A stretch of 16,858 nt of DNA from a virus. Location of the stretch: the UHGV virus genome UHGV-0362799; one strand, written 5' to 3'. Below the pieces are notes generated by a model. The model was not told where the DNA came from and ran no database searches. It was given only the letters and a program-made list of their open reading frames with translations. Below, one piece after another: positions 1 through 16,858 of this stretch. How positions within the stretch are numbered: position 1 is the first letter of the stretch; each line of letters opens with the position of its first letter. The translations under genes were made by a program, and so were the position numbers.

Positions 1-102
1 CAAGAGCCAACGTAAGTGCCGGCAGGACCATCGCTTTGAAATCAGTGCTTCCATGTCATACAGGCTACACGCGCACGTCCCGCCTGTATTCACACCGCAC
101 TT

Positions 103-120
103 TGTCGCAGCGCTCCGACA
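103..120 (+). promoter_or_regulatory. Candidate late-promoter activator site (TGT-N12-ACA dyad, Ogr/Delta-type) upstream of gene O
   Basis: Sequence TGTcgcagcgctccgACA at 103-120, about 70 bp upstream of the O start codon. P2-family late promoters are known to carry a TGT-N12-ACA element centred near -55. No clear -35; weak -10 candidates lie near 155-175. Confidence 0.4.
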
Positions 121-187
121 ACACCACCGCATTGAGCGCGGGCCGCAGGGCCGCCATCATGAGCACAACGATATTCGAGGAGGCCGT

Positions 188-1054
188 ATGGCAGACAAGA
201 AACCTGAACGAAAAAAATTCCGCGTGGCCGTTTCCGGTCCAACCATCGACGGGCGCGAAATCAGTGGCGATATGCTGCGTGCCGCCGCGACTGACTACAG
301 CCAGGAGGTGTACGGCGCACGCGTCAATGTGGAGCACTGTCTTTCTTTTTTCCCCGGCGTGCTGGATGCGCTGGGGGATGTTGTTTCGCTGAGCGCAGAG
401 GACATCACTGACGGGCCACTGGCAGGCCGCACGGCGCTGTATGCCGAAATTGAACCGACTGAGCGCATGAGAAAACTGCTGGATGAAGGCAAAAAAATTT
501 ATTCCAGCATTGAGCTGCATCCGAAATTTGCACTGAACGGCAATGCATATGTGGTGGGACTGGCGATGACCGACACCCCGGCAAGTCTCGGCACTGAGCG
601 CCTGCAATTCGCCGCACAGCAGCGTGCGCAGGTGATGACGTTTAACAATCAGCAGTGTGAGCCGCCGCTGTTCACTGATGCTATTGAGGCTGAAATCATC
701 ACGCTGAACCAGCGCCAGAACGACGAAGGCGTTCAGTGGTTCGCGCGTGTCATGAACCTTATCAGCGGCGGGCGTAAAACGGACGGCGAACAGTTTGCGC
801 AGATGCGTGACGTTGTGGAGCGCGTGGCCTCTGCGCACGCTGACCTGCTTGACCGTTTCAACGCACAGGAGCGCCAGCGCGACGAAGACCGCGCACAAAT
901 CACCCGTCTGACCCGGGAACTGACCACGCTGCGTACACAGCTACAGGCACAGGACGGCGACCCGCATCAGCGTTTCTCCGCAACGGGCACTGACGCACCT
1001 GCTCACCCTGGCGTAACCGGCGGCGGTATTGCTTACACCGCCTGTGATTTCTGA
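188..1054 (+). CDS. O: Capsid scaffolding protein (P2 gpO family)
   Basis: ATG at 188 preceded by GAGGAG RBS; product begins MADKKPERKKFRVAVSGPTIDGREISGDML, about 288 aa, typical of gpO scaffold; sits immediately upstream of the major capsid gene. The six-frame ORF extends upstream to 53 but lacks an RBS there. Confidence 0.85.
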   Translation: MADKKPERKKFRVAVSGPTIDGREISGDMLRAAATDYSQEVYGARVNVEHCLSFFPGVLDALGDVVSLSAEDITDGPLAGRTALYAEIEPTERMRKLLDEGKKIYSSIELHPKFALNGNAYVVGLAMTDTPASLGTERLQFAAQQRAQVMTFNNQQCEPPLFTDAIEAEIITLNQRQNDEGVQWFARVMNLISGGRKTDGEQFAQMRDVVERVASAHADLLDRFNAQERQRDEDRAQITRLTRELTTLRTQLQAQDGDPHQRFSATGTDAPAHPGVTGGGIAYTACDF

Positions 1055-1063
1055 GGATTAACC

Positions 1064-2125
1064 ATGAACCTGACTCTTTCATCCACCACCCGCGGCGCTC
1101 TGGCGATGTACATGCAGCAGCAGGCGGGCATGAACAATGTTTCTCCAGCTGCGCTTGCCCAGCGTTTTAACGTTCAGCCTGCCGTGCAGCAGCGCATGGA
1201 AAACGCCATTCAGCTGAGCGACGAGCTGCTGCAAAGAATCAACGTCATCGGCGTGACCGACCAGAAGGGCGAAAAAGTCCTGATCGGCATCAACGGTCCG
1301 TCCGCCGGTGTGAACACCAGTACAAGCGAGCGCCGCGAGCCGGCATCACTCCACGAGCTGACGGCACGCCAGTACGCCTGCGAGCAAATCAACTACGACA
1401 CGTTCATCAGCTACGCGCAACTGGACGCGTGGTCCGCACACCCGGATTTTCAGGCACGGGTCAGCGCGCAGATTGCCCGCCGTGTCGCCCTTGACCGCAT
1501 CATGATTGGTTTCAACGGCACGTCCCGCGCCGTGAAGTCCGACCGCAGCAGTAATCCGCTGTTGCAGGACTGCGCCGTGGGCTGGCTGGAAAGCATCCGC
1601 CAGAATGCAGCCCAGCGCGTGATGTCTGATGTCACCATTACGGCACGCGATATGGACAACGCCGTCACCTACAAAGGCAAGTACAACAACCCGGACGCAC
1701 TGGTACAGGATGCTCGCTCATCCCTGCTGGATGAGTGGTACAAGGATTCATCCGACCTTGTGGTGATGATGGGACGCGACCTGTTCAACACGCTGCGCCT
1801 GCCACTCATTAACGCCATGAGTGCCGCCGCGCCGAACACGGAACTGATGGCCGGTCAGTTGATTACCTCCTCACGCCTGATTGGTGGTCTGCCGGTATAT
1901 CTCGCGCCGTTCTTCCCGGCAGATGCACTGCTCATCACCTCGTTCGACAACCTGTCCGTCTACTACCAGGTGGGAGCATTACGTCGTCTGATGCGTGAAG
2001 AGCCGGACTACAACCGCATCGCAACCTATCAGTCCTCCAATGATGCCTGGGTGGTGGAAGACTTCGGCAAGTGCGCCCTTATCACGGGGCTGAAACTGGC
2101 TGATGAAAGTAATCACGAAGACTGA
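1064..2125 (+). CDS. N: Major capsid protein (P2 gpN family)
   Basis: 353-aa ORF, RBS GAGGA upstream; size and position (O-N-M) match P2 gpN; sequence recalled as gpN-like. Confidence 0.9.
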   Translation: MNLTLSSTTRGALAMYMQQQAGMNNVSPAALAQRFNVQPAVQQRMENAIQLSDELLQRINVIGVTDQKGEKVLIGINGPSAGVNTSTSERREPASLHELTARQYACEQINYDTFISYAQLDAWSAHPDFQARVSAQIARRVALDRIMIGFNGTSRAVKSDRSSNPLLQDCAVGWLESIRQNAAQRVMSDVTITARDMDNAVTYKGKYNNPDALVQDARSSLLDEWYKDSSDLVVMMGRDLFNTLRLPLINAMSAAAPNTELMAGQLITSSRLIGGLPVYLAPFFPADALLITSFDNLSVYYQVGALRRLMREEPDYNRIATYQSSNDAWVVEDFGKCALITGLKLADESNHED

Positions 2126-2174
2126 TTTATCTGAACCACGGGCGGGCGCTGACCGCCCGTAAGAGGAGAGAACA

Positions 2175-2987
2175 ATGCTGACACCGGCACAGGCGCATTT
2201 TCAGCGCACGATGGCACAACGCGCCGGACTGACCGATGACAGTCAGTCACAAACGGTGCGCACGGCTCACGAACAAATCCTGCACCGCCTGCGACTGGCG
2301 CAGGCGCGACTGAAAGGCATTCAGTCAAAGGCGGCGAAAGCGGAACTGAAAAAGACACTGCTGCCGGATTTTTCCGGCTGGATTGACGGCACGCTGGAAA
2401 GCGACAGCGGACGCCAGGATGAGGTGATTGTCACCCTCATGGTCTGGGCCGTTGACTGTGGTGATTTGCCGCTGGCGCTGCGTATCGGTGAGTACGTGGT
2501 GCGTCATAACCTCAGCACACCGGACAGCTTCGGGCGCGATGCCGCCACGCTGCTGACAGAGGAAATCTGTAACCCGGTGCTGACGCTGGCAGGCACGGAC
2601 CAGGACGCGGATTTGTCCGGATACATCGCCCCGCTGGATACCCTCTGGAAAATCGTCACCAACCGGGATATGCCGGACGAGGTTCGCGCCAAACTCTGCA
2701 AGGCGTGCGCCTTTTCCCGCCGTGGTCTGACCGATGCGGACAGTATGGCTTCATCATTGAAACTGCTGCGCGAAGCGATGCACCTGAACCCGAACGCGGG
2801 CGTGAAACGCGAGATTGCCACGCTGTCCCGCGCGCTGAAAAAGCTGACCAGCAGTGATGGCGGGGAGAACAACGCGGAAAACAAAAGCACCGCGAAAACC
2901 GCCACCACGAAAACCGTGACGAAAAAGGCAGGCAAAAAGAGCGCCACAAAAGCCACTGCCACACGGAAAAGCAAAAAATCCGCGTGA
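2175..2987 (+). CDS. M: Terminase small (endonuclease) subunit, gpM family, with Lys/Thr-rich C-terminal tail
   Basis: 270-aa ORF with strong RBS AAGAGGAGAG; position after N as in P2; C-terminal about 40 aa is a low-complexity K/T/A-rich tail. Confidence 0.8.
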   Translation: MLTPAQAHFQRTMAQRAGLTDDSQSQTVRTAHEQILHRLRLAQARLKGIQSKAAKAELKKTLLPDFSGWIDGTLESDSGRQDEVIVTLMVWAVDCGDLPLALRIGEYVVRHNLSTPDSFGRDAATLLTEEICNPVLTLAGTDQDADLSGYIAPLDTLWKIVTNRDMPDEVRAKLCKACAFSRRGLTDADSMASSLKLLREAMHLNPNAGVKREIATLSRALKKLTSSDGGENNAENKSTAKTATTKTVTKKAGKKSATKATATRKSKKSA

Positions 2988-3110
2988 AATTCAGCTTTCA
3001 CGCATAACGACTTCGCCCCGGCGACAGGCGGCGCGGACGGTCACCTGGTTTTTAACTCCGCGACCTTCTGACCGTTCGCCCACCGCCTGACTTTTTAACG
3101 GAGGCTCGTC

Positions 3111-3605
3111 ATGAGCATGATTGCAAAACCCGGTATCACTGCCGCGACGGAGGATGTCGCGGACACGGACGACGGTGATGCACGCATCACCACGGACGAC
3201 TTCTGGCCGGAGACAGAACTGCGCGCGCTGCGCCTTGCCGTGCGCCTGCCCGGTCGCACCACCACGTCGCGTCTGATGCACGCGGCAACCGAAGCCGTGG
3301 CACACGTCACCGGTGAGCTGCGCAACTGGCAGACGCAGCAGATGAATGACGGATACCGCACGCTGGCGGACGTTCCGGCCTCCCGCGTGAACGGCGAAAG
3401 CGTCAACGTGCACCGCTTCCGCCTTGCGGTGTATGCCGCCACCCGCGCCCTGATACTGGAGCGCGTGCGCGATGTGGACACCACCGAACAGGGCGACCGG
3501 AAAGCGGACGCACTGGAAGCCCAGACCGGCGACCTCTGGCGCGACGTGCGCTGGGCCATTGCCGATATTCAGGGTGCACCGCGCATCTTTGCGGGGCTGT
3601 GCTGA
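3111..3605 (+). CDS. L: Head completion/stabilization protein (gpL family)
   Basis: 164-aa ORF, RBS ACGGAGG upstream; conserved position M-L-X; size matches P2 gpL (about 169 aa). Confidence 0.85.
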   Translation: MSMIAKPGITAATEDVADTDDGDARITTDDFWPETELRALRLAVRLPGRTTTSRLMHAATEAVAHVTGELRNWQTQQMNDGYRTLADVPASRVNGESVNVHRFRLAVYAATRALILERVRDVDTTEQGDRKADALEAQTGDLWRDVRWAIADIQGAPRIFAGLC

Positions 3606-3805
3606 TGAAGGTGAAGGCATTACAGGGCGACACCGTTGACCTGCTGTGCTTCCGGCACTACGGCACAACGCAGGGCGTGACCGAAAAGGTGCTGGCCGCC
3701 AATCCGGGGCTGTGCGGACAGATTTTTCTGGAGGCCGGACAGGAAGTGGAATTACCGGAGCAGGAAGAGAAAAAAACACGGGAGACGGTGCAGTTATGGG
3801 ATTAG
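3605..3805 (+). CDS. X: Tail protein X (small LysM-like protein)
   Basis: ATG at 3605 overlaps the L stop (TGATG); 66-aa product MKVKALQGDTVDLLCFRHYG... matches the gpX pattern (about 67 aa). The ORF track starts at an upstream GTG (3599). Confidence 0.75.
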   Translation: MKVKALQGDTVDLLCFRHYGTTQGVTEKVLAANPGLCGQIFLEAGQEVELPEQEEKKTRETVQLWD

Positions 3806-4089
3806 GTTTTTTTCGCAGTATTTACGACCACATCGCCTTCGCCGCCTCCGTCTCTGCGGTCACGATTGGCGCGATGACCATCAGCGAAAAAATCGCACTG
3901 GCCGGGCTGCTGCTGGGTGCGCTTTCACTCTTTCAGGGCTGGCTTCACCGCCGCCGCATGGAGCGTGCACAGGTACGCCGCAATGCGCTGATTGCACAGA
4001 TTCTGGCGCAGGCCGGAACGCGCGGGCTTCATGAAAGTGAACAACGGGCGCTTGCCGCACTGCAACGGGATAACGATGAAAAACATTAA
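3796..4089 (+). CDS. Holin, class II (two predicted transmembrane segments)
   Basis: Internal ATG at 3796 of the 3646-4089 ORF; 97-aa product MGLGFFRSIYDHIAFAASVSAVTIGAMTISEKIALAGLLLGALSLFQGWLHRRR... has two hydrophobic helices and a charged C-terminus; position X-holin-endolysin as in P2. Confidence 0.7.
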   Translation: MGLGFFRSIYDHIAFAASVSAVTIGAMTISEKIALAGLLLGALSLFQGWLHRRRMERAQVRRNALIAQILAQAGTRGLHESEQRALAALQRDNDEKH

Positions 4090-4618
4090 GCGATATGCCG
4101 CCGCCGTGATTGTGGCGCTGGGTGTCTCGCTGGCTCCCGAAGCACTGCGCACCTCACAGGAGGCACAGATAAAAATTGCCACGTGGGAAGACTGCCGCGC
4201 CACACCCTACACGGACATCGCGGGTATTGCCACCGTGGGCTGCGGCTCCACGGGGAACGTACAGAAACACCTGTACAGCGAACAGGAGGTGGCCCGCCGC
4301 TGGGTGAATGACATGCAGCGGGCGGAGAACTGCATTAACCAGAATTTTCAGGGAGCAGCCATGCCGCAGTCGGCCTTCGAAGCGATGACGGACGCGGCCT
4401 TCAATCTGGGCTGTTCCGGCCTGATGTGGTTTAAGGACCACAACGGAAAGCGCCAGCGCACCACCATCTGGAAACAGGCACAGACGCATAACTGGGCGCT
4501 GATGTGCACCCGCCTCACGGATTTTGTGAATGCGGGCGGGAAGCGCAGTCAGGGACTGGTTAACCGCCGCAGCGATTTTCGCGCCTGGTGTCTGCGGGAT
4601 GTGGAGAAACAGAAATGA
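4076..4618 (+). CDS. Endolysin, GH24 (T4-lysozyme-like) with N-terminal signal/SAR-like hydrophobic segment
   Basis: ATG at 4076 overlaps the holin end; catalytic-triad spacing E-8aa-D-5aa-T visible in ATWEDCRATPYTDIAGIATVGCG; N-terminal Ala/Gly-rich hydrophobic stretch YAAAVIVALGVSLAP. Confidence 0.8.
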   Translation: MKNIKRYAAAVIVALGVSLAPEALRTSQEAQIKIATWEDCRATPYTDIAGIATVGCGSTGNVQKHLYSEQEVARRWVNDMQRAENCINQNFQGAAMPQSAFEAMTDAAFNLGCSGLMWFKDHNGKRQRTTIWKQAQTHNWALMCTRLTDFVNAGGKRSQGLVNRRSDFRAWCLRDVEKQK

Positions 4619-5061
4619 GACTGACCACCGCCGCCGTTGTCGCCCTGTTTTCAGGGGCGCTGTATCTGGTGTCGCTGCGTCTGGCCTGGCAGGCAGGGCA
4701 TGAACGGGCACGTCGTGAATATCACGAACAGGCGCTGGCGGGAACGAATGCCGCCGTGGATGCACTTCATGCAGAACTCCGGGGCATCAGCGGCCTGCTG
4801 GCACAGGTCCGCGCCGCAGAGCAGCACCGGAATCAGGAAGGAGAAAAACGCCGTGAAGAGATACGCAACGCACTCCGGGAAAATCCGTGCGCGGCTGCTG
4901 CTGTGCCTGCCGCTGTTGCTGACCGCCTGCAACAGCGCGCCGCGCCCCGTCGTGGTCACTCAGACGCAGCACGCACCGCTGCAGGAAAGCCTGACACAGC
5001 CAACGCCGATCCCCTCCCTGCCCCGACCGCTGACGTGGGGCGGACTGGCCGTCTGGAGTGA
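4615..5061 (+). CDS. lysB: i-spanin (LysB/Rz-like)
   Basis: ATG at 4615 overlaps the endolysin stop (ATGA); N-terminal TM segment MRLTTAAVVALFSGALYLVSL followed by charged, coiled-coil-like region; contains the embedded +1-frame lipoprotein gene. Confidence 0.7.
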   Translation: MRLTTAAVVALFSGALYLVSLRLAWQAGHERARREYHEQALAGTNAAVDALHAELRGISGLLAQVRAAEQHRNQEGEKRREEIRNALRENPCAAAAVPAAVADRLQQRAAPRRGHSDAARTAAGKPDTANADPLPAPTADVGRTGRLE

Positions 5062-5146
5062 CCAGCTGCTGGACGCGCTGGAGAGCTGCAACGCCGACAA
5101 GGCAGCCATTAAAGCAACCGGACAACAACGCCGGATGCGACCGTAA
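4853..5146 (+). CDS. lysC: o-spanin lipoprotein (LysC/Rz1-like), embedded in +1 frame of lysB and extending past it
   Basis: GTG at 4853 with GGAG-type RBS; product (M)KRYATHSGKIRARLLLCLPLLLTACNSAP... has a signal peptide and lipobox LTAC, then a Pro-rich mature region; same embedded architecture as P2 lysB/lysC. Confidence 0.65.
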   Translation: MKRYATHSGKIRARLLLCLPLLLTACNSAPRPVVVTQTQHAPLQESLTQPTPIPSLPRPLTWGGLAVWSDQLLDALESCNADKAAIKATGQQRRMRP

Positions 5147-5155
5147 GGAGAAGTC

Positions 5156-5638
5156 ATGCTGAAAATGAACCGTCTGCGCGAAGCCCTCACCGCCTCATCC
5201 CGGTGGTGTCGCGCGAATCCGGAAAAACTCACCGTGTTTGCAGAAAGCGGAAGTATTGAGACCACCGGTGAAACCCCGACGTTTGTCTACCGTTACACGC
5301 TCGTGGCCTTCGTCATGGATTTTCCGGGACACATCGACGAACTGATGCTGCCGCTGATTGTCTGGCTCATGCACAACCAGCCGGATTTGCTGCTCAACCC
5401 GGAAAAAAACAGGGACGTTAAGTTTTCCGTTGCCGTCAATGACGACGACAGCACCGACCTGTTACTGGAAATTCCCGTGCGTGAACGCGTGAAAGTCTGC
5501 CGCAATGAACGGGGTGAACTGTATCCGGTGCACCTGCCGGAACCCCGCCCGCCTGCCGCACTGACGGGCACATGGGGGGATCTGATTGTTGAGGATGTGA
5601 CCTTTAAGGATTTGACCGATGAACACGACATCTCATGA
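5156..5638 (+). CDS. R: Tail completion protein (gpR family)
   Basis: 160-aa ORF with RBS AAGGAGAAG; N-terminus MLKMNRLREALT... resembles gpR; position after the lysis genes as in P2. Confidence 0.75.
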   Translation: MLKMNRLREALTASSRWCRANPEKLTVFAESGSIETTGETPTFVYRYTLVAFVMDFPGHIDELMLPLIVWLMHNQPDLLLNPEKNRDVKFSVAVNDDDSTDLLLEIPVRERVKVCRNERGELYPVHLPEPRPPAALTGTWGDLIVEDVTFKDLTDEHDIS

Positions 5639-6257
5639 ACCGGATGCGGTTTTTCGCGACATTCTGGACGGGCTTTCCGCCGCCGGACGGGCGCGCACGG
5701 CGCGGGCTGTCGGGCAGGCGCTGCGTCAGAGCCAGCAGGCACGTATCCGCGCACAGAAGAACGCAGACGGCTCGCCGTATCCGGCACGAAAACGGCAGGT
5801 GATGCACACCCGCCGTGAAGTGAAGTTTGTGTGGAACGGCGAGGTCCGCACGCTGCGCCAGTGGGGACACAAGCGTTACCGGAGAGGCCGCGCCATCATC
5901 GGGCGCGACCCTGACCGTGGCGGCGCGCTGAGGACGTTTTACCGTGATGATATTGAGCGATACATCGCTGTATCGTCCATGTCTGCCCGTCAGACCAGCA
6001 AAAAAAGCACGCCGATGTTCGCGCGTCTTCGCACATACCGCTGGTTAAAAATGCGCTCAGATGCGGAAGGCGCTGTTGTGGGCTTCGATGGCCTGGCGGC
6101 ACGGATTGCCCGCGTGCATCAGGCAGGGTTACGCGACGAGGTGGCTCCGGGCGTGATGACCACCTACCCGGTGCGTGAACTGCTGGGTATAACCGCAGCC
6201 GACGAACGCCTGGTATATGACACGATTATCCGCTCCCTGAGGAGTGCGGCACGATGA
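5619..6257 (+). CDS. S: Tail completion / virion morphogenesis protein (gpS family)
   Basis: ATG at 5619 with AAGGA RBS 8 nt upstream, overlapping the R 3' end; 212 aa (longer than P2 gpS at about 150 aa); position R-S-V. Confidence 0.7.
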   Translation: MNTTSHEPDAVFRDILDGLSAAGRARTARAVGQALRQSQQARIRAQKNADGSPYPARKRQVMHTRREVKFVWNGEVRTLRQWGHKRYRRGRAIIGRDPDRGGALRTFYRDDIERYIAVSSMSARQTSKKSTPMFARLRTYRWLKMRSDAEGAVVGFDGLAARIARVHQAGLRDEVAPGVMTTYPVRELLGITAADERLVYDTIIRSLRSAAR

Positions 6258-6835
6258 CAGCGGAAATCATGCGACTGCTTGCAAACATCATCCGCACGGG
6301 CGTGATTTTTGCCGTGGACGAAACCACGTGGCGCGTTCGCGTGCGCAGCGGAGAGCTGGAAACCGACTGGCTGCGCTGGAACACACCACGCGCGGGCGCA
6401 TTCAGCGTCTGGCTGCCGCCTGCCGTGGGCGAACAGGTCATGATTGCCTGTATCAATGGCGACCCCGCAACCGCCACCGTCATCGGCAGTCTATGGAGCA
6501 GCGAACATCCTGCGCCCGGCAGCAGCCTGACGGAAATCGTGGTCACAGCGCCTGACGGCGCGGTGTTCCGCTACGATGCGGACGCAGGCGCGCTGAGCGC
6601 CAGCGGAATCAGAACCGCCACCATTCAGGCCGGAACGGGCGTGACGCTGGACACCCCCACCGTCACCTGCACAAATCATCTGAAGACGGCAACGTTTGAG
6701 GTGACAGAAGGCGGAACCCTGAGTGGCAATATCTCGCACAGCGGCGGTGATTTCACCTCCAACGGTGTGACGCTGCACACGCACAAACACAGTGGCGTGA
6801 AGAGCGGCGGCGACACCACAGGAGGCCCGCAGTGA
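6254..6835 (+). CDS. V: Baseplate spike/assembly protein (gpV family)
   Basis: ATG at 6254 overlaps the S stop (ATGA), RBS GAGGAG; 193 aa; C-terminal HTHKH motif consistent with the metal-binding HxH apex of gpV-type spikes. Confidence 0.85.
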   Translation: MTAEIMRLLANIIRTGVIFAVDETTWRVRVRSGELETDWLRWNTPRAGAFSVWLPPAVGEQVMIACINGDPATATVIGSLWSSEHPAPGSSLTEIVVTAPDGAVFRYDADAGALSASGIRTATIQAGTGVTLDTPTVTCTNHLKTATFEVTEGGTLSGNISHSGGDFTSNGVTLHTHKHSGVKSGGDTTGGPQ

Positions 6836-7197
6836 GTGCACGTTTTCTGGGGATGAACCCCGAAGCCCCCGGCGCGCTCAGCGATACGGACCATCTGTGG
6901 AACAGCGTGAGGGATATTCTGCTGACACCGCTCGCCAGCCGGGTGATGCGCCGGGAATACGGCAGCCTGCTGCCGGATTTGCTGGATGCACCGATGAATG
7001 CCACCACCCGCCTTCAGTGCATGAGTGCCGTGGTGATTGCCCTGACGCAGTGGGAGCCGCGCATCGCCCTGAATGCCGTTGATATTCAGTGGGAGGCGGG
7101 CGGAAAAGCCGTTATCACTCTCACCGGCACGCTGACAGAAAGCCTGGAAACCGTACAGAACACACTGACACTCAGGAGCGACAATGCCAGCCGTTGA
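6832..7197 (+). CDS. W: Baseplate wedge protein (gpW / gp25-like)
   Basis: GTG start at 6832 overlapping the V stop (GTGA), RBS AGGAGG 7 nt upstream; product begins (M)SARFLGMNPE..., similar to the P2 gpW N-terminus MTARYLGMN; 121 aa. Confidence 0.85.
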   Translation: MSARFLGMNPEAPGALSDTDHLWNSVRDILLTPLASRVMRREYGSLLPDLLDAPMNATTRLQCMSAVVIALTQWEPRIALNAVDIQWEAGGKAVITLTGTLTESLETVQNTLTLRSDNASR

Positions 7198-8080
7198 CCT
7201 GTCGGAACTGCCGACACCACAGATTATTGAAACGCCGGATTTTGAAGTCATCCTGGCGGAGGTAAAAGAAGACATCATTACGTCATTTCCACAGACACAG
7301 CAGGCTGCCATCCGGTCAGCCATGGCGCTCGAGTCCGAACCGCTCACGGTCATTGCCCAGACTTTTGCGCTGCGTGAGTTGCTGCTTCGCCAGCGAATTA
7401 ATGAAGGGGCAGCGGCCTGTATGCTGAGCCATTCCACGGGTGACGACCTGGATAACCTCGCCGCCAACATGAACACCGCGCGGCTGGTCATCACTCCGGC
7501 CACGGATACCACGGAGGCCGTCATGGAAAGCGACACAGCCCTGCGGCTGCGTGCACAGTCTGCGTTTGATGGCCTCAGCGTGGCCGGCCCCACCGGGGCG
7601 TATGAATATTTTGCCCGCAGTGCCAGCGGTCAGGTGGCGGACGCGCGCGCAACCAGCCCCGCACCGGCGGAAGTCGTGGTGGCGGTGCTGTCCACAGAAG
7701 GCGACGGCACGGCGACCGAAGCACTCCTGACGATGGTCAGAAATGCGCTGAATGCCGAAGACGTTCGCCCGGTCGGTGACCGCCTGACGGTGCAGAGTGC
7801 AGAAATCATCCGGTATCAGATTGATGCCCGGCTTTACTTTTATCCGGGGCCGGAGTCGGAACCCATCCTGAATGCCGCCAGAAACAATCTGGAAACCTGG
7901 CTTGCCGAACAGGGCAAAATCGGTCGCGATGTGGCGCTCTCCGCCATCATGGCCGCGCTGCATGTTCAGGGCGTTCAGCGCGTGGAACTGACCAGCCCCG
8001 CACAGAATATTGTTATCAGTGATGTGCAGTCAGCGTACTGCACATCGTTCACGGTCAGCGCAGGGGGAACCAATGAGTGA
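7184..8080 (+). CDS. J: Baseplate assembly protein (gpJ family)
   Basis: 298-aa ORF, RBS AGGAG; size and position match P2 gpJ (about 302 aa). Confidence 0.9.
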   Translation: MPAVDLSELPTPQIIETPDFEVILAEVKEDIITSFPQTQQAAIRSAMALESEPLTVIAQTFALRELLLRQRINEGAAACMLSHSTGDDLDNLAANMNTARLVITPATDTTEAVMESDTALRLRAQSAFDGLSVAGPTGAYEYFARSASGQVADARATSPAPAEVVVAVLSTEGDGTATEALLTMVRNALNAEDVRPVGDRLTVQSAEIIRYQIDARLYFYPGPESEPILNAARNNLETWLAEQGKIGRDVALSAIMAALHVQGVQRVELTSPAQNIVISDVQSAYCTSFTVSAGGTNE

Positions 8081-8612
8081 ACCGTCACTGCTCCCCCCTT
8101 CAGCCAGCGATTTCATGCGCTGCGTGGAGCGGGGGGCTACCCGGTTGTCAGCACTACCTGTCAGCCTTAATCAGCTCTGGGATCCTGACACCTGCCCGGT
8201 GGCCCTGCTGCCTTATCTGGCGTGGGCGCTGTCCGTGGACAGGTGGGATCGTGACTGGACGGAAGAAACAAAGCGCCAGGTGATCCGTGATGCCTGGGCT
8301 ATCCACCGCCATAAGGGAACCATCAGCGCCATCAGGCGTGTGGTTGAACCCTTTGGCTATGTCATTAACGTGACGGAATGGTGGGAAACCGGCGATCCGC
8401 GAGGGACTTTCCGGCTGGACATCGGTGTACTGGATACCGGTATCTCCGCTGCGACCTATACCGAGCTGGAGCGCCTCATCGATGATGCCCGCCCGGTGAG
8501 TCGCCATCTTACCGGATTAAATATTGTGCAGGACATTTACGGGGATGTGTACGTCGGCGGGGCTGTATTTTGCGGCGACACTATTGAGGTTTATCCGGGA
8601 GAGGTTGTCTGA
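8073..8612 (+). CDS. I: Baseplate/tail protein I (gpI family)
   Basis: Internal ATG at 8073 (MSEPSLLPP...) overlapping the J 3' end by 8 nt; about 179 aa, matching gpI size and position. Confidence 0.85.
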   Translation: MSEPSLLPPSASDFMRCVERGATRLSALPVSLNQLWDPDTCPVALLPYLAWALSVDRWDRDWTEETKRQVIRDAWAIHRHKGTISAIRRVVEPFGYVINVTEWWETGDPRGTFRLDIGVLDTGISAATYTELERLIDDARPVSRHLTGLNIVQDIYGDVYVGGAVFCGDTIEVYPGEVV

Positions 8613-8614
8613 AT

Positions 8615-11461
8615 ATGAAATATGGTGCCATTATCACAGCGGCTGGCGCTGCCAGGCTGGCTGCGGCCACAACAGCAACAGGCCAGAAGCTGAACATCAC
8701 TCACATGGCCGTGGGAGATGGTAATGGAAATCTCCCGGAACCATCGGCCTCACAGGCCGCCCTGATCAATGAAGTCTGGCGCGGGACGCTGAATAAAATT
8801 ACACAGAACAGCAAAGCGCCAAATCAGGTGATTGCGGAACTGGTTATTCCTCCGGAAGTTGGCGGCTTCTGGATGCGGGAGCTGGGGTTGTATGACGACA
8901 GCGGAACCCTGATTGCCGTCGCCAATATGGCAGAAAGCTACAAGCCGTTACTCGCCGAAGGTTCGGGGCGCTCAATGGTCTGCCGCATGTTCATCATCAT
9001 CAGCGATATGAACGCGGTGAATCTGTCAGTGGACAGCAGCGTCATTGCCGCAACACAGGAATATGTTAACGAAGCCATCTCCGGCCTGCACCGCGCCATC
9101 ATTGATGATGTGGTTCTTCAGCATAAAGTTGTCCACGATATTGACTACGCCGGTATTTTTGACGGCGCGGATAAGATGAGTCAGGGGTTCTGTATCTGTG
9201 ATACGCCGCAGGGAACCAGAATGTTTCTGCATCAGCCTGTATCGGGTGGCGTAAGGATTGTTGAAACGACATTTAACCCTGACGGAGAAAACGAAAACCC
9301 GACGGTCATTTCGTTTTCTCCCGTTTTCGCTGATATTGGTCACCAGAGTATCGGGGCTGTATGTGAAGACGGTCGCGTGATGCTGTATACCCCGACCGCT
9401 GACGGCAAGGGTGTGAATATCATCAACTGGAATGGGGCTGACACCAGTCTGACAGATGTCACCCGTACGGAGATTTTCACCTCTGACTTTTTTACCGGGG
9501 ATGAAATTATAACGGTGGCATTGTCGGCAGACGGAAGCCTGTTGATTGTTCAGTCAAGTAATGAAGCCGTCCATCTTCATTACAACAGGGATGACCGCCG
9601 CACAGTTTATGTTTTCGATCGCGCTTCTCTGACGTTTAAACACCGGATTTATCTGTCCACCCAGTCAATGGTGTCGCAGGCATTTCAGGGGATGGCCAGC
9701 GATGGTCATTATCTGTTTGCTTATTACGGTTATACAGGCGTATTTCTGACTCACCGCATTGTTGTATATAACCTGTCAACGGGCGAAGTTGTCAGACAGT
9801 TCAATGTGGATGGCGTTCGTGCCAGGTATGGCCGCCAGAAAATGCTGGGGAATGCAGAGCTGGGGTATCCCGTTTTGCAGGAAGCCGAAGGGCTGGCTCT
9901 CCATAACGGAAAACTGTATCTGCTCGATATGGATTTCTGGTGTCAGACAGCCGATGTGGTTTCTTTTGAGGGGGCATACTTTGCAGCACGTGCAACAAAT
10001 TTTTCTGGCCGTTCCCCGGTGAATCCATCTTACTGGACGCCTACAGCATATGGAACGGCGGCTGCAACGAAATATGATGCCACGAAGTCTTATACGTGTG
10101 GCGTGGCGACAAAACGCAGCAAAGCTGTGGTTTCCGTGGAGGCTTACGACGGCACAGGCTATCTGGTGGACTCCGGCGTGGCGTTTCCTGACAGCCATGC
10201 CAGCCTTTTTCTGAGTCCCAATGCTGTAAATATTGCCCTGTCACCCAATGAAGACTTCCAGGTGGCAGCCTATGAGCAGAATCTGCGCTCGCATCGCCCG
10301 TTATTTGAGGTCAGAAAGGAGGCTCCGGATACAGACACTTCTGCTGCTGTTTTTCGTTTGTTCGGGGATGCGTTCCGAACCGGAGAATACACAGGCCGCT
10401 ACGTTCAGTGGAAACACCGACTGAACGCCGTGCACGATTGTCTGGAAATACGCGCTGACGTGGATTTGTTGAGCGGTGGCGGGATTAACCTTTACTCAAT
10501 GAACGATACTCAGTCGGCGGGACGCACAAGGCTTTATTGCACCGATGGCAGTGAAACCTGGTCTGTATTATTGAGTCCGGTCTCGCCGTCATTTCATCCC
10601 GACCAGGACAAGGCAATGAATCTGGGGTCATCGCCAAATCGCTGGAATGTGGCATACCTGCAGGGCGTGAATATTAAATCGGATGACGAAACCCAGAAGC
10701 GCATGACCATCAGCACCACGCTGAAGGCGGGAGCTTTCCAGGTATCAACAGTCGGGAATCTGGGTATTTATGACGATTCTGCTGACGCTTATGTAATTGC
10801 AGCCCGTAGTGACGGCACTGCATTCATGCAGATGGATACAGATATTAACGGTGCATTCCGGCCATCGGTTAACAATACCAGCGACCTGGGTGCGCCCAAC
10901 AAAGCGTTCCGGAGCGTGTATCTCTGCAACTCGCCGACCGTTGTGTCGGATGCGACGTTAAAGGATACACCGCGCGATGCGACGGCAGCCGAAAACGCGG
11001 CATTTGCAGAAATAGCACGGCTTCCGGGCGTGTGGCGCTGGTTACAGAGAATTGAGGAGGAGGGCGAGGACGCGCGTCTGCACGCCGGGCCGACAGTCCA
11101 GGCCGCGATAGCCGTGATGGAGAAACACGGTCTGGACTGGCGGAAATACAGCGCATTTTGTCTGGATTCGTGGGAAGCGGAGGAGGCACAGTACGAAGAT
11201 ATACCGGAAGAGTATGAAGATATTCCGGTTCAGCCAGCGATTTATTCGGATGAAGGGGAGCTGTTGAGCGGGACAACCCGTGTGCTTACCCGACAGGCGG
11301 AAAGGGTTCTTGTTCGCCCTGCAACCGAAGCAGGAAGCCGTTATCGCTTCCGGAAAGAGGAGCTTCTCTGGTGGTGTCTGCGTGCTGTTGTCAGCCAGGT
11401 GGATGCGCTGACAGAGAGTATCAGCGCACTTACCCGCCGTGTTGATTTACTGGAGGAATAA
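8615..11461 (+). CDS. H: Tail fiber protein (gpH family N-terminus; divergent central region; C-terminal intramolecular-chaperone-like domain)
   Basis: 948 aa. N-terminal about 160 aa carries the conserved gpH block ...MAVGDG...ELVIPPEVGGFWMRELGLYDDSGTLIAVANMAESYKP. The rest diverges from P2 H. The C-terminal about 170 aa begins SDATLKD and ends in a predicted helix, resembling peptidase S74-type self-cleaving chaperone domains. Confidence 0.9.
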   Translation: MKYGAIITAAGAARLAAATTATGQKLNITHMAVGDGNGNLPEPSASQAALINEVWRGTLNKITQNSKAPNQVIAELVIPPEVGGFWMRELGLYDDSGTLIAVANMAESYKPLLAEGSGRSMVCRMFIIISDMNAVNLSVDSSVIAATQEYVNEAISGLHRAIIDDVVLQHKVVHDIDYAGIFDGADKMSQGFCICDTPQGTRMFLHQPVSGGVRIVETTFNPDGENENPTVISFSPVFADIGHQSIGAVCEDGRVMLYTPTADGKGVNIINWNGADTSLTDVTRTEIFTSDFFTGDEIITVALSADGSLLIVQSSNEAVHLHYNRDDRRTVYVFDRASLTFKHRIYLSTQSMVSQAFQGMASDGHYLFAYYGYTGVFLTHRIVVYNLSTGEVVRQFNVDGVRARYGRQKMLGNAELGYPVLQEAEGLALHNGKLYLLDMDFWCQTADVVSFEGAYFAARATNFSGRSPVNPSYWTPTAYGTAAATKYDATKSYTCGVATKRSKAVVSVEAYDGTGYLVDSGVAFPDSHASLFLSPNAVNIALSPNEDFQVAAYEQNLRSHRPLFEVRKEAPDTDTSAAVFRLFGDAFRTGEYTGRYVQWKHRLNAVHDCLEIRADVDLLSGGGINLYSMNDTQSAGRTRLYCTDGSETWSVLLSPVSPSFHPDQDKAMNLGSSPNRWNVAYLQGVNIKSDDETQKRMTISTTLKAGAFQVSTVGNLGIYDDSADAYVIAARSDGTAFMQMDTDINGAFRPSVNNTSDLGAPNKAFRSVYLCNSPTVVSDATLKDTPRDATAAENAAFAEIARLPGVWRWLQRIEEEGEDARLHAGPTVQAAIAVMEKHGLDWRKYSAFCLDSWEAEEAQYEDIPEEYEDIPVQPAIYSDEGELLSGTTRVLTRQAERVLVRPATEAGSRYRFRKEELLWWCLRAVVSQVDALTESISALTRRVDLLEE

Positions 11462-11463
11462 TT

Positions 11464-11748
11464 ATGGACTTAACACCGGTGTTCCATGCACTTTGTGCGG
11501 TGGCCGCTCAGTTTCTGGTTGGTCTTTTTACCGGAAACTGGGCTTACGGAGCGATAGCCGGTTGTACGTTCTTCATTGCGCGTGAACACACCCAGGCAGA
11601 ATATCGCTGGATTGAAATGTTCGGGCATGGCAGGCGTATGAATATGCCGTGGTGGGGCGGTTTTGACCCACGAGCGTGGGATATGGCAAGTCTGATGGAT
11701 TTTGCAGTGCCGGTGGTGGCATGTCTGCTGGTCTGGCTGGTCGTATGA
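11464..11748 (+). CDS. Small hypothetical membrane protein, translationally coupled to the tail fiber gene
   Basis: ATG 3 nt after the H stop with excellent RBS GGAGGA 6 nt upstream; 94 aa with two hydrophobic segments (residues about 6-39 and 77-94) flanking a Trp/Arg-rich loop; followed directly by a terminator. No family recognised. Confidence 0.6.
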   Translation: MDLTPVFHALCAVAAQFLVGLFTGNWAYGAIAGCTFFIAREHTQAEYRWIEMFGHGRRMNMPWWGGFDPRAWDMASLMDFAVPVVACLLVWLVV

Positions 11749-11760
11749 CGTAGCAGGAAA

Positions 11761-11785
11761 CAGGGGGATTTGCCCCTGTTTTTTT
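11761..11785 (+). terminator. Rho-independent terminator ending the fiber operon
   Basis: CAGGGG-GATTTG-CCCCTG hairpin followed by TTTTTTT, 13 nt after the stop of the 94-aa gene. Confidence 0.7.
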
Positions 11786-11786
11786 G

Positions 11787-11930
11787 TTCAGAATGCAGCC
11801 TTCACCATTCGTCTCTAATCGTATTCAGTAATTCGCCCGCAGAAACAAACTAAAATTCATCCCCCGCATCACGCCACTGAAAGCAGACGGTAAACTCCAG
11901 ATTTTCAAACCAGCGTCAGAAGTATTTAAA
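11787..11930 (-). pseudogene. Degenerate remnant of a gpU 3' end (frameshifted fragment)
   Basis: About 70-80% nucleotide identity by eye to 12569-12705, the 3' end of the intact U gene. Reverse translation gives ...SAGELLNTIRD then a 1-nt deletion relative to U (...SAGELLNALKDKMPVAAF*). No start codon and no upstream part of the gene. Confidence 0.55.
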
Positions 11931-12151
11931 TGGCACCAGATGTAATATGCAGGCGATTAATATGGTGTGCTTAAAGATCATAAAAGCGGGCAACATTAAA
12001 ACTCCGGGCTGTGTAAATTACCGCCACTCATAATCAGAGATGAAAACAGAATTAAACTGGCGGAGTGGATTGTATACATAAAATAAGTTCAGTTGTTGAC
12101 TTTCACTTCCGTGAATTGATGAAGGTTATTACAATACATCGGTATGATCTC

Positions 12152-12176
12152 TCCTCCTTAAAAGGGAGGACTTTTT
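12152..12176 (+). terminator. Candidate intrinsic terminator
   Basis: TCCTCCT-TAAAA-GGGAGGA hairpin followed by CTTTTT. Confidence 0.45.
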
Positions 12177-12193
12177 AGAACGCAGAAATTATT

Positions 12194-12256
12194 TATAATC
12201 CCGTAGTGTTCTATACATGCAAACATTCTTTTTCCGCCCCGTGCGGGCTTTTTTTT
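12194..12256 (+). ncRNA. Candidate small transcription unit S1 (-10 TATAATCCC to short GC hairpin plus T8)
   Basis: TATAAT at 12194-12199 with AT-rich upstream region; GC stem 12236-12248 followed by T8 (12249-12256); predicted transcript about 50 nt; no convincing ORF or RBS. Confidence 0.25.
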
Positions 12257-12324
12257 GCCGCAAAGATACAGTAACAAACAAAATTGTAATCATGGCAATC
12301 AAAACACGAGAAACATTTTCAGCA

Positions 12325-12353
12325 ATTGCAATAACAAATTAAAATATTGCAAT
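12325..12353. promoter_or_regulatory. Two perfect ATTGCAAT palindromes spaced 21 bp centre to centre (operator-like); a third, imperfect, ATTGTAAT lies at 12283-12290
   Basis: ATTGCAAT at 12325-12332 and 12346-12353; the second overlaps the -35 of the S2 promoter; ATTGTAAT is centred 42 bp upstream of the first. Confidence 0.35.
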
Positions 12354-12376
12354 TGACAATCCCCGCTTAATATAAT
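12347..12376 (+). promoter_or_regulatory. Candidate sigma70 promoter (TTGCAA-N18-TATAAT)
   Basis: TTGCAA 12347-12352 and TATAAT 12371-12376; an alternative -35 TTGACA at 12353-12358 gives only a 12-bp spacer. Confidence 0.4.
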
Positions 12377-12382
12377 CCCTTC

Positions 12383-12444
12383 CGGAACATAGAACATTAA
12401 ATCTTCACACAATGCATGTTGCCCTCTTTATGAGGGCTTTTTTT
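12383..12444 (+). ncRNA. Candidate small RNA S2 (promoter to terminator, about 60 nt)
   Basis: Predicted start about 7 nt after the -10; ends at the GCCCTC-TTTAT-GAGGGC plus T7 terminator (12421-12444); only a 30-aa ORF without RBS runs through the terminator. Confidence 0.3.
12421..12444 (+). terminator. Rho-independent terminator
   Basis: GCCCTC / GAGGGC stem with 5-nt loop followed by TTTTTTT. Confidence 0.65.
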
Positions 12445-12537
12445 ATTTCCAGAATATCACCATTGCCATCATCGGGCGATTTATATATAGTCAGAATGTA
12501 TTGACAACATTTTGCTTCTTTTCCATGAAGGCCATAA

Positions 12538-12567
12538 GGGAGTGCTTTTTACACTCCCTCTTTTTTT
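12538..12567 (+). terminator. Rho-independent terminator (+ strand) abutting the U stop codon
   Basis: GGGAGTG-CTTTTTA-CACTCCC followed by TCTTTTTTT. In the - orientation the hairpin is followed only by UUAU, so it acts mainly on + strand transcription heading into U antisense. Confidence 0.65.
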
Positions 12568-12569
12568 AT

Positions 12570-13028
12570 TCAGAATGCAGCCACAGGCATTTTGTCTTTA
12601 AGCGCGTTCAGCAGTTCGCCCGCAGAAGCAGACTGAAACCGCTCTCTCATATCCTCATCACACCGCTGAAAGCTGATGGAAAACTCAATCTTTTTTGCCT
12701 TTCCGTAACGATCCAGCTCGGAGCGGGTGGTCTGTAATCCTGTAATCACGTACATTCCGTAAATCTGCCCCGTGCCATCAATCAGCGGCCAGGGACATCC
12801 GGTGTAGGCCTGGGTGTTCAGCAGTGTCAGTGACACCTCACCACCGGTAATTTCCGGGTACAACAGACCGGACAGCGTGATCTGATCGTCACCTGCGCCA
12901 ATATACTGCCAGGCCGCAGAGCGGTTAATGCGCTCATTTTTCACATGTCGCCATGTTTTGCTCTGCTGGATCTGCTGATGCGGAAGCGTTTTCAGCTCAA
13001 ACACAAACATGCCAAAAATCATCATCAT
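12570..13028 (-). CDS. U: Tail protein U (gpU family)
   Basis: 152 aa, starts MMMIFGMFVFELKTLPHQQIQQSKTWRHV...LSGLLYPEITGG, recalled as the gpU family signature; RBS AGGAGA upstream; directly downstream of the tape measure gene. Confidence 0.85.
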   Translation of the reverse strand: MMMIFGMFVFELKTLPHQQIQQSKTWRHVKNERINRSAAWQYIGAGDDQITLSGLLYPEITGGEVSLTLLNTQAYTGCPWPLIDGTGQIYGMYVITGLQTTRSELDRYGKAKKIEFSISFQRCDEDMRERFQSASAGELLNALKDKMPVAAF

Positions 13029-13041
13029 AATTGCGTCTCCT

Positions 13042-16000
13042 TTAGTCCCTGTCGCGGAAGCTGTTCATGCCTGTACGCGCCTGTCTGCGCATCTCTTCGC
13101 GGACGGCCTCACCAACCAGTTTTGCCAGTTCGCGCGGATTCTGTGTGTTGACGTTGTGCAGATGTACATGTATCTCACCGGAAAACGCAGCCGCCTGCGG
13201 CTGTGGCGCAGCTTCCCTTCTGGCCGCATCCGGTCGCAACGGGGGCCGGATAGCCTCCGCGACGGGAGCGGAAGCCATTACCGCCCCCGTCATACCTTCA
13301 GCCACGTTACGCGGCTGCGGCAGTGCGGAGACCTGGCGGGCCACGTTCACAACGGGAGCGGGGGCACTCACCGCAGGGGTGGGCAGTACACCTGTCAGTC
13401 TCTGCCAGAGCATTGTCAGTGCATCCGTCAGCCCTACGCCCGCCGATACCGCCTGCACCGTCCGGACAACCTGCGGTGCTTTCCACTCGCCGTGAATGAT
13501 TTCGGATCCGGGCAGATTTTTGAAAACAATATCGCCGGGACCGACGCGCCTGCGTGTTTCCTCAAGAAGCCCGCCGGTGTTGCTGGCGGTTTTCTGTATC
13601 CCCTGCCGGAACCATGCCTCATCCAGCGGGGATTTGCTGCCGGGTTTGCCGACCGGATTGTCCGCCGTTCCCCTCACCTCTCCGGGAACAGCAGGGGCAG
13701 GTACTGCGGGTTTATTGTCACCGTTGTTTTCCGCTGCATCTGATGACCACGACCATGGTTTCTGCACCATTTTTTTCTGTGCAGGATCCCACTCCCACGC
13801 AACCGGCGCTTTTTGTGTGGCCTGTTTTGCGGCGCTCTCCTGGAGTTTTTGCGTCTCCTTCTGTGCCTCTTTGATGCCGTCCGGGATGACACCCAGCCAC
13901 TTCAGCACGGTACCGAGGCCATCAAGGAGCAGCGTCAGCGGCCCCAGCACAATGTTCTGAATGACCCACCCCAGCGTTTTCCCGAACGACTCCCCTGCAC
14001 TGGTGCATTTGTCGAGCGTCTCTTTTGAGGCGTTCGCAGGTTCAAGCAGGCGGGTGAACCACTCCCACACGGCTTTGATGCCGTCGCCAATCAGCCCGAA
14101 CACCGGAGCCAGCGATGCAAAGGCTTGCCGCAGCGGTTGCAGCGCCTCCCACACTCCGGCAAAAAAGCCGGAAAAAAACGCGCTGATCTGATCCCAGTAT
14201 TTCCACACCAGAACCGCGCCGCCCACCAGGGCGGCAACAATCAGCCCGACCGGACTGAACAGCGCCCCCAGTGCGCCCCCCAGTACCGACACCGCCCCCG
14301 TGACCAGCCCCCACAGCGCAGGCAGCCCCGTCAGGCGCAGTGCCATCGCAGACACAAGCCGGACAGCACCACCAATGCCACCGCCCCCCGTCAGCAGCCC
14401 CAGTCCCAGTTGCAGTTTTGCCAGTGGCCCCGCAATCAGCCCGAGCGTCAGTGACAGCGCACCGAACGTGGAAGACAGCGCCAGAACACTACCGCCGGTC
14501 AGCACCAGCCCCCTGACCAGCGCCTGGTGCTCTCCGACCCATTCGCGCATCCGGGTCATCCACGCGCTCACCGTCTGAACCAGCCCGCGCAAATCCTCCG
14601 TCACTGTACCGAAGATGTCCGTGCGTAGCCCTGAGAACGCACCACTCAGCGCCTGAACATCGCCGGAAAGATTACCGCGCAGTGTCTGCCCCATGCGGTC
14701 TGCCACGCCGCTGACATCACCCAGGTTGTCACGGACATCAGCCAGCGCCCTCAGGAACTGCGGGATCTGGTCAACGGAAAGGTCTTCAACGGGTGTGCCG
14801 AACAGCGCAATGGCCGTGTTCGCCCGCTCTGCCGGGTCACGGATGGCCAGCAGTGCACGGGCGGTCACCTGCATCGCCTGACGAGCAGTGCTGCCTCCCT
14901 GTGCAATGGCAGCAGACACCCGCTCAGCATTCAGGCCGAGAGTCTCATACGCTGAGACACTGGATTTCGACATATCCGAACCCCGGATGCTGAACTCCTT
15001 CACGGCATCGCCGGTTTTGTCCAGCGCAAACTTGCCCTGCTTTGCCATCTCAACCAGCAGACTCATTGTCTCGCTGCCGGTGAAGCCCATGTTGCGGAAG
15101 TGGGTGGAATACTCGTGCAGAATTTCCGGCAGTTCATCGCGCATTTCAGCGGACATACGCTGCATCCCTGCCGTCATCAGGTTAGTAGCCTCGTCACTGC
15201 TGGCAGCCAGCCCGTTCTTCATCATGATGGCAGCGGCCTGAATGCTCTGCGGCACATCAACACCAAAGACGGTCCGCATATCCAGCGCACGACGGCTGAT
15301 GCGCTCCAGTTCCCGGTCGCCGGTGTCGCCCAGTGCGCCGAGCGTACTGCGTACCGCACTCACAGCCTCCGCAGCACCGGCAAAATCAGCGAGACCGTCA
15401 GCCTGTATGTTACGAATAATGTGGGTGTAACGTGCGCCATCCTGTGCGCCTTCCCCCGAACCGGCTGCGATGACCGCACCGTGCTGTTCGGACTCCATCG
15501 CCGGAGCCATCATACGCTGCGCCGCATACAGGCCGCCTGTACCCGCCGCCATCGCCACAGCCCCTGTGTTGCGCAGTTTTTCCGCCTGTGCCTTCGCGGC
15601 CTCATAGCGGCTCTGTGCCTGCGTCACGCGAGCCAGTGCCTGCCGTTCGCGCTCGAGCTGCTCGTTGTACTGCTGTGTACGGCGAACGGCACTTTCAATG
15701 GTGCGGCTGCTGCCGGAAAGCAGAATGCCGTGTTTGCGCATTTCCCCTGCCGCCGCCTGAAGTTTTTCGCGCTCACGCGTGCGCAGCTCGTTCAGGCGCT
15801 CAAGCCGTGCAGACAGCGCCGTCATCATCTCCCGCTGCTTTTCAGAGAGGGTGTTGCCGTTCTGCTCTGCCTTTCGCAGTCCGGCGAGCCTCTGCTCCGC
15901 GCGGGCAATCTGTTCGCGGTATTTACTGAGATTTCCGGCGGCACGTTCGAACACCTTCGACTGCCTGTCGAGCGTCTGTATGTTGTCCTGCGTCTTCTGA

Positions 16001-16137
16001 AGGGATTCAGTGAGAGCGCCCACCTGACGGCGGGCGTTTTCGGTCGGGCGTGTCAGCCGGTCAATTGCGCCAAAGCTGACACGAATATCAAGGGATTTCA
16101 CTGTTGCGGACTCCGCTGCGTTGCGCCGCCCGCTCAC
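13042..16137 (-). CDS. T: Tail tape measure protein (gpT family)
   Basis: 1031-aa ORF, GTG start; coiled-coil-rich N-terminus, Gly/Ala-rich hydrophobic central block and Pro/Ala-rich C-terminus, typical of tape measure proteins; position E/E'-T-U. Confidence 0.9.
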   Translation of the reverse strand: MSGRRNAAESATVKSLDIRVSFGAIDRLTRPTENARRQVGALTESLQKTQDNIQTLDRQSKVFERAAGNLSKYREQIARAEQRLAGLRKAEQNGNTLSEKQREMMTALSARLERLNELRTREREKLQAAAGEMRKHGILLSGSSRTIESAVRRTQQYNEQLERERQALARVTQAQSRYEAAKAQAEKLRNTGAVAMAAGTGGLYAAQRMMAPAMESEQHGAVIAAGSGEGAQDGARYTHIIRNIQADGLADFAGAAEAVSAVRSTLGALGDTGDRELERISRRALDMRTVFGVDVPQSIQAAAIMMKNGLAASSDEATNLMTAGMQRMSAEMRDELPEILHEYSTHFRNMGFTGSETMSLLVEMAKQGKFALDKTGDAVKEFSIRGSDMSKSSVSAYETLGLNAERVSAAIAQGGSTARQAMQVTARALLAIRDPAERANTAIALFGTPVEDLSVDQIPQFLRALADVRDNLGDVSGVADRMGQTLRGNLSGDVQALSGAFSGLRTDIFGTVTEDLRGLVQTVSAWMTRMREWVGEHQALVRGLVLTGGSVLALSSTFGALSLTLGLIAGPLAKLQLGLGLLTGGGGIGGAVRLVSAMALRLTGLPALWGLVTGAVSVLGGALGALFSPVGLIVAALVGGAVLVWKYWDQISAFFSGFFAGVWEALQPLRQAFASLAPVFGLIGDGIKAVWEWFTRLLEPANASKETLDKCTSAGESFGKTLGWVIQNIVLGPLTLLLDGLGTVLKWLGVIPDGIKEAQKETQKLQESAAKQATQKAPVAWEWDPAQKKMVQKPWSWSSDAAENNGDNKPAVPAPAVPGEVRGTADNPVGKPGSKSPLDEAWFRQGIQKTASNTGGLLEETRRRVGPGDIVFKNLPGSEIIHGEWKAPQVVRTVQAVSAGVGLTDALTMLWQRLTGVLPTPAVSAPAPVVNVARQVSALPQPRNVAEGMTGAVMASAPVAEAIRPPLRPDAARREAAPQPQAAAFSGEIHVHLHNVNTQNPRELAKLVGEAVREEMRRQARTGMNSFRDRD

Positions 16138-16635
16138 GCCAGCTCATCACCTCGACGAGAGGCATTGAGAATATCTCGCCGGGCGACCAGTTAAACACGA
16201 CTGCTATATCGGCGACCAGTTCTTCAACGTTGTCGAACTTCGCCAGCGTGATTACGCTTCCATCACCGCCACGGACGGTTTCGCAGACTCCGTGGGAGCC
16301 AAAAAATTCGCCACCAGAGTAGCCAGCGCCACGAAATCACCGGTGGACAGTGACTGAATTTCTGCCAGCTTCAGGCGTGGTGCGGTCACGCGCGAAAGCA
16401 ATGTCATCACCGGGTCTGTTTTGAGGTTCAGCACCTCAATCAGCGACAGCCCGCGCAGTGAGCCTGCCTGGCGGATTTCCTCGCCAATCTCCACATAGTC
16501 AATAACGCGTTCGCCACGCACCACCGGGCAGGATAACTGCACACCCGTTTTTTCCTCTGCGGCTTCTGCGTTATCCACGGTGTTTTCCTCTGCAACGATT
16601 TCGTCTTTCATGATGTCATCTTTCTTTGCTGCCAT
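16088..16635 (-). CDS. Tail assembly chaperone frameshift product E+E' (-1 programmed frameshift)
   Basis: Slippery heptamer T_TTT_TTG on the - strand (+ coords 16300-16306) inside E. The -1 frame continues 70 codons (GSHGVCETVRGGDGSVITLAKFDNVEELVADIAVVFNWSPGEIFSMPLVEVMSWRERAAQRSGVRNSEIP) to a TGA at 16088-16090, overlapping the T start by about 50 nt as in P2 E/E'/T. Confidence 0.6.
16252..16635 (-). CDS. E: Tail assembly chaperone (gpE family)
   Basis: 127-aa ORF upstream of T with RBS AGGAGAAAG; contains the P2-type slippery site; acidic N-terminal extension (true start may be the internal Met 9). Confidence 0.8.
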   Translation of the reverse strand: MAAKKDDIMKDEIVAEENTVDNAEAAEEKTGVQLSCPVVRGERVIDYVEIGEEIRQAGSLRGLSLIEVLNLKTDPVMTLLSRVTAPRLKLAEIQSLSTGDFVALATLVANFLAPTESAKPSVAVMEA

Positions 16636-16650
16636 TTTTCTTTCTCCTGT

Positions 16651-16669
16651 GGCGGCACAATGTGCCGCC
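16651..16669 (-). promoter_or_regulatory. Intercistronic stem-loop between the tail tube gene and E
   Basis: Palindrome GGCGGCAC-AAT-GTGCCGCC (8-bp stem) between the tube gene stop (16682-16684) and the E RBS; no U-tract. Confidence 0.4.
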
Positions 16670-16681
16670 CTGTTAATGCTG

Positions 16682-16858
16682 TCAGTTCAGACCGAGCGCC
16701 GAACTCACGCGATCGCCAAAGACGTTCTGGCCGTCTTTTTTGTAGATGAAGTTCAGCAGGTCGATTTCTGTCACATCGCTGTCATCCACCGACTCCTTGT
16801 AGTAGGTGTTTTTGACGGCGAAGGTGTACTGTGTGGTGTCGCCCTGTTTGGTTTCGCC
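16682..16858 (-). CDS. FII: Tail tube protein (gpFII-like), 3' partial; 5' end lies beyond the window
   Basis: Open frame on the - strand from the window edge to TGA at 16682-16684 (…GETKQGDTTQYTFAVKNTYYKESVDDSDVTEIDLLNFIYKKDGQNVFGDRVSSALGLN*); position immediately upstream of E/E'/T matches the tail tube gene. Not in the ORF track because it has no start codon in the window. Confidence 0.6.
   Translation of the reverse strand, partial: GETKQGDTTQYTFAVKNTYYKESVDDSDVTEIDLLNFIYKKDGQNVFGDRVSSALGLN

Follow-up and report, generated by a model that had tools for sequence, protein, structure and literature searches.

The window, a 16,858-nucleotide stretch of virus genome UHGV-0362799, belongs to a P2-like Escherichia coli prophage. 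Directly downstream of the genes identified in a Pfam search as Baseplate_J and Tail_P2_I, it encodes a 948-residue receptor-binding tail protein (Table 1), which matches phrog_19921 ('tail spike protein') over its full length with 2057 bits. Sequence comparisons divide this protein into three parts: a gpH-type anchor, a body of ~620 residues and, at the C-terminus, an intramolecular chaperone (IMC) of the Peptidase_S74 type. The PF12571 anchor and the late-operon place after J and I are those of canonical P2 gpH, whereas the sequence past residue ~158 is unrelated to P2 gpH, and the cognate gpG (Caudo_TAP, PF02413) that is encoded immediately downstream in P2 is absent here. The H stop codon (11459–11461) is followed after 2 nt by orf94, which encodes a 94-residue membrane protein. 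In the records examined, the only names given to the spike gene by PGAP are 'phage tail-collar fiber domain-containing protein' and 'phage tail protein'.

Table 1. Coordinates of the features at the H locus, numbered from the first letter of the window
Feature	Position	Strand	Evidence or remark
gpH-type receptor-binding tail protein	8615..11461	+	ORF list and translation; 948 aa, 103.9 kDa precursor
N-terminal P2 tail-collar/baseplate anchor, aa 2-148	8618..9058	+	PF12571 Phage_tail_fib, E = 6e-54
Receptor-binding body, very probably imported, aa ~159-777	9089..10945	+	78% identity to Pollock gp75, AlphaFold2, Foldseek
Predicted autocleavage site Val777/Ser778 and dyad	10943..10963	+	Alignment to 3gw6 and 4uw8
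Peptidase_S74-type intramolecular chaperone, aa 778-948	10946..11458	+	PF13884, PDB and fold matches; predicted 19.4 kDa fragment
Terminal amphipathic helix, predicted trimeric coiled coil, aa 914-947	11354..11455	+	AlphaFold2 helix (model residues 760-793), heptad pattern
orf94, small three-helix membrane protein	11464..11748	+	Last operon gene; phrog_1443 'unknown function'
AT-rich gap, 34-40% GC, expected G place	11749..12569	.	No wholly internal ORF >41 aa
Terminator-like hairpin and T-run, end of V-W-J-I-H-orf94 transcription unit	11763..11787	+	Consensus match only
gpU	12570-13028	-	PF06995 GpU; next gene after AT-rich gap

The C-terminal domain is an S74-type intramolecular chaperone

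The initial annotation had likened the end of the protein to the S74-type chaperone of endosialidases, pointing to a start at SDATLKD, the motif LPGVWRWLQ, a hydrophobic stretch and an amphipathic end helix, and had named a search against PF13884 as a check. Every element quoted is present in the translation: SDATLKD starts at residue 778 (nt 10946), LPGVWRWLQ spans residues 801–809, GPTVQAAIAVM spans residues 825–835, and the protein ends in ...WWCLRAVVSQVDALTESISALTRRVDLLEE. The search against Pfam bears the likeness out. PF13884 matches with 38.1 bits (E = 2e-9; gathering cutoff, 22 bits), all 58 profile positions (1–58/58) aligning to residues 778–840, so that the domain begins exactly at the predicted serine; the isolated C-terminus alone scores 41.7 bits. 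The domain occupies the extreme C-terminus (residues 778–948 of 948), right after the stalk.

Six solved IMC-containing proteins match by sequence (4uw8, 7y5s, 6eu4, 9vvr, 3gw6 and 3gud), far beyond chance. The best of them is the L-shaped tail fibre pb1 of phage T5 (4uw8), with E = 1.5e-15 by single-sequence search and 1.4e-22 by family profile. The endosialidase endoNF of coliphage K1F (MEROPS S74, 3gw6) is matched by family profile at 1.2e-12, with nearly the whole chaperone covered. A Foldseek search with the AlphaFold2 model retrieved the same two structures (4uw8, E = 1.8e-7; 3gw6, E = 4.1e-7; probability 1.00) with low TM-scores, because the query is a monomer model of a multidomain protein. 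In this model the IMC is predicted with moderate confidence only, and pLDDT falls below 50 at residues ~652–786, in the stalk.

The resemblance to T5 pb1 extends to an SDA.LK-type site (Ser1264) and to a distal AG.(R/H)Y.FR.EEL block ahead of the terminal helix, in which AGSRYRFRKEEL pairs with AGDHYSFRLEEL of T5. With endoNF, the domain shares its location after a stalk, an aligned Ser/Lys dyad, and a conserved helix/beta region followed by a terminal coiled coil. An acidic insert at residues ~852–905 of the IMC sets it apart from the long loop of endoNF. The terminal helix shows a heptad register, with strongly hydrophobic residues at 9 of the 10 a/d positions as against 19% elsewhere; a 'leucine zipper' is a family feature of this type of IMC (PMC3742443).

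The predicted cleavage site and its catalytic residues

The presumed scissile bond precedes Ser778 (10946–10948), which has Asp779 next to it and Lys783 (10961–10963) at position +5. The site aligns with 'ANGERK' of the endoNF S911A structure (3gw6) and 'ADARLK' of the T5 pb1 S1264A structure (4uw8). Ser778 and Lys783 correspond to Ser911 and Lys916 of endoNF, and Ser778 also to Ser1264 of T5 pb1. The roles of the serine and lysine residues in IMCs of the endoNF and T5 pb1 type are documented (PMC3742443, PMC8326128, PMC4690869), and the same spacing of a serine and a lysine at +5 is found in endoNF (S911/K916) and in MyRF (S587/K592) (PMC8326128).

By homology with endoNF and T5 pb1, we propose the following course of assembly. 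The anchor of ~155 residues would plug into the P2 baseplate. Three C-terminal domains would join via the coiled coil, and from this nucleus the stalk and body upstream would trimerise and fold. In a trimer that has reached its correct fold, Lys783 would activate Ser778 for a cut between Val777 and Ser778, freeing a 19.4-kDa fragment and leaving a mature chain of 84.4 kDa on the virion. A separate gene of the gpG type would not be needed by such a cassette, because its folding helper is built in. Self-cleavage, trimerisation and dependence on the chaperone are predicted from homology.

Alternatively, the S74 domain might be present yet no longer processed, so that the mature protein keeps it for good, either to cap the C-terminus or to hold the trimer together; we consider this reading improbable. 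It draws on position -14, where the stalk residue Arg897 of endoNF assists cleavage and the present protein has Ala764. The stalk arginine varies among relatives, and an arginine is found here at position -12 (Arg766). Against this reading, the FRxxYL motif of the solved spike 6eu4 is arranged likewise, its Arg also at -12, and MyRF cuts itself without needing any stalk residue (PMC8326128). In one relative, P0046, a cysteine replaces the nucleophilic serine, which would also fit a retained domain, but a cysteine could act as nucleophile too. Serine, aspartate and lysine are intact here and kept in 9 of the 10 IMC-bearing relatives. In favour of a retained domain, two relatives share the body but end in another C-terminus that is no IMC, so the body is not strictly dependent on the IMC. 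Predicted autocleavage at Ser778 is the reading we prefer.

A globular all-beta body on a repeat-containing stalk

The protein resembles a tailspike-type receptor-binding protein (RBP) with a globular all-beta body, rather than a thin fibre. AlphaFold2 predicts a confident all-beta domain at residues ~164–514, then a beta-sandwich region and then the stalk. The best Foldseek matches for the confident part of the model are the Staphylococcus phage proteins phi11 Gp45, 80alpha RBP and P68 fibre, all RBPs with a five-bladed beta-propeller platform (E ~1e-12; global TM only 0.25–0.38), and residues ~164–514 probably form a beta-propeller platform. This assignment derives from fold similarity, because a family-profile sequence search gave no support for kinship with RBPs of the phi11/80alpha/P68 type. 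The profile of the 5-bladed beta-propeller platform (PF21311) scores 11.5 bits, below its cutoff of 23.7, and a weak signal also occurs in the related Gally tailspike. Unlike the protein studied here, the phi11, 80alpha and P68 proteins have no S74 domain, and they show no significant sequence similarity to it.

The stalk contains two 'xLGxxxxxW/FxxxYL' repeats (residues 669–684 and 757–772), and these LGxxxxxFxxxYL repeats align with the stalks of endoNF and 6eu4. The domain order, from the anchor through a beta-rich domain (catalytic or receptor) and a stalk to the IMC, is also that of endoNF, a protein of a T7-like podovirus rather than a P2-type myovirus. The body, by contrast, has no sequence kinship with endoNF. 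We rejected an endosialidase catalytic identity: PF12219 reaches 14.9 bits (cutoff, 25), and the short stretch concerned (residues 659–684) falls in a stalk repeat. From T5 pb1 the protein differs in its anchor and phage type, and in that pb1 carries a bullet-shaped receptor domain tipping a long fibre, whereas here a globular body, probably of the propeller type, takes that role.

The receptor-binding cassette is shared between different chassis

The tail spike gp75 of Escherichia phage Pollock, an N4-like podovirus, shares 78% identity with residues 159–947. Body, stalk, cleavage motif and IMC are all covered by this match, and in Pollock, too, no chaperone gene follows; its anchor is Tail_spike_N (PF18668), in contrast to PF12571 here. 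The Pollock genome announcement says nothing on gp75. Set against its counterpart in a P2 prophage of canonical gene order, the protein shows sharp recombination junctions at residues ~165 and ~930: the anchors are 58–68% identical, while the rest of the protein, the cassette, is 97–100% identical. GC content shifts along the cassette, falling to ~49–52% in the body.

This cassette stands behind four types of anchor: P2/HP1 (PF12571), Mu-type, N4-like (PF18668) and T7-like (PF03906). No Caudo_TAP gene lies downstream of the cassette in Pollock, E. coli B, MIN14, CFSAN061763, or the HP1-like and T7-like contigs. Among complete E. coli genomes, 87 of 5426 have a match to the spike gene. The initial annotation had suggested a swap of the fibre module for a self-chaperoning type, and the identity to a podovirus spike, the contrast between cassette and anchor, and the four anchor types without a chaperone gene all support it directly. 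They document a self-chaperoning cassette that is exchanged whole among chassis of myoviruses (P2/HP1, Mu) and podoviruses (N4-like, T7-like), the recombination falling just past the anchor. We therefore regard it as very likely that H encodes a P2-type tail protein of mosaic origin, in which the first ~155 residues are anchor and the remainder is an imported receptor-binding cassette with a terminal IMC.

Absence of G and the identity of the gene that follows H

The absence of a gpG-like gene after H, also noted initially, holds throughout the window. A tblastn search with P2 gpG against all six frames returned a best E of 0.64, at an unrelated place. None of the large ORFs of the window matched PF02413, a profile that P2 G itself matched in a control. 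A candidate G remnant, a 14-residue match to the N-terminus of G at 11962–12003 (E = 2.7, tblastn), was taken as chance. The expected place of G is occupied by the AT-rich gap, where an Rfam scan found no significant family.

The initial annotation had also placed a membrane protein in the position of G. The 94-residue frame is there, with hydrophobic segments at residues ~5–23 and ~76–94, and AlphaFold2 predicts three helices (pLDDT 94.6); in a functional sense, though, the gene does not hold the place of G, for its family is a distinct one whose members are seen behind IMC-less fibres as well. Searches of Pfam, NCBIfam and PADLOC gave no family match, and Foldseek gave no fold match in the PDB or BFVD. 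Homologues form at least 582 clusters in a large protein database, all 'hypothetical', and close many receptor-binding modules on their 3' side, whether an IMC is present or not. The inter-helix loop of the family is near-invariant across genera.

That orf94 is a non-homologous replacement of gpG, a membrane-associated factor needed for assembly or attachment of the fibre, is very improbable in our judgement. Its start just behind H (gap of 2 nt), its place as the last gene of the H operon, the location of its homologues, which is always 3' in receptor-binding modules, and the almost unchanged loop would suit such a role. However, canonical-order P2 prophages with a 97–100% identical cassette have no orf94, and neither do Pollock and the T7-like contig. 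Conversely, homologues follow RBPs that lack PF13884 (the Gally tailspike and phage 21 Stf), and the phiHAP-1 homologue lies behind a fibre for which an assembly protein is annotated already. Nor is a folding chaperone of the cytoplasm likely to be an integral membrane protein with three helices. Homology to gpG or Caudo_TAP was likewise rejected, given the lack of any PF02413 match and the predicted three-helix membrane topology as opposed to soluble gpG. So was the idea that orf94 is a specific companion of IMC fibres: Gally and phage 21 have it without an IMC, and it is missing beside the IMC in Pollock, the T7-like contig, E. coli B and CFSAN061763. We conclude that orf94 does not substitute for G but is cargo that neighbours the receptor-binding module.

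It is a speculative and rather doubtful proposal that orf94 (phrog_1443) marks a widespread, unrecognised class of accessory proteins, three-helix and of the inner membrane, with a near-invariant loop, whose genes travel 3' of RBP cassettes in phages of the P2, Mu, lambda, P22 and Hapuna types and whose role is linked to the neighbouring RBP. If it is true, an example of such a role would be masking or modifying the receptor pathway, either to exclude superinfecting phages or to prevent progeny re-adsorption.

The notion that loss of G reflects prophage decay, leaving a fibre unable to fold and the element defective, is hardly credible: pseudogenes surround the E. coli B copy and an IS21 element interrupts the tape-measure gene of CFSAN061763, but a near-identical C7 prophage has all late genes annotated intact, the spike is an intact CDS in 29 of the 30 records listed (from the 87 genomes with a match), and the G-less architecture recurs in lytic phages (Pollock, the T7-like contig), where it is necessarily functional.

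Discussion

Import of a cassette that brings its own chaperone explains the apparent gap in the P2-type late operon, where G is missing, without decay. S74 IMCs are a well-known type of domain and the case is one of ordinary phage module swapping, so our understanding of IMC domains is unchanged by it. A literature search found nothing specific on a natural P2-type H protein with an IMC, on the fibre of the E. coli B P2 prophage or on the Pollock spike. Prophage annotation may profit, as the PGAP labels are uninformative about the IMC spike.

A lesser reading would take phages of the type found in the window as proof from nature that self-chaperoning RBPs in podovirus style can be mounted on the P2 baseplate in the complete absence of G. 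A cassette with its own chaperone should be portable, which helps in engineering R-type tailocins or phages of the P2 type: a swap past residue ~158 would suffice, with no partner chaperone to co-transfer.

The C terminus of H is an S74-type chaperone domain

All motifs quoted in the initial annotation for a self-cleaving C-terminal chaperone are found in the translation of H, the gpH-type receptor-binding tail protein, and SDATLKD begins at aa 778 (nt 10946), exactly where it had been placed. The Pfam search proposed there returned a full-length match to PF13884 (Peptidase_S74, 'chaperone of endosialidase') at aa 778–840, with a score of 38.1 bits where the gathering cutoff is 22 bits. Six proteins in the PDB matched the sequence of the C-terminal 211 residues: best was the L-shaped tail fibre pb1 of T5 (4uw8, E = 1.5e-15), the others being a Klebsiella fibre (7y5s), the tail spikes 6eu4 and 9vvr, and the chaperones of endoNF (3gw6) and of the GA-1 neck appendage (3gud). 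A family-profile search strengthened these matches (4uw8, 1.4e-22; 3gw6, 1.2e-12; 3gud, 5.6e-8), and the match to 3gw6 spans nearly the whole intramolecular chaperone (IMC). The distal block of the IMC reads AGSRYRFRKEEL in H and AGDHYSFRLEEL in T5, and the terminal helix forms a clean heptad that is hydrophobic at 9 of 10 a/d positions.

SDATLK of H aligns with ANGERK of 3gw6 and ADARLK of 4uw8, both of which were crystallised as Ser-to-Ala mutants. Because these mutated motifs align with SDATLK, Ser778 and Lys783 are the counterparts of Ser911 and Lys916, the indispensable catalytic dyad of endoNF (PMC8326128; PMC3742443). The Asp directly after Ser778 is also present in H, and Ser, Asp and Lys are kept in nine of ten IMC-bearing relatives, with Cys replacing Ser in one. 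That relative, P0046, has a T7-type anchor and reads VCDARLK around the nucleophile position (alignment A1, Ser778 column); its Cys could mark a thiol version of the S74 dyad, or a sequencing error could explain it. While endoNF has a stalk arginine, Arg897, at position -14, H has Ala764 there and Arg766 at -12, as in 6eu4. This residue varies across the family, and MyRF does not need it (PMC8326128). An acidic insert with partial repeats (YEDIPEEYEDIP...; aa 852–905; 14 D/E versus 4 K/R) also lies in the IMC, and a 31-residue piece of it is deleted in T7-anchor relatives; it is a variable loop within an otherwise conserved chaperone.

Predicted structure and maturation of H

The AlphaFold2 monomer model of H has a mean pLDDT of 64.6. 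The IMC is modelled with moderate confidence as helices, beta-hairpins and a long helix at the end, which fits how the T5 chaperone has been described in print, and Foldseek recovered 4uw8 and 3gw6 for the C terminus. The stalk is modelled poorly, which is to be expected when an intertwined trimer is predicted as a single chain. Residues ~164–514 are confidently predicted to be all-beta, and the top Foldseek matches (E ~1e-12) are Gp45 of staphylococcal phage phi11, the RBP of 80alpha and the fibre of P68, which are all five-bladed propeller platform RBPs. In line with a propeller, PF21311 gave sub-threshold matches both in H and in the Gally tailspike, a distant relative (27% identity). Since a profile-sequence search gave no support for a propeller in the H body, we only tentatively assign it as a beta-propeller platform.

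By homology, three IMC domains would nucleate trimer formation and folding of the stalk. Ser778 and Lys783 would then cut before Ser778, yielding an 84.4-kDa mature chain and a released fragment of 19.4 kDa. The analysis shows what the domain is, which catalytic residues it has and which genes surround it; cutting and a part in folding are inferred from its homologues.

No G gene accompanies H, and orf94 does not replace it

P2-type fibres share a common N-terminal collar domain with a swappable remainder, and their chaperones are normally adjacent and downstream (PMC6363177). The reported lack of a G gene held: a search of all frames of the window detected no relative of P2 gpG (PF02413; best match E = 0.64, at an unrelated position), none of the large window ORFs matched PF02413 in Pfam, and no ORF longer than 41 aa lies wholly inside the gap after orf94.

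The protein encoded by orf94 had no match in Pfam, NCBIfam or PADLOC and belongs to phrog_1443, of unknown function; its homologues form at least 582 clusters (Enterobacteriaceae, Aeromonas, Comamonas), every one labelled hypothetical. Its AlphaFold2 model, of very high confidence (pLDDT 94.6), has three helices with a near-invariant inter-helix loop (AREHTQAEYRWI..G.GKR.NMPWWGGFD), and the family is predicted to consist of three-helix membrane proteins. A fold search of the model against PDB and BFVD found no relatives. The homologues are always the final (3'-end) gene of the receptor-binding module, whether the phage is of the P2, Mu, lambda, P22 or Hapuna type: in lambdoid phage 21, Lambda_2E9 and HannyBb, P22-like Gally, the Mu/e14-like prophage MIN14, a different fibre cassette carried on the inverted P2-like backbone seen in the window, and Hapunavirus phiHAP-1, where the homologue comes after an annotated tail-fibre assembly gene. 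Because orf94 is not IMC-specific and is missing from canonical P2 prophages with this same spike, it is not a stand-in for G, in whose place it had been put. A role as an IMC-specific partner was likewise rejected.

The spike cassette occurs behind different anchors

The tail spike gp75 of Pollock, an N4-like podovirus, is 78% identical to H from aa 159 to the end but has a PF18668 anchor rather than PF12571. Among database relatives, the H body with the IMC behind it (the cassette) follows P2/HP1-type (PF12571), Mu-type baseplate, N4-like (PF18668) and T7 tail-fibre (PF03906) anchors. In none of the genomic contexts inspected is the cassette followed by a Caudo_TAP gene; a T7-like contig has the holin gene next, which is also the order in T7. 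Of 5426 complete E. coli genomes, 87 carry the cassette.

We compared H with the cassette copy of canonical-order P2 prophages (E. coli B, CFSAN061763). Identity is only 58–68% over the anchor (aa 1–165), 97–100% over aa 166–929 and 47% over the last 19 residues, and these sharp junctions suggest that the cassette was recently transferred from one P2 lineage to another. The GC content is ~60% in J/I and drops to 49–52% in the H body.

Two relatives (P0048 and P0049; alignment A1) have a body ~50% identical to that of H and lack the IMC, ending in a short, different C terminus (...GSPEGVLTAAPGSEYRRLDGG..TFKYQKQSGTGNTGWAAIA); the same body can therefore end in a non-S74 module. In canonical-order P2 prophages with this spike, the next locus is the Z/fun cargo site, which encodes a glycosyltransferase on the opposite strand, which could be a surface-glycan-modifying lysogenic conversion gene. 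The inverted backbone of the window also occurs in E. coli SCU-172 with another fibre cassette, which, like that of phage 21, encodes a fibre (here 593 aa), a small protein (92 aa) and a homologue of orf94. Gene I is truncated there and Caudo_TAP is again absent; the 92-aa protein may be a small helper belonging to that cassette.

A P2-like backbone with an inverted tail block

Pfam matches on the plus strand (GPO scaffold, P2 major capsid, small terminase, gpL, gpS, gpV, gpW/gp25, Baseplate_J and Tail_P2_I) identify the window as the late region of a P2-like prophage. The full layout is visible in a near-identical prophage of E. coli C7, which ST131 strains, among others, also carry. Its FI-FII-E-T-U block runs in the opposite orientation to that of P2; D and ogr lie beyond the block, and the insertion is near flk/fabB. 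This backbone is a distinct P2-like type, present in ST131 and other E. coli lineages. The AT-rich gap is 94–99% conserved across 67 E. coli genomes and holds seven plus-strand terminator-like hairpins versus 2.0 +/- 1.4 expected; it had no significant match in Rfam.

Coordinates of features in the window and in comparison loci (L numbers)
Feature	Location	Strand	Remarks
H, 948-aa ORF	8615-11461	+	after Baseplate_J / Tail_P2_I
IMC acidic insert	11168-11329		
orf94, 94 aa	11464-11748	+	downstream of H
AT-rich gap, 820 bp	11749-12569		GC 34-40%; between convergent H-orf94 and U-T units
gpU, then tape-measure gene	beyond AT-rich gap	-	Pfam
Inverted FI-FII-E-T-U block	12570-16858	-	D, ogr on plus strand beyond
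Inverted FI-FII-E-T-U block	L001:23385-28937		
orf94 family	L004:5980-6273; L005:5995-6294; L007:9374-9661; L008:4501-4806; L010:4501-4788; L011:4501-4794; L012:6025-6318		
Glycosyltransferase	L006:9581-10942; L016:18579-19691	-	canonical-order P2 prophages
SCU-172 fibre cassette	L012:3183-6318		

Place among known systems

S74-type IMCs are widespread: homologues of the one in H alone occur in 417 phage records, among them the K5 lyase, the endosialidase of CUS-3 and fibres of the T5 type, and no P2-sized genome was among the matches listed. A published catalogue already lists S74 domains on the fibres of contractile injection systems (PMC12923769), and the full-length H architecture is already a PHROG (phrog_19921); in our literature search, no account of a natural P2-type H that carries an IMC turned up. 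The proposal of a module swap for an S74-type fibre is supported, the fibre presumably folding and cleaving itself. H represents a clean, well-documented case of modular RBP exchange.

Follow-up and report, generated by a model that had tools for sequence, protein, structure and literature searches.

A modular tailspike with a five-bladed beta-propeller head in the fibre position of a P2-like phage genome

Which kind of receptor-binding protein occupies the gpH position in the P2-like late operon of the virus genome UHGV-0362799, analysed here as a window of 16,858 nucleotides? A preliminary description of the interval 9110–10945 had proposed a globular module, suggestive of a beta-propeller, behind a conserved gpH N-terminus. 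This interval corresponds to aa 166–777 of the ORF 8615–11461, and base 10945 is the last one ahead of Ser778, the predicted autocleavage residue. All six motif strings quoted in that description are present in aa 166–777. The 5' neighbours of the gene are Baseplate_J (7184–8080) and then Tail_P2_I (8010–8612) according to Pfam. PHROG 19921 ("tail spike protein") matches the product along its full length (2057 bits), and its RefSeq homologues are annotated as "phage tail-collar fiber domain-containing protein". An Rfam search of the window returned no match. Taken together, the analysis strongly supports a modular tailspike, trimeric as we infer, in place of the P2 fibre in this P2-like prophage, and its organization is very probably four-part, with a gpH-type adaptor, a five-bladed beta-propeller head, a stalk region and an S74 chaperone (Table 1). 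The propeller of the earlier picture held up, while the C-terminal Peptidase_S74 chaperone had been missed.

Table 1. Features of the tailspike locus (positions in the window)
Feature	Position	Strand	Basis or remark
Exchangeable cassette	8513..11460	+	Compared with a prophage with the same backbone and a different fibre
Tailspike gene (948 aa + stop)	8615..11461	+	ORF list, translation; gpH slot of P2-like late operon
N-terminal baseplate adaptor, P2 gpH-type "tail-collar fibre" domain, aa 1–156	8615..9082	+	PF12571
Five-bladed beta-propeller, aa 168–458	9116..9988	+	
Span of family-invariant polar residues at the innermost-strand entry; putative sugar pocket	9182..9889	+	
Codons of the pocket residues	Q190 9182–9184, H243 9341–9343, Q358 9686–9688, E423 9881–9883, E425 9887–9889		
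Extension packed on the propeller, aa 459–520	9989..10174	+	High pLDDT to model residue ~360
Beta-rich intermediate domain, aa 521–655, uncertain fold	10175..10579	+	~8 strands, AlphaFold2
Trimeric stalk, aa 656–777, with both junction motifs	10580..10945	+	Predicted
Relic junction motif, aa 671–695 (GSSPNRWNVAYLQGVNIKSDDETQK)	10625..10699	+	Fits pre-chaperone pattern
Functional junction motif, aa 759–783 (GAPNKAFRSVYLCNSPTVVSDATLK)	10889..10963	+	Predicted cleavage dyad Ser778/Lys783
C-terminal intramolecular chaperone, aa 778–948	10946..11458	+	PF13884 Peptidase_S74
94-aa hydrophobic ORF, P2 gpG slot	11464..11748	+	phrog_1443, unknown function, 9.4e-56

The adaptor is matched by PF12571 over aa 2–148 (E 6e-54, 182.5 bits) and joins the downstream module at "IIDDVxLQHK", aa ~162. 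In relatives, the downstream module follows other adaptors, namely PF18668 (TSP1/Gp66_N), PF03906 (T7 tail) and PF09008 (P22 head-binding). Homology to Escherichia coli AR_0085 (96%) ends at 8513 and restarts at 11460, and the GC content of the module is 0.49–0.54 versus 0.58–0.66 in the backbone. The adaptor junction and the break of the cassette in AR_0085 support the view of the region as an exchangeable host-range module mounted on a P2-type baseplate. The small ORF that follows the spike had no match in Pfam and NCBIfam. Its counterparts in AR_0085 (81% identical, behind another fibre) and REL606 (69%) identify it as a backbone gene that is not spike-specific.

Structure prediction, as recommended in the preliminary description, gave a five-bladed propeller, with an AlphaFold2 pLDDT of 91.8 for aa ~165–520. 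The blades are four-stranded and antiparallel (aa 192–234, 247–286, 297–347, 357–398 and 417–458), and the fifth is probably closed by the N-terminal strand 168–176. The extension at aa 459–520 has W474, Y493 and K503 as conserved residues. Four motifs of DG plus a hydrophobic run, CEDGRVMLYTP (250–260), SADGSLLIVQSS (304–315), ASDGHYLFAYYG (361–372) and HNGKLYLLDMD (430–440), are the first hairpins of blades 2–5, and their spacing of 51–68 aa equals one propeller blade. The underlying pattern, [DNQ]G followed by one to two residues and at least four hydrophobic ones, was observed four times in aa 160–460 versus 0.26 expected, a number reached in none of 5000 shuffles. The guess that these motifs mark the blades of a propeller was right for the first ~350 residues, and with this model the region is not a fibrous shaft of the P2 H type. 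A right-handed beta-helix is absent from both AlphaFold2 models and no pectate-lyase-type Pfam match was obtained in the spike. Neither a beta-helical shaft nor a set of common P2-type fibre homologues was found. In the profile searches that had also been recommended, Pfam, NCBIfam and PDB sequences gave nothing at threshold for aa 160–737, and PHROG gave the full-length tail spike match.

The model superposes on the platform of the Staphylococcus phage phi11 protein Gp45, and homology of the head, at superfamily level, with the "platform" of phi11 Gp45, the NF5 RBP and GA-1 gp12 is strongly supported. The family PF21311 (Phage_RBD_prop) scores 13.4 bits on the spike propeller (E 0.059), below the cutoff of 23.7 and confined to blade 4, it matches 6 of 44 family members at E <= 0.01 (best 5.9e-6), and its score on phi11 Gp45 itself is 395.6 bits. 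The search of the PDB with the family profile returned the NF5 RBP at E 0.016 only and did not find 5efv.

Downstream of the propeller, the first AlphaFold2 model (12 sequences, pLDDT 65 overall) gave 58–67 over aa 521–655 and nothing usable for aa 520–778, and the beta-rich domain at aa 521–655 has no Pfam or PDB sequence match. The stalk reaches a pLDDT below 50 in the monomer model, as is expected where an obligate trimer is modelled as a monomer. A sub-threshold PF12219 match lies at aa ~658–684, and the family profile matches the stalk end of the phi92 endosialidase (4hiz). Two LG...Y strings, LGSSPNRWNVAYL (670–682) and LGAPNKAFRSVYL (758–770), had been assigned to the globular domain, a placement that must be corrected, as the pair belongs to the trimeric stalk/chaperone junction. 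The two units are 88 aa apart and resemble each other modestly, with a local score of 33 where shuffles gave 23 ± 4.3; both fit the motif ahead of S74 chaperones in relatives, one being a relic copy and the other standing at the real chaperone junction. In the relic, G671 is kept in 65 of 66 sequences and the Ser689–Lys695 spacing is +6, not +5. In distant relatives such as P0057 (703 aa, motif at 564–588), the motif aligned to the relic stands immediately ahead of the S74 domain. The functional motif aligns residue by residue with T5 pb1 (4uw8), 7y5s and 6eu4 at their S-D-x-x-x-K sites.

The chaperone was recognised by PF13884 at aa 778–840 (38.1 bits versus a cutoff of 22) and by matches in the PDB to 4uw8 (1.4e-14), 7y5s (1.1e-12), 6eu4, 9vvr, 3gw6 and 3gud. 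In S74 chaperones the Ser and Lys are spaced +5, as established for the endosialidase endoNF. The same spacing is present in the dyad S778-D-A-T-L-K783, with the G...R/K...(V/A)Y motif ahead of it. Release of the chaperone by autocleavage after folding of the trimer is predicted from these residues. The presence of a Peptidase_S74 chaperone defines the spike as a self-folding tailspike.

Conservation of the putative pocket was counted over about 140 cluster representatives, and is 122/124 for Q190, 133/135 for H243, 127/138 for Q358, 141/141 for E423 and 138/141 for E425. A weak hhalign alignment with phi11 Gp45 (E 0.019, probability 2.4%) pairs Q358 with Q330 and H243/S245 with H209/T211, and QEAEGL at 421–426 with the identical QEAEGL at 384–389 of Gp45. 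The pairing of Q190 with Q165 was made by eye from the sequences, just upstream of the aligned span. The proposed GlcNAc cavity of Gp45 is lined by Gln165, Thr211 and Gln330, and the GlcNAc in it was modelled only and never observed bound (PMC4901313). Judging from the propeller topology, the invariant residues of the spike would cluster in space.

In the proposed mechanism, the chaperone would drive trimerisation of the stalk and then cleave itself at Ser778. The mature spike (aa 1–777) would adsorb the virion via a sugar of a cell-surface polysaccharide, which, modelled on the GlcNAc proposal for Gp45, may dock at one mouth of the propeller channel, in the pocket formed by Q190, H243/S245, Q358, E423 and E425, with specificity coming from variable loops around the invariant pocket. 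By analogy, the head may act by binding only, lectin-like and reversibly, a proposal that we consider evenly balanced between right and wrong. Simple binding is taken as the default because it is the only activity described for the solved relatives, and it is weighted only slightly above catalysis.

The conserved pocket could instead be an active site, and the propeller a glycosidase, lyase or deacetylase acting on O antigen or capsule, a quite plausible reading that falls a little short of likely. Such a glycan-processing spike would clear the path to the outer membrane in the manner of classical tailspikes. A set of His, Glu, Glu and Gln that stays invariant in phages whose hosts differ in their receptors resembles a catalytic or structural core more than a site of specificity. 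However, phi11 Gp45, the NF5 RBP and the P68 fibres have no reported activity (PMC4901313, PMC12917162). The glycosidase propellers (GH43/32/62/68) show 5–10% identity only, and the search for their catalytic motifs gave none. Both Glu sit on the same strand (i, i+2), where a structural or cation-binding role would explain them just as well. It is rather unlikely that the Gln/His/Gln/Glu/Glu pocket is the active site of an unrecognised class of phage glycan-processing enzymes. If this were true, the class would span Gram-positive RBPs (phi11 Gp45, P68, GA-1 gp12) and a large family of coliphage tailspikes, and the Staphylococcus proteins, at present considered to bind only, would be enzymes too. 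The link to the Staphylococcus RBPs offers a pocket that can be tested in both groups.

Of 5426 complete E. coli genomes, 88 carry the spike module, among them E. coli B REL606, and the module also sits in ST131 prophages. The tail spike of the N4-like Escherichia phage Pollock is 80% identical over aa 162–745, and the tail fibres of the T7-like phages vB_EcoP_R4596, CC1 and CC2 are 51% identical over the same residues. The module sequence is already known to databases and is shared among many coliphages; the earlier suggestion of a new module does not stand at sequence level against the PHROG match, the Pollock spike and the prophages of E. coli B and ST131. Phages CC1 and CC2 are ST131-specific, and the paper that describes them holds no receptor data (PMC10433417). 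A prophage gene in decay, without a present function, would fit the existence of broken copies, as with an IS3 insertion in strain 2-1, and the defective state of the REL606 prophage. It is very unlikely here, as the ORF of the window is intact across 948 codons and retains every motif, 86 genomes carry at least 80% of the spike at 95–99% identity, and lytic phages use the same module. A remnant of the glycosyltransferase moron of REL606 was sought in the AT-rich spacer and none was found. The O-antigen association was queried with a chimera of the spike module and the O16 wzy. Many carriers are O16, a count confounded by clonal descent, and near-identical copies of the module also occur in O7 and rough strains, so the target is not necessarily a single O antigen. 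The spike would determine which hosts are open to a P2-like prophage family that occurs in pandemic ST131 (O16-type) isolates and laboratory E. coli B, and near relatives of the module arm ST131-specific lytic phages. Its receptor and cutting ability, once known, would aid phage–host prediction and the engineering of phages and tailocins.

A depolymerase of K1 polysialic acid of the GH58 endosialidase type, with a six-bladed sialidase propeller, is highly improbable: its overall part layout (as in endoNF), the weak PF12219 matches (14.9 and 19.5 bits) and the profile match to the phi92 stalk speak for it, and it was rejected because the propeller is five-bladed and no six-bladed PF12217/PF12219 catalytic domain is present. 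A beta-helix depolymerase was rejected as well, no parallel beta-helix being present in the models. A conventional P2-type fibre with a beta-helical shaft, a small distal tip and a separate assembly chaperone would agree with the N-terminal PF12571 and the gene position after gpJ and gpI, but is practically untenable given the confident propeller model, the lack of matches to fibre or beta-helix families, the built-in S74 chaperone and the absence of a gpG/Tfa homologue downstream.

Among known systems, P2 gpH shares the N-terminal domain and the gene position with the spike, whereas everything beyond aa ~160 differs, and the gpG-type chaperone gene that follows the P2 fibre has no counterpart behind the spike. 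The endosialidases (K1F endoNF, phi92) parallel it in layout, with adaptor, propeller head, stalk and autocleaved S74 chaperone, and their stalk end is homologous. However, they have a six-bladed GH58 sialidase propeller and an inserted lectin barrel, and the spike is five-bladed and has no sialidase signature. The phi11 Gp45 protein (PDB 5EFV), to which the NF5 and P68 proteins are related, has a five-bladed propeller platform as in the spike, with only 15% identity. Gp45 consists of a coiled-coil stem, the platform and two tower domains, whereas the spike lacks stem and towers and has the P2 gpH adaptor, the beta-rich domain, the stalk and the S74 chaperone instead. The sugar assigned to proteins of the Gp45 type is GlcNAc on teichoic acid, a wall polymer; the host of the spike is Gram-negative, without teichoic acid. 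The neck appendage gp12 of Bacillus phage GA-1, for whose central domain no published description was found, resembles the spike in the propeller (22% identity, E 8e-15; predicted fold E 2.8e-26) and in part order, with a propeller head followed by an S74 chaperone (PDB 3GUD), and differs in its phi29-type collar-attachment adaptor and Gram-positive host. Pollock, vB_EcoP_R4596, CC1 and CC2 have the module and the chaperone as in the spike, and these lytic phages carry them on podovirus-tail adaptors (PF18668, PF03906).

The region flagged in the preliminary description lies within the spike ORF, which stands downstream of the Baseplate_J and Tail_P2_I genes and therefore takes the place of gpH in a P2-like late operon. 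In homologous prophages of E. coli, with 96–98% backbone identity to the window, the customary P2 genes are annotated (scaffold, capsid, terminase small subunit, lysis genes, V, W, J, and I).

Spike gene, its upstream neighbors, and the terminal domains of its product
Feature	Position	Strand	Description	Score
Baseplate_J gene	7184-8080		upstream of spike ORF	
Tail_P2_I gene	8010-8612		upstream of spike ORF	
Spike ORF	8615-11461	+	948 aa	
Spike N-terminus	aa 2-148		Pfam Phage_tail_fib (P2 gpH N-terminus)	6e-54
Match in spike C-terminal chaperone	aa 778-840		Peptidase_S74, 'chaperone of endosialidase'	38 bits (cutoff 22)

Residues 738–869 can be aligned with chaperones of known structure from T5 pb1 and other spikes, and Ser778 and Lys783 are separated by the +5 interval expected for the catalytic dyad, a rule known from endoNF. 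Searches of Pfam, NCBIfam, and PDB sequences with residues 160–737 returned nothing at threshold. RefSeq already lists the spike sequence, generically named, and PHROG 19921 includes it as 'tail spike protein'.

In a first AlphaFold2 run, based on 12 sequences, only the first ~350 residues were modelled with good confidence. An exhaustive HMMER search yielded 141 cluster representatives (95 at E ≤ 1e-10), and a 44-sequence alignment drawn from them was the input for a second model, covering residues 160–532 (pLDDT 91.8, pTM 0.91). It contains five sets of four antiparallel strands and is therefore a five-bladed propeller, bearing out the beta-propeller suggested earlier from recurrent DG motifs. 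All six quoted strings were found (residues 250, 304, 361, 430, 670, and 758). The 'DG/NG + hydrophobic run' pattern occurs four times in residues 160–460 against 0.26 expected (0 of 5000 shuffles gave four copies), with 51–68 residues between successive motifs; the four are indeed blade-like repeats, each forming the turn from strand 1 into strand 2 of its blade (blades 2–5), and TPQGTRMF is their counterpart in blade 1. The top matches among predicted viral structures were the R4596 tail fibre and the GA-1 neck appendage protein, and tblastn also detects GA-1 gp12 (22% identity, 8e-15).

Residues 521–655 are beta-rich with low model confidence, and the monomer model was unable to fold the stalk (residues 656–777). 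The two LG...N(R/K)...Y copies, previously counted among globular-domain features, are present, but they lie within the stalk and both fit the motif preceding S74 chaperones. The first copy (aa 671–695) aligns with a motif that, in distant relatives such as P0057, immediately precedes the chaperone; in the window subfamily this copy is followed by ~88 residues and a second copy bearing the Ser778/Lys783 site, an arrangement in which the first copy is best read as a relic junction; such a junction was not found stated in the literature searched. Direct similarity between the copies is modest (33 vs 23 ± 4.3). Two relatives, P0046 and P0047 (50% identity), retain the propeller and first junction motif and have a short, Gly-rich C-terminus (...GSPEGV...GTGNTGW) replacing the S74 chaperone; the module therefore also occurs without a built-in chaperone.

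'IIDDVxLQHK' (aa ~162) marks the start of the module, which in other phages is joined to TSP1/Gp66-type, T7-type, P22 head-binding, and other N-termini. The tail spike of the N4-like phage Pollock is 80% identical to it, and the fibres of the T7-like phages R4596, CC1, and CC2 are 51% identical; CC1 and CC2 infected only ST131 in the tested panel (PMC10433417). GC content is 0.49–0.54 in the module vs 0.58–0.66 around it, and AR_0085, an E. coli prophage with the same backbone and another fibre, is not homologous to window positions 8513–11460. An ST131 prophage is 95% identical to the window over a 7-kb block (6094–13179; baseplate V-W-J-I, spike, spacer, and gpU) and diverged elsewhere (about 68%), with only about 66–74% identity in its remaining genes, which indicates that the whole adsorption block was exchanged between two P2-like lineages. 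In E. coli strain 2-1 (L003), the closest full-window match, an IS3-family element (L003 10092–11304, equivalent to window ~9590) lies in the propeller-coding part and splits the spike gene into annotated fragments.

Behind the spike, the P2 fibre-chaperone gene G slot holds a 94-aa hydrophobic ORF (11464–11748; phrog_1443, unknown function). It is kept behind different fibres (81% in AR_0085, 69% in REL606) and is therefore a backbone gene outside the spike cassette. Between it and a gpU-like gene on the other strand lie ~820 bp (11749–12570) without an ORF of ≥60 aa, with GC down to 0.36 and seven terminator-like hairpins (1.3 ± 1.3 expected), the first at 11763–11777, right after the ORF; an Rfam search of this spacer gave no match, and it is likewise unannotated in ST131 and other genomes. 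The gpU-like and tape measure (1031 aa) genes (12570–16137, minus strand) are convergent with the spike operon, so that, compared with its order in P2, the tail tube/sheath block is inverted; the sheath gene of REL606 follows on the strand that carries the spike. Tape measure genes of near relatives measure 2808, 3051, 3096, and 4008 nt.

The spike gene is present in 88 of 5426 complete E. coli genomes. A chimeric query that joined the spike module to O16 wzy matched two places, read as spike and O16-type wzy, in 36 of the 60 best carriers; of these 36, KFu014 and strain 2-1 are ambiguous because a spike-only search already found two spike places in them. Some carriers labelled O25b:H4-ST131 actually have an O16-type O-antigen locus. 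An O16-family cluster (wzx, glf, wzy, wbbI-L) occupies 13466–20455 of the NZ_OX637961.1 locus, so that its O25b:H4 label is misleading for serotype; such a cluster is expected in ST131 clade A (O16:H5). The module also occurs at 99% nucleotide identity in E. coli B (REL606 and others), E. coli C, an O7:H4 strain, and pig isolates. The O16 enrichment is confounded by clonal descent and therefore does not identify a receptor. Behind the REL606 spike (952 aa, 91.6% amino-acid identity), which belongs to a defective P2-like prophage, a GT2 glycosyltransferase gene and a small ORF lie on the opposite strand (L006 9581–10693). This possible surface-glycan-modifying (lysogenic conversion) moron, of which the window holds no trace, hints at a glycan receptor, perhaps modified by the prophage.

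The protein would act as a self-folding trimeric tailspike, docking through its gpH-type N-terminus, losing its chaperone at the predicted site Ser778, and adsorbing through a putative propeller pocket to a sugar of a surface polysaccharide. The most conserved positions among ~140 relatives are Q190-G191, R214, H243, K265, W272, Q358-G359, E423, E425-G426, W442, W474, Y493, and K503. Of these, Q190, H243, Q358, E423, and E425 lie on or immediately ahead of the innermost strand in blades 1, 2, 4, and 5 and, judging from propeller topology, should ring one mouth of the central channel. Binding in this pocket without cleavage has about an even chance and is favoured because it is the sole activity described for solved relatives; those descriptions, as binders only, speak against the slightly less probable reading that the pocket also cleaves. 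In favour of cleavage are a His/Glu/Glu/Gln set that stays invariant from host to host and the role of the module as main spike in short-tailed phages. The models and family scans exclude a plain fibre, the conventional fibrous or beta-helical shaft without a propeller that had been named as the contrary outcome, and they equally rule out the beta-helix depolymerase and endosialidase readings.

Phage spikes with propeller heads form a class that is recognised but little understood (PMC12491483), and the literature searched held no statement grouping this coliphage family, pocket included, with the Gram-positive Gp45-type platform. In Gp45, the receptor-binding protein of Staphylococcus phage phi11, Gln165, Thr211, and Gln330 line the cavity where GlcNAc was modelled (Koc et al., PMC4901313); soaking failed and enzymatic activity was not described (PMC4901313). 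A weak hhalign match of the family to Gp45 (E 0.019) sets H243/S245 opposite H209/T211 and Q358 opposite Q330, Q190 pairs by eye with Q165, both just upstream of the aligned span, and the blade 5 sequence QEAEGL is common to both proteins. Against PF21311, the Gp45 platform, the spike scores 13.4 bits, below the threshold of 23.7, and 6 of 44 family members match at E ≤ 0.01; the spike family is therefore a divergent branch of the Gp45-platform superfamily, outside PF21311 as defined.

Follow-up and report, generated by a model that had tools for sequence, protein, structure and literature searches.

In the record of phage P2, V-W-J-I-H-G and FI-FII-E-T-U-D lie on one strand, as a preliminary description of the DNA analysed here had stated. 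In the records of P88 and PhiSM, J-I-H-G is followed further on by U, T, E, FII and FI on the - strand, and then by D on the + strand. Both were isolated as phages that are inducible or spontaneously released and plaque-forming (P88, PMC5285337; PhiSM, PMC6456863). The P88-type order is known from deposited, classified genomes; in the Xuanwuvirus and P88 literature, it was found described in no paper.

The window, which is the whole stretch of 16,858 nucleotides of the virus genome UHGV-0362799 that was analysed, very probably represents the late-gene region of an intact-looking P2-family (Peduoviridae) Escherichia prophage with P88/Xuanwuvirus-type architecture, in which FI-U was anciently inverted relative to P2.

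Late-gene map of the window

The terminase large subunit gene P is represented by its 5' end only (1..31, - strand) and runs off the left end of the window. In the contig L151, which is 100% identical to window 1-5054, a 594-aa gene stops at the position equivalent to 31 and is followed by the portal gene. The P allele at 1..31 is unlike the alleles in complete E. coli genomes, and positions 1-49 had no match in complete E. coli genomes or IMG/VR. A contig-end artefact at 1-49 was ruled out by the identity with L151, and these positions are the start of a different terminase allele.

The genes O (188-1054, by gene call), N, M, L, X, holin (3796-4089), lysozyme (4076-4618), LysB (4615-5061), LysC (4769-5146), R, S, V, W, J and I occupy 188..8612 on the + strand, and the calls in this interval were backed by those on L147, a 99.99%-identical contig. 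They are followed on the same strand by H (8615-11461), encoding a tail fibre/spike of 948 aa, and by orf94 (11464-11748). The - strand carries an intact U (12570-13028; 152 aa; PF06995, Pfam GpU, 7e-40), the tape measure gene T (13042-16137; PF10145, PhageMin_Tail; 1019-1031 aa depending on the start chosen, and called as 1019 aa on L147) and E (16252-16635; phrog_103 tail protein; 43% identical to P2 gpE, 2.5e-15). E is extended to ~16088 as E' by a -1 frameshift at the slippery sequence T TTT TTG (16306-16300), with PF06528 (GpE) matched on the E' ORF of L147. The 3' end of the tail tube gene FII (16682-16858, - strand), located by tblastn with FII, runs off the right end of the window, and PF04985 was found on the full-length gene in L147. 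The gene calls thus bear out the earlier statement that FII-E-T-U on the - strand converge on H, with O-N-M-L-X, the lysis genes and R-S-V-W-J-I-H on the + strand.

Matches to P2 proteins were obtained by tblastn for O, L, X, R, S, V, the H N-terminus and E, and none for lysA, G, Z/fun, orf30, Y, K or D in the window. The P2-type capsid and packaging genes O, N, M and L are present according to Pfam, PHROG and P2-protein tblastn, and V-W-J-I-H together with FII-E/E'-T-U and its -1 frameshift chaperone constitute a P2-family (Peduoviridae) late-gene module. No late gene of the window is interrupted, and the E/E' slippery site is preserved as well. The S and V genes overlap and so leave no separate V-operon spacer. 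Lysozyme and LysB overlap as well (ends at 4618 and starts at 4615, respectively) and leave no room for lysA, whose absence had been noted correctly, as had that of Z/fun; both are P2-specific accessory genes which P88 lacks as well. No tRNA was detected in the window by ARAGORN, and a search of the whole window against Rfam gave nothing meaningful at gathering score. The AT-rich island noted previously was also confirmed, with a GC content of 0.36-0.41 at 11750-12750 versus 0.58-0.65 in the backbone.

Gene order among relatives

Gene order was surveyed at 123 loci with relatives of gpU. In 72 of them, both D and the fibre genes are opposite to U, and where one side was visible, D is opposite to U in a further 26 loci and the fibres are opposite to U in 5. 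P2 order was found in 9 loci, all with a gpU that is at most 47% identical to that of the window or closer to that of P2, and one locus (L018) is odd. Every informative locus with a gpU at least 60% identical has the inverted order, across ~20 genera of Enterobacterales, and closed E. coli chromosomes carry it too. The order that had been called non-canonical is shared by P88, PhiSM, these chromosomes and all ~100 informative loci with a close gpU; it is normal and widespread in the P88-like branch of P2-family phages.

A P88-like ST131 prophage has a W-to-U module with 91-95% identity to its counterpart in the window. By megablast against 50,697 phage records, a P88-like match was obtained over 9% of the window only, at ~75% identity. 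The ICTV demarcates genera at ~70% nucleotide identity over the genome; the window falls short of this identity to Xuanwuvirus in a comparison that spans the late region alone. The order of P2 sensu stricto (FI-FII-E-T-U-D co-oriented with V-W-J-I-H-G and D right after U) is not that of the window. Taken together with identical contigs, the window has the P88-type order, with U-T-E-FII-FI convergent on the fibres and D/ogr divergent from FI.

Tail fibre cassette and the duplicated U 3' end

The H protein has a P2-type collar at its N-terminus (residues 2-148, PF12571, 6e-54) and a Peptidase_S74 intramolecular chaperone at its C-terminus (residues 778-840, PF13884, 2e-9). The family phrog_19921 ('tail spike protein') spans its full length, and window 9683-11386 has 79.6% DNA identity to the tail spike of phage Pollock. 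A Peptidase_S74 domain aids trimer folding and is then cleaved off, and a separate assembly chaperone such as gpG is not needed; G is thus expected to be unnecessary here because H ends in such a self-chaperone domain. The adjacent orf94 encodes a small hydrophobic protein without any Pfam match, which belongs to phrog_1443 (unknown function; 9e-56), has 90.9% DNA identity to ORFs of phages HannyBb, 2G7b and Tritos and accompanies the S74 fibre cassette.

A degenerate copy of the last ~40 gpU codons, with the stop and the adjacent T-run, lies behind orf94 (U' scar, 11774..11905, - strand). The duplication, reported previously, was reproduced by the alignment of 11774-11905 with 12556-12694 (101/139 = 73%, E 3e-18), in which ungapped blocks are 79-93% identical to the U 3' end; the copy contains in-frame stops. 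In 67 complete E. coli genomes the copy is conserved at 99% identity or more, and in L005/L052 the orf94 homologue is followed by a 70%-similar scar. A search of 5,426 E. coli genomes for the donor of U' did not find it, the closest intact U being ~74% identical. No U' scar was detected at the P88 locus or those of other genera by a DNA-level search, which could miss one at their divergence.

Next to the scar is the remnant of a displaced fibre module (11916..12113, + strand), consisting of the last ~30 nt of an older H followed by a G 5' fragment (11947-12033, + strand) and, in a different frame, a G 3' fragment (12012-12113, + strand), with ~400 nt of G deleted. At the DNA level, the remnant has an 81% match across the fibre-assembly junction of a P2-type phage, and by tblastn the two fragments match tail-fibre-assembly proteins (E 7e-8 and 2e-3, respectively). 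An intact G, as had been observed, is missing after H; the gene is nevertheless not wholly absent, since this decayed H-3' end/G pseudogene persists at 11916-12113.

In the preliminary description, the duplicated U 3' end was said to fit a recombination breakpoint, and the copy does lie exactly at the junction of the two convergent operons. An origin as the breakpoint of the inversion is very unlikely: L053, which has the same inversion with the original H-G pair and an intact G at the place of the remnant, lacks the scar, and the scar is confined to the sub-lineage with the S74 fibre and orf94, where it is always attached to this cassette and followed by the displaced H and G remnants. Such an association fits a later replacement of the fibre cassette, and from these alignments the duplicated U 3' end appears to be the scar of a tail-fibre cassette swap. 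The incoming cassette would have brought an S74-type H, orf94, a terminator and a piece of the donor's U (~130 nt) in place of the old H; the swap would have made G dispensable, and its traces would be the U' scar and the G pseudogene, now decaying. L053 represents the pre-swap state H-G-[B C D]-U (B, C and D being the units described below), and L005/L051/L052 and the ST131 prophage represent post-swap states.

Flanking genes and integrity of the prophage

The sequence to the right of 16858 was inferred from contigs with 100% identity to the window in the part that they share. Past this point, contigs with 99.988-100% identity carry the remainder of FII, then FI (both - strand), and then D and ogr (both + strand). 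D encodes 377 aa (PF05954) and directly follows FI; gpD and ogr lie ~1.7 kb past the window end in these contigs. The absence of D from the window, recorded correctly before, is thus explained by its position outside, and the proposed loss or relocation of D is not supported. Inspection of the flanks had been suggested, with a gpD gene just outside the window named as evidence against that proposal; the finding of FI, D and ogr there, in 99.99-100% identical contigs, answers it in spirit. A 33.7-kb contig, identical to the window over 11637-16858, bears the attP (excised) junction.

A recent, private inversion or module shuffle that removed D and left a defective element, as had also been suggested, is still less credible than an inversion breakpoint at the U copy. 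D, G and lysA are indeed missing within the window, which also holds the scarred AT-rich island with the duplicated U end, and single relatives are damaged: terminase-to-fibre is gone from the H46 relative, an IS3 sits in H of the strain 2-1 relative and D is shortened in the ST131 copy. Against this stand D and ogr in window-identical contigs, the intact late genes of the window, the attP-form contig and the occurrence of the order throughout the clade and in functional phages. Of the suggested rearrangement, the inversion itself stood, as FI-FII-E-E'-T-U, in its place between the fibre genes and D, is inverted relative to P2, and its one-off character was not supported.

Flipping of the FI-U block as a switchable segment by a Gin/Cin-type invertase is suggested by P88 and PhiSM, in which a DNA invertase gene lies right next to U, along with an alternative fibre segment that can be inverted, and is given hardly any credence: the L001 block is without flanking inverted repeats, only one orientation occurs in all ~100 informative relatives and no invertase homologue was found in the window by tblastn. 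A misassembly by a chimeric join at ~11.7-12.6 kb has a practically negligible probability, for although a metagenome contig (ERZ773393 NODE_924) begins with the window and has an AT-rich junction that holds a repeat of the U end, this junction is 100% identical in independent assemblies, namely the L153 isolate genome (6252-16858), another metagenome (L156, 11137-16858) and the Logan contig L159, and is carried by closed chromosomes at 99.5-99.6%.

Predicted transcription of the two operons

P2-family late operons have TGT-N12-ACA sites upstream, for a zinc-finger activator of the Ogr/Delta type. The divergent P|O spacer (32-187) has at its middle an exact TGT-N12-ACA dyad (103..120), ~77-80 nt from each start codon, which is presumed to be an Ogr-type late activator site. 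A single T(G/C)T-N12-ACA element stands at the centre of the FI|D spacer (156-183 bp), at a distance of ~80 nt from either start codon. T[GC]T-N12-ACA is central in 30 of 33 distinct FI|D spacers, compared with 2.3% of shuffles, and its half-sites are kept while N12 varies. Judged by this conservation only, the element is a candidate late-activator site. An intrinsic terminator (11755..11785, + strand; hairpin with T7, -17.4 kcal/mol, z = -4.0), also found in the terminator scan, is predicted to close a long O-to-orf94 transcription unit, and no - strand intrinsic terminator was detected downstream of U by the terminator scans.

The arrangement is very probably the result of one ancient inversion that turned FI-FII-E-E'-T-U around between the tail-fibre genes and D. 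With it, the O-to-H operon (+) and the FI-to-U operon (-) converge, and D and ogr remain on the + strand, where they would now be transcribed divergently from FI. The single FI|D element in its ~160-bp spacer probably lets an Ogr-type activator fire both promoters, in the manner of P|O.

Three predicted transcription units at the convergent junction

Between the G remnant and U, three units were predicted on the + strand, each with a sigma-70-type promoter, a largely unstructured body of 45-60 nt and a strong intrinsic terminator. Unit B (12186..12256) has a TATAAT, ~50 nt and a GC hairpin with T8, found in the terminator scan; in L053, its promoter reads TTTACA-17-TATAAT by alignment. Unit C (12347..12445) has the promoter TTGCAA-18-TATAAT (match 10/12), a variable 5' part of ~17 nt, an invariant UUAAAUCUUCACACAAUGCAUG and a hairpin with T7. 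Unit D (12463..12568) has TTGCCA-17-TATAGT, ~45 nt, an 8-bp hairpin (12537-12559) and a T-run which abuts the U stop codon; it is 90-100% identical across lineages, with a compensatory G:C to C:G change in the hairpin in L005/L053. The alignment of units B-D comprised 12 distinct variants.

Across prophage lineages 83-100% identical, 12186-12570 (385 bp) is conserved like the neighbouring U CDS. It occupies the post-G moron hotspot, where P2 has Z/fun, and stands in place of the plain bidirectional terminator that other genera have at this junction. No ORF of the island exceeds 41 aa, and none has a conserved start; when a decayed invertase or Z/fun was sought by tblastn with P88 and P2 proteins, the only matches were the G remnants. 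None of the units matched Rfam 15 at gathering score, and a sensitive search of 11400-12800 gave a best E of 0.23, to the terminator hairpin only. In IMG/VR and metagenome contigs, units C and D were found in the same E. coli prophage lineage only, with too few variants for covariation, and a literature search with the exact unit sequences found them described in no paper. The stretch 12186-12570 may, tentatively and with the balance of probability against it, be prophage cargo, a locus for up to three small RNAs (B, C and D), and not debris. If so, these RNAs might serve in the lysogen as riboregulators directed at the host or the phage, or could be antisense partners of FI-U read-through transcripts, which lack a terminator of their own. 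This conserved, sRNA-like trio at the convergent junction is the only possibly new biology here.

Comparison with known systems

For the P88-type branch, the P2 map is the wrong reference. Annotation and completeness calls that look for D behind U, G behind H or lysA behind the endolysin will wrongly flag P88-type prophages as defective, although such prophages occur commonly in E. coli, ST131 among them, and throughout Enterobacterales. The window would also exemplify an operon inversion accommodated by a second divergent late-promoter node and a fibre cassette swap that leaves a datable scar (U' and the decaying G).

P2 shares with the window the late proteins O, N, M, L, X, R, S, V, W, J, I, the H N-terminus and FII, as well as T, U and E/E' with the TTTTTTG frameshift, the TGT-N12-ACA dyad in the P|O spacer, and D and ogr, which lie in the flank of the window. 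The annotated pP/pO activator site in the P2 record, a single site shared by a divergent pair of late promoters, resembles the 103..120 dyad in geometry, and the FI|D element has the same geometry as the P|O spacer of the window, with a left half-site that is mostly TCT instead of TGT. Compared with P2, the window is without the orf30/V-promoter spacer, lysA, Z/fun and an intact G, and its FI-U block is inverted, with D uncoupled from U and provided with a putative divergent promoter region of its own. With endosialidase-type tail spikes and fibres, H shares the C-terminal PF13884, fused here to a P2-type collar N-terminus.

Escherichia phage P88 and Citrobacter phage PhiSM (Peduoviridae, Xuanwuvirus) are identical to the window in late-gene architecture, having O-to-H on the same strand, U-T-E'-E-FII-FI convergent on the fibres and D divergent from FI, with S and V contiguous and lysA missing. 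Their backbone has ~74-75% DNA identity to the window, in N-M only. They differ from the window in the endolysin, which is of the M15 or GH108 type instead of Phage_lysozyme, in possessing an invertase and an invertible fibre segment, both of which the window lacks, and in the fibre, which in the window is of the S74 tailspike type without G. Finally, the B-C-D units at the window junction are absent from P88, PhiSM and every phage record searched.

Gene content and strand layout

A complete late region of the P2 family was recognised in the window from its ORFs, from Pfam and PHROG scans and from tblastn searches with the proteins of P2. From the start of the P|O spacer (the DNA between the divergent P and O genes) at the left end, the plus strand carries O (188-1054) followed by N, M, L and X, the holin (3796-4089), the lysozyme (4076-4618), LysB (4615-5061) with LysC embedded, then R, S, V, W, J and I, the 948-aa fibre gene H (8615-11461) and a 94-aa ORF (orf94, 11464-11748). 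The minus strand carries U (12570-13028; Pfam GpU, 7e-40), the tape-measure gene T (13042-16137), E (16252-16635) and the 3' end of FII (16682-16858); E has a P2-like slippery site, T TTT TTG, at 16306-16300, and the E' frame enters T. The two gene sets are separated by an AT-rich stretch (GC 0.36-0.41 against 0.58-0.65). In the P2 record D is the gene next after U and both tail operons have the same orientation, whereas in the window they lie on opposite strands, and the preliminary description of FII-E-T-U as inverted relative to the fibre operon was upheld by the gene calls and this record. The absence of lysA, G, Z/fun and D that it also reported held in part: no tblastn match to these genes or to orf30 was obtained within the window, but G survives as debris and D lies just outside. 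Of these, lysA and Z/fun belong to the accessory genes of P2 and are also absent from P88.

The first ~50 nt (1-52) had no match in complete E. coli genomes or IMG/VR contigs; the metagenome scaffold L151 shows that a variant allele of the terminase large subunit (594 aa) begins there. This scaffold is 100% identical over window 1-5054 and carries the terminase and portal genes upstream of the window. The prophage backbone is without a close relative among deposited phage genomes.

Gene D and integrity of the prophage

The window corresponds to nucleotides 1-16,858 of the metagenome contig ERZ773393 NODE_924 (28,933 bp), and four matching contigs run on past its end: L147 (99.988% identical to window 50-16858), and L153 (6252-16858), L156 and L159 (100% identical). 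In these, the remaining FII and then FI on the minus strand are followed by a spacer of ~160 bp and, on the plus strand, by D (377 aa, PF05954) and ogr (85 aa, PF04606), so that D would be expected to start ~1.7 kb beyond the window end; an attachment junction next to the host gene flk follows ogr. In the 33.7-kb Logan contig L159 the integrase end and the ogr end are joined, with a single divergence point from the flk-integrated form (L159 5540-6328 compared with L153 5621-6328); this is the attP configuration, as expected for phage DNA that has been excised or is replicating. The flanking genes and attachment sites to which the preliminary description had pointed were recovered, and the loss of D and the defective prophage that it had considered were contradicted by D and ogr in the contigs and by the attP form. 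No sign of a defective element was found in or around the window; some relatives are decayed. At least two integration sites were seen among related prophages, one adjacent to flk and one between glsA/ybaT and copA.

Fibre cassette and the duplicated end of U

H has a P2 collar domain and, at its C-terminus, a Peptidase_S74 (S74) intramolecular chaperone; fibres with such a chaperone fold without a separate assembly protein. Downstream, 11916-12002 (+) matches the fibre|assembly junction of a P2-type phage and 12012-12113 encodes a C-terminal fragment of G in another frame, the debris of this gene. The receptor-binding part of H (9683-11386) has 79.6% DNA identity to the tail spike of phage Pollock; as this Escherichia phage of 68 kb does not belong to the P2 family, an exchange of tail-spike domains between phage families is indicated. 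GC drops across H from ~0.60 to ~0.50. orf94 (phrog_1443, hydrophobic) is always downstream of S74-type tail spikes, as in the window, an ST131 prophage and the unrelated phages HannyBb, 2G7b and Tritos (91% DNA identity), and may be a cassette-linked accessory, e.g. a lysogenic-conversion or exclusion protein.

A degenerate copy of the U 3' end (U') was confirmed at 11774-11905, matching 12556-12694 with 73% identity over 139 nt (E 3e-18). Its earlier interpretation as the inversion breakpoint was not supported, because strain 135, which has the inversion, lacks the scar (its H-G pair is intact, and the conserved intergenic units and U come next), whereas the four lineages with an S74-type fibre and an orf94 homologue (the window, the ST131 P88-like prophage, L005 and L052) share the order orf94, U' fragment, G remnants, same units and U. 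U' is therefore read as the mark of a fibre swap. In the simplest history, the old H would have been replaced by a donor cassette of S74 fibre, orf94, terminator and ~130 nt from the end of the donor's convergent U; the left crossover would have fallen within the conserved collar region, the right junction close to the 3' end of the old H, and G would have decayed afterwards. A search of 5,426 E. coli genomes for the donor of this scar gave no intact U closer than ~74%.

Window 6094-13179 (from the S end and V to U) is 91-95% identical to the equivalent segment of a different, P88-like backbone. That backbone is common among ST131 prophages and differs in its T, E and FII and in having an M15 endolysin; divergence is far greater in the flanking capsid and tape-measure regions. 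The fibre module and the island appear to move between backbones by recombination.

Tandem units at the convergent junction

At 12186-12570, three tandem plus-strand units were found, termed B (12186-12256), C (12347-12445) and D (12463-12568; distinct from gene D), each with a -10 element or full promoter, a body of 45-60 nt and a GC hairpin followed by a T-run. Clustered in the island 11760-12570 are five T-run terminators, three of them inside the units, and the two highest-scoring sigma-70 matches (10/12) of the entire window, both inside the units. Conservation among 12 distinct variants is 97-98% for the promoter -10s, for the hairpins and for the 3' halves of the bodies, and 84-87% for the spacers; across prophage lineages, it is about equal to that of the adjacent U coding sequence, and the hairpin of unit D has one compensatory change from G:C to C:G. 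The units had no match in Rfam and were in no deposited phage record searched; they are carried by 72 of 5,426 complete E. coli genomes, whereas in other genera the junction is only 100-160 bp with an ordinary hairpin. They may be sRNA genes, or simply stacked terminators. At other loci (L006, L009, L013, L015, L019 and L020; Serratia, Symbiopectobacterium, Enterobacter, Izhakiella and Mixta), a conserved noncoding motif of ~45 nt, CTGTGCTG(A/C)AGCAC.GTTAAAAATGAC..TACTCGATA, lies between U and G, ~40-110 nt downstream of the U stop.

Proposed late transcription of the inverted layout

In the P2 record, both divergent late promoters of P and O are annotated as served by one activator site, halfway between the starts of these genes; the P|O spacer of the window has a perfect TGT-N12-ACA at 103-120. 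The length of the FI|D spacer is 156-183 bp, and T[GC]T-N12-ACA was central in 30 of 33 distinct FI|D spacers, ~80 nt from each start codon, and centred in only 2.3% of shuffles; its half-sites are conserved and its 12-nt spacer is variable. On the strength of this element and the shared site of P2, the FI|D spacer is proposed as a second divergent Ogr-dependent node, from which FI-U would be transcribed leftward and D-ogr rightward. As S and V overlap, O through H together with orf94 would probably form one long unit ending at the strong terminator 11755-11785. Terminator searches gave no intrinsic terminator for the minus-strand FI-U operon.

Spread of the inverted architecture and comparison with known phages

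Marker proteins were placed on 43 genomic and 80 IMG/VR loci encoding gpU relatives. D and the fibre genes were both opposite to U at 72 loci; D was opposite with the fibres beyond the locus at a further 26, and the fibres were opposite with D beyond the locus at 5. Ten loci contained neither D nor fibre genes and were uninformative, and one (L018) had an odd arrangement. P2 order was found at 9 loci, exactly those whose gpU was at most 47% identical to that of the window, or closer to that of P2. The inverted loci span ~20 genera, including Serratia, Salmonella, Enterobacter, Pantoea, Erwinia, Kosakonia, Klebsiella, Edwardsiella, Citrobacter and Symbiopectobacterium, and closed E. coli chromosomes have the inverted order too. 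No inverted repeats flanking the FI-U block were found. A misassembly, a switchable segment and a private rearrangement were rejected by this clade-wide order, the closed chromosomes and the lack of flanking inverted repeats, and the FI-U inversion between the fibre genes and D is a single, old and fixed event.

L018 (Trabulsiella odontotermitis, 10001-14000) is the sole close relative with I and H on the strand of U; J was not detected there, G is opposite to U, and the locus may represent a secondary rearrangement or a neighbouring element. In the PhiSM record OR565851.1 (2294-4745), product labels appear to be shifted by one gene: the gene in the D position (369 aa) bears the label 'ogr', and the one in the place of the sheath gene FI (394 aa) the label 'late control gene D protein'.

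In P88 (genus Xuanwuvirus), J-I-H-G is followed in turn by an invertible fibre segment and an invertase, by U-T-E'-E-FII-FI on the opposite strand and by D back on the first strand, and Citrobacter phage PhiSM has the same gene order; both phages form plaques (PMC5285337; PMC6456863). What had been described as non-canonical synteny is the normal order of a large clade that includes these two phages. The inversion is real, yet it is the ordinary and already-deposited architecture of P88-type Peduoviridae.

What the first reader, a model, noticed from the sequence alone, without database searches (positions are those of the whole stretch)
11464..11748. Uncharacterised 94-aa two-helix membrane protein translationally coupled to the tail fiber
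It occupies the slot where P2 has the fiber assembly gene, but it is a small integral membrane protein (hydrophobic residues 6-39 and 77-94, with a W/R-rich loop MPWWGGFDPRAWDM) with a near-ideal RBS and its own terminator. Small membrane proteins next to fiber genes are often morons, for example superinfection exclusion or receptor-masking factors expressed from the prophage. I do not recognise the family.
Basis: inference. Interest (0 to 1): 0.55.

Follow-up and report, generated by a model that had tools for sequence, protein, structure and literature searches.

The report
Conserved membrane protein riding behind tail-fibre genes
This is a real, strongly conserved 94-residue inner-membrane protein of unknown function that travels at the end of tail-fibre and tailspike gene cassettes in many unrelated phages and sits in about 38% of complete E. 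coli genomes, so it is an ordinary catalogued gene but a worthwhile target for experiments.

Summary
The ORF at 11464-11748 (+) is real. Its RBS, the 2-nt gap after the tailspike stop codon and the terminator are all present. It has 582 homologues, and dN/dS is about 0.1.

It belongs to PHROG 1443 (unknown function). It matches no Pfam, NCBIfam, PADLOC or PDB entry and no informative fold.

AlphaFold gives three helices, not two (pLDDT 92). Charge statistics, plus one homologue carrying a lipoprotein signal peptide, indicate N-out/C-in. That places the near-invariant segment RE(H)TQAEYRWI..G.G.R.NMPWWGGFD..W at the periplasmic face of the inner membrane.

The gene sits directly behind unrelated receptor-binding-protein genes in P2/HP1-like, lambdoid, P22-like, jumbo and Kuttervirus-like phages. 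Syntenic chromosomal copies exist in Aeromonas and Sphingomonadales.

It is not needed by the spike. Phage Pollock has the homologous spike without it, and the HC6-group phages keep only a frameshifted remnant.

In this window it has no promoter of its own and is the last gene of the late baseplate/fibre operon, so it is not a strict moron here.

My best reading is an accessory envelope factor that acts on a conserved host component, most plausibly as an entry or superinfection barrier. That function is inferred, not shown.

The parts
11464..11748 (+). CDS of the 94-aa membrane protein (phrog_1443 family member)
   Evidence: E = 9.4e-56, full length; 582 homologues; dN/dS about 0.1.
11452..11457 (+). 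Shine-Dalgarno GGAGGA, 7 nt upstream of the ATG, inside the last codons of the tailspike gene
   Evidence: Read directly from the sequence.
8615..11461 (+). 948-aa tailspike/fibre gene. The N-terminus is a P2 gpH-type Phage_tail_fib domain; the C-terminus carries a Peptidase_S74 intramolecular chaperone (aa 778-840). Its TAA stop is 2 nt before the ORF94 ATG.
   Evidence: phrog_19921; Pfam; 79.6% nt identity to the phage Pollock tail spike.
11473..11532 (+). Predicted TM helix 1 (aa 4-23), running from periplasm to cytoplasm. Conserved H8 lies at its periplasmic end.
   Evidence: AF2 model; charge statistics; lipoprotein signal peptide fused upstream in homologue P0157.
11539..11580 (+). Predicted TM helix 2 (aa 26-39). 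The helix continues to aa 53 as a juxtamembrane extension.
11581..11682 (+). Near-invariant segment aa 40-73 (REHTQAEYRWIEMFGHGRRMNMPWWGGFDPRAW), inferred to face the periplasm.
   Evidence: Alignments A1 and A2: R40, E41, E46 and W72 are invariant in 47 diverse members, and Q44, A45, R48, I50, R58 and P62 are kept in at least 90%. Topology.
11683..11742 (+). Predicted TM helix 3 (aa 74-93), with conserved D79 and P83. The C-terminus is cytoplasmic; homologues carry K/R-rich tails here.
11761..11785 (+). Intrinsic terminator (CAGGGGG...CCCCUG followed by U7) that ends the V-W-J-I-H-ORF94 late transcription unit
   Evidence: (-18.8 kcal/mol, z = -3.76).

Best explanation
ORF94 is a member of a widespread, uncharacterised family of roughly 95-aa inner-membrane proteins with three transmembrane helices (PHROG 1443). 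Its orientation is N-terminus out and C-terminus in. This presents a small, almost invariant polar and aromatic surface at the periplasmic face of the inner membrane, made of H8, R40-I50, the PWWGGFD loop and D79.

The gene is cargo attached to the 3' end of receptor-binding-protein (RBP) cassettes and is exchanged together with them. In this P2-like prophage it is the last, translationally coupled gene of the late V-W-J-I-spike operon. It takes the slot of gpG, which is not needed here because the spike has its own S74 chaperone domain.

The protein is not part of the virion and is not needed to make the spike.

The most likely mode of action (inferred): it binds or modifies a conserved host envelope component at the outer leaflet of the inner membrane, and so alters the cell's permissiveness to incoming phage. 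That would make it a barrier to entry or superinfection, working like T4 Imm or P22 SieA but unrelated to them in sequence.

Shown here: the gene is real; it is under purifying selection; family membership; predicted fold and topology; linkage to RBP genes; dispensability for the RBP; absence of its own promoter in this window.

Inferred: inner-membrane location, the identity of the target, and any exclusion phenotype.
For: - Real gene under selection.
- Family membership: phrog_1443, E = 9.4e-56.
- Fold: three helices, pLDDT 91.8.
- Topology from 63 species-level homologues, given as K+R / D+E per sequence: N-terminus 0.11/0.71, loop 1 0.95/0.10, C-tail 2.51/0.52. Homologue P0157 carries a lipoprotein signal peptide (MKRLLAAILICSQLVGC) directly before the core.
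- The conserved residues lie in the periplasm-facing segment, while the TM helices vary.
- RBP linkage, always on the same strand at -7 to +42 nt:
  - this window;
  - phage 21 and the Lambda_ev phages;
  - PhiR11_1, UTI89 and BL21 Qin;
  - P22-like Gally and 611R6, in the conversion locus next to int;
  - Halomonas phiHAP-1;
  - HP1-like prophages of Aeromonas and Leclercia;
  - a Citrobacter lambdoid prophage;
  - a Salmonella locus with several tailspike genes;
  - Aeromonas jumbo and P22-like phages;
  - Comamonas;
  - Desulfovibrio, Chelativorans and Leclercia.
- In 79 of 80 E. coli viral contigs the upstream gene falls into four types.
- Dispensable for the RBP: Pollock and the HC6 pseudogene.
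- Cell-autonomous copies: Aeromonas Pirin-X-RIO1 and Sphingomonas ligA-X and pnp-X.
- Not a lysis gene here: the phage has its own holin, endolysin and spanin at 3796-5061.
- Prevalence: 2068 of 5426 complete E. coli genomes.
Against: - There is no experimental or homology link to any exclusion or defence protein: hhalign probability below 1% against P22 SieA and HK97 gp15, no PADLOC hit, and no PHROG family with an exclusion annotation.
- In this window the gene has no recognisable promoter and is coupled to a late gene, so expression in the lysogen is not established.
- Genomes carry a median of 2 and up to 8 copies in different prophages. That argues against broad mutual exclusion among carrier phages.
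- Conservation is very high (about 60% identity from E. coli to Aeromonas and Comamonas, and 45-55% to Alphaproteobacteria). Stable chromosomal synteny is also seen. Neither is typical of arms-race exclusion proteins. Both fit a housekeeping-like envelope role or a small enzyme equally well.
- The topology rests on prediction. The GenBank note for phage 21 gp24 cites TMHMM as giving 2 TMDs, N-in/C-in. That model also puts the conserved loop in the periplasm.
Confidence: 0.4

Rival explanations
1. It is a host-derived envelope 'housekeeping' factor: a very small enzyme or a regulatory subunit acting on a conserved lipid-linked or membrane component at the periplasmic leaflet. Phages would carry it as a fitness or conversion cargo that benefits the lysogen (for example stress, serum or antimicrobial tolerance), as lambda does with lom and bor. 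It would have no direct role against phages.
For: - Syntenic chromosomal copies exist in several Aeromonas species and in Sphingomonadales, next to ligA or pnp.
- Conservation is extreme for H, E, D, R, Y and W residues that cluster at one membrane face.
- Three-TM enzymes of about 120 aa exist: DgkA (established knowledge).
- The gene lies in the lysogenic-conversion locus of P22-like phages, next to an OafA O-acetylase in 611R6.
- It is common in ExPEC genomes such as UTI89 and ST131.
Against: - No similarity to any enzyme or Pfam family.
- This reading does not explain why the gene is fused to RBP cassettes across three tail morphotypes and is kept intact in virulent jumbo phages.
- In this window it is transcribed only with late genes.
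Confidence: 0.25
2. It has a lytic-cycle function tied to release. Made together with the RBP, the late membrane protein would modulate lysis timing (acting like an antiholin or holin partner), or would act on the envelope or receptor glycan pathway so that progeny are not trapped on the dying cell.
For: - It is tightly coupled in translation to late RBP genes (overlaps of -7 to +2 nt in many lineages).
- In Comamonas it overlaps the first of two holin-like genes that precede the endolysin and Rz.
- On a metagenomic contig it follows an endolysin and a 2-TM protein.
- Size, three TMs and N-out/C-in topology are the same as class I holins such as lambda S105 (established knowledge).
- It is intact in virulent Aeromonas jumbo phages.
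Against: - This phage has its own holin, endolysin and spanin 7 kb away.
- The window protein lacks the charged cytoplasmic tail typical of holins.
- In holins the TMs are the conserved part; here it is a 34-aa periplasmic loop.
- The holins of the carrier phages (lambda-, P2- and P22-type) are unrelated to one another, so a common periplasmic partner is unlikely.
- Chromosomal stand-alone copies exist.
- The gene is dispensable or decayed in virulent phages.
Confidence: 0.15
3. It is a fibre/spike maturation or assembly factor: a membrane-anchored replacement for P2 gpG.
For: It occupies the gpG slot and is translationally coupled to the spike. In phiHAP-1 it overlaps the end of a Tfa-like gene.
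Against: - The spike has its own S74 chaperone domain.
- Pollock's homologous spike works without the gene.
- Only a pseudogene remains in the HC6 group.
- The conserved face is predicted to be periplasmic, whereas spikes fold in the cytoplasm.
- The same protein follows unrelated RBPs.
- Chromosomal copies have no phage nearby.
Confidence: 0.05

Closest known systems
P22 SieA, T4 Imm and HK97 gp15 (phage-encoded inner-membrane proteins that block DNA entry)
   Same: All are small phage-encoded integral inner-membrane proteins. SieA is also predicted to have three TMs (PMC10883804). They are accessory, dispensable for virion production, and found in both temperate and virulent phages.
   Different: No sequence or profile similarity. 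[quoted passage not shown] This family is 45-60% identical across proteobacterial classes. They are expressed from their own promoters in lysogens or early in infection; here the gene is coupled to a late gene. No exclusion phenotype is known for this family.
Cor (phi80, N15, T1) and Llp (T5): receptor-blocking lipoproteins encoded next to RBP genes
   Same: A small accessory gene located directly beside the receptor-binding-protein gene and exchanged with it.
   Different: Cor and Llp are lipoproteins that match the receptor of the adjacent RBP. ORF94 has no lipobox and is a polytopic inner-membrane protein. It stays the same while the neighbouring RBP changes.
P2 gpG / lambda Tfa tail-fibre assembly chaperones
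   Same: Same genomic slot, immediately after the fibre gene in the late operon.
   Different: Those are soluble cytoplasmic chaperones (Caudo_TAP). ORF94 is a membrane protein with no similarity to them, and the spike here is self-chaperoned by an S74 domain.
Class I holins (lambda S105, P2 Y)
   Same: About 95-105 aa, three TM helices, N-out/C-in.
   Different: ORF94 lies outside the lysis cassette, and the phage has its own holin (phrog_1350). The window protein has no charged C-terminal tail. Conservation is concentrated in a long periplasmic loop. Chromosomal orthologues exist.
PHROG 1443 / 'FIG00639861 hypothetical protein' / phage 21 gp24 'putative membrane protein'
   Same: This is the family the ORF belongs to (full-length match, E = 9.4e-56; 91.5% identity to phage 21 gp24).
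   Different: Nothing differs. The family simply has no assigned function.

Membership tests
PHROG 1443 (unknown function) | Full-length match to the family profile | tested here: met
   E = 9.4e-56, residues 1-94 on profile positions 1-94 of 97.
Moron (independent transcription unit inserted in a phage operon; Hendrix/Juhala definition) | Own promoter upstream of the gene | tested here: not met
   No sigma-70-like site in 8000-11800 (0 found, 3.2 expected). The ATG is 2 nt after the spike stop codon. P22-like relatives do have a terminator plus an AT-rich spacer upstream.
Moron | Own terminator downstream | tested here: met
   Hairpin plus U7 at 11761-11785.
Moron | Base composition different from the flanking phage genes | tested here: not met
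   GC is 0.53 over the ORF against 0.54-0.58 in the spike 3' end. The AT-rich DNA starts only after the terminator.
Moron | Present or absent between otherwise related phages (accessory) | tested here: met
   Absent after the homologous spike in Pollock. Decayed in the HC6 group. Found next to four different upstream gene types in E. coli.
Moron | Expressed from the repressed prophage | not testable with these tools
   Needs RNA-seq or a reporter in the lysogen.
Inner-membrane superinfection-exclusion proteins (SieA, Imm, gp15) | Homology to a characterised member | tested here: not met
   hhalign probability 0.1-0.2% against P22 SieA and HK97 gp15. No exclusion-annotated PHROG. No PADLOC model. 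T4 Imm was not compared directly.
Inner-membrane superinfection-exclusion proteins | Integral inner-membrane protein | tested here: inconclusive
   Predicted only: three hydrophobic helices and a positive-inside pattern. No fractionation data.
Inner-membrane superinfection-exclusion proteins | Blocks DNA entry or plating of superinfecting phage | not testable with these tools
   Needs plating and K+ efflux or DNA-entry assays.
Cor/Llp-type receptor-masking lipoproteins | Lipoprotein signal peptide with lipobox | tested here: not met
   The N-terminus MDLTPVFHALC has no basic n-region, and H-A-L-C does not fit [LVI][ASTVI][GAS]C. Only one distant homologue, P0157, has a lipobox.
Cor/Llp-type receptor-masking lipoproteins | Specificity co-varies with the adjacent RBP | tested here: not met
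   Copies that are 75-91% identical lie next to a P2-type S74 spike, lambda-type Stf plus phrog_1361, two S74 fibre pieces and P22-type spikes.
Tail-fibre assembly chaperone (gpG/Tfa) | Caudo_TAP/Tfa homology; soluble protein | tested here: not met
   No Pfam or NCBIfam hit. Three predicted TM helices.
Tail-fibre assembly chaperone (gpG/Tfa) | Required for the adjacent fibre or spike | tested here: not met
   The Pollock spike (79.6% nt identity over 1.7 kb, including the S74 region) has no such partner. The spike carries Peptidase_S74.
Class I holin | Three TMs, N-out/C-in, about 100 aa | tested here: met
   (prediction).
Class I holin | Located in the lysis cassette with a charged cytoplasmic C-terminal tail; it is the phage's holin | tested here: not met
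   A separate holin (phrog_1350), endolysin and Rz lie at 3796-5061. The window protein ends in ...LLVWLVV with no tail.
Prolipoprotein diacylglyceryl transferase (Lgt), a name given by one UniRef entry in the Aeromonas cluster | Match to Pfam LGT | tested here: not met
   None of 47 diverse members matches LGT at E <= 10. The name looks like an annotation artefact.

The most novel reading that the evidence does not exclude
The family may be an unrecognised, ancient proteobacterial inner-membrane factor: either a very small enzyme or a ligand- or protein-binding module at the periplasmic leaflet. Tailed phages of all three morphotypes would have captured it repeatedly and kept it physically fused to their receptor-binding cassettes. 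It would define a new, receptor-independent way for a phage to reprogram the envelope (block entry, protect against lysis from without, or control a lipid-linked precursor) by acting on one highly conserved host target.
Probability: 0.25. Interest if true: 0.75.

Novelty: new variant of a known kind. Interest (0 to 1): 0.5.

Why it matters
The gene is present in about 38% of complete E. coli genomes, often in several prophages at once, and in phages of Alpha-, Beta- and Gammaproteobacteria and Desulfovibrio. It still has no name, domain or phenotype.

Three features set it apart from ordinary phage 'hypothetical proteins'. It is constantly attached to the most frequently exchanged phage module, the receptor-binding cassette. 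Its periplasm-facing segment is almost invariant. Syntenic chromosomal copies exist.

Together these point to a single conserved host target that could be found by experiment. If it is an entry barrier, it would affect host-range prediction and phage-therapy design, because RBP swaps would carry it along. If it is a small envelope enzyme or regulator, it is a new piece of Gram-negative envelope biology.

Tried and rejected
- **Family libraries.** Pfam, NCBIfam and PADLOC scans of the protein gave nothing. The only Pfam hit was a weak PhoR N-terminal hairpin match (E = 0.17 for the window protein; 6 of 47 members, best E = 0.0035), judged to be generic TM-hairpin similarity.
- **Solved structures.** A profile search of PDB sequences gave nothing.
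- **Exhaustive profile search for domain fusions.** All 431 clusters are 50-146 aa, so there are no fusion partners to give a functional clue.
- **hhalign against SieA and gp15.** No relation.
- **O-antigen or LPS-specific conversion.** Rejected as the general function. The protein does not change with the neighbouring spike or fibre type, and it is chromosomal in Sphingomonadales, which lack LPS (plus established knowledge).
- **Obligate link to S74 chaperone domains.** Rejected. About half of the contexts lack S74: phage 21 Stf (Laminin_G_3 domain), P22-type spikes, phiHAP-1 Tfa.
- **Heme-handling 'WWD' motif resemblance (PWWGGFD versus CcmC/CcmF).** This is a recollection only. No Pfam Cytochrom_C_asm hit supports it, so I did not pursue it.
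- **The 'Lgt' name in UniRef.** Not supported.
- **Literature.** Searches for the family, phage 21 gp24 or RBP-adjacent membrane proteins found no characterisation.
- **Rfam on the downstream AT-rich gap.** Nothing above threshold.

Full report
**1. The observation**

GGAGGA lies at 11452-11457, 7 nt before the ATG. The 948-aa upstream ORF (8615-11461) ends with TAA 2 nt before the ATG. A hairpin followed by seven U residues lies at about 11761-11785, with a fold energy of -18.8 kcal/mol and z = -3.8 against shuffles. The hydrophobic stretches and the W/R-rich loop are as described.

The ORF is a genuine gene:
- 582 homologues at E <= 1e-3 in the 90% clustered database;
- 431 clusters in the exhaustive 50% library;
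- dN/dS of 0.10-0.13 against the lambdoid copies.

**2. Surroundings**

The window is a P2-like prophage of E. coli. On the + strand it carries, in order:
- scaffold, major capsid protein, small terminase subunit and head-tail adaptor;
- gpX;
- a lysis cassette: holin 3796-4089, endolysin 4076-4618, Rz spanin 4588-5061;
- tail completion proteins;
- baseplate V-W-J-I;
- the spike.

The spike has a P2 gpH-type N-terminus (Phage_tail_fib) and a C-terminal Peptidase_S74 intramolecular chaperone. This explains why no gpG-type assembly gene is present.

No sigma-70-like promoter was found anywhere in 8000-11800, against 3.2 expected. GC over ORF94 (0.53) matches the spike. ORF94 is therefore the last, translationally coupled cistron of the late baseplate/fibre operon.

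**3. Family**

The protein is a full-length member of PHROG 1443, function unknown (E = 9.4e-56). The following searches found nothing:
- Pfam, NCBIfam and PADLOC;
- PDB sequences;

No member is fused to another domain; all are 50-146 aa. Every source name is 'hypothetical protein', with two exceptions. GenBank calls phage 21 gp24 a 'putative membrane protein'. One UniRef entry in the Aeromonas cluster says 'Prolipoprotein diacylglyceryl transferase', which no Pfam LGT match supports.

**4. Structure and topology**

AlphaFold2 with a 26-sequence alignment gives pLDDT 91.8 and three helices: 4-23, 26-53 and 74-93. The protein is thus a three-helix protein, not a two-helix one.

Charge counts in 63 species-level homologues, as K+R / D+E per sequence:

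| Segment | K+R | D+E |
|---|---|---|
| N-terminus | 0.11 | 0.71 |
| Loop 1 | 0.95 | 0.10 |
| Central segment | 4.41 | 4.02 |
| C-terminal tail | 2.51 | 0.52 |

By the positive-inside rule this gives N-out, loop 1 in, central segment out, C-in. One homologue (P0157) has a lipoprotein signal peptide, MKRLLAAILICSQLVGC, placed directly before the core. That also puts the N-terminus in the periplasm.

Conservation is concentrated in the periplasm-facing parts. In 47 diverse members, R40, E41, E46, W72 and P83 are invariant, and H8, Q44, A45, R48, I50, R58, P62 and D79 are kept in at least 90%. The TM helices vary.

**5. Genomic context elsewhere**

The gene sits on the same strand immediately behind an RBP-module gene, at -7 to +42 nt, in very different phages:

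| Phage or prophage | Arrangement |
|---|---|
| Phage 21 and Lambda_ev phages | Stf, then a 92-aa phrog_1361 protein, then the ORF |
| PhiR11_1, UTI89 and the BL21 Qin prophage | S74 fibre piece, the ORF, then a tfa remnant |
| P22-like Gally | Spike, terminator, 190-nt AT-rich spacer, the ORF, att, int |
| P22-like 611R6 | OafA, a fibre 3' fragment, the ORF, int |
| Halomonas phiHAP-1 | Tfa, the ORF, sheath |
| HP1-like prophages of Aeromonas and Leclercia | After the fibre/spike gene |
| Citrobacter lambdoid prophage | After a pectate-lyase-type spike |
| 160-kb Salmonella contig | Between two Tail_spike_N spike genes |
| Aeromonas jumbo phages | Between a 1125-aa hypothetical protein (intein-type Hint and LAGLIDADG domains) and a putative tail-fibre gene, so upstream of the RBP-type gene |
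| Aeromonas P22-like phage 4_4512 | After a 698-aa protein with no Pfam match and before gp10 |
| Comamonas | gpJ, a 72-aa protein, the ORF, two holin-like genes, a 183-aa putative endolysin (inferred from sequence; its only profile match is phrog_3108, unknown function), Rz |
| Desulfovibrio, Chelativorans and a further Leclercia locus | After an S74 spike, a Laminin_G_3 fibre-like protein and a Tail_spike_N spike |

In 80 E. coli viral contigs the upstream gene was a phrog_1361-type 92-aa protein (40 contigs), a 234-aa S74 piece (27), a 346-aa S74 fibre (11) or the P2-type spike (1). A related P2-like prophage carries the fibre, 92-aa gene and ORF version at the same position. The cassette is therefore swapped as a unit between lambdoid and P2-like phages.

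The gene occurs in 2068 of 5426 complete E. coli genomes, with a median of 2 and a maximum of 8 copies.

**6. Dispensability and cell-autonomous copies**

The virulent N4-like phage Pollock has the homologous spike, at 79.6% nt identity over 1.7 kb including the S74 region. In Pollock the spike gene is followed directly by a terminator, with no ORF.

The HC6 group (47.7-kb phages) keeps only a frameshifted remnant behind an S74 spike.

Conversely, the gene is a syntenic chromosomal gene in several Aeromonas species, between Pirin and RIO1. In Sphingomonadales it lies directly after ligA or pnp. The latter organisms lack LPS (established knowledge), which argues against an O-antigen- or LPS-specific role for the family.

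**7. Interpretation**

These facts exclude a virion or assembly role. They make receptor-specific masking of the Cor/Llp type unlikely.

They fit an accessory envelope protein whose conserved periplasmic face engages a conserved host component. Such a protein would be carried as cargo on RBP cassettes. The most economical functional guess is a barrier to entry or superinfection that works like Imm or SieA. SieA is a three-TM inner-membrane protein that blocks the ejection conduit (PMC10883804). There is no homology to SieA or HK97 gp15.

Several points weigh against this guess:
- expression in this window is coupled to late genes;
- cells carry up to 8 copies in different prophages;
- the degree of conservation is not typical of arms-race proteins.

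I therefore give it only about 0.4. The rivals are a host-type envelope enzyme or regulator acting as fitness cargo (0.25), a lysis or release modulator (0.15), and a fibre assembly factor (0.05).

**8. Novelty and verdict**

The gene itself is an already catalogued hypothetical protein, so nothing about its presence is surprising. What is not in the databases or in the papers searched is the following set of features:
- the pattern of near-universal linkage to RBP cassettes;
- the periplasm-facing invariant motif;
- the chromosomal orthologues;
- any function.

I rate it a new variant of a known kind, namely a phage accessory inner-membrane protein. Interest is moderate (0.5), because it is very common, sharply defined and directly testable.

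Noticed in passing
window 11774-12582: A roughly 780-nt AT-rich stretch (35-37% GC) lies between the ORF94 terminator and the stop of gpU (minus strand, 12570). It is bracketed by a direct repeat of the terminator plus the gpU 3' end (11774-11855 versus 12556-12638, 79-93% identity), which suggests an insertion or duplication. It has no ORF of 50 aa or more. It is unannotated in nearly all of the 72 E. coli genomes that share it; a more divergent copy in strain SCU-172 carries one annotated 54-aa hypothetical protein. No Rfam family reaches threshold. It contains four further terminator-like hairpins on the + strand (12152, 12233, 12421, 12537). Two promoter-like sites (12347-12376 and 12463-12491) are each followed by a terminator, which could define two sRNAs of about 55-70 nt. 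Small hydrophobic ORFs are also present, for example 12189-12302 (-), 37 aa, MIAMITILFVTVSLRQKKARTGRKK..., which resembles a type I toxin.
   Followed up: partly
window 12570-16858 (minus strand) versus 5619-11748 (plus strand): The tail genes are not in P2 order. Here gpU (12570-13028) and the tape measure (13042-16137) lie on the minus strand; in near-identical prophages gpE, the tube and the sheath follow on the same strand. This cluster is convergent with the V-W-J-I-spike-ORF94 operon. ORF94 and the AT-rich gap sit at the convergence point.
   Followed up: no
L003 (E. coli strain 2-1, NZ_CP097198), locus 506-4662: In the closest genome match (99.2% identity) the spike gene is interrupted by an IS3-family element. 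ORF94 (WP_001546052.1) remains intact downstream.
   Followed up: no
L011 3710-3988 (phage 21 gp23); L177 1234-1512: A second uncharacterised small gene, phrog_1361, encodes a 92-aa acidic, non-membrane protein. It usually sits between the lambdoid Stf or P2-like fibre and the ORF94 homologue and travels in the same cassette.
   Followed up: partly
L015 3965-4160 (phage HC6 and 5 related records): An unannotated, frameshifted remnant of the family (...RRRANIPWWGGFDWRAWDLPSLLD) lies directly after an S74-type tailspike in 47.7-kb phages, at the junction with a convergent SSB/recombinase module. This indicates that the spike cassette was acquired from a temperate source.
   Followed up: partly
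L008-L010 (Logan metagenome contigs); proteins P0147, P0191, P0256: A subfamily has an acidic insertion of about 45 aa (..KPFQTPADYAEWHYKTYGEAEGRE..) inside the conserved periplasmic segment. It is encoded after an endolysin and a 2-TM holin-like gene, and before a secreted trypsin-like protease.
   Followed up: no
L011 4386-7835 (phage 21) and L001: Phage 21 and the Lambda_ev phages carry the sitABCD iron/manganese transporter operon immediately downstream of the ORF94 homologue, on the opposite strand. This marks the position as a cargo hot spot.
   Followed up: no

Follow-up and report, generated by a model that had tools for sequence, protein, structure and literature searches.

A recombination scar and a candidate non-coding moron between the tail-fibre operon and gene U of an Escherichia coli P2-family prophage

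The window analyzed here is a stretch of DNA of 16,858 nucleotides, in which an island at positions 11749-12569 separates the tail-fibre genes from the tail gene U (gpU) of an E. coli P2-family prophage. This island is composite. Its left half (11749-12185) reads directly from its sequence as a recombination scar, and its right half (12186-12569) is an AT-rich non-coding insert. We hold with moderate confidence that the whole consists of a scar of structural genes joined to what is probably a non-coding moron, made up of candidate small RNAs of the prophage. The island represents no new kind of system.

An earlier note on this DNA had proposed a horizontally acquired cassette of small regulatory RNA genes, or decayed moron units, in place of simple spacer. 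That the island is more than spacer is supported by the present analysis. The proposed cassette fits the right half, which has a foreign composition and promoter and terminator units resembling small-RNA genes, but it does not fit the left 437 bp, which are made of decayed structural genes (gpU', fibre H' and tfa'). The coordinates of all features are listed in Table 1.

Table 1. Features of the island and of its immediate neighbours.
Feature	Position	Strand	Description or basis
Present fibre operon	fibre 8615-11461; orf94 11464-11748	+	T1 is the operon terminator
Terminator stems (T1 to T5)	11763-77, 12152-70, 12233-47, 12421-37, 12537-59	+	Hairpin/T-tract scans
T1 terminator	11755-11785	+	A-tract, GC hairpin, T7 run; bidirectional design
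gpU' pseudogene (3' end, second copy)	11788-11905	-	Stops and frameshifts; repeat of gpU end
Fibre H' pseudogene (last codons of an older P2-H-type tail fibre)	11916-11960	+	Similarity to P2
tfa' 5' start, P2-G-type	11962-12033	+	MVCLKIIKAGNIKT... versus P2 MMHLKNIKAGNAKT...; truncated by stop at 12031-33
tfa' 3' end	12033-12185	+	Aligns to the final 153 nt of intact tfa (187 aa) from E. coli strain 135
T2 hairpin/T-tract	12150-12177	+	Scans; inside tfa pseudogene
U1 (predicted unit)	12173-12256	+	Weak -35 (TTTAGA; TTTACA in relatives), -10 TATAAT 12194-99, terminator T3
AT-rich (35% GC) non-coding insertion	12186-12516	.	Between tfa stop and ancestral junction terminator
U2 (predicted unit)	12347-12444	+	-35 TTGCAA 12347-52, 18-nt spacer, -10 TATAAT 12371-76, terminator T4
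U3 (predicted unit)	12463-12567	+	-35 TTGCCA 12463-68, 17-nt spacer, -10 TATAGT 12486-91, ends at T5
Second copy of tfa end, imperfect, tentative	12517-12535	+	TTTTCCATGAAGGCCATAA versus TTTTACAGAAGGCATAA; last codons and stop
T5 ancestral junction terminator	12537-12567	+	8-bp stem, T7 run; abuts gpU stop 12570-72
gpU (tail protein), convergent neighbour	12570-13028	-	PF06995, E = 7e-40; phrog_76

Composition, terminators and promoter-like elements

The GC content is 38.4% in the island and 35.2% in its right-hand part (12186-12569), against 57.6% for the whole window and 53-60% for the flanks. The drop is thus real, but milder than the 25-35% first estimated, the single 60-nt lines of the island ranging from 28% to 53%. 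As had been stated, the island contains no ORF of 60 aa or more. The only ORF touching it is a TTG-started frame of 78 aa (12501-12737) that runs antisense into gpU. Scans of the island for tRNA or tmRNA genes, tandem repeats and Ogr-type TGT-N12-ACA late-promoter boxes were negative. The literature was searched by sequence string and by topic, and no description of this locus was found. In feature tables the gap is blank.

Five hairpin/T-tract terminators had been reported on the + strand, and all of them were recovered at their positions, each followed by T-runs. A terminator scan restricted to the island gave seven matches, which comprise the five distinct terminators (T1 to T5), one overlapping match and one weak match, with none on the - strand; dinucleotide shuffles of the same AT-rich sequence gave 0.5 ± 0.8 matches. 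The five do not, however, constitute the single tandem set that had been assumed. T1 and T5 are two copies of the ordinary terminator of the fibre-operon/gpU junction, T2, which forms within a tfa pseudogene, is lineage-specific, and only T3 and T4 lie wholly within inserted DNA.

The -10/-35-like elements mentioned earlier are not enriched in number (3, against 2.8 in shuffles), but the two best are well placed. They are the only two 10-of-12 promoter matches in the 16.8-kb window; both fall in the island on the + strand, each 45-46 nt upstream of a terminator stem (T4 and T5). Palindromic repeats are also present, namely an 11-nt inverted repeat (12323-33 / 12345-55) and the palindrome TTCCGGAA at 12380-87, but they are not conserved in relatives.

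Remnants of a tail-fibre exchange in the left half

The duplicated gene end seen at first reading is genuine. Positions 11774-11905 repeat 12556-12694, that is, the T-run of the terminator and the 3' end of gpU, in three ungapped blocks that are 79-93% identical; gapped blastn puts the identity at about 73% over 139 nt. A 27-nt repeat, CCCT(G/C)TTTTTTT(G/A)TTCAGAATGCAGCC, is common to T1 and to T5/gpU. The second copy, gpU', aligns to the true gpU end at 12570-12694 and matches gpU residues 124-158 by tblastn, its translation being broken. Terminator T1 directly abuts the stop codon of this dead copy, and its hairpin folds at -17.4 kcal/mol (z = -4.6). In other species, a single hairpin occupies the position of the T1/T5 junction.

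Beside gpU' lie the remains of an older fibre module. The region of fibre H' is 80.7% identical to the P2 H/G junction and has the gene-sense orientation. It is followed by two pieces of a tfa gene from which about 325 nt have been removed by an internal deletion. The 3' piece is 87% identical by blastn to positions 3469-3621 of the corresponding E. coli strain 135 locus (L051), whose intact tfa matches PF02413 (Caudo_TAP), and tblastn aligns it to tfa residues 167-193. The T2 hairpin is found only in window-type and ST131-type lineages; according to the alignments, it is absent where this stretch still codes. The fibre now present in the operon carries a Peptidase_S74 chaperone domain at its C-terminus.

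The sequence records the following course of events. An older fibre-tfa module was displaced by the present fibre, which includes a Peptidase_S74 chaperone domain, and by the orf94 that follows it. With this incoming block came a junction terminator of its own, T1, together with a stub of the donor gpU. What the swap left behind of the old module is the very end of its fibre gene, a few codons, and its tfa gene. Probably redundant from then on, tfa would have decayed by the internal deletion and an early stop.

Exchanges of tail-fibre modules in P2, Mu, P1 and lambdoid phages, with their mosaic H/G-type junctions, likewise involve a conserved fibre-end/tfa-start stretch. Here this stretch is 80% identical to P2 and 78% identical to SfMu, and it lies beside the replaced fibre module. 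Compared with such exchanges, the left half displays no unusual feature and is ordinary mosaic debris. The scar offers a clean example of the way in which a separate assembly gene becomes dispensable once the fibre has a chaperone built in. It also illustrates that module swaps leave duplicated junction terminators, which helps in interpreting the 'terminator clusters' of phages.

The AT-rich insert and its predicted units

The insert is about 330-380 bp long. Its right edge would tentatively be marked by the imperfect second copy of the tfa end, a weak similarity whose local alignment was equalled by 15-27 of 2000 shuffles. A remnant of the gpU 5' start at 12445-12480 was considered and rejected, self-comparison giving nothing significant; the same comparison returned a 14-nt exact match to 5892-5905 (E = 0.02).

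Of 5426 complete E. coli genomes, 72 carry the insert, as do 6 viral contigs and 5 metagenome contigs, and gpU is its neighbour in every case. Neither the named relatives nor 43 loci of other species, sampled at one genome per species, have it at this junction. Convergent-layout junctions of other species measure 7-358 bp (mostly about 50-150 bp) and contain no island DNA, as is also the case for the 83-bp junction of E. coli no107. Searches against phages and plasmids (megablast and blastn) gave no match to the insert, the only matches being to the P2/SfMu H/G junction and falling in the scar. Moreover, no homologues of the units were detected by nhmmer in the junctions of other species. Across these searches, the insert had no homologue outside this prophage lineage. 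The expectation of a variable-cargo site was borne out at the level of the junction, where relatives hold different cargo (one terminator, or an invertible fibre segment with a DNA invertase). The cassette itself is not variable; it is a conserved feature of the E. coli prophages that carry it (72 genomes, 82-100% identity). Since the insert is also present in a relative whose fibre-tfa pair is intact, its arrival predates the fibre swap.

From their predicted elements, U1 to U3 are plausible as three small promoter-to-terminator RNA genes. The predicted RNAs are about 51 nt (U1, 12206-12256), 61 nt (U2, 12384-12444) and 70 nt (U3, 12498-12567) in length, and in silico all three combine the size of a small-RNA unit (about 50-250 nt) with a hairpin and a U-tail that reaches the length of 6-7 or more typical of such RNAs (U8, U7 and U7, respectively). 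In U1, the -10 TATAAT is invariant in the alignments and the terminator T3 spans 12231/33-12247 plus T8. The promoters of U2 and U3 each match the consensus at 10 of 12 positions, and U2 ends at T4 (12421-37 plus T7, with U6 in relatives). Both U2 (z = -2.1) and U3 (-16.2 kcal/mol, z = -2.9) fold better than shuffles. The three units were also compared as possible paralogues, and this was rejected on an unconvincing three-way alignment.

The insert may act as a non-coding moron. In the prophage, three short + strand RNAs would be made from three sigma-70 promoters, U1 and U2 using their own terminators and U3 reading into the pre-existing T5. Each RNA would begin with a stretch free of structure, continue into a GC hairpin and finish with 7-8 U residues. 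Such a build is that of enterobacterial Hfq-type trans-acting small RNAs. The stacked + strand terminators might in addition shield the convergent tail operon from antisense read-through. Against the small-RNA reading stand the poor -35 of U1 and the U1 terminator stem, which is weakened by two substitutions in the window copy. The number of promoter-like sites, which shuffles of this AT-rich DNA equal, and the frequent silencing of such DNA also speak against it.

When three alleles were searched against Rfam 15 at gathering and permissive thresholds, no match reached the gathering thresholds, and those below them were noise driven by the terminators; the best (22.8 bits, threshold 50) was to a Streptococcus sRNA. 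Complementarity to phage genes was compared for the late genes of the window and for a related degraded prophage (L002), in its early region; the longest stretches were 8-9 nt, the same as in shuffles. Judging from these pairings, the targets of the predicted RNAs are not among the late genes in the window. A role of U2 as a GcvB sponge, suggested by a CACACAA motif, was rejected because its duplex energy did not exceed the level of shuffles (fraction 0.11-0.29).

Parts of U1 to U3 vary less than neighbouring synonymous sites. Variable columns amount to 14% in U1, against 31% at gpU third positions (p = 0.011), and to 8% in 12396-12515, against the same 31%, 33% in spacer and 40% in pseudogene; gpU third positions themselves vary from 10% to 45% per 60 bp, and because of this heterogeneity mosaic ancestry could mimic constraint. 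Over this uneven background, which weakens the case for conserved unpaired seed regions, invariant stretches are found in U2 (12396-12420), in U1 (ACATGC.AACATTCTTT) and in the 5' part of U3. The 5' part of U2 (12377-95) exists as two very different alleles, with 55% variable columns, and hardly any change is seen in the 3' part of this unit (12396-12444). In the alignments, the -10 hexamers are kept, as is the TTG of the -35, the spacer of U2 varies, and the U3 promoter, with variation in 3 of 46 columns, is nearly invariant. Conservation is just as high in the untranscribed stretch that separates U2 from U3 as in the predicted RNAs. T3, T4 and T5 are kept in all 13 of 13 variant sequences, with 98.4% of cells paired. 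Two compensatory pairs were observed in U3, only one of them in T5 (a G:C to C:G change, in two variant sequences), and most pairs never vary, a thin sample that covers only about 4-5 independent lineages.

These data also bear on a somewhat unlikely alternative, according to which the insert is passive AT-rich filler or an insulator. It would then be foreign junk whose stacked + strand terminators, if they have any role, block transcription of the fibre operon from running antisense into the tail operon, with promoter hexamers arising by chance and no functional RNA. The promoter count, no higher than in shuffles, would agree with this, as would the orientation of the terminators, which all face the fibre operon and never the opposite way. 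Neither an Rfam match nor a target was found, and block-wise ancestry, as the heterogeneous synonymous variability of gpU shows, can produce conserved patches. However, a single hairpin suffices in the related junctions examined, so that three extra terminators would be unneeded, and the two best promoter matches of the window each precede a terminator on the same strand at nearly equal distance (45-46 nt). Furthermore, the hexamers were conserved while the spacer diverged, and 12396-12515 is less variable than the adjacent pseudogene, spacer and synonymous sites.

Coding alternatives and related systems

It is very unlikely that the insert derives from one or more decayed protein-coding morons, each once a small gene between a promoter and a terminator, that have lost their reading frames. 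Composition and promoter/terminator framing fit the moron pattern, the site bears protein-coding cargo in relatives (the DNA invertase of P88-type phages), and the left half demonstrates that decay products persist here. However, tblastn searches of the island with 1053 neighbouring ORFs from relatives and the P88 invertase recovered only the gpU' and tfa' remnants. Neither the neighbour-gene proteins of other species nor the invertase left a trace in 12186-12569, where the only matches were to spurious frames that E. coli relatives have in the same cassette. Seven small frames had no PHROGs match, in relatives, T-run indels or stops interrupt every small ORF, and searches of phage and plasmid DNA gave nothing for the insert. 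In addition, only 50-70 nt separate the -10 from the terminator in the units, which leaves no room for a gene, and parts of them are more conserved than the real pseudogene next door.

A type I toxin-antitoxin module or small-protein locus, with U1, U2 or U3 as antisense antitoxin RNAs, is extremely unlikely: the - strand opposite U1 and U3 does carry SD-like purine runs followed by ATG, the short promoter/terminator RNAs resemble Sib-, Sok- or Rdl-type antitoxins and a Hok/Gef gene lies elsewhere in the ST131-type prophage, but the - strand frames are 22 aa here and 5 aa in TUM9803-/strain 135-type copies, or only 9 aa, the + strand frames are shifted by T-run indels, and no frame is hydrophobic like known toxins, has a PHROGs match or is conserved in relatives as a small toxin ORF would be.

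The concept of the phage moron reportedly goes back to Juhala et al. 2000. Like a phage moron, the insert is additional DNA separating genes that lie side by side in relatives; it has a deviant composition (35.2% GC, against 53-60% in the flanks) and its own putative promoters and terminators. A protein-coding gene, another mark of morons, is lacking (no conserved ORF and no family matches). In P2-like phages, two variable loci have been noted (PMC9122126). The one downstream of the fibre genes (Z/fun site) resembles the present site in all these respects, the insert lying directly after tfa, and differs in that the insert has no protein gene and no similarity to the cargo of P2 itself. The neighbour is gpU rather than FI because the FI-U tail block is inverted in this lineage.

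A precedent for the preferred reading, a non-coding moron of candidate small RNAs, comes from EHEC prophages, where sRNAs of 51-60 nt with variable 5' and conserved 3' ends are located at moron sites (PMC4104026). Like the predicted units (about 51-70 nt), the 'anti-sRNAs' AsxR and AgvB and EcOnc01-03 (Tree et al. 2014, PMC4104026) are short and terminator-ended and lie in acquired AT-rich DNA at a cargo site of temperate phages; their variable 5'/conserved 3' pattern recurs in U2. The EHEC sRNAs belong to lambdoid prophages, in which they are situated downstream of PR' as convergent pairs, with expression and Hfq binding shown. In contrast, the present units occupy the tfa-gpU site of a P2-family prophage, are arranged as three tandem units on one strand and are predicted from sequence. 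Rfam searches detected no sequence relationship between the two groups, and the duplex comparison gave no GcvB-sponge signal.

A bolder version of the small-RNA reading would see in the insert a functional three-gene cassette fixed in one P88-related prophage lineage. U2 would combine a constant 3' scaffold with a rapidly exchanged 5' targeting end, and would share the mode of action of the EHEC anti-sRNAs or serve to exclude competing phages by an RNA-based device. This version seems quite unlikely; if true, P2-family phages would thereby provide their first example of such a cassette at the fibre/tail junction. A copy of the cassette is also carried by many ST131 isolates, for example in a prophage that lies between flk and pdxB; strain 2-1 is a further lysogen. 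If U1 to U3 are expressed, P2-family prophages would join the lambdoid ones as carriers of non-coding morons, and the widespread ST131 prophage would add three unannotated regulators in a region that is blank in current annotation. If the units are silent, the island would be ordinary mosaic debris and AT-rich filler.

An invertible segment of the Gin/Cin/Pin type was considered for the island and rejected, as there is no trace of an invertase and no hix/gix-like site even with 3 mismatches. Phages P88, 500465-2 and 503458 (Xuanwuvirus/Gemsvirus) bear an invertible tail-fibre segment and a DNA invertase at the same position, between the fibre operon and the convergent gpU. The window differs from this switch in having no invertase remnant and no inverted fibre copy, and its fibre and tfa remnants are on the + strand. 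The gpU of these three phages is about 77% identical to that of the window.

Prophage context of the island

The window comes from a P2-family (Peduoviridae) prophage of E. coli and covers its late region. Its gpU, tape-measure and gpE genes lie on the - strand, so that the FI-U tail block is inverted relative to P2 (Table). Phage P88 and its Xuanwuvirus/Gemsvirus relatives, with a gpU about 77% identical to that of the window, share this layout, which also occurs in about 30 prophage loci of other Enterobacterales. The fibre has a PF12571 tail-collar domain at its N-terminus and a Peptidase_S74 intramolecular chaperone at its C-terminus. The following gene, orf94, has the look of a small membrane protein and matched only phrog_1443, a family of no known function; two small ORFs of this kind (92 and 97 aa) follow a different fibre in related prophages. 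The closest complete-genome match is strain 2-1 (99.6%). In that strain an IS3-family element sits in the fibre gene (NZ_CP097198, 10622-11834), which is intact in the window.

Features of the window and of the island between the fibre genes and gpU
Feature	Position	Strand	Remarks
Baseplate genes		+	
Fibre gene	8615-11461	+	948 aa
orf94	11464-11748	+	94 aa
Terminator T1	11755-11785	+	strong A-tract/hairpin/T-run, z = -4.6
P2 H/G-like segment	11916-12002	sense	last fibre-gene codons and first 23 tfa (tail-fibre-assembly) codons
tfa 3' remnant	12033-12185		
Terminator T2	12152-12176	+	within tfa pseudogene
Unit U1	-10 at 12194-12199		TATAAT; weak -35 TTTAGA (TTTACA in relatives); predicted RNA ~51 nt, to T3
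Terminator T3	12231/12233-12247	+	
Unit U2	-35 at 12347; -10 at 12371-12376		TTGCAA, 18-nt spacer, TATAAT; predicted RNA ~61 nt, to T4
Terminator T4	12421-12437	+	
Unit U3	-35 at 12463; -10 at 12486-12491		TTGCCA, 17-nt spacer, TATAGT; predicted RNA ~70 nt, to T5
Terminator T5	12537-12567	+	on the reverse side then only UUAUGG
gpU	12570-13028	-	PF06995
Tape-measure gene, gpE		-	same side as gpU

The island (11749-12569) contains no ORF of at least 60 aa, and its five + strand hairpin/T-tract sites are at the positions given, both as the earlier note had stated. The GC dip it described is also real, although its estimate of 25-35% was somewhat low (38.4% in the island and 35.2% in the right part, against 57.6% in the window). 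A terminator scan confined to the island gave 7 matches, whereas dinucleotide-shuffled versions of it gave 0.5 ± 0.8.

The prophage of about nine E. coli genomes (H1827/12, EC0026B derivatives, AST19, AST205, E100341) lacks everything from the terminase gene through the end of orf94. The deletion endpoint is the exact island start (window 11746-11749; NZ_CP013031, 7501-8004). A terminase pseudogene, labelled 'oxidoreductase' in some records, there adjoins T1, and the island and tail operon are retained.

Recombination scar in the left half

The sequence shows the left half (11749-12185) to be a recombination scar made of ordinary mosaic debris. T1 runs straight into the stop codon of a dead gpU copy, of whose 3' end about 118 nt remain on the - strand in a broken frame. 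Identity to the functional gpU's end is 79-93% in ungapped repeat blocks and about 73% over 139 nt by gapped blastn; the repeat search thus bears out the duplicated gene end seen earlier. The next segment shares 80.7% identity with the H/G junction of P2. The tfa remnant is 87% identical to the last 153 nt of the intact 187-aa tfa (PF02413) of E. coli strain 135, which indicates that about 325 nt were lost internally. The chaperone of the present fibre would be a simple reason for a separate tfa becoming dispensable.

Because a 27-nt repeat spanning the T-run and gpU stop is common to T1 and T5, and other-species relatives have a single hairpin at exactly this position, T1 is, on sequence grounds, the junction terminator that the donor contributed along with the new fibre block. 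Only window-type and ST131-type lineages have the T2 hairpin, which is absent where the stretch is nearer coding sequence. The five terminators, previously read as a tandem series, therefore include two duplicated junction terminators and one lineage-specific pseudogene hairpin.

A non-coding insert with candidate small-RNA units

The right half (12186-12569) occurs in 72 of 5426 complete E. coli genomes (82-100% identity), in every case beside gpU; 6 viral and 5 metagenome contigs carry it in the same context. E. coli no107 (gap of 83 bp) and all 43 other-species loci lack it. Strain 135 has it behind an intact fibre-tfa pair; the insert is therefore older than the exchange of fibres and moves together with the gpU flank. 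A weak 17-19 nt tfa-terminus repeat at 12517-12535, equalled by 15-27 of 2000 shuffles, suggests that the insertion comprises 12186-12516 and that T5 is the ancestral junction terminator.

No protein remnant was detectable in the right half, and all small frames in the insert are broken in relatives by T-run indels or stops. Rfam yielded no family for the insert, and phage and plasmid collections no match; the literature yielded no record of the locus, and no target of the predicted RNAs was found. These 330-380 bp are a foreign insert that is conserved and non-coding and bears three credible candidate small-RNA units (U1 to U3, each a predicted promoter, short RNA and terminator). The proposal of an acquired small-RNA cassette is thus partly right: it may apply to this part, but not to the left half.

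The predicted promoters of U2 and U3 are the only sites of the window to match at 10 of 12 positions, and both end 45-46 nt ahead of a terminator stem, although promoter-like hexamers are equally common in shuffles of the same AT-rich DNA. Comparison of 13 distinct variants shows the -10 hexamers and the -35 TTG to be conserved. Pairing is kept in 98.4% of cells of the named hairpins, and the two compensatory pairs both belong to U3. The folds of U2 and U3 are better than those of shuffles, and the U1 stem is weakened in the window copy.

Variable columns were compared with gpU third positions (31% variable) by Fisher test, with only about 4-5 independent lineages behind the figures. The inter-unit spacer (33%, p = 0.78) and tfa pseudogene (40%, p = 0.12) were similar to this reference. 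Variability was lower in U1 (14%, p = 0.011) and in 12396-12515, covering the U2 3' part, T4 and the U3 promoter and 5' part (8%, p = 4e-6), and higher in the U2 promoter and 5' part (55%, p = 0.0035). As gpU synonymous variability is itself patchy (10-45% per 60 bp), mosaic ancestry could mimic constraint; the stretch between U2 and U3, predicted to be non-transcribed, is as conserved as the predicted RNAs.

Among the 13 variants, the U2 spacer and first ~19 nt of U2 fall into two sharply different alleles (12347-12395, CCCTTCCGGAACATAGAAC... versus CCCCCTGCAA(C/G)CAGAAAA...), distributed discordantly with the remaining cassette sequence. In its left flank the window agrees with the ST131 type, but its U2 allele is that of the TUM9803 and strain 135 types; this mixture implies recombination inside the cassette. 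A perfect 11-nt inverted repeat (12323-12333 / 12345-12355, CAATTGCAATA / TATTGCAATTG) lies over the U2 -35 in the window-type lineage only. The 14-nt sequence GCCATCATCGGGCG of the conserved U3 promoter region (12465-12478) recurs as an exact direct repeat at 5892-5905, 6.5 kb upstream, within a late gene on the + strand (blastn-short E = 0.02, perhaps by chance).

Proposed function and related elements

We infer that the insert acts as a non-coding moron from which three promoters would drive short Hfq-type RNAs in the lysogen. Stacked on the + strand, the terminators would also stop transcription of the fibre operon and of the units from entering the convergent tail operon. Since neither the island nor 11000-13300 showed a - strand terminator-like site after gpU, transcription of the tail operon may continue across the cassette in antisense to U1-U3, or may depend on Rho for its end.

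In function, the nearest analogues are the moron-site prophage sRNAs of EHEC, which are 51-60 nt long, variable in the 5' part and conserved in the 3' part (PMC4104026). They are alike in build and setting, but not in sequence, phage family or site. At best, the insert would be a further example of an already known kind of element.

Two variable loci have been noted in P2-like phages (PMC9122126), and the island corresponds in position to the cargo site that these phages have downstream of the fibre genes. P88-type phages have an invertase-driven fibre switch at this junction: in P88, 500465-2 and 503458, a Mu-Gin-like invertible fibre-end/tfa segment is present and a DNA invertase gene abuts gpU with a gap of ~30-35 bp. 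The window holds no trace of this switch. The junction, as anticipated, carries different cargo in relatives; among the E. coli prophages that have it, the insert is conserved beside gpU.

The ST131-type prophage copy (NZ_OX637961, 7418-10197) sits between flk and pdxB. In this copy a Hok/Gef-family gene adjoins ogr, and gpD (VgrG/Pvc8-like) is truncated beside an inserted 340-aa hypothetical gene.

Follow-up and report, generated by a model that had tools for sequence, protein, structure and literature searches.

Gene relics at the joints of mosaic temperate-phage genomes are explained, in models of the Hendrix type, by non-homologous or relaxed-homology recombination. A different route to a partial gene copy is taken by integrating elements such as phage 21 and e14 at icd and the islands at tRNA and tmRNA genes, which target the 3' end of a gene and carry a replacement end with them; duplication of a gene 3' end is the pattern that occurs at icd and at tRNA-gene integration sites. 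Recombination of the non-homologous or relaxed-homology kind has been quantified in temperate phage genomes, and temperate phages and prophages commonly exchange DNA across short or diverged homologies (PMC3945230). In P2-like phages no part is exchanged more than the tail-fibre genes, and a comparison of P88 and pro147 covers the H and tfa cassettes (PMC5285337). According to the older work cited in PMC3945230 (Haggard-Ljungquist 1992; Sandmeier 1994), H and G/tfa cassettes are exchanged among P2, Mu, P1 and lambda-type phages.

The locus described here lies in the UHGV virus genome UHGV-0362799, of which we analysed a stretch of 16,858 nucleotides (the window). The window is a P2-like E. coli prophage with the P88/Xuanwuvirus layout: capsid, lysis and baseplate genes are followed on the plus strand by J, I, H and orf94, the tail operon FI-FII-E-T-U is inverted (minus strand), and the plus-strand fibre genes H and tfa converge on its U-side 3' end. 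Near-identical prophages in E. coli chromosomes (L001, L002) likewise have FI-FII-E-T-U flipped compared with P2, with D and ogr next to it on the plus strand. The prophage family carrying this region was found in about 70 (72) of 5426 complete E. coli genomes, ST131 strains among these.

The tail fibre or spike gene H (8615-11461, plus strand, 948 aa) matches phrog_19921 over its full length and has two Pfam domains, Phage_tail_fib (aa 2-148) and Peptidase_S74 (aa 778-840). Its first ~150 codons (to ~9066) are the conserved P2-type collar domain, and the incoming cassette discussed below begins at ~9067. In the prophage of strain 2-1 (L001, 16373-18300, 99% identical) a frame-shifted element of the IS3 family splits H. 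Downstream of H lies orf94 (11464-11748, plus strand), which encodes a small predicted membrane protein of 94 aa with a match to phrog_1443 (E 9e-56) and none in the Pfam search. The protein is 91-94% identical across many lambdoid phages and prophages, and the gene travels together with the fibre cassette. Members of phrog_1443 are present in ~1900 E. coli records, mostly at the fibre-region end of lambdoid prophages (loci L053-L131). There orf94 is followed by what we take, from the sequence, to be the stranded end of a tfa gene of the lambda type (3' end, ...EAWKKYRVLL); it looks as if the orf94 cassette displaces tfa in phages of unrelated types as well.

The H-orf94 unit ends in an intrinsic terminator (terminator 1; 11755-11786, plus strand) predicted by pattern scan and RNA folding, with a hairpin, a T7 run and a fold of -17.4 kcal/mol (z -4.6). 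On the other side of the gap stands the functional tail gene U (GpU, 152 aa; 12570-13028, minus strand), whose match to PF06995 is full-length (E 7e-40; 135.8 bits against a Pfam gathering cutoff of 27.5) and which is directly downstream of T, the tape-measure gene of the inverted operon (13042-16137, minus strand; PF10145 and the annotation of L001 and L002). The gap between orf94 and U measures 820 nt and is AT-rich (35-40% GC). A scan of the window for hairpins with T-runs returned 8 sites against 1.9 expected, and five of these are plus-strand sites within the gap (predicted terminators).

A first-pass annotation had described, within this gap, a degenerate duplicate of the gpU 3' end in the same orientation, with roughly 70-80% identity, and had proposed a pairwise alignment as a check. 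The alignment bears this out. Comparison of 11740-11960 with 12500-13030 by blastn gave a single significant same-strand alignment with indels, 11774-11905 against 12556-12694, in which the distal and the proximal copy are identical at 101 of 139 positions (73%) with 7 gap positions (1 nt and 6 nt; E 7e-19). The alignment spans the terminator T-run and, on the minus strand, the final ~43 codons of gpU. The Smith-Waterman score of 79 is far outside the distribution from 500 dinucleotide shuffles (mean 16.0, sd 2.2, max 26), and a repeat scan of the window recovered the same duplication as three collinear blocks (27 nt at 93%, 48 nt at 79% and 42 nt at 79%) with a spacing of 782-789. Additionally, the 22-mer TTTTTTTRTTCAGAATGCAGCC (T7-R-TTCAGAATGCAGCC) occurs exactly twice in the window against 0 expected. 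A plus-strand hairpin with a T7 run stands ahead of both copies, at 11763-11777 and 12537-12559, as had been noticed at first pass. The proximal copy is the last 43 codons (12570-12698) of the real U gene; being contiguous with the U body, which has the full-length PF06995 match (E 7e-40) and a dN/dS far below 1, it is the native, functional one. Similarity between the copies is uneven: there is one near-identical stretch (21/22 nt), sited at the stop-codon end, and the rest is ~70% identical. The longest exact run is 14 nt, and the order at the stop edge is T7, one variable base and these 14 nt.

The search for further copies gave little. The first-pass annotation had read a third trace at 12445-12475 as a sign of repeated events at one site. 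At best this trace shares nothing more than an 8-mer with the distal copy, which 689 of 2000 shuffles equal, and where it has CAGAAT, sister lineages have CCGAAT or CCGAAC; neither the trace nor the repeated events find support. Candidate traces of the U end behind terminators 2 and 3 do no better than chance (1229 and 768 of 2000 shuffles equal them), and TCAGAACGCAG after terminator 2, considered as another such trace, was rejected, as it is the 3' end of tfa. The segment 12488-12522 has a weak similarity to the U end (single-test p ~0.009) that is not convincing; it resembles the stop-proximal part of U (TCAGAATG...CATTTTG..TCTTT) and has a weak hairpin and a T/A-rich run ahead of it. It could be a far older and shorter scar, or chance.

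The distal copy is a truncated and disrupted relic of the gpU 3' end, ~41 codons and the stop, at 11787-11911 on the minus strand (73% identity to 12570-12694). Homology within the extent first assigned to it (11787-11930) is real; the right limit was set too far, since similarity to U stops at ~11905-11911 and the 3' end of an H gene takes over from ~11912. On the minus strand the relic reads NLEFTVCFQWRDAGDEF, an in-frame stop, FVSAGELLNTIRDE, a frameshift and then MVKAAF with the final stop, and it aligns with the end of the real U, ...KIEFSISFQRCDEDMRERFQSASAGELLNALKDKMPVAAF and stop. The 1-nt deletion previously noted in the distal copy is indeed present as a frameshift, but the list of lesions was incomplete: there are also the in-frame stop and a deletion of 6 nt (two codons). 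A strong predicted terminator separates orf94 from the relic, and the hairpins that flank the relic are ordinary predicted terminators of convergent transcription units. A tblastn search of 50,697 phage records with the reconstructed 39-aa relic peptide, a query too short for this purpose, gave chance matches only.

The ~640 bp between the two copies consist of the end of an old H (~50 nt), a decayed tfa and then ~390 nt of non-coding DNA; the older H 3' end and the gutted tfa account for the first ~270 nt past the relic. The last ~17 codons and the stop of the older H are at 11912-11961 (plus strand), as identified by alignment of the junction with P2, P88 and L051 and by tblastn with the P2 H C-terminus. 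Searched sensitively against phage genomes, window positions 11916-12002 match the P2 junction of H end and G start, and also that of SfMu, in plus orientation (80.7% over 88 nt, E 4e-12); in the H/tfa junction alignment with P2, P88 and L051 the stop of the old H falls at 11959-11961 and the start of tfa at 11963. The P2 G-like tfa (11963-12187, plus strand, by tblastn) has lost its middle: ~24 N-terminal codons remain at 11963-12033 and a C-terminal piece at 12033-12187, the former matched by P2 G aa 1-14 (11962-12003), the latter by aa 138-164 of the intact tfa of L051 (12033-12113, E 8e-7). A hairpin inside the decayed tfa (12150-12170) looks like chance. A terminator downstream of the tfa stop (12233-12258, plus strand) is present in all lineages, relic-free ones included. 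It is followed by a variable AT-rich spacer (12259-12389, 73-86% identical between lineages) with a conserved TATAAT at 12371-12376.

Throughout 11912-12569 we found no ORF of at least 42 aa, no family-matched ORF and no integrase, and tblastn gave the H and tfa relics only. Small ORFs of the gap on both strands were considered as genes and rejected, being interrupted or frame-shifted between lineages. One of the small ORFs, on the minus strand at 12189-12302 (...ALITILFVTVSLWQKK...), is hydrophobic, spans terminator 3 and has counterparts in L002 (20759-20986) and L005 (6145-6321); in the window an in-frame stop lies upstream of it, and where it ends varies between lineages with the length of the T-run. 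It is probably not a gene, though it resembles short membrane peptides. Compared with the prophage of strain E08 (L002), the window is near-identical from orf94 through the tfa remains, then ~74% identical over ~190 nt (12209-12400), then similar again; this divergence is a second, younger mosaic boundary within the gap.

Relatives of the window are of two kinds. The sister prophages of TUM9803 (L004), SCU-172 (L005), AR_0085 (L132) and SWHEFF_58 (L133) have another fibre gene, an orf94 protein ~80% identical to that of the window and a different hairpin. Their U relic nevertheless meets the H-end relic at the very junction seen in the window, and the joint is shared by the window, L004-type and L005 lineages. 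There are two relic types only, both tied to one orf94 family. The neighbouring tfa is preserved to different degrees: in L005 it is a near full-length, frame-shifted pseudogene (5530-6125, E 3e-56), in L004 (5920-6153), L132 and L133 the C-terminal half is left, and in the window only the N- and C-terminal ends. This graded decay is a series descending from one ancestral joint. Two IMG/VR contigs, L134 (1-1500) and L135, are prophage remnants that keep the hairpin, relic, gap and U; their deletion begins within the gene for the large terminase, ends at the orf94 stop codon and fuses the 3' part of the terminase gene (minus strand) to the hairpin.

Relatives of the second kind are free of the relic. 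In the prophage of E. coli strain 135 (L051), J-I-H (H of 1079 aa) is followed by an intact tfa (187 aa) and, after 380 nt of non-coding DNA, by U, with neither orf94 nor a U relic. Homology between the window and L051 covers 7128-9066 (to H codon ~150) and resumes at 12033; in between, the relic alone matches, and what it matches is the real U of L051. The viral contig L136 is relic-free like L051, with an intact H-tfa and the same non-coding DNA beside U, and it lacks orf94. Since L051 and L136 have the inter-copy DNA and no distal copy, that DNA is resident. What can be separated from the locus is the block on the left, made up of the C-terminal part of H, orf94, the hairpin and, at its right edge, the 125-nt U fragment. 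In 43 related U loci of other genera, where H-tfa (or an invertase) converges on U with a short gap, no second U fragment was found. From terminator 5 through the proximal copy into the U body, all lineages are collinear and 92-95% identical, with no interruption at codon ~110. The C-terminus of U (12570-12600 in the window) differs between groups: it is ...KDKMPVAAF in the E. coli lineage (152 aa) and ...SGLF or similar in most other-genus relatives (158-162 aa). The extreme 3' end of U was possibly remodelled by the event that set terminator 5 against U.

Comparison of the relics between lineages indicates how they evolve. Differences between relic and resident U fall at the three codon positions as 13:8:8 in the window, 9:8:7 in L004 and 10:7:10 in L005 (~40 codons each), and this even spread, small as the sample is, points to neutral decay with no coding constraint. 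Relic divergence is of the same order as the synonymous divergence of the linked orf94: 0.12 against a pS of 0.15 for L004 and L005, 0.30 against 0.46 for the window and L004. The real U is strongly constrained among the lineages (dN 0.006-0.022, dS 0.21-0.37; nucleotide identity 92-95%). On these sequence comparisons we conclude that the relic is a presumably non-functional, decaying pseudogene fragment. Its length is ~125-140 nt in all three lineages, and the neighbouring tfa has lost hundreds of bases; the constant length could be due to chance or to weak selection. When window-type and L004-type relics were tested for sisterhood, the relic versions and the real U came out about equidistant (~70% pairwise, ~112-120 sites). 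At the stop end the window relic and the resident U have in common the short ...AAF terminus, the T7 run and 4 nt of the hairpin stem (CCCT), with 25/29 nt identical. The relics of L004 and L005 end in ...SSSLNAFP, have a different hairpin and lack the T7 run; thus at least one further exchange took place left of, or inside, the relic. Sliding identity between L004 and L005 across the relic reveals a local variable patch only (L004, 5776-5814).

We hold, with a probability of roughly 0.75, that the relic is the leftover of an old tail-fibre module replacement and lies at its non-homologous joint. The acquired block would have consisted of a new C-terminal part of H, orf94 and the hairpin, with the left crossover in the H collar domain near 9066. 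At its source the block would have adjoined a U gene, and the adjacent U 3' end would have been dragged along. At the right end, an illegitimate joint would connect the source U, ~125 nt inside the gene, to the old H, ~50 nt short of its stop. The displaced tfa, its partner gene gone, would since have decayed by deletions, and the U fragment by point changes and indels. Since the new fibre has a Peptidase_S74 intramolecular chaperone, and the incoming cassette brought this fibre and orf94 in place of a tfa, the old tfa would have become dispensable or redundant and decayed in place. We infer this order of events, and a donor that was another phage of the same layout.

One difficulty for such an import is that no donor-type phage, in which orf94 and its hairpin are followed directly by an intact U, was found among 5426 E. 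coli genomes, 50,697 phage records, 80 viral contigs with orf94 and 43 loci. The missing donor also speaks for an origin in situ, by unequal crossover between two genomes of the same phage, for instance in a concatemer, joining U (125 nt before its stop) to the 3' end of H. The product would be a tandem duplication of H end, tfa, non-coding DNA, terminator 5 and U 3' end. The relic would then descend from the resident U, and the cassette of H C-terminal part and orf94 would later have overwritten the left-hand tfa and non-coding DNA, up to the terminator. The atypical short C-terminus common to the window relic and the resident U (MVKAAF and MPVAAF), together with the T7 run and CCCT, fits such an origin, as does the different tail of the 158-162 aa U proteins of other genera. 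The likeness of the stop ends (25/29 nt) is, however, equally compatible with a close donor, with unequal crossover in situ followed by overwriting, and with later conversion. The in-situ course needs at least two events against one for import, its intermediate with two copies of tfa and non-coding DNA is unseen among the 72 E. coli genomes with the region, and the relics of L004 and L005, with their other C-terminus, other hairpin and no T7 run, imply that the left boundary is not simply terminator 5. We regard an origin in situ as unlikely. It is less likely still, and in our judgement improbable, that the relic is maintained for a function, either as a homology handle for incoming fibre cassettes or as an antisense source or target for the 3' end of the U mRNA. 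Its preserved length in three lineages beside a heavily deleted tfa, and the two versions of cassette, hairpin and U end over one right-hand junction, would suit a function, and the 21/22 nt at the stop end of the window relic against ~70% elsewhere would suit a later crossover or conversion inside it. Against this stand the neutral substitutions, the stops and frameshifts, the restriction to two relic types, each found with the same orf94 family, and the L004-L005 sliding comparison, which has no clean breakpoint. The strong terminator after orf94 makes plus-strand read-through unlikely, and antisense pairing would be poorly served by a match of 73% identity in which no exact run exceeds 14 nt.

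The first-pass annotation had explained the duplication as the scar of an insertion into the 3' end of U that brought a replacement terminus. The recombination scar stands; the insertion does not. A mobile segment (11931-12569) that entered the U 3' end with a replacement terminus, leaving the original behind as the distal copy, would account for a same-orientation 3'-end duplication ~780 bp apart with a degenerate outer copy. But recombinases and family-matched ORFs are absent between the copies, and the H and tfa relics and the non-coding DNA found there are at the same place in relatives that have no distal copy. No att-like core is present at the inner edge of the duplication, where 11900-11911 and 12689-12700 share AAACTC only. 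The empty site that an island should leave in other genomes was absent from E. coli genomes, U loci of other genera and viral contigs with orf94; the converse arrangement, the segment with no distal copy, is what L051 and L136 have. Moreover, the stretch from terminator 5 to the U body lacks the break at codon ~110 that a replaced terminus would entail. L051 and L136 contradict the insertion, to which we attach next to no probability; the relic at 11787-11911 was not left by an element that integrated into U. Import of a fibre module accounts for the same scar as an ordinary product of phage recombination, and no new mechanism is revealed.

The gap contains one further feature, a conserved non-coding block (12390-12569, plus strand) in which terminator 4 (12421-12447) is followed by a promoter-like site at 12463-12491 and then by terminator 5 (12537-12568), immediately beside the U stop codon. 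The block is 93-96% pairwise identical in five lineages, as against 73-86% for 12259-12389 and a synonymous pS of 0.19-0.30 for U. There are two promoter-like sites (12347-12376 and 12463-12491), each followed by ~60-75 nt and a terminator, converging on the U stop. The terminator-5 unit has an RNA fold z-score of -2.9, and its stem has one compensatory change, G:C to C:G, in L004 and L051. Every small ORF in 12390-12569 is broken by indels across lineages; an Rfam 15 scan of the entire window (E <= 1) gave no matches, and an exact 22-mer search of viral contigs did not find the core outside this family (6 matches, all beside U). Conservation is not absolute, as L132 and L133 have several changes in the second promoter-terminator unit. 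The two units, from promoter 12347-12376 to terminator 4 and from promoter 12463-12491 to terminator 5, are possible prophage sRNAs, judging from these predicted signals. That the block encodes one or two sRNAs of no described family and that, at the same time, the relic persists as a handle for fibre-cassette swaps is a combination we consider doubtful.

These observations make the locus a clean and datable case of the replacement of a tail-fibre (host-range) module in P2-like prophages, with a joint that stranded the old assembly gene, now visible at three stages of decay in sister lineages. For annotation, the relic should be called neither a gene nor an att site; it is a marker by which this prophage family can be traced.

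The locus resembles the elements at icd and tRNA genes in its same-orientation partial 3'-end duplication with a degenerate outer copy. Unlike them, it has no integrase, inner core or empty site, and the DNA between the copies is resident, not foreign. The overall arrangement, an inverted FI-FII-E-T-U converging on fibre genes, is that of Escherichia phage P88 (Xuanwuvirus); there, however, an invertible tfa'/Hv' segment and a DNA invertase lie between tfa and U, whereas here the place is taken by relics and ~390 nt of non-coding DNA. In phage Chuche a glycosyltransferase is downstream of U, where the lineage of the window has relics and non-coding DNA. Relics at mosaic joints are a closer parallel: a truncated, disrupted and neutrally decaying fragment of a neighbouring gene stands at the boundary of two ancestries, and relatives have the undisturbed order. 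The locus differs from the usual mosaic joint by the direct 3'-end duplication and the look-alike terminator, and by an old joint common to lineages whose orf94 is 80% identical, with no donor genome identified. As in the known exchanges of H and tfa, the left crossover is at the end of the collar domain (~codon 150), the replaced tfa is P2 G-like, and the new C-terminal part and the accessory gene are common to lambdoid phages. In contrast to those exchanges, a Peptidase_S74 fibre and orf94 have here replaced tfa, and a piece of the unrelated gene U came along.

Follow-up and report, generated by a model that had tools for sequence, protein, structure and literature searches.

Introduction

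What is encoded in the short AT-rich stretch that separates the tail-fibre-assembly (tfa) region from the convergent tail gene gpU in a P2-like E. coli prophage? Small RNAs (sRNAs) carried by prophages are known to adjust core regulation in pathogenic E. coli, with AgvB conferring a colonisation advantage, and lambdoid prophages of EHEC and EPEC account for nearly every known case. Abundant Hfq-bound sRNAs of 51–60 nt, with a conserved 3′ part of ~42 nt and a variable 5′ part of 14–18 nt, are encoded at the moron sites of prophages (PMC4104026). sRNA cargo is of an ordinary kind for prophages, and it is not described for the P2-like phage family: our literature search for sRNAs of P2-like or ST131 prophages gave nothing relevant, and the core sequences of the units described below are absent from the paper texts searched.

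The window analysed here is the whole 16,858-nt stretch of UHGV virus genome UHGV-0362799, a phage whose P2-like type is apparent from gpU, a P2-type capsid, ogr and cox. A preliminary description, made from the sequence alone, had proposed two related promoter-to-terminator units at 12194–12444 as candidate sRNAs. In our best reading, to which we give about an even chance, the locus holds three predicted short sRNA genes in a moron, analogous and not homologous to the AgvB/AsxR-type sRNAs of other prophages. We set out the anatomy of the junction and of the units, and weigh three rival explanations where the evidence on them arises.

An AT-rich cassette at the tfa/gpU junction

The junction comprises the following features, each given with its strand and the evidence used:

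11763–11784, plus strand: intrinsic terminator of the tail-fibre/orf94 operon (terminator scan)
11788–11910, minus strand: 3′-terminal remnant of a second gpU gene (direct repeats D2–D4)
11916–11961, plus strand: 3′-terminal remnant of an older tail-fibre (H) gene (similarity search)
11962–12187, plus strand: tfa pseudogene (ORF list, alignment with relatives whose tfa is longer or intact)
12152–12176, plus strand: terminator-like hairpin and T5 within the decayed tfa 3′ end (terminator scan, folding)
12188–12569, plus strand: non-coding AT-rich cassette (putative moron) with units S1, S2 and S3 (GC, absence in other genera, block-wise occurrence)
12570–13028, minus strand: gpU tail gene, last of the convergent tail operon (Pfam PF06995 Phage_P2_GpU, E = 7e-40)

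The cassette runs for ~380 bp from the 3′ side of the decayed tfa up to gpU (annotated in RefSeq as 'phage tail protein'), has no conserved ORF, and at a GC content of ~36% (0.35–0.38) stands apart in base composition from its flanks (about 0.52). In other genera, the same convergent junction, of gpU with tfa or with an invertase gene, occurs at 43 loci of gpU relatives, where the gaps are mostly 40–150 bp long and about 50% GC. No homologue of the cassette was found at these 43 loci by blastn-short or by nhmmer with profiles of S1, S2, S3 and the whole cassette, the only matches being terminator-like. Because the gaps in other genera are short and of ordinary composition, 12188–12569 looks like an AT-rich, protein-free insertion, or moron, in the P2-like prophage. 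This context had been missed by the preliminary description.

Morons of temperate phages, as presented in the account that cites their description (Juhala et al. 2000, cited in PMC4104026), are likewise extra DNA between conserved genes, with their own sigma-70 promoter, intrinsic terminator and deviant composition, and likewise lie downstream of tail-fibre genes. The cassette shares each of these traits: it has its own promoters and terminators and its AT-rich composition, and the genes on either side of it are direct neighbours in related phages (a gap of 378 bp in the intact relative L010 versus mostly 40–150 bp). It departs from the classical definition in two respects, since classical morons encode protein and have one promoter-terminator unit, whereas the cassette has no conserved ORF and three units. 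A further moron site is the slot between gene G and FI in phage P2, which holds Z/fun.

Immediately upstream lies a scar. The T-run of the terminator at 11763–11784 and the sequence downstream of it repeat 12556–12582 (direct repeat D4, 93% identical), and D2–D4 together match 12556–12694, the 3′ end of the real gpU, at 79–93%. The gpU remnant at 11788–11910 is found in every scar-bearing haplotype and, on the evidence of these repeats, is a piece of the recombination scar from a tail-fibre swap. Positions 11916–12002 are ~80% identical to the junction between the tail-fibre and tail-fibre-assembly genes in phage P2, in SfMu and in hundreds of E. coli prophages. The tfa pseudogene that follows keeps its N-terminal codons (MVCLKIIKAGNIKT...) and a decayed C-terminal part, about 350 bp having been deleted. 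The hairpin at 12152–12176 lies outside the cassette; it is confined to the window and ST131 haplotypes, coding sequence taking its place in the others. L010 bears no scar: its Tfa is intact (187 aa, matching Caudo_TAP / phrog_136) and is followed by S1, S2, S3 and gpU.

Three tandem promoter-terminator units

The cassette contains these predicted elements:

12172–12199, plus strand: S1 promoter (-35 TTTTTA, 16-nt spacer, -10 TATAAT then CCC)
12206–12256, plus strand: predicted S1 RNA, about 50 nt (terminator scan, folding, alignment)
12347–12376, plus strand: S2 promoter (TTGCAA, 18-nt spacer, TATAAT then CCC; 10/12)
12383–12444, plus strand: predicted S2 RNA, about 62 nt (terminator scan, folding, alignment)
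12463–12491, plus strand: S3 promoter (TTGCCA, 17-nt spacer, TATAGT; 10/12)
12498–12567, plus strand: predicted S3 RNA, about 70 nt (folding, terminator scan, alignment)

The starting point of the preliminary description, a -10 context (TATAATCCC) shared at 12194 and 12371 and followed each time by a hairpin and T-run, is borne out: both copies are present, both hairpins and T-runs follow, and a start ~7 nt past the -10 gives RNAs of about 50 and 62 nt. Within the window the word occurs on the plus strand only at 12194–12202 and 12371–12379 (2 versus 0.02 expected), and none of 200 shuffles contained it twice or more. The count of two units has to be corrected, as a third and better one, S3, follows with its promoter at 12463–12491 and its terminator at 12537–12567. 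That S1 and S2 are 'related' holds weakly at best, because local alignment finds them alike only in the -10 with its CCC and in the terminator 3′ arm with its T-run; on this ground we rejected paralogy.

The S2 and S3 promoters are the two best promoter-like sites of the 16.8-kb window (both 10/12 against the sigma-70 consensus, a score of consensus match only that does not imply activity), and each has a hairpin and a run of at least 7 T 45–70 nt downstream. At S2, a conserved A/T-rich stretch lies upstream; every haplotype retains the complete -10 and the first three letters of the -35 (TTG), which in three of five are all that is left of that box. The S3 promoter scores 9–10/12 in other haplotypes. 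The S1 promoter falls short in the window, where its -35 is weak (TTTTTA) and the promoter scan omits it; in relatives it scores 11/12 (L010, TTTACA) and 10/12 (ST131, TTTTCA).

The predicted S1 RNA consists of a variable 5′ end, a conserved ACAUGCAAACAUUCUUU, a hairpin (12233–12247) whose stem base is weakened in the window, with UU in place of GC, and U8 (T8 at 12249–12256). In relatives with an intact tfa, its -35 falls within the last tfa codons and its terminator, about 60 nt past the stop codon, is the first after tfa, so that S1 would there share its 3′ end with the late-operon mRNA. The predicted S2 RNA has a variable 5′ end of 14–16 nt in three versions (among them CGGAACAUAGAAC.. and CUGCAACCAGAAAAA..), followed by 46 nearly invariant nt (UUAAAUCUUCACACAAUGCAUG...) that close with a hairpin stem (12421–12437) and U7 (T7 at 12438–12444). 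The predicted S3 RNA has a small 5′ hairpin, an 8-bp terminator stem (12537–12559) and U7 (T7 at 12561–12567), and ends 3 nt short of the gpU stop codon; its fold has a z-score of -2.8 and its stems show two compensatory base-pair changes.

An Hfq-binding module, in the summary available to us, combines a Rho-independent terminator, a long 3′ U-tail and a U-rich stretch before the terminator (Ishikawa et al. 2012, cited in PMC4104026). All three units pair the absence of a conserved ORF with a Rho-independent terminator ending in U8, U7 and U7, respectively. The U-rich stretch lies immediately 5′ of the S1 hairpin (UUCUUU), is partial in S2 (AUGUU) and lies farther upstream of the hairpin in S3.

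We consider that the three units probably make regulatory RNAs of 50–70 nt. In each, a Rho-independent terminator would follow a sigma-70 promoter, the three units standing in tandem on one strand, and the product would be a discrete RNA (about 50, 62 and 70 nt for S1, S2 and S3) transcribed from the prophage without dependence on the late operons. Every such RNA would have a body that is single-stranded, then a GC hairpin and 7–8 U at its end, which is the layout of Hfq-type base-pairing sRNAs. The analysis shows how the sequence is built, its occurrence as a block, its status as an insertion, the lack of ORFs and the pattern of conservation; transcription, Hfq binding and action in trans on host mRNAs or core sRNAs are what we infer from these. 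AT-rich foreign DNA is often silenced by H-NS, which counts against this reading.

Conservation of the units and the stacking of terminators

In the haplotype alignment, variable columns make up 9% of the S2 3′ part, 13% of the S3 promoter, 17% of the S3 body and 20% of the S1 body, compared with 32% of gpU third codon positions, 34% of the S1–S2 spacer and 42% of the tfa pseudogene. The S2 promoter region varies in 50% of its columns. The -10 boxes of S1, S2 and S3 are all invariant, and 98% of stem cells are paired. As the alignment holds about five haplotypes, all of one phage lineage, these conservation and covariation statistics are thin. Two further points count against our best reading: the spacer, too, has invariant runs of 10–11 nt, and recombination mosaicism could yield patches of low divergence. 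The degraded S1 -35 and weakened S1 stem of the window weigh against it as well, as do the reduced S2 -35 of three haplotypes and the negative target and Rfam searches described below.

The cassette changes in length only by single nucleotides (in the T-runs and at two other single-base indels), while the adjacent tfa has suffered different large deletions in different lineages. That the cassette stayed intact through replacement of the tail fibre while tfa decayed is indirect evidence of selection on it. The earlier proposal of candidate sRNAs at a junction of convergent tail operons is thus partly supported and holds as a prediction, given the lack of a conserved ORF, the invariant -10 boxes, the canonical terminators, the variation below that of neutral proxies and the retention beside a decaying gene.

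The same anatomy might arise without any function for the RNAs. The units could be stacked terminators left by recombination, that is, the terminator of the late H-tfa operon together with leftovers of tail-fibre swaps, shielding the convergent operons from each other, with 'promoters' that are chance TATAAT-like words and small RNAs that are functionless by-products. We regard this as somewhat unlikely. Stacking is visible just upstream, in the series of orf94 terminator, gpU remnant, H remnant and tfa pseudogene; the S1 terminator, given its distance from the tfa stop in intact relatives, must end the late operon too; the S3 T-run and gpU end are duplicated at 11774–11800, which makes that terminator position ancestral; and promoter-like words are merely about 2-fold above shuffles in the region. 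On the other side, the spacers have no homology to tail-fibre, tfa or gpU sequences elsewhere in 5,426 E. coli genomes and in phage and plasmid collections. The three -10 boxes are invariant amid varying surroundings, and the predicted transcript bodies are conserved along with the stems. Moreover, all the terminators point one way and none is good for the minus-strand gpU operon, and L010 already has the complete cassette in the absence of a scar. Should the units not be expressed, the locus would be a plain recombination scar with stacked terminators.

Coding potential and toxin-antitoxin loci

No conserved ORF of at least 20 aa overlaps the units; every candidate is frameshifted or loses its start codon in other haplotypes. 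The two short plus-strand ORFs noted before are present and do read through the T-runs (12412–12504, 30 aa; 12217–12342, which has 41 aa and not the 42 reported), and T-run length variation breaks both frames in other haplotypes.

The suggestion that the units derive from decayed type I toxin-antitoxin loci, in which the mRNA of a small hydrophobic toxin is paired with an antisense or overlapping transcript, we find barely credible. The size of the units and their promoter-to-terminator layout do resemble type I loci, a Hok/Gef gene lies elsewhere, at the end of the ST131 prophage, and a minus-strand ORF of 37 aa (12189–12302) has a short hydrophobic start followed by basic residues. This ORF, however, has about 10 hydrophobic residues and no ribosome-binding site that we could see by eye, and in every other haplotype it has lost its start and gained a stop codon. 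A hydrophobic ORF is conserved on neither strand. The units neither overlap nor converge, and Rfam gave no match to Sok, Sib, Rdl, IstR, OhsC or any other family.

The idea that S1 and S2 form a mutually complementary pair finds no support either. The motifs GTTCTAT in S1 and ATAGAAC in S2 are complementary in the window, as had been pointed out, but this is not kept in the four other haplotypes, and a 7-mer match between two RNAs of their size is near chance expectation.

Candidate targets and action in cis

Regulation of the convergent operons, another role that had been proposed, finds no backing in complementarity: the longest helices that the predicted RNAs could form with other parts of the window, or with the entire ST131 prophage, are those expected from shuffles.

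We nevertheless considered that the RNAs might act on the phage in cis, as antisense to read-through of the gpU tail operon, modulating late expression or superinfection. No good intrinsic terminator follows gpU on the minus strand, and transcripts running past the end of the tail operon would therefore be complementary to S3, S2 and S1 along their whole length. There is also a precedent in STnc6030 of prophage BTP1, a prophage antisense RNA targeting tail genes that gives superinfection exclusion (PMC12197685). Against this, no unit overlaps coding sequence, even S3 stopping just before gpU, and complementarity in trans to other parts of the prophage is at chance level. We judge the explanation improbable.

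Among host sRNAs, five were tried (GcvB, Spot 42, CsrC, GlnZ and EsrE), and the units showed no complementarity to them beyond chance. A sponge for GcvB, prompted by the CA-rich CACA(A)UGCA in S1 and S2, was rejected, duplex energies being no better than those of shuffles and the 9-bp S1–GcvB helix being broken in the ST131 haplotype. With nt 10–27 of Spot 42, S2 of the window haplotype forms a 10-bp helix and S3 one of 14 bp that includes G-U pairs. S3 lies at the 41st percentile and S2, the best case among the five sRNAs, at 2% of 4,186 genomic windows, and the S2 pairing is lost in ST131; since many sRNAs could have been tried, the S2–Spot 42 pairing is not beyond chance, and a Spot 42 sponge was rejected as well.

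Comparison with known sRNA systems

The nearest analogues of the cassette are AgvB, AsxR and EcOnc03 of EHEC lambdoid prophages (Tree et al. 2014, PMC4104026; RF02702, RF02703), which likewise are moron-site cargo and clustered short sRNA genes, each with its own promoter and Rho-independent terminator. The likeness extends to their build, in which RNAs of 51–60 nt join a fixed 3′ part of ~42 nt to a variable 5′ part of 14–18 nt. S2, with 46 nearly invariant and 14–16 variable nt, has this build, and S1 less clearly so; the two would then combine a haplotype-variable 5′ end with a fixed 3′ part in the manner of these lambdoid 'anti-sRNAs'. The likeness is one of architecture, as cmscan found no sequence or structure homology to AgvB or AsxR (RF02702, RF02703) in the window at E <= 10. 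The settings differ too: AgvB and AsxR lie downstream of PR′ in lambdoid prophages, in convergent pairs, whereas the cassette occupies the tfa/gpU junction of a P2-like prophage with its units in tandem on one strand. A further mark of the AgvB/AsxR family is a 5′ region able to pair with a core sRNA at its seed or loop; the comparison of the cassette with five sRNAs revealed no equivalent above chance.

The Pas sRNAs PasA–D of EPEC prophages (Zhu, Shabalina and Storz 2026 preprint, doi 10.64898/2026.05.13.724894) are intergenic prophage sRNA genes, as those of the cassette would be. Both have a patchy, strain-level distribution confined to Escherichia and sequence variants between lineages, and PasB, similar to the cassette, sits among phage structural genes and occurs in extraintestinal isolates. 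The Pas genes occur in lambdoid prophages and RefSeq phage genomes, whereas the cassette is unmatched in the phage collection (an indirect comparison, made by way of the phage records). The Pas sRNAs are validated by RIL-seq and northern blots, whereas the cassette units are predicted from sequence.

A third type of architecture is that of DapZ and MicL, sRNAs that are driven by a separate promoter, within or close to the end of a coding sequence, and have a terminator in common with the upstream mRNA. S1 in intact relatives is similar, with its -35 in tfa and the first terminator after it. The type differs from what is seen in the window, where tfa is a pseudogene, and S2 and S3 are free-standing.

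If expressed, the units would be the first such cassette that we could find for P2-like prophages, and their natural seed variants would ease the search for targets. A bolder conjecture is that a P2-family prophage spread in ExPEC lineages, including part of ST131, carries a three-gene sRNA moron with a fixed Hfq-binding 3′ scaffold and 5′ seeds exchanged between phage lineages, in the manner of the lambdoid anti-sRNAs. We think this unlikely. If it were true, cassette haplotypes would re-wire different parts of the host sRNA/mRNA network, and the 'anti-sRNA / sRNA moron' idea would extend from lambdoid to P2-like phages and to a new slot, the tfa/gpU junction.

Distribution

In 50,697 phage records, a blastn search with 11906–12570 as query matched only the H/tfa junction remnant and none of S1–S3. 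The covariance search against Rfam that the preliminary description had suggested gave no match in any haplotype tested (cmscan, 4,227 families; cut-off E <= 10 in the window, E <= 1 in a further two haplotypes), the gathering threshold having been applied to the whole window and the permissive ones to these three haplotypes. Sub-threshold matches to SpF51, RyhB, OmrA-B and the Trp leader were dismissed as terminator-driven noise.

The cassette is carried by 72 of the 5,426 complete E. coli genomes, and the carriers are a subset of extraintestinal lineages, ST131 among them. The S1, S2 and S3 cores also occur together in the same 6 IMG/VR viral contigs and in 5 metagenome contigs. Most matches to 17–18-mer patterns in the viral and metagenome scans were chance hits in unrelated contigs. 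The three cores are never found separately: those E. coli genomes, IMG/VR contigs and metagenome contigs that have them all carry the whole block.

Gene layout at the junction

The window belongs to a P2-like E. coli prophage. Strain H1827/12 and nine other complete genomes carry a locus that matches its segment 11750-12600 at 99.6% identity, and the corresponding locus of a genome set with O25b:H4-ST131 isolates among its members matches at 94%. RefSeq annotation of the matching loci, together with Pfam, gives the following layout:

Baseplate genes V, W, J and I, + strand (RefSeq/Pfam)
8615-11461, + strand, tail fibre (948 aa)
11464-11748, + strand, 94-aa gene (orf94) directly 3' of the tail fibre
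11962-12187, pseudogene of the tail-fibre-assembly gene tfa, internally deleted, N-terminus MVCLKIIKAGNIKT
12570-13028, - strand, gpU (PF06995, E = 7e-40), converging on the + strand genes
Tape-measure gene, E/E', tube and sheath, - strand, in the same convergent block as gpU

Sheath, tube, E/E', tape measure and gpU (the tail module, 12570-16635) are block-inverted relative to the classical P2 gene order, and gpU therefore converges on the tail-fibre genes. Relatives from Serratia, Salmonella, Enterobacter, Pantoea and other genera often have the module in this orientation, and at the junction several of them carry a gene for a Hin-type DNA invertase. The 94-aa product is hydrophobic in appearance and matches phrog_1443 (E = 9e-56); a Pfam search returned no match for it.

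Three promoter-to-terminator units

The 820-bp gap between the + strand and - strand gene blocks holds three predicted units, S1 to S3, of which the preliminary description had recognized the first two and overlooked the third. As it stated, TATAATCCC occurs at 12194 and 12371, each copy followed by a hairpin and T-run; these are its only occurrences in the window (0.02 expected).

12233-12247, + strand, S1 terminator hairpin, with T8 to 12256
12421-12437, + strand, S2 terminator hairpin, with T7 to 12444
12463-12491, + strand, S3 promoter, TTGCCA-17-TATAGT
12537-12559, + strand, S3 terminator (8-bp stem), with T7 at 12561-12567

The predicted RNAs of S1 (~50 nt) and S2 (~62 nt) agree with the earlier estimates of ~50 and ~60 nt, and fold prediction gives each a single-stranded body and a terminator hairpin. 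The most stable fold belongs to S3 (z = -2.8), and the S2 and S3 promoters rank above every other promoter-like site in the whole window (10/12 each). S1 and S2 had been called related, which holds for the -10 box with its adjoining CCC and for the terminator arm with its T-run, the likeness being confined to these elements. The CCC directly 3' of the -10 box (12200-12202 in S1, 12377-12379 in S2) is invariant in all haplotypes; GC-rich discriminators of this kind are associated with ppGpp/DksA-sensitive promoters.

S1 is the weakest unit in the window (-35 TTTTTA, stem base UU); in the closest relative, the H1827/12 locus, these elements read TTTTCA and UC, and in other haplotypes the -35 is TTTTCA or TTTACA and the stem base GC. 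The window differs from the H1827/12 locus at three positions in 851 bp, two of them in functional elements of S1 (-35 at 12172-12177, stem base at 12230-12233); both are C-to-T relative to that locus and both weaken S1 in the window strain. Within the S1-S2 spacer (12256-12346), the runs ATTGTAATCA and AAACATTTTCA are invariant; a second weak promoter-like site lies there too, at 12316-12345 (TTTTCA-18-TAAAAT).

Recombination scar and decay of tfa

The left part of the gap (11763-12187) is a recombination scar from tail-fibre replacement. Segment 11774-11905 repeats 12556-12694 in direct orientation (79-93%); the latter comprises a T-run and the last ~40 gpU codons, and thus a gpU' remnant lies at 11788-11910. 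Segment 11916-12002 matches the tail-fibre/tfa junction found in P2, in SfMu and in hundreds of E. coli prophages. A new fibre gene with orf94, a terminator and ~125 bp of foreign gpU 3' end came to adjoin what is left of the old fibre gene, its last ~45 bp, after which the old tfa decayed. Relatives carry longer tfa versions, and the internal deletions differ between lineages; one appears, by eye, to be bounded by two copies of ACAACGAAAT (relative L006 against L003). The viral contig L010 retains an intact 187-aa Tfa (Caudo_TAP, phrog_136) ending just before the S1 -10 box. Scar, pseudogene and this intact copy together give the original order as tail fibre (H), tfa, S1, S2, S3 and then convergent gpU. 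The present fibre has a C-terminal Peptidase_S74 domain (residues 778-840), an endosialidase-type intramolecular chaperone, which fits this history and would explain why the old tfa was dispensable after the swap. A fourth hairpin (12152-12170) lies inside the decayed gene and does not belong to the cassette.

The cassette as an insertion

We compared 43 gpU-relative loci from other genera, including Serratia, Salmonella, Enterobacter, Citrobacter, Pantoea and Symbiopectobacterium. Most enterobacterial loci share the convergent junction, with gpU facing tfa or a Hin-type invertase gene across a gap of mostly 40-150 bp at ~50% GC; blastn-short and nhmmer found no S1-S3 homologue in the 43 loci. 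The cassette widens the gap to 378 bp in L010, and its GC is 0.35-0.38 against ~0.52 in the flanks. As extra DNA of deviant composition, with promoters and terminators of its own, the cassette qualifies as a moron, one without a protein.

Segment 12003-12570 occurs in 72 of 5,426 complete E. coli genomes, at the same locus every time, and has no match among 50,697 phage records or 72,556 plasmids. Exact-core scans found the S1, S2 and S3 cores in the same six IMG/VR contigs, never separately, and also in five metagenome contigs. The copies reduce to about five haplotypes. The H1827/12 prophage (L001 7300-13997), which carries the closest copy, is degraded: IS421 has inserted into it, its replication gene is truncated, and a portal gene directly adjoins the cassette region.

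Signs of sequence constraint

Share of variable alignment columns across haplotypes

S2 3' part and terminator: 9%
S3 promoter: 13%
S3 body and terminator: 17%
S1 body and terminator: 20%
gpU third codon positions: 32%
S1-S2 spacer: 34%
tfa pseudogene: 42%

The -10 boxes of all three units are invariant, yet half of the S2 promoter region columns vary. The first 14-16 nt of S2 exist in three versions and the following 46 nt are nearly fixed, a pattern that S1 repeats in milder form. Stem cells are 98% paired, with two compensatory changes, both in S3 (G-C to C-G in the terminator, C-G to U-A in a small upstream hairpin). Indels within the cassette are 1-nt length changes only; the adjacent tfa lost large pieces that differ by lineage. 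These signals agree and suggest constraint, although the sequences are few and closely related and recombination mosaics could mimic part of it.

The main rival reading, that the units are mere stacked terminators with fortuitous promoters, draws on the upstream scar, where stacking evidently occurs at this locus, but it seems to us rather unlikely given the invariant -10 boxes, the conserved RNA bodies, the absence of phage-gene homology in the cassette and the L010 arrangement, which has no scar.

Coding potential, pairing and known families

Small proteins or a type I toxin are unsupported. The two short ORFs noted earlier over the units exist on the + strand (41 aa, rather than 42, and 30 aa), but T-run length differences between haplotypes frameshift them, and in every other haplotype a 37-aa - strand ORF lacks its start codon and acquires a stop; the suggestion of toxin-antitoxin remnants is unsupported as well. 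Mutual pairing of S1 and S2 likewise lacks support, since GTTCTAT and ATAGAAC are complementary in the window haplotype only (ST131 has GTTCTAC with CAGAAAA, other haplotypes GTTATAC with ATAGAAC). Complementarity to the rest of the window and to the whole ST131 prophage did not exceed chance, which leaves the proposed regulation of the convergent operons unsupported; the same was true of GcvB, Spot 42, CsrC, GlnZ and EsrE. Three haplotypes matched no Rfam family, with AgvB, AsxR, Esr41, Sok and other prophage sRNA families included, and the core sequences had no match in paper texts. The Hok/Gef family toxin gene of the ST131 prophage copy (L094 13418-13558) adjoins ogr at the prophage end, outside the window.

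A plausible sRNA cassette

The candidate sRNAs of the preliminary description, now three units, remain plausible rather than proven as sRNAs, and this is the best-supported reading of the sequence. The cassette would encode three short, independently transcribed RNAs of Hfq-type build, in which a single-stranded body is followed by a GC hairpin and a 7-8 U tail. In intact relatives, the S1 terminator is the first after tfa, so that S1 and the late-operon mRNA would end at the same point. Moron sites of lambdoid EHEC prophages encode 51-60-nt sRNAs with a conserved ~42-nt 3' region and a variable 14-18-nt 5' region, which serve as anti-sRNAs: AgvB counteracts GcvB and AsxR counteracts FnrS (PMC4104026). 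This class is the closest precedent, and S2 has the same architecture; the likeness is functional and architectural, not one of homology. The cassette may represent moron-encoded short sRNAs, here predicted at the tfa/gpU junction of a P2-like phage.

Follow-up and report, generated by a model that had tools for sequence, protein, structure and literature searches.

The site described here is best explained as the promoter of a putative prophage small RNA that carries a recently perfected, probably non-operator inverted repeat in one lineage of a P2-like E. coli prophage, an explanation to which we give about an even chance of being correct. In a preliminary description, the two perfect 8-bp palindromes ATTGCAAT at this site had been taken for cooperative repressor-binding sites overlapping the promoter. 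Since relatives with the same promoter and the same RNA lack them, the palindromes look like a recent mutational product rather than an established repressor site. According to the explanation favoured here, the promoter would drive the middle one of three tandem small-RNA-like units, and these units would be accessory cargo ('moron') located where the tail-fibre operon and the inverted tail operon converge. The inverted repeat would have been perfected recently by templated mutation, either by template-switch correction of a quasi-palindrome or by a short gene conversion between 21-nt direct repeats, in an AT-rich segment upstream of the promoter that is free to vary.

Genomic context of the spacer

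The window, i.e., the whole stretch of 16,858 nucleotides that was analysed, is part of a P2-like E. coli prophage, as judged from Pfam matches to the GPO scaffold, P2 major capsid, small terminase, gpV spike, gpJ, a 948-aa tail-collar fibre, gpU and the tape-measure protein. The site is located in a convergent spacer of about 820 bp (11750-12570) between the tail-fibre genes and the inverted tail operon; the fibre gene H and a 94-aa ORF are read rightward, and T and U are read leftward (Table 1). The tail operon FI-FII-E-T-U (8615-16137 in the window; 26000-39400 in L184, the complete 43-kb prophage of strain 2-1) is inverted compared to the classical P2 order. In L184 and other complete copies, D and ogr come after FI as a separate unit that is read rightward, opposite to FI. 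The convergent layout is also found in more distant gpU relatives in viral contigs, one of which (L121) has a serine invertase beside gpU. The tail fibre H (8615-11748) possesses a C-terminal Peptidase_S74 intramolecular chaperone domain (residues 778-840), and its gene is followed by the 94-aa ORF of unknown function (phrog_1443) instead of an intact tail-fibre-assembly gene.

The 3' end of gpU and the abutting terminator are partly duplicated within the spacer (11774-11990 versus 12556-12760; 27 nt at 93% identity), and this duplicated, decayed gpU end identifies the spacer as a scar of recombination at which cargo has been inserted. The terminator scan yielded eight candidate sites, compared to 1.9 expected; five of the eight line the spacer, all on the plus strand; the same scan found no minus-strand terminator downstream of gpU. 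No reading frame for a small protein is kept across lineages on either strand of the spacer, because the frames are broken by indels.

A second slot, which lies between the replication genes and the portal gene (L184 11506-14834; L207 15269-17829), differs between otherwise near-identical prophages. In strain 2-1, it contains genes for an AAA ATPase and an S8 peptidase, located after ParM/ParR-like genes, and in strain TUM9803 genes for a DNA adenine methylase and an AAA ATPase. These genes may represent defence cargo.

Table 1. Features of the convergent spacer and its right border (window coordinates; a dot stands for features without strand)
Feature	Position	Strand	Remarks
Intrinsic terminator after the tail-fibre operon (H + 94-aa ORF)	11763-11785	+	
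Decayed remnant, 3' end of a second gpU gene	~11785-11990	-	contains stop codons
Remnant, 3' end of a tail-fibre-assembly gene	~12040-12150	+	homologous stretch so annotated in TUM9803
Putative small RNA A	12194-12255	+	-10 TATAAT at 12194, within TATAATCCC, same as B; terminator 12233-12255
Imperfect palindrome ATTGTAAT	12283-12290	.	42 bp upstream of the first ATTGCAAT
Hypervariable island over the B promoter and the 5' end of B	12294-12400	.	W-K identity 69-76%
Two tandem 21-nt units AACATTTTCAGCAATTGCAAT, AACAAATTAAAATATTGCAAT	12312-12332 / 12333-12353	+	71% identical (repeat search)
Perfect inverted repeat CAATTGCAATA-N11-TATTGCAATTG	12323-12333 / 12345-12355	.	11-nt arms, 11-nt spacer
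Distal perfect palindrome ATTGCAAT	12325-12332	.	~ -58 to -51; W lineage only
Proximal perfect palindrome ATTGCAAT	12346-12353	.	contains the -35 hexamer
Sigma-70-type promoter TTGCAA (-35)-N18-TATAAT (-10)	12347-12376	+	promoter scan and conservation
Putative small RNA B, ~60 nt	12383-12445	+	-10 TATAAT at 12371; terminator at 12421
Putative small RNA C with promoter	12463-12568	+	TTGCCA-N17-TATAGT 12463-12491; RNA from ~12498; terminator 12537-12568
gpU tail gene, last of the inverted tail operon	12570-13028	-	converges on the small-RNA cluster

Distribution and lineages

The spacer is present in 72 of 5426 complete E. coli genomes (about 1.3%), ST131 strains included, and was not found in a collection of isolated phages using near and distant search modes. 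Genomes were assigned to lineages by identity band, and representatives of each lineage were checked. Lineage W, to which the present window belongs, comprises 10 genomes with at least 99% identity; lineage K comprises 57 genomes at 90-95%, including ST131, and lineages T and S together account for five genomes at 80-90%. Since only four lineages were found, the comparative power is low. A gapped pattern spanning the variable promoter, which was searched against metagenomes and viral contigs, retrieved only K, S or lineages already known. Among 80 loci of gpU relatives in viral contigs, the RNA cluster occurs only where gpU is at least 96% identical, and covariance models of RNAs B and C detected no diverged copies at these loci. 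A scan of species-representative genomes with the 16-mer core of RNA B yielded 77 loci, none of which aligned to the spacer; these were discarded as chance matches.

In the W-lineage strain E. coli E100341 (L001 13300-20000), little of the prophage is intact. It has a truncated replication gene and has lost the region from the terminase through the 94-aa ORF, with the end of the deletion exactly at the equivalent of window position 11750; the spacer and all three RNA units are kept. Such a degraded state is probably common, since among the ten genomes of the W lineage there is just one in which most of the window is covered.

Three small-RNA-like units and their promoters

Each of the three units A, B and C consists of a -10 box, which is followed 45-70 nt downstream by a strong intrinsic terminator with a G+C-rich hairpin and a U-run, and each is a predicted transcript. 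RNA B is found with two allelic forms of the 5' end and an invariant core, AUUAAAUCUUCACACAAUGCAUG. Its terminator has the form GCCCUC-UUUAU-GAGGGC followed by U7, and both the RNA body ATTAAATCTTCACACAATGCATG and the terminator stem are identical in W, K, T and S. RNA C and its promoter are nearly invariant; two compensatory base-pair changes were seen among the four sequence variants that were aligned, a result matched by 35 of 500 shuffles, and RNAs A and B show none. The fold z-scores are -0.9 for RNA A, -2.0 for RNA B and -2.8 for RNA C. The RNA bodies are conserved at 96-100%, compared to about 88-98% for the adjacent gpU gene, and as this is barely above gpU, it is by itself no proof of function.

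A function of the putative RNAs is plausible from these features. Rfam searches over the whole window gave nothing at gathering score, and matches in the spacer at E values up to 10 were at chance level, the best having E = 0.15. When the putative RNAs were compared with 43 translation-initiation regions of the complete prophage, the duplex energies were no better than those of shuffled RNAs. A literature search retrieved no description of a small RNA from P2-like prophages.

Several further observations concern individual units. The terminator stem of RNA A (12226-12247) is weakened in the window, where it reads TTCCGC...GCGGGC; K, T and S have GCCCGC...GCGGGC, and other W records have CCCCGC. 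As a result, transcription might continue past this terminator and into the inverted repeat. The 5' parts of RNAs A (12204-12214) and B (12389-12399) are complementary over 11 nt with ten Watson-Crick pairs and one G-U pair; reading of the K and T sequences revealed no such complementarity, and it is therefore probably due to chance. In one T sub-variant of RNA C (L017, L004 and L018), the equivalent of 12512-12525 contains UGCUUUUCUU, which corresponds to 10 nt of the 5' seed of RybB, a match reached in 4 of 5000 shuffles. The RybB sequence was confirmed via its Rfam match, and the comparison with RybB was made post hoc; the match is a weak lead to outer-membrane-protein targets. RybB mimicry by RNA C of the window itself was rejected, as this copy shares only 6 nt with the seed, which is not significant.

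Small RNAs encoded as morons by enterobacterial prophages include IpeX of DLP12, DicF of Qin, IsrK of Gifsy-1 and AgvB/AsxR of EHEC prophages. Like the units described here, each of these short genes has a sigma-70 promoter of its own and ends in an intrinsic terminator, and they occupy accessory slots by tail or tail-fibre genes, away from the regulatory circuits of the phage. The locus would be of a known kind, namely an accessory gene of a prophage that specifies a small RNA and possesses a promoter of its own. However, the known examples come from lambdoid prophages, whereas the units predicted here are located in a P2-like prophage and show no sequence or Rfam relationship to them.

The promoter overlapped by the proximal palindrome, TTGCAA-N18-TATAAT, was joint best in a promoter scan of 11400-13100 and matches 10 of 12 positions, with an 18-bp spacer and a -35 hexamer matching at four of six positions being suboptimal. 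The -10 box with its flank, AATATAATCCC, is identical across all four lineages, and the TTG of the -35 box is also invariant; the spacer and the remainder of the -35 box vary between lineages. The -10 box lies 45-70 nt upstream of a strong intrinsic terminator. The site is not a P2 late promoter of the Ogr/Delta-dependent type, as the activator dyad of such promoters near -55, TGT-N12-ACA, is matched three times in the window and not once in 11750-12570. Taken together, the reading of the site as a promoter is supported, and this promoter, which is predicted to fire, most likely drives the putative small RNA B.

The inverted repeat and its rarity

The positions and sequences of the palindromes given in the preliminary description are exact, the spacings of 21 bp (centre to centre, between the two copies of ATTGCAAT) and 42 bp are correct, and the proximal palindrome does overlap the -35 box. 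The two copies form the cores of the 11-nt arms of a perfect inverted repeat, and each of them also ends one of two 21-nt direct-repeat units. A further site with one mismatch, ATGGCAAT, is located at 12292, out of helical phase. Single-stranded 12323-12355 folds at -11.7 kcal/mol, corresponding to a z-score of about -4.

The preliminary description had named a chance frequency of ATTGCAAT among the findings that would count against an operator. The two copies are the only ones in the 16.8-kb window, where 0.35 are expected and two or more were obtained in 10 of 200 shuffles. The 43-kb prophage contains no perfect copy beyond the two studied here. For local tests, dinucleotide shuffles of the 821-nt spacer (38% GC) were used. 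An 8-bp palindrome repeated within 45 bp was obtained in 54 of 5000 spacer shuffles, and a perfect inverted repeat with arms of at least 11 nt in 11 of 1000. Words with at most one mismatch to ATTGCAAT occur six times in the spacer, compared to 1.15 expected (1 of 3000 shuffles). The arrangement is beyond chance at a p of about 0.01, which is a local, uncorrected figure for a site picked by an earlier reader who had scanned the whole window. Helical phasing adds little to this, since by our estimate one fifth to one quarter of all spacings below 45 bp fall near a multiple of 10.5. Moreover, because TTGCAA is self-complementary, the proximal palindrome amounts to little more than the -35 hexamer, extended by one base at either end. 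The related word ATTGCCAT likewise holds the -35 box of the next promoter downstream.

A purely coincidental arrangement in DNA this rich in AT, with neither mutational bias nor function behind it, would be favoured by the self-complementarity of the -35 hexamer, by the abundance of CAAT and ATTG words in the spacer and by the 16.8 kb that were scanned before the site was singled out. The same 10-bp arms at similar spacing are also present in four other viral contigs, which are unrelated, vary in GC content and do not resemble the present locus. However, the local shuffles reach the observed arrangement in only about 1% of cases and the enrichment of one-mismatch words in 1 of 3000, and we regard coincidence as very unlikely.

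The repeat might also act as a hairpin, either as an RNA stem in transcripts reading through from RNA A or running antisense from the tail operon, or as a DNA cruciform; such a stem or cruciform could modulate transcription or processing. The 11 perfect pairs and the z-score of about -4 are in line with this idea, as are the substituted terminator stem of RNA A in the window and the missing minus-strand terminator after gpU. The equivalent stems in K and T need G-U pairs, which are workable only in plus-strand RNA. On the other hand, the stem is AU-rich with two G-C pairs and is not followed by a U-run, and the K and T equivalents fold no better than shuffles (z-scores of -0.8 to +0.3), while S folds differently. 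A role as a hairpin is therefore rated as highly improbable.

Variation of the site between lineages

Both copies of ATTGCAAT are found in W only. K, T and S do not possess them despite having the same -10 box and RNA B body, and in every W-lineage record examined the inverted repeat is intact. Outside W, the distal site reads ATGACGAT or ATGATAAT, the alleles being TCATTGATGA in K, TCATCGATGA in T and TCATTAATGA in S. The proximal site reads ATTGCATT in K, ATTGCATTG in S and TATTGtttCAATA in T; a single substitution separates the proximal ATTGCAAT from the word ATTGCATT of K and S. Of the three sites that had been noted, only the imperfect ATTGTAAT is kept in all four lineages, as ATTGTAATCA (12283-12292).

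The differences are concentrated in a hypervariable island, in which 8-12 of every 20 columns are variable, compared to 0-3 in 12400-12570. The identity between W and K is 97-100% left of 12200, in a stretch that exceeds 1 kb, drops to 76% in 12300-12400 and amounts to 93-99% right of 12400; in 12316-12370, W is 64-71% identical to the other lineages. With 64-76% identity inside it and mostly 94-100% in its flanks, the island cannot be explained by point mutations arising at the background rate. Along the alignment, W is similar to K up to about 12250 and similar to T from 12371 onward, and the stretch in between is unlike that of K, T or S. Within the island, the four lineages have one word in common without any change, AAACATTTTCA (12311-12321), at about -72 to -62 relative to the putative RNA B start. 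If any upstream element is under constraint, it would be AAACATTTTCA and ATTGTAATCA and not the perfect palindromes.

In another reading, the segment is a putative curved, AT-rich UP element, possibly with nucleation of H-NS or Fis, and the palindromes are incidental words. The periodicity of about 21 bp would then stem from A/T tracts in phase with one another, by which the promoter is stimulated or silenced. AT-rich promoters gained by horizontal transfer are typical targets of H-NS. The segment 12256-12380 has a GC content of only 32%, AAACATTTTCA and the A/T-rich ...AATTAAAAATATTG just upstream of the -35 box are kept in all lineages, and the 21-nt unit, AACAWWTT..., is repeated. However, this reading leaves the perfection of the repeat over 11 bp unexplained, and the H-NS-like word CGATAA, which is present in K and T, has been lost in W; we consider it distinctly unlikely.

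Search for a matching regulator

A true operator would be bound cooperatively on one face of the helix by a dimeric or tetrameric repressor, which occupies both copies of ATTGCAAT and perhaps also ATTGTAAT. The bound repressor would block the -35 box and keep RNA B off until a signal is received, and the regulator would most likely be a host protein. The case for it consists of the two identical 8-bp palindromes 21 bp apart, one of them over the -35 box, the rarity of the perfect inverted repeat in shuffles, the excess of ATTGCAAT-like words and the integrity of the repeat throughout the W records. There is also a precedent in the phage family of the present prophage: the C repressor of P2 recognizes 8-bp half-sites that are 22 nt apart and overlap core promoter elements (PMC1904263). 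In the P2 operator, with half-sites O1 and O2 at the early promoter Pe, as in the present site, two identical 8-bp words are thus about two helical turns apart (22 nt versus 21). The HTH repressor of the present prophage adjoins the integrase and comprises 99 aa, the same length as P2 C (PMC4752584). However, the half-sites of P2 are non-palindromic direct repeats (GTTTAGAT), which lie at the early promoter beside the repressor gene, whereas the present words are palindromic, belong to the late region, do not occur in the immunity region and do not track the repressor allele.

Phased dyad-symmetric sites over a -35 box, as seen here, are also known from lambda OR/OL and from the CI sites of phage 186. 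These operators are conserved within an immunity group, repeated at several phage promoters and linked to the repressor gene. None of the three properties holds for the present ATTGCAAT sites.

The complete W-lineage prophage of strain 2-1 encodes an integrase, the 99-aa HTH repressor, a MarR-like protein, a 'derepression' protein and ogr. The prophage of TUM9803, which belongs to the T lineage, has the integrase, the repressor (WP_032201981.1), the MarR-like protein (WP_139501118.1) and most other early-region proteins in common with strain 2-1, as judged by accession, but carries TCATCGATGA and TATTGtttCAATA in place of the ATTGCAAT pair, so that the site does not co-vary with the regulator allele. 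As the same early-region regulators go along with a different site sequence, a prophage-encoded regulator of matched specificity, one of the two sources proposed in the preliminary description, is unlikely. That description had also suggested a search for further ATTGCAAT pairs with 21-bp phasing near repressor or antitoxin genes. No word with at most one mismatch was found in L184 2951-5194, which covers the DNA separating the repressor gene from the early operon. The immunity region contains no repeats with seeds of at least 6 that would mark the repressor's own operator.

With regard to host proteins, a literature search retrieved no regulator of E. coli or other bacteria that recognizes ATTGCAAT. 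The words TGCAA/TTGCA resemble CytR half-sites, and no CRP-like site was seen beside these words on reading the sequence. A host regulator acting in the W lineage only is possible. Of the cooperative operator layout proposed in the preliminary description, the phased repeated words over the -35 box have stood, while every comparative test that was run, be it across lineages, regulator alleles or other occurrences of the motif, goes against it. Perfect sites are missing from relatives with the same -10 box and RNA, only the imperfect site is kept in every lineage, and the self-complementary -35 hexamer explains part of the signal. A true operator is consequently regarded as unlikely.

Origin of the repeat

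We return to the explanation favoured here, a promoter with a recently perfected inverted repeat. At the same position, K possesses an imperfect inverted repeat with the same 11-nt loop and 14 pairs, two of which are G-T, interrupted by bulges, and T possesses a weaker one; as mentioned above, neither folds better than shuffles, in contrast to the repeat of W. The W substitutions at 12327, 12328, 12352, 12354 and 12355, all of which are located within the arms, each pair with a partner base that also occurs in other lineages, although this argument is partly circular, as the repeat was picked for being perfect. In E. coli and other Proteobacteria, template switching has been shown to turn imperfect inverted repeats preferentially into perfect ones (PMC5941160, PMC7202029). 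Such a quasi-palindrome correction predicts clustered changes from an imperfect (K) to a perfect (W) repeat with the loop in place, which is the pattern seen here.

Since lineage-specific changes are present in both arms, more than one event, or the import from an unsampled lineage, would be needed. The direction of change from the K type to the W type would be the natural one under this explanation and rests on four lineages without an outgroup. An import of the island from an unsampled lineage is also possible and explains the divergence as well as templated mutation in situ. What speaks against the favoured explanation is the operator look of the site, i.e., a perfect 11-bp repeat that straddles the -35 box and contains identical 8-mers two helical turns apart.

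Biological implications

The operator-like geometry fails the comparison with sister prophages, and the locus is better described as a cluster of three small-RNA-like units. This cluster, which was previously uncharacterised, is located at an accessory-gene hot spot of a P2-like prophage. A further-reaching view combines both aspects: the units would constitute an undescribed family of prophage small RNAs in one P2-like subgroup, and the region upstream of RNA B would be a swappable cassette, in which a new symmetric operator has evolved in the W lineage that puts RNA B under the control of a host regulator. We consider this decidedly improbable; if it were true, the regulatory rewiring of a phage accessory gene would have been caught in the act. 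Likewise, if the palindromes were a working operator, a prophage accessory RNA would have gained control via a few templated promoter mutations. The putative RNAs themselves could affect host physiology or phage resistance.
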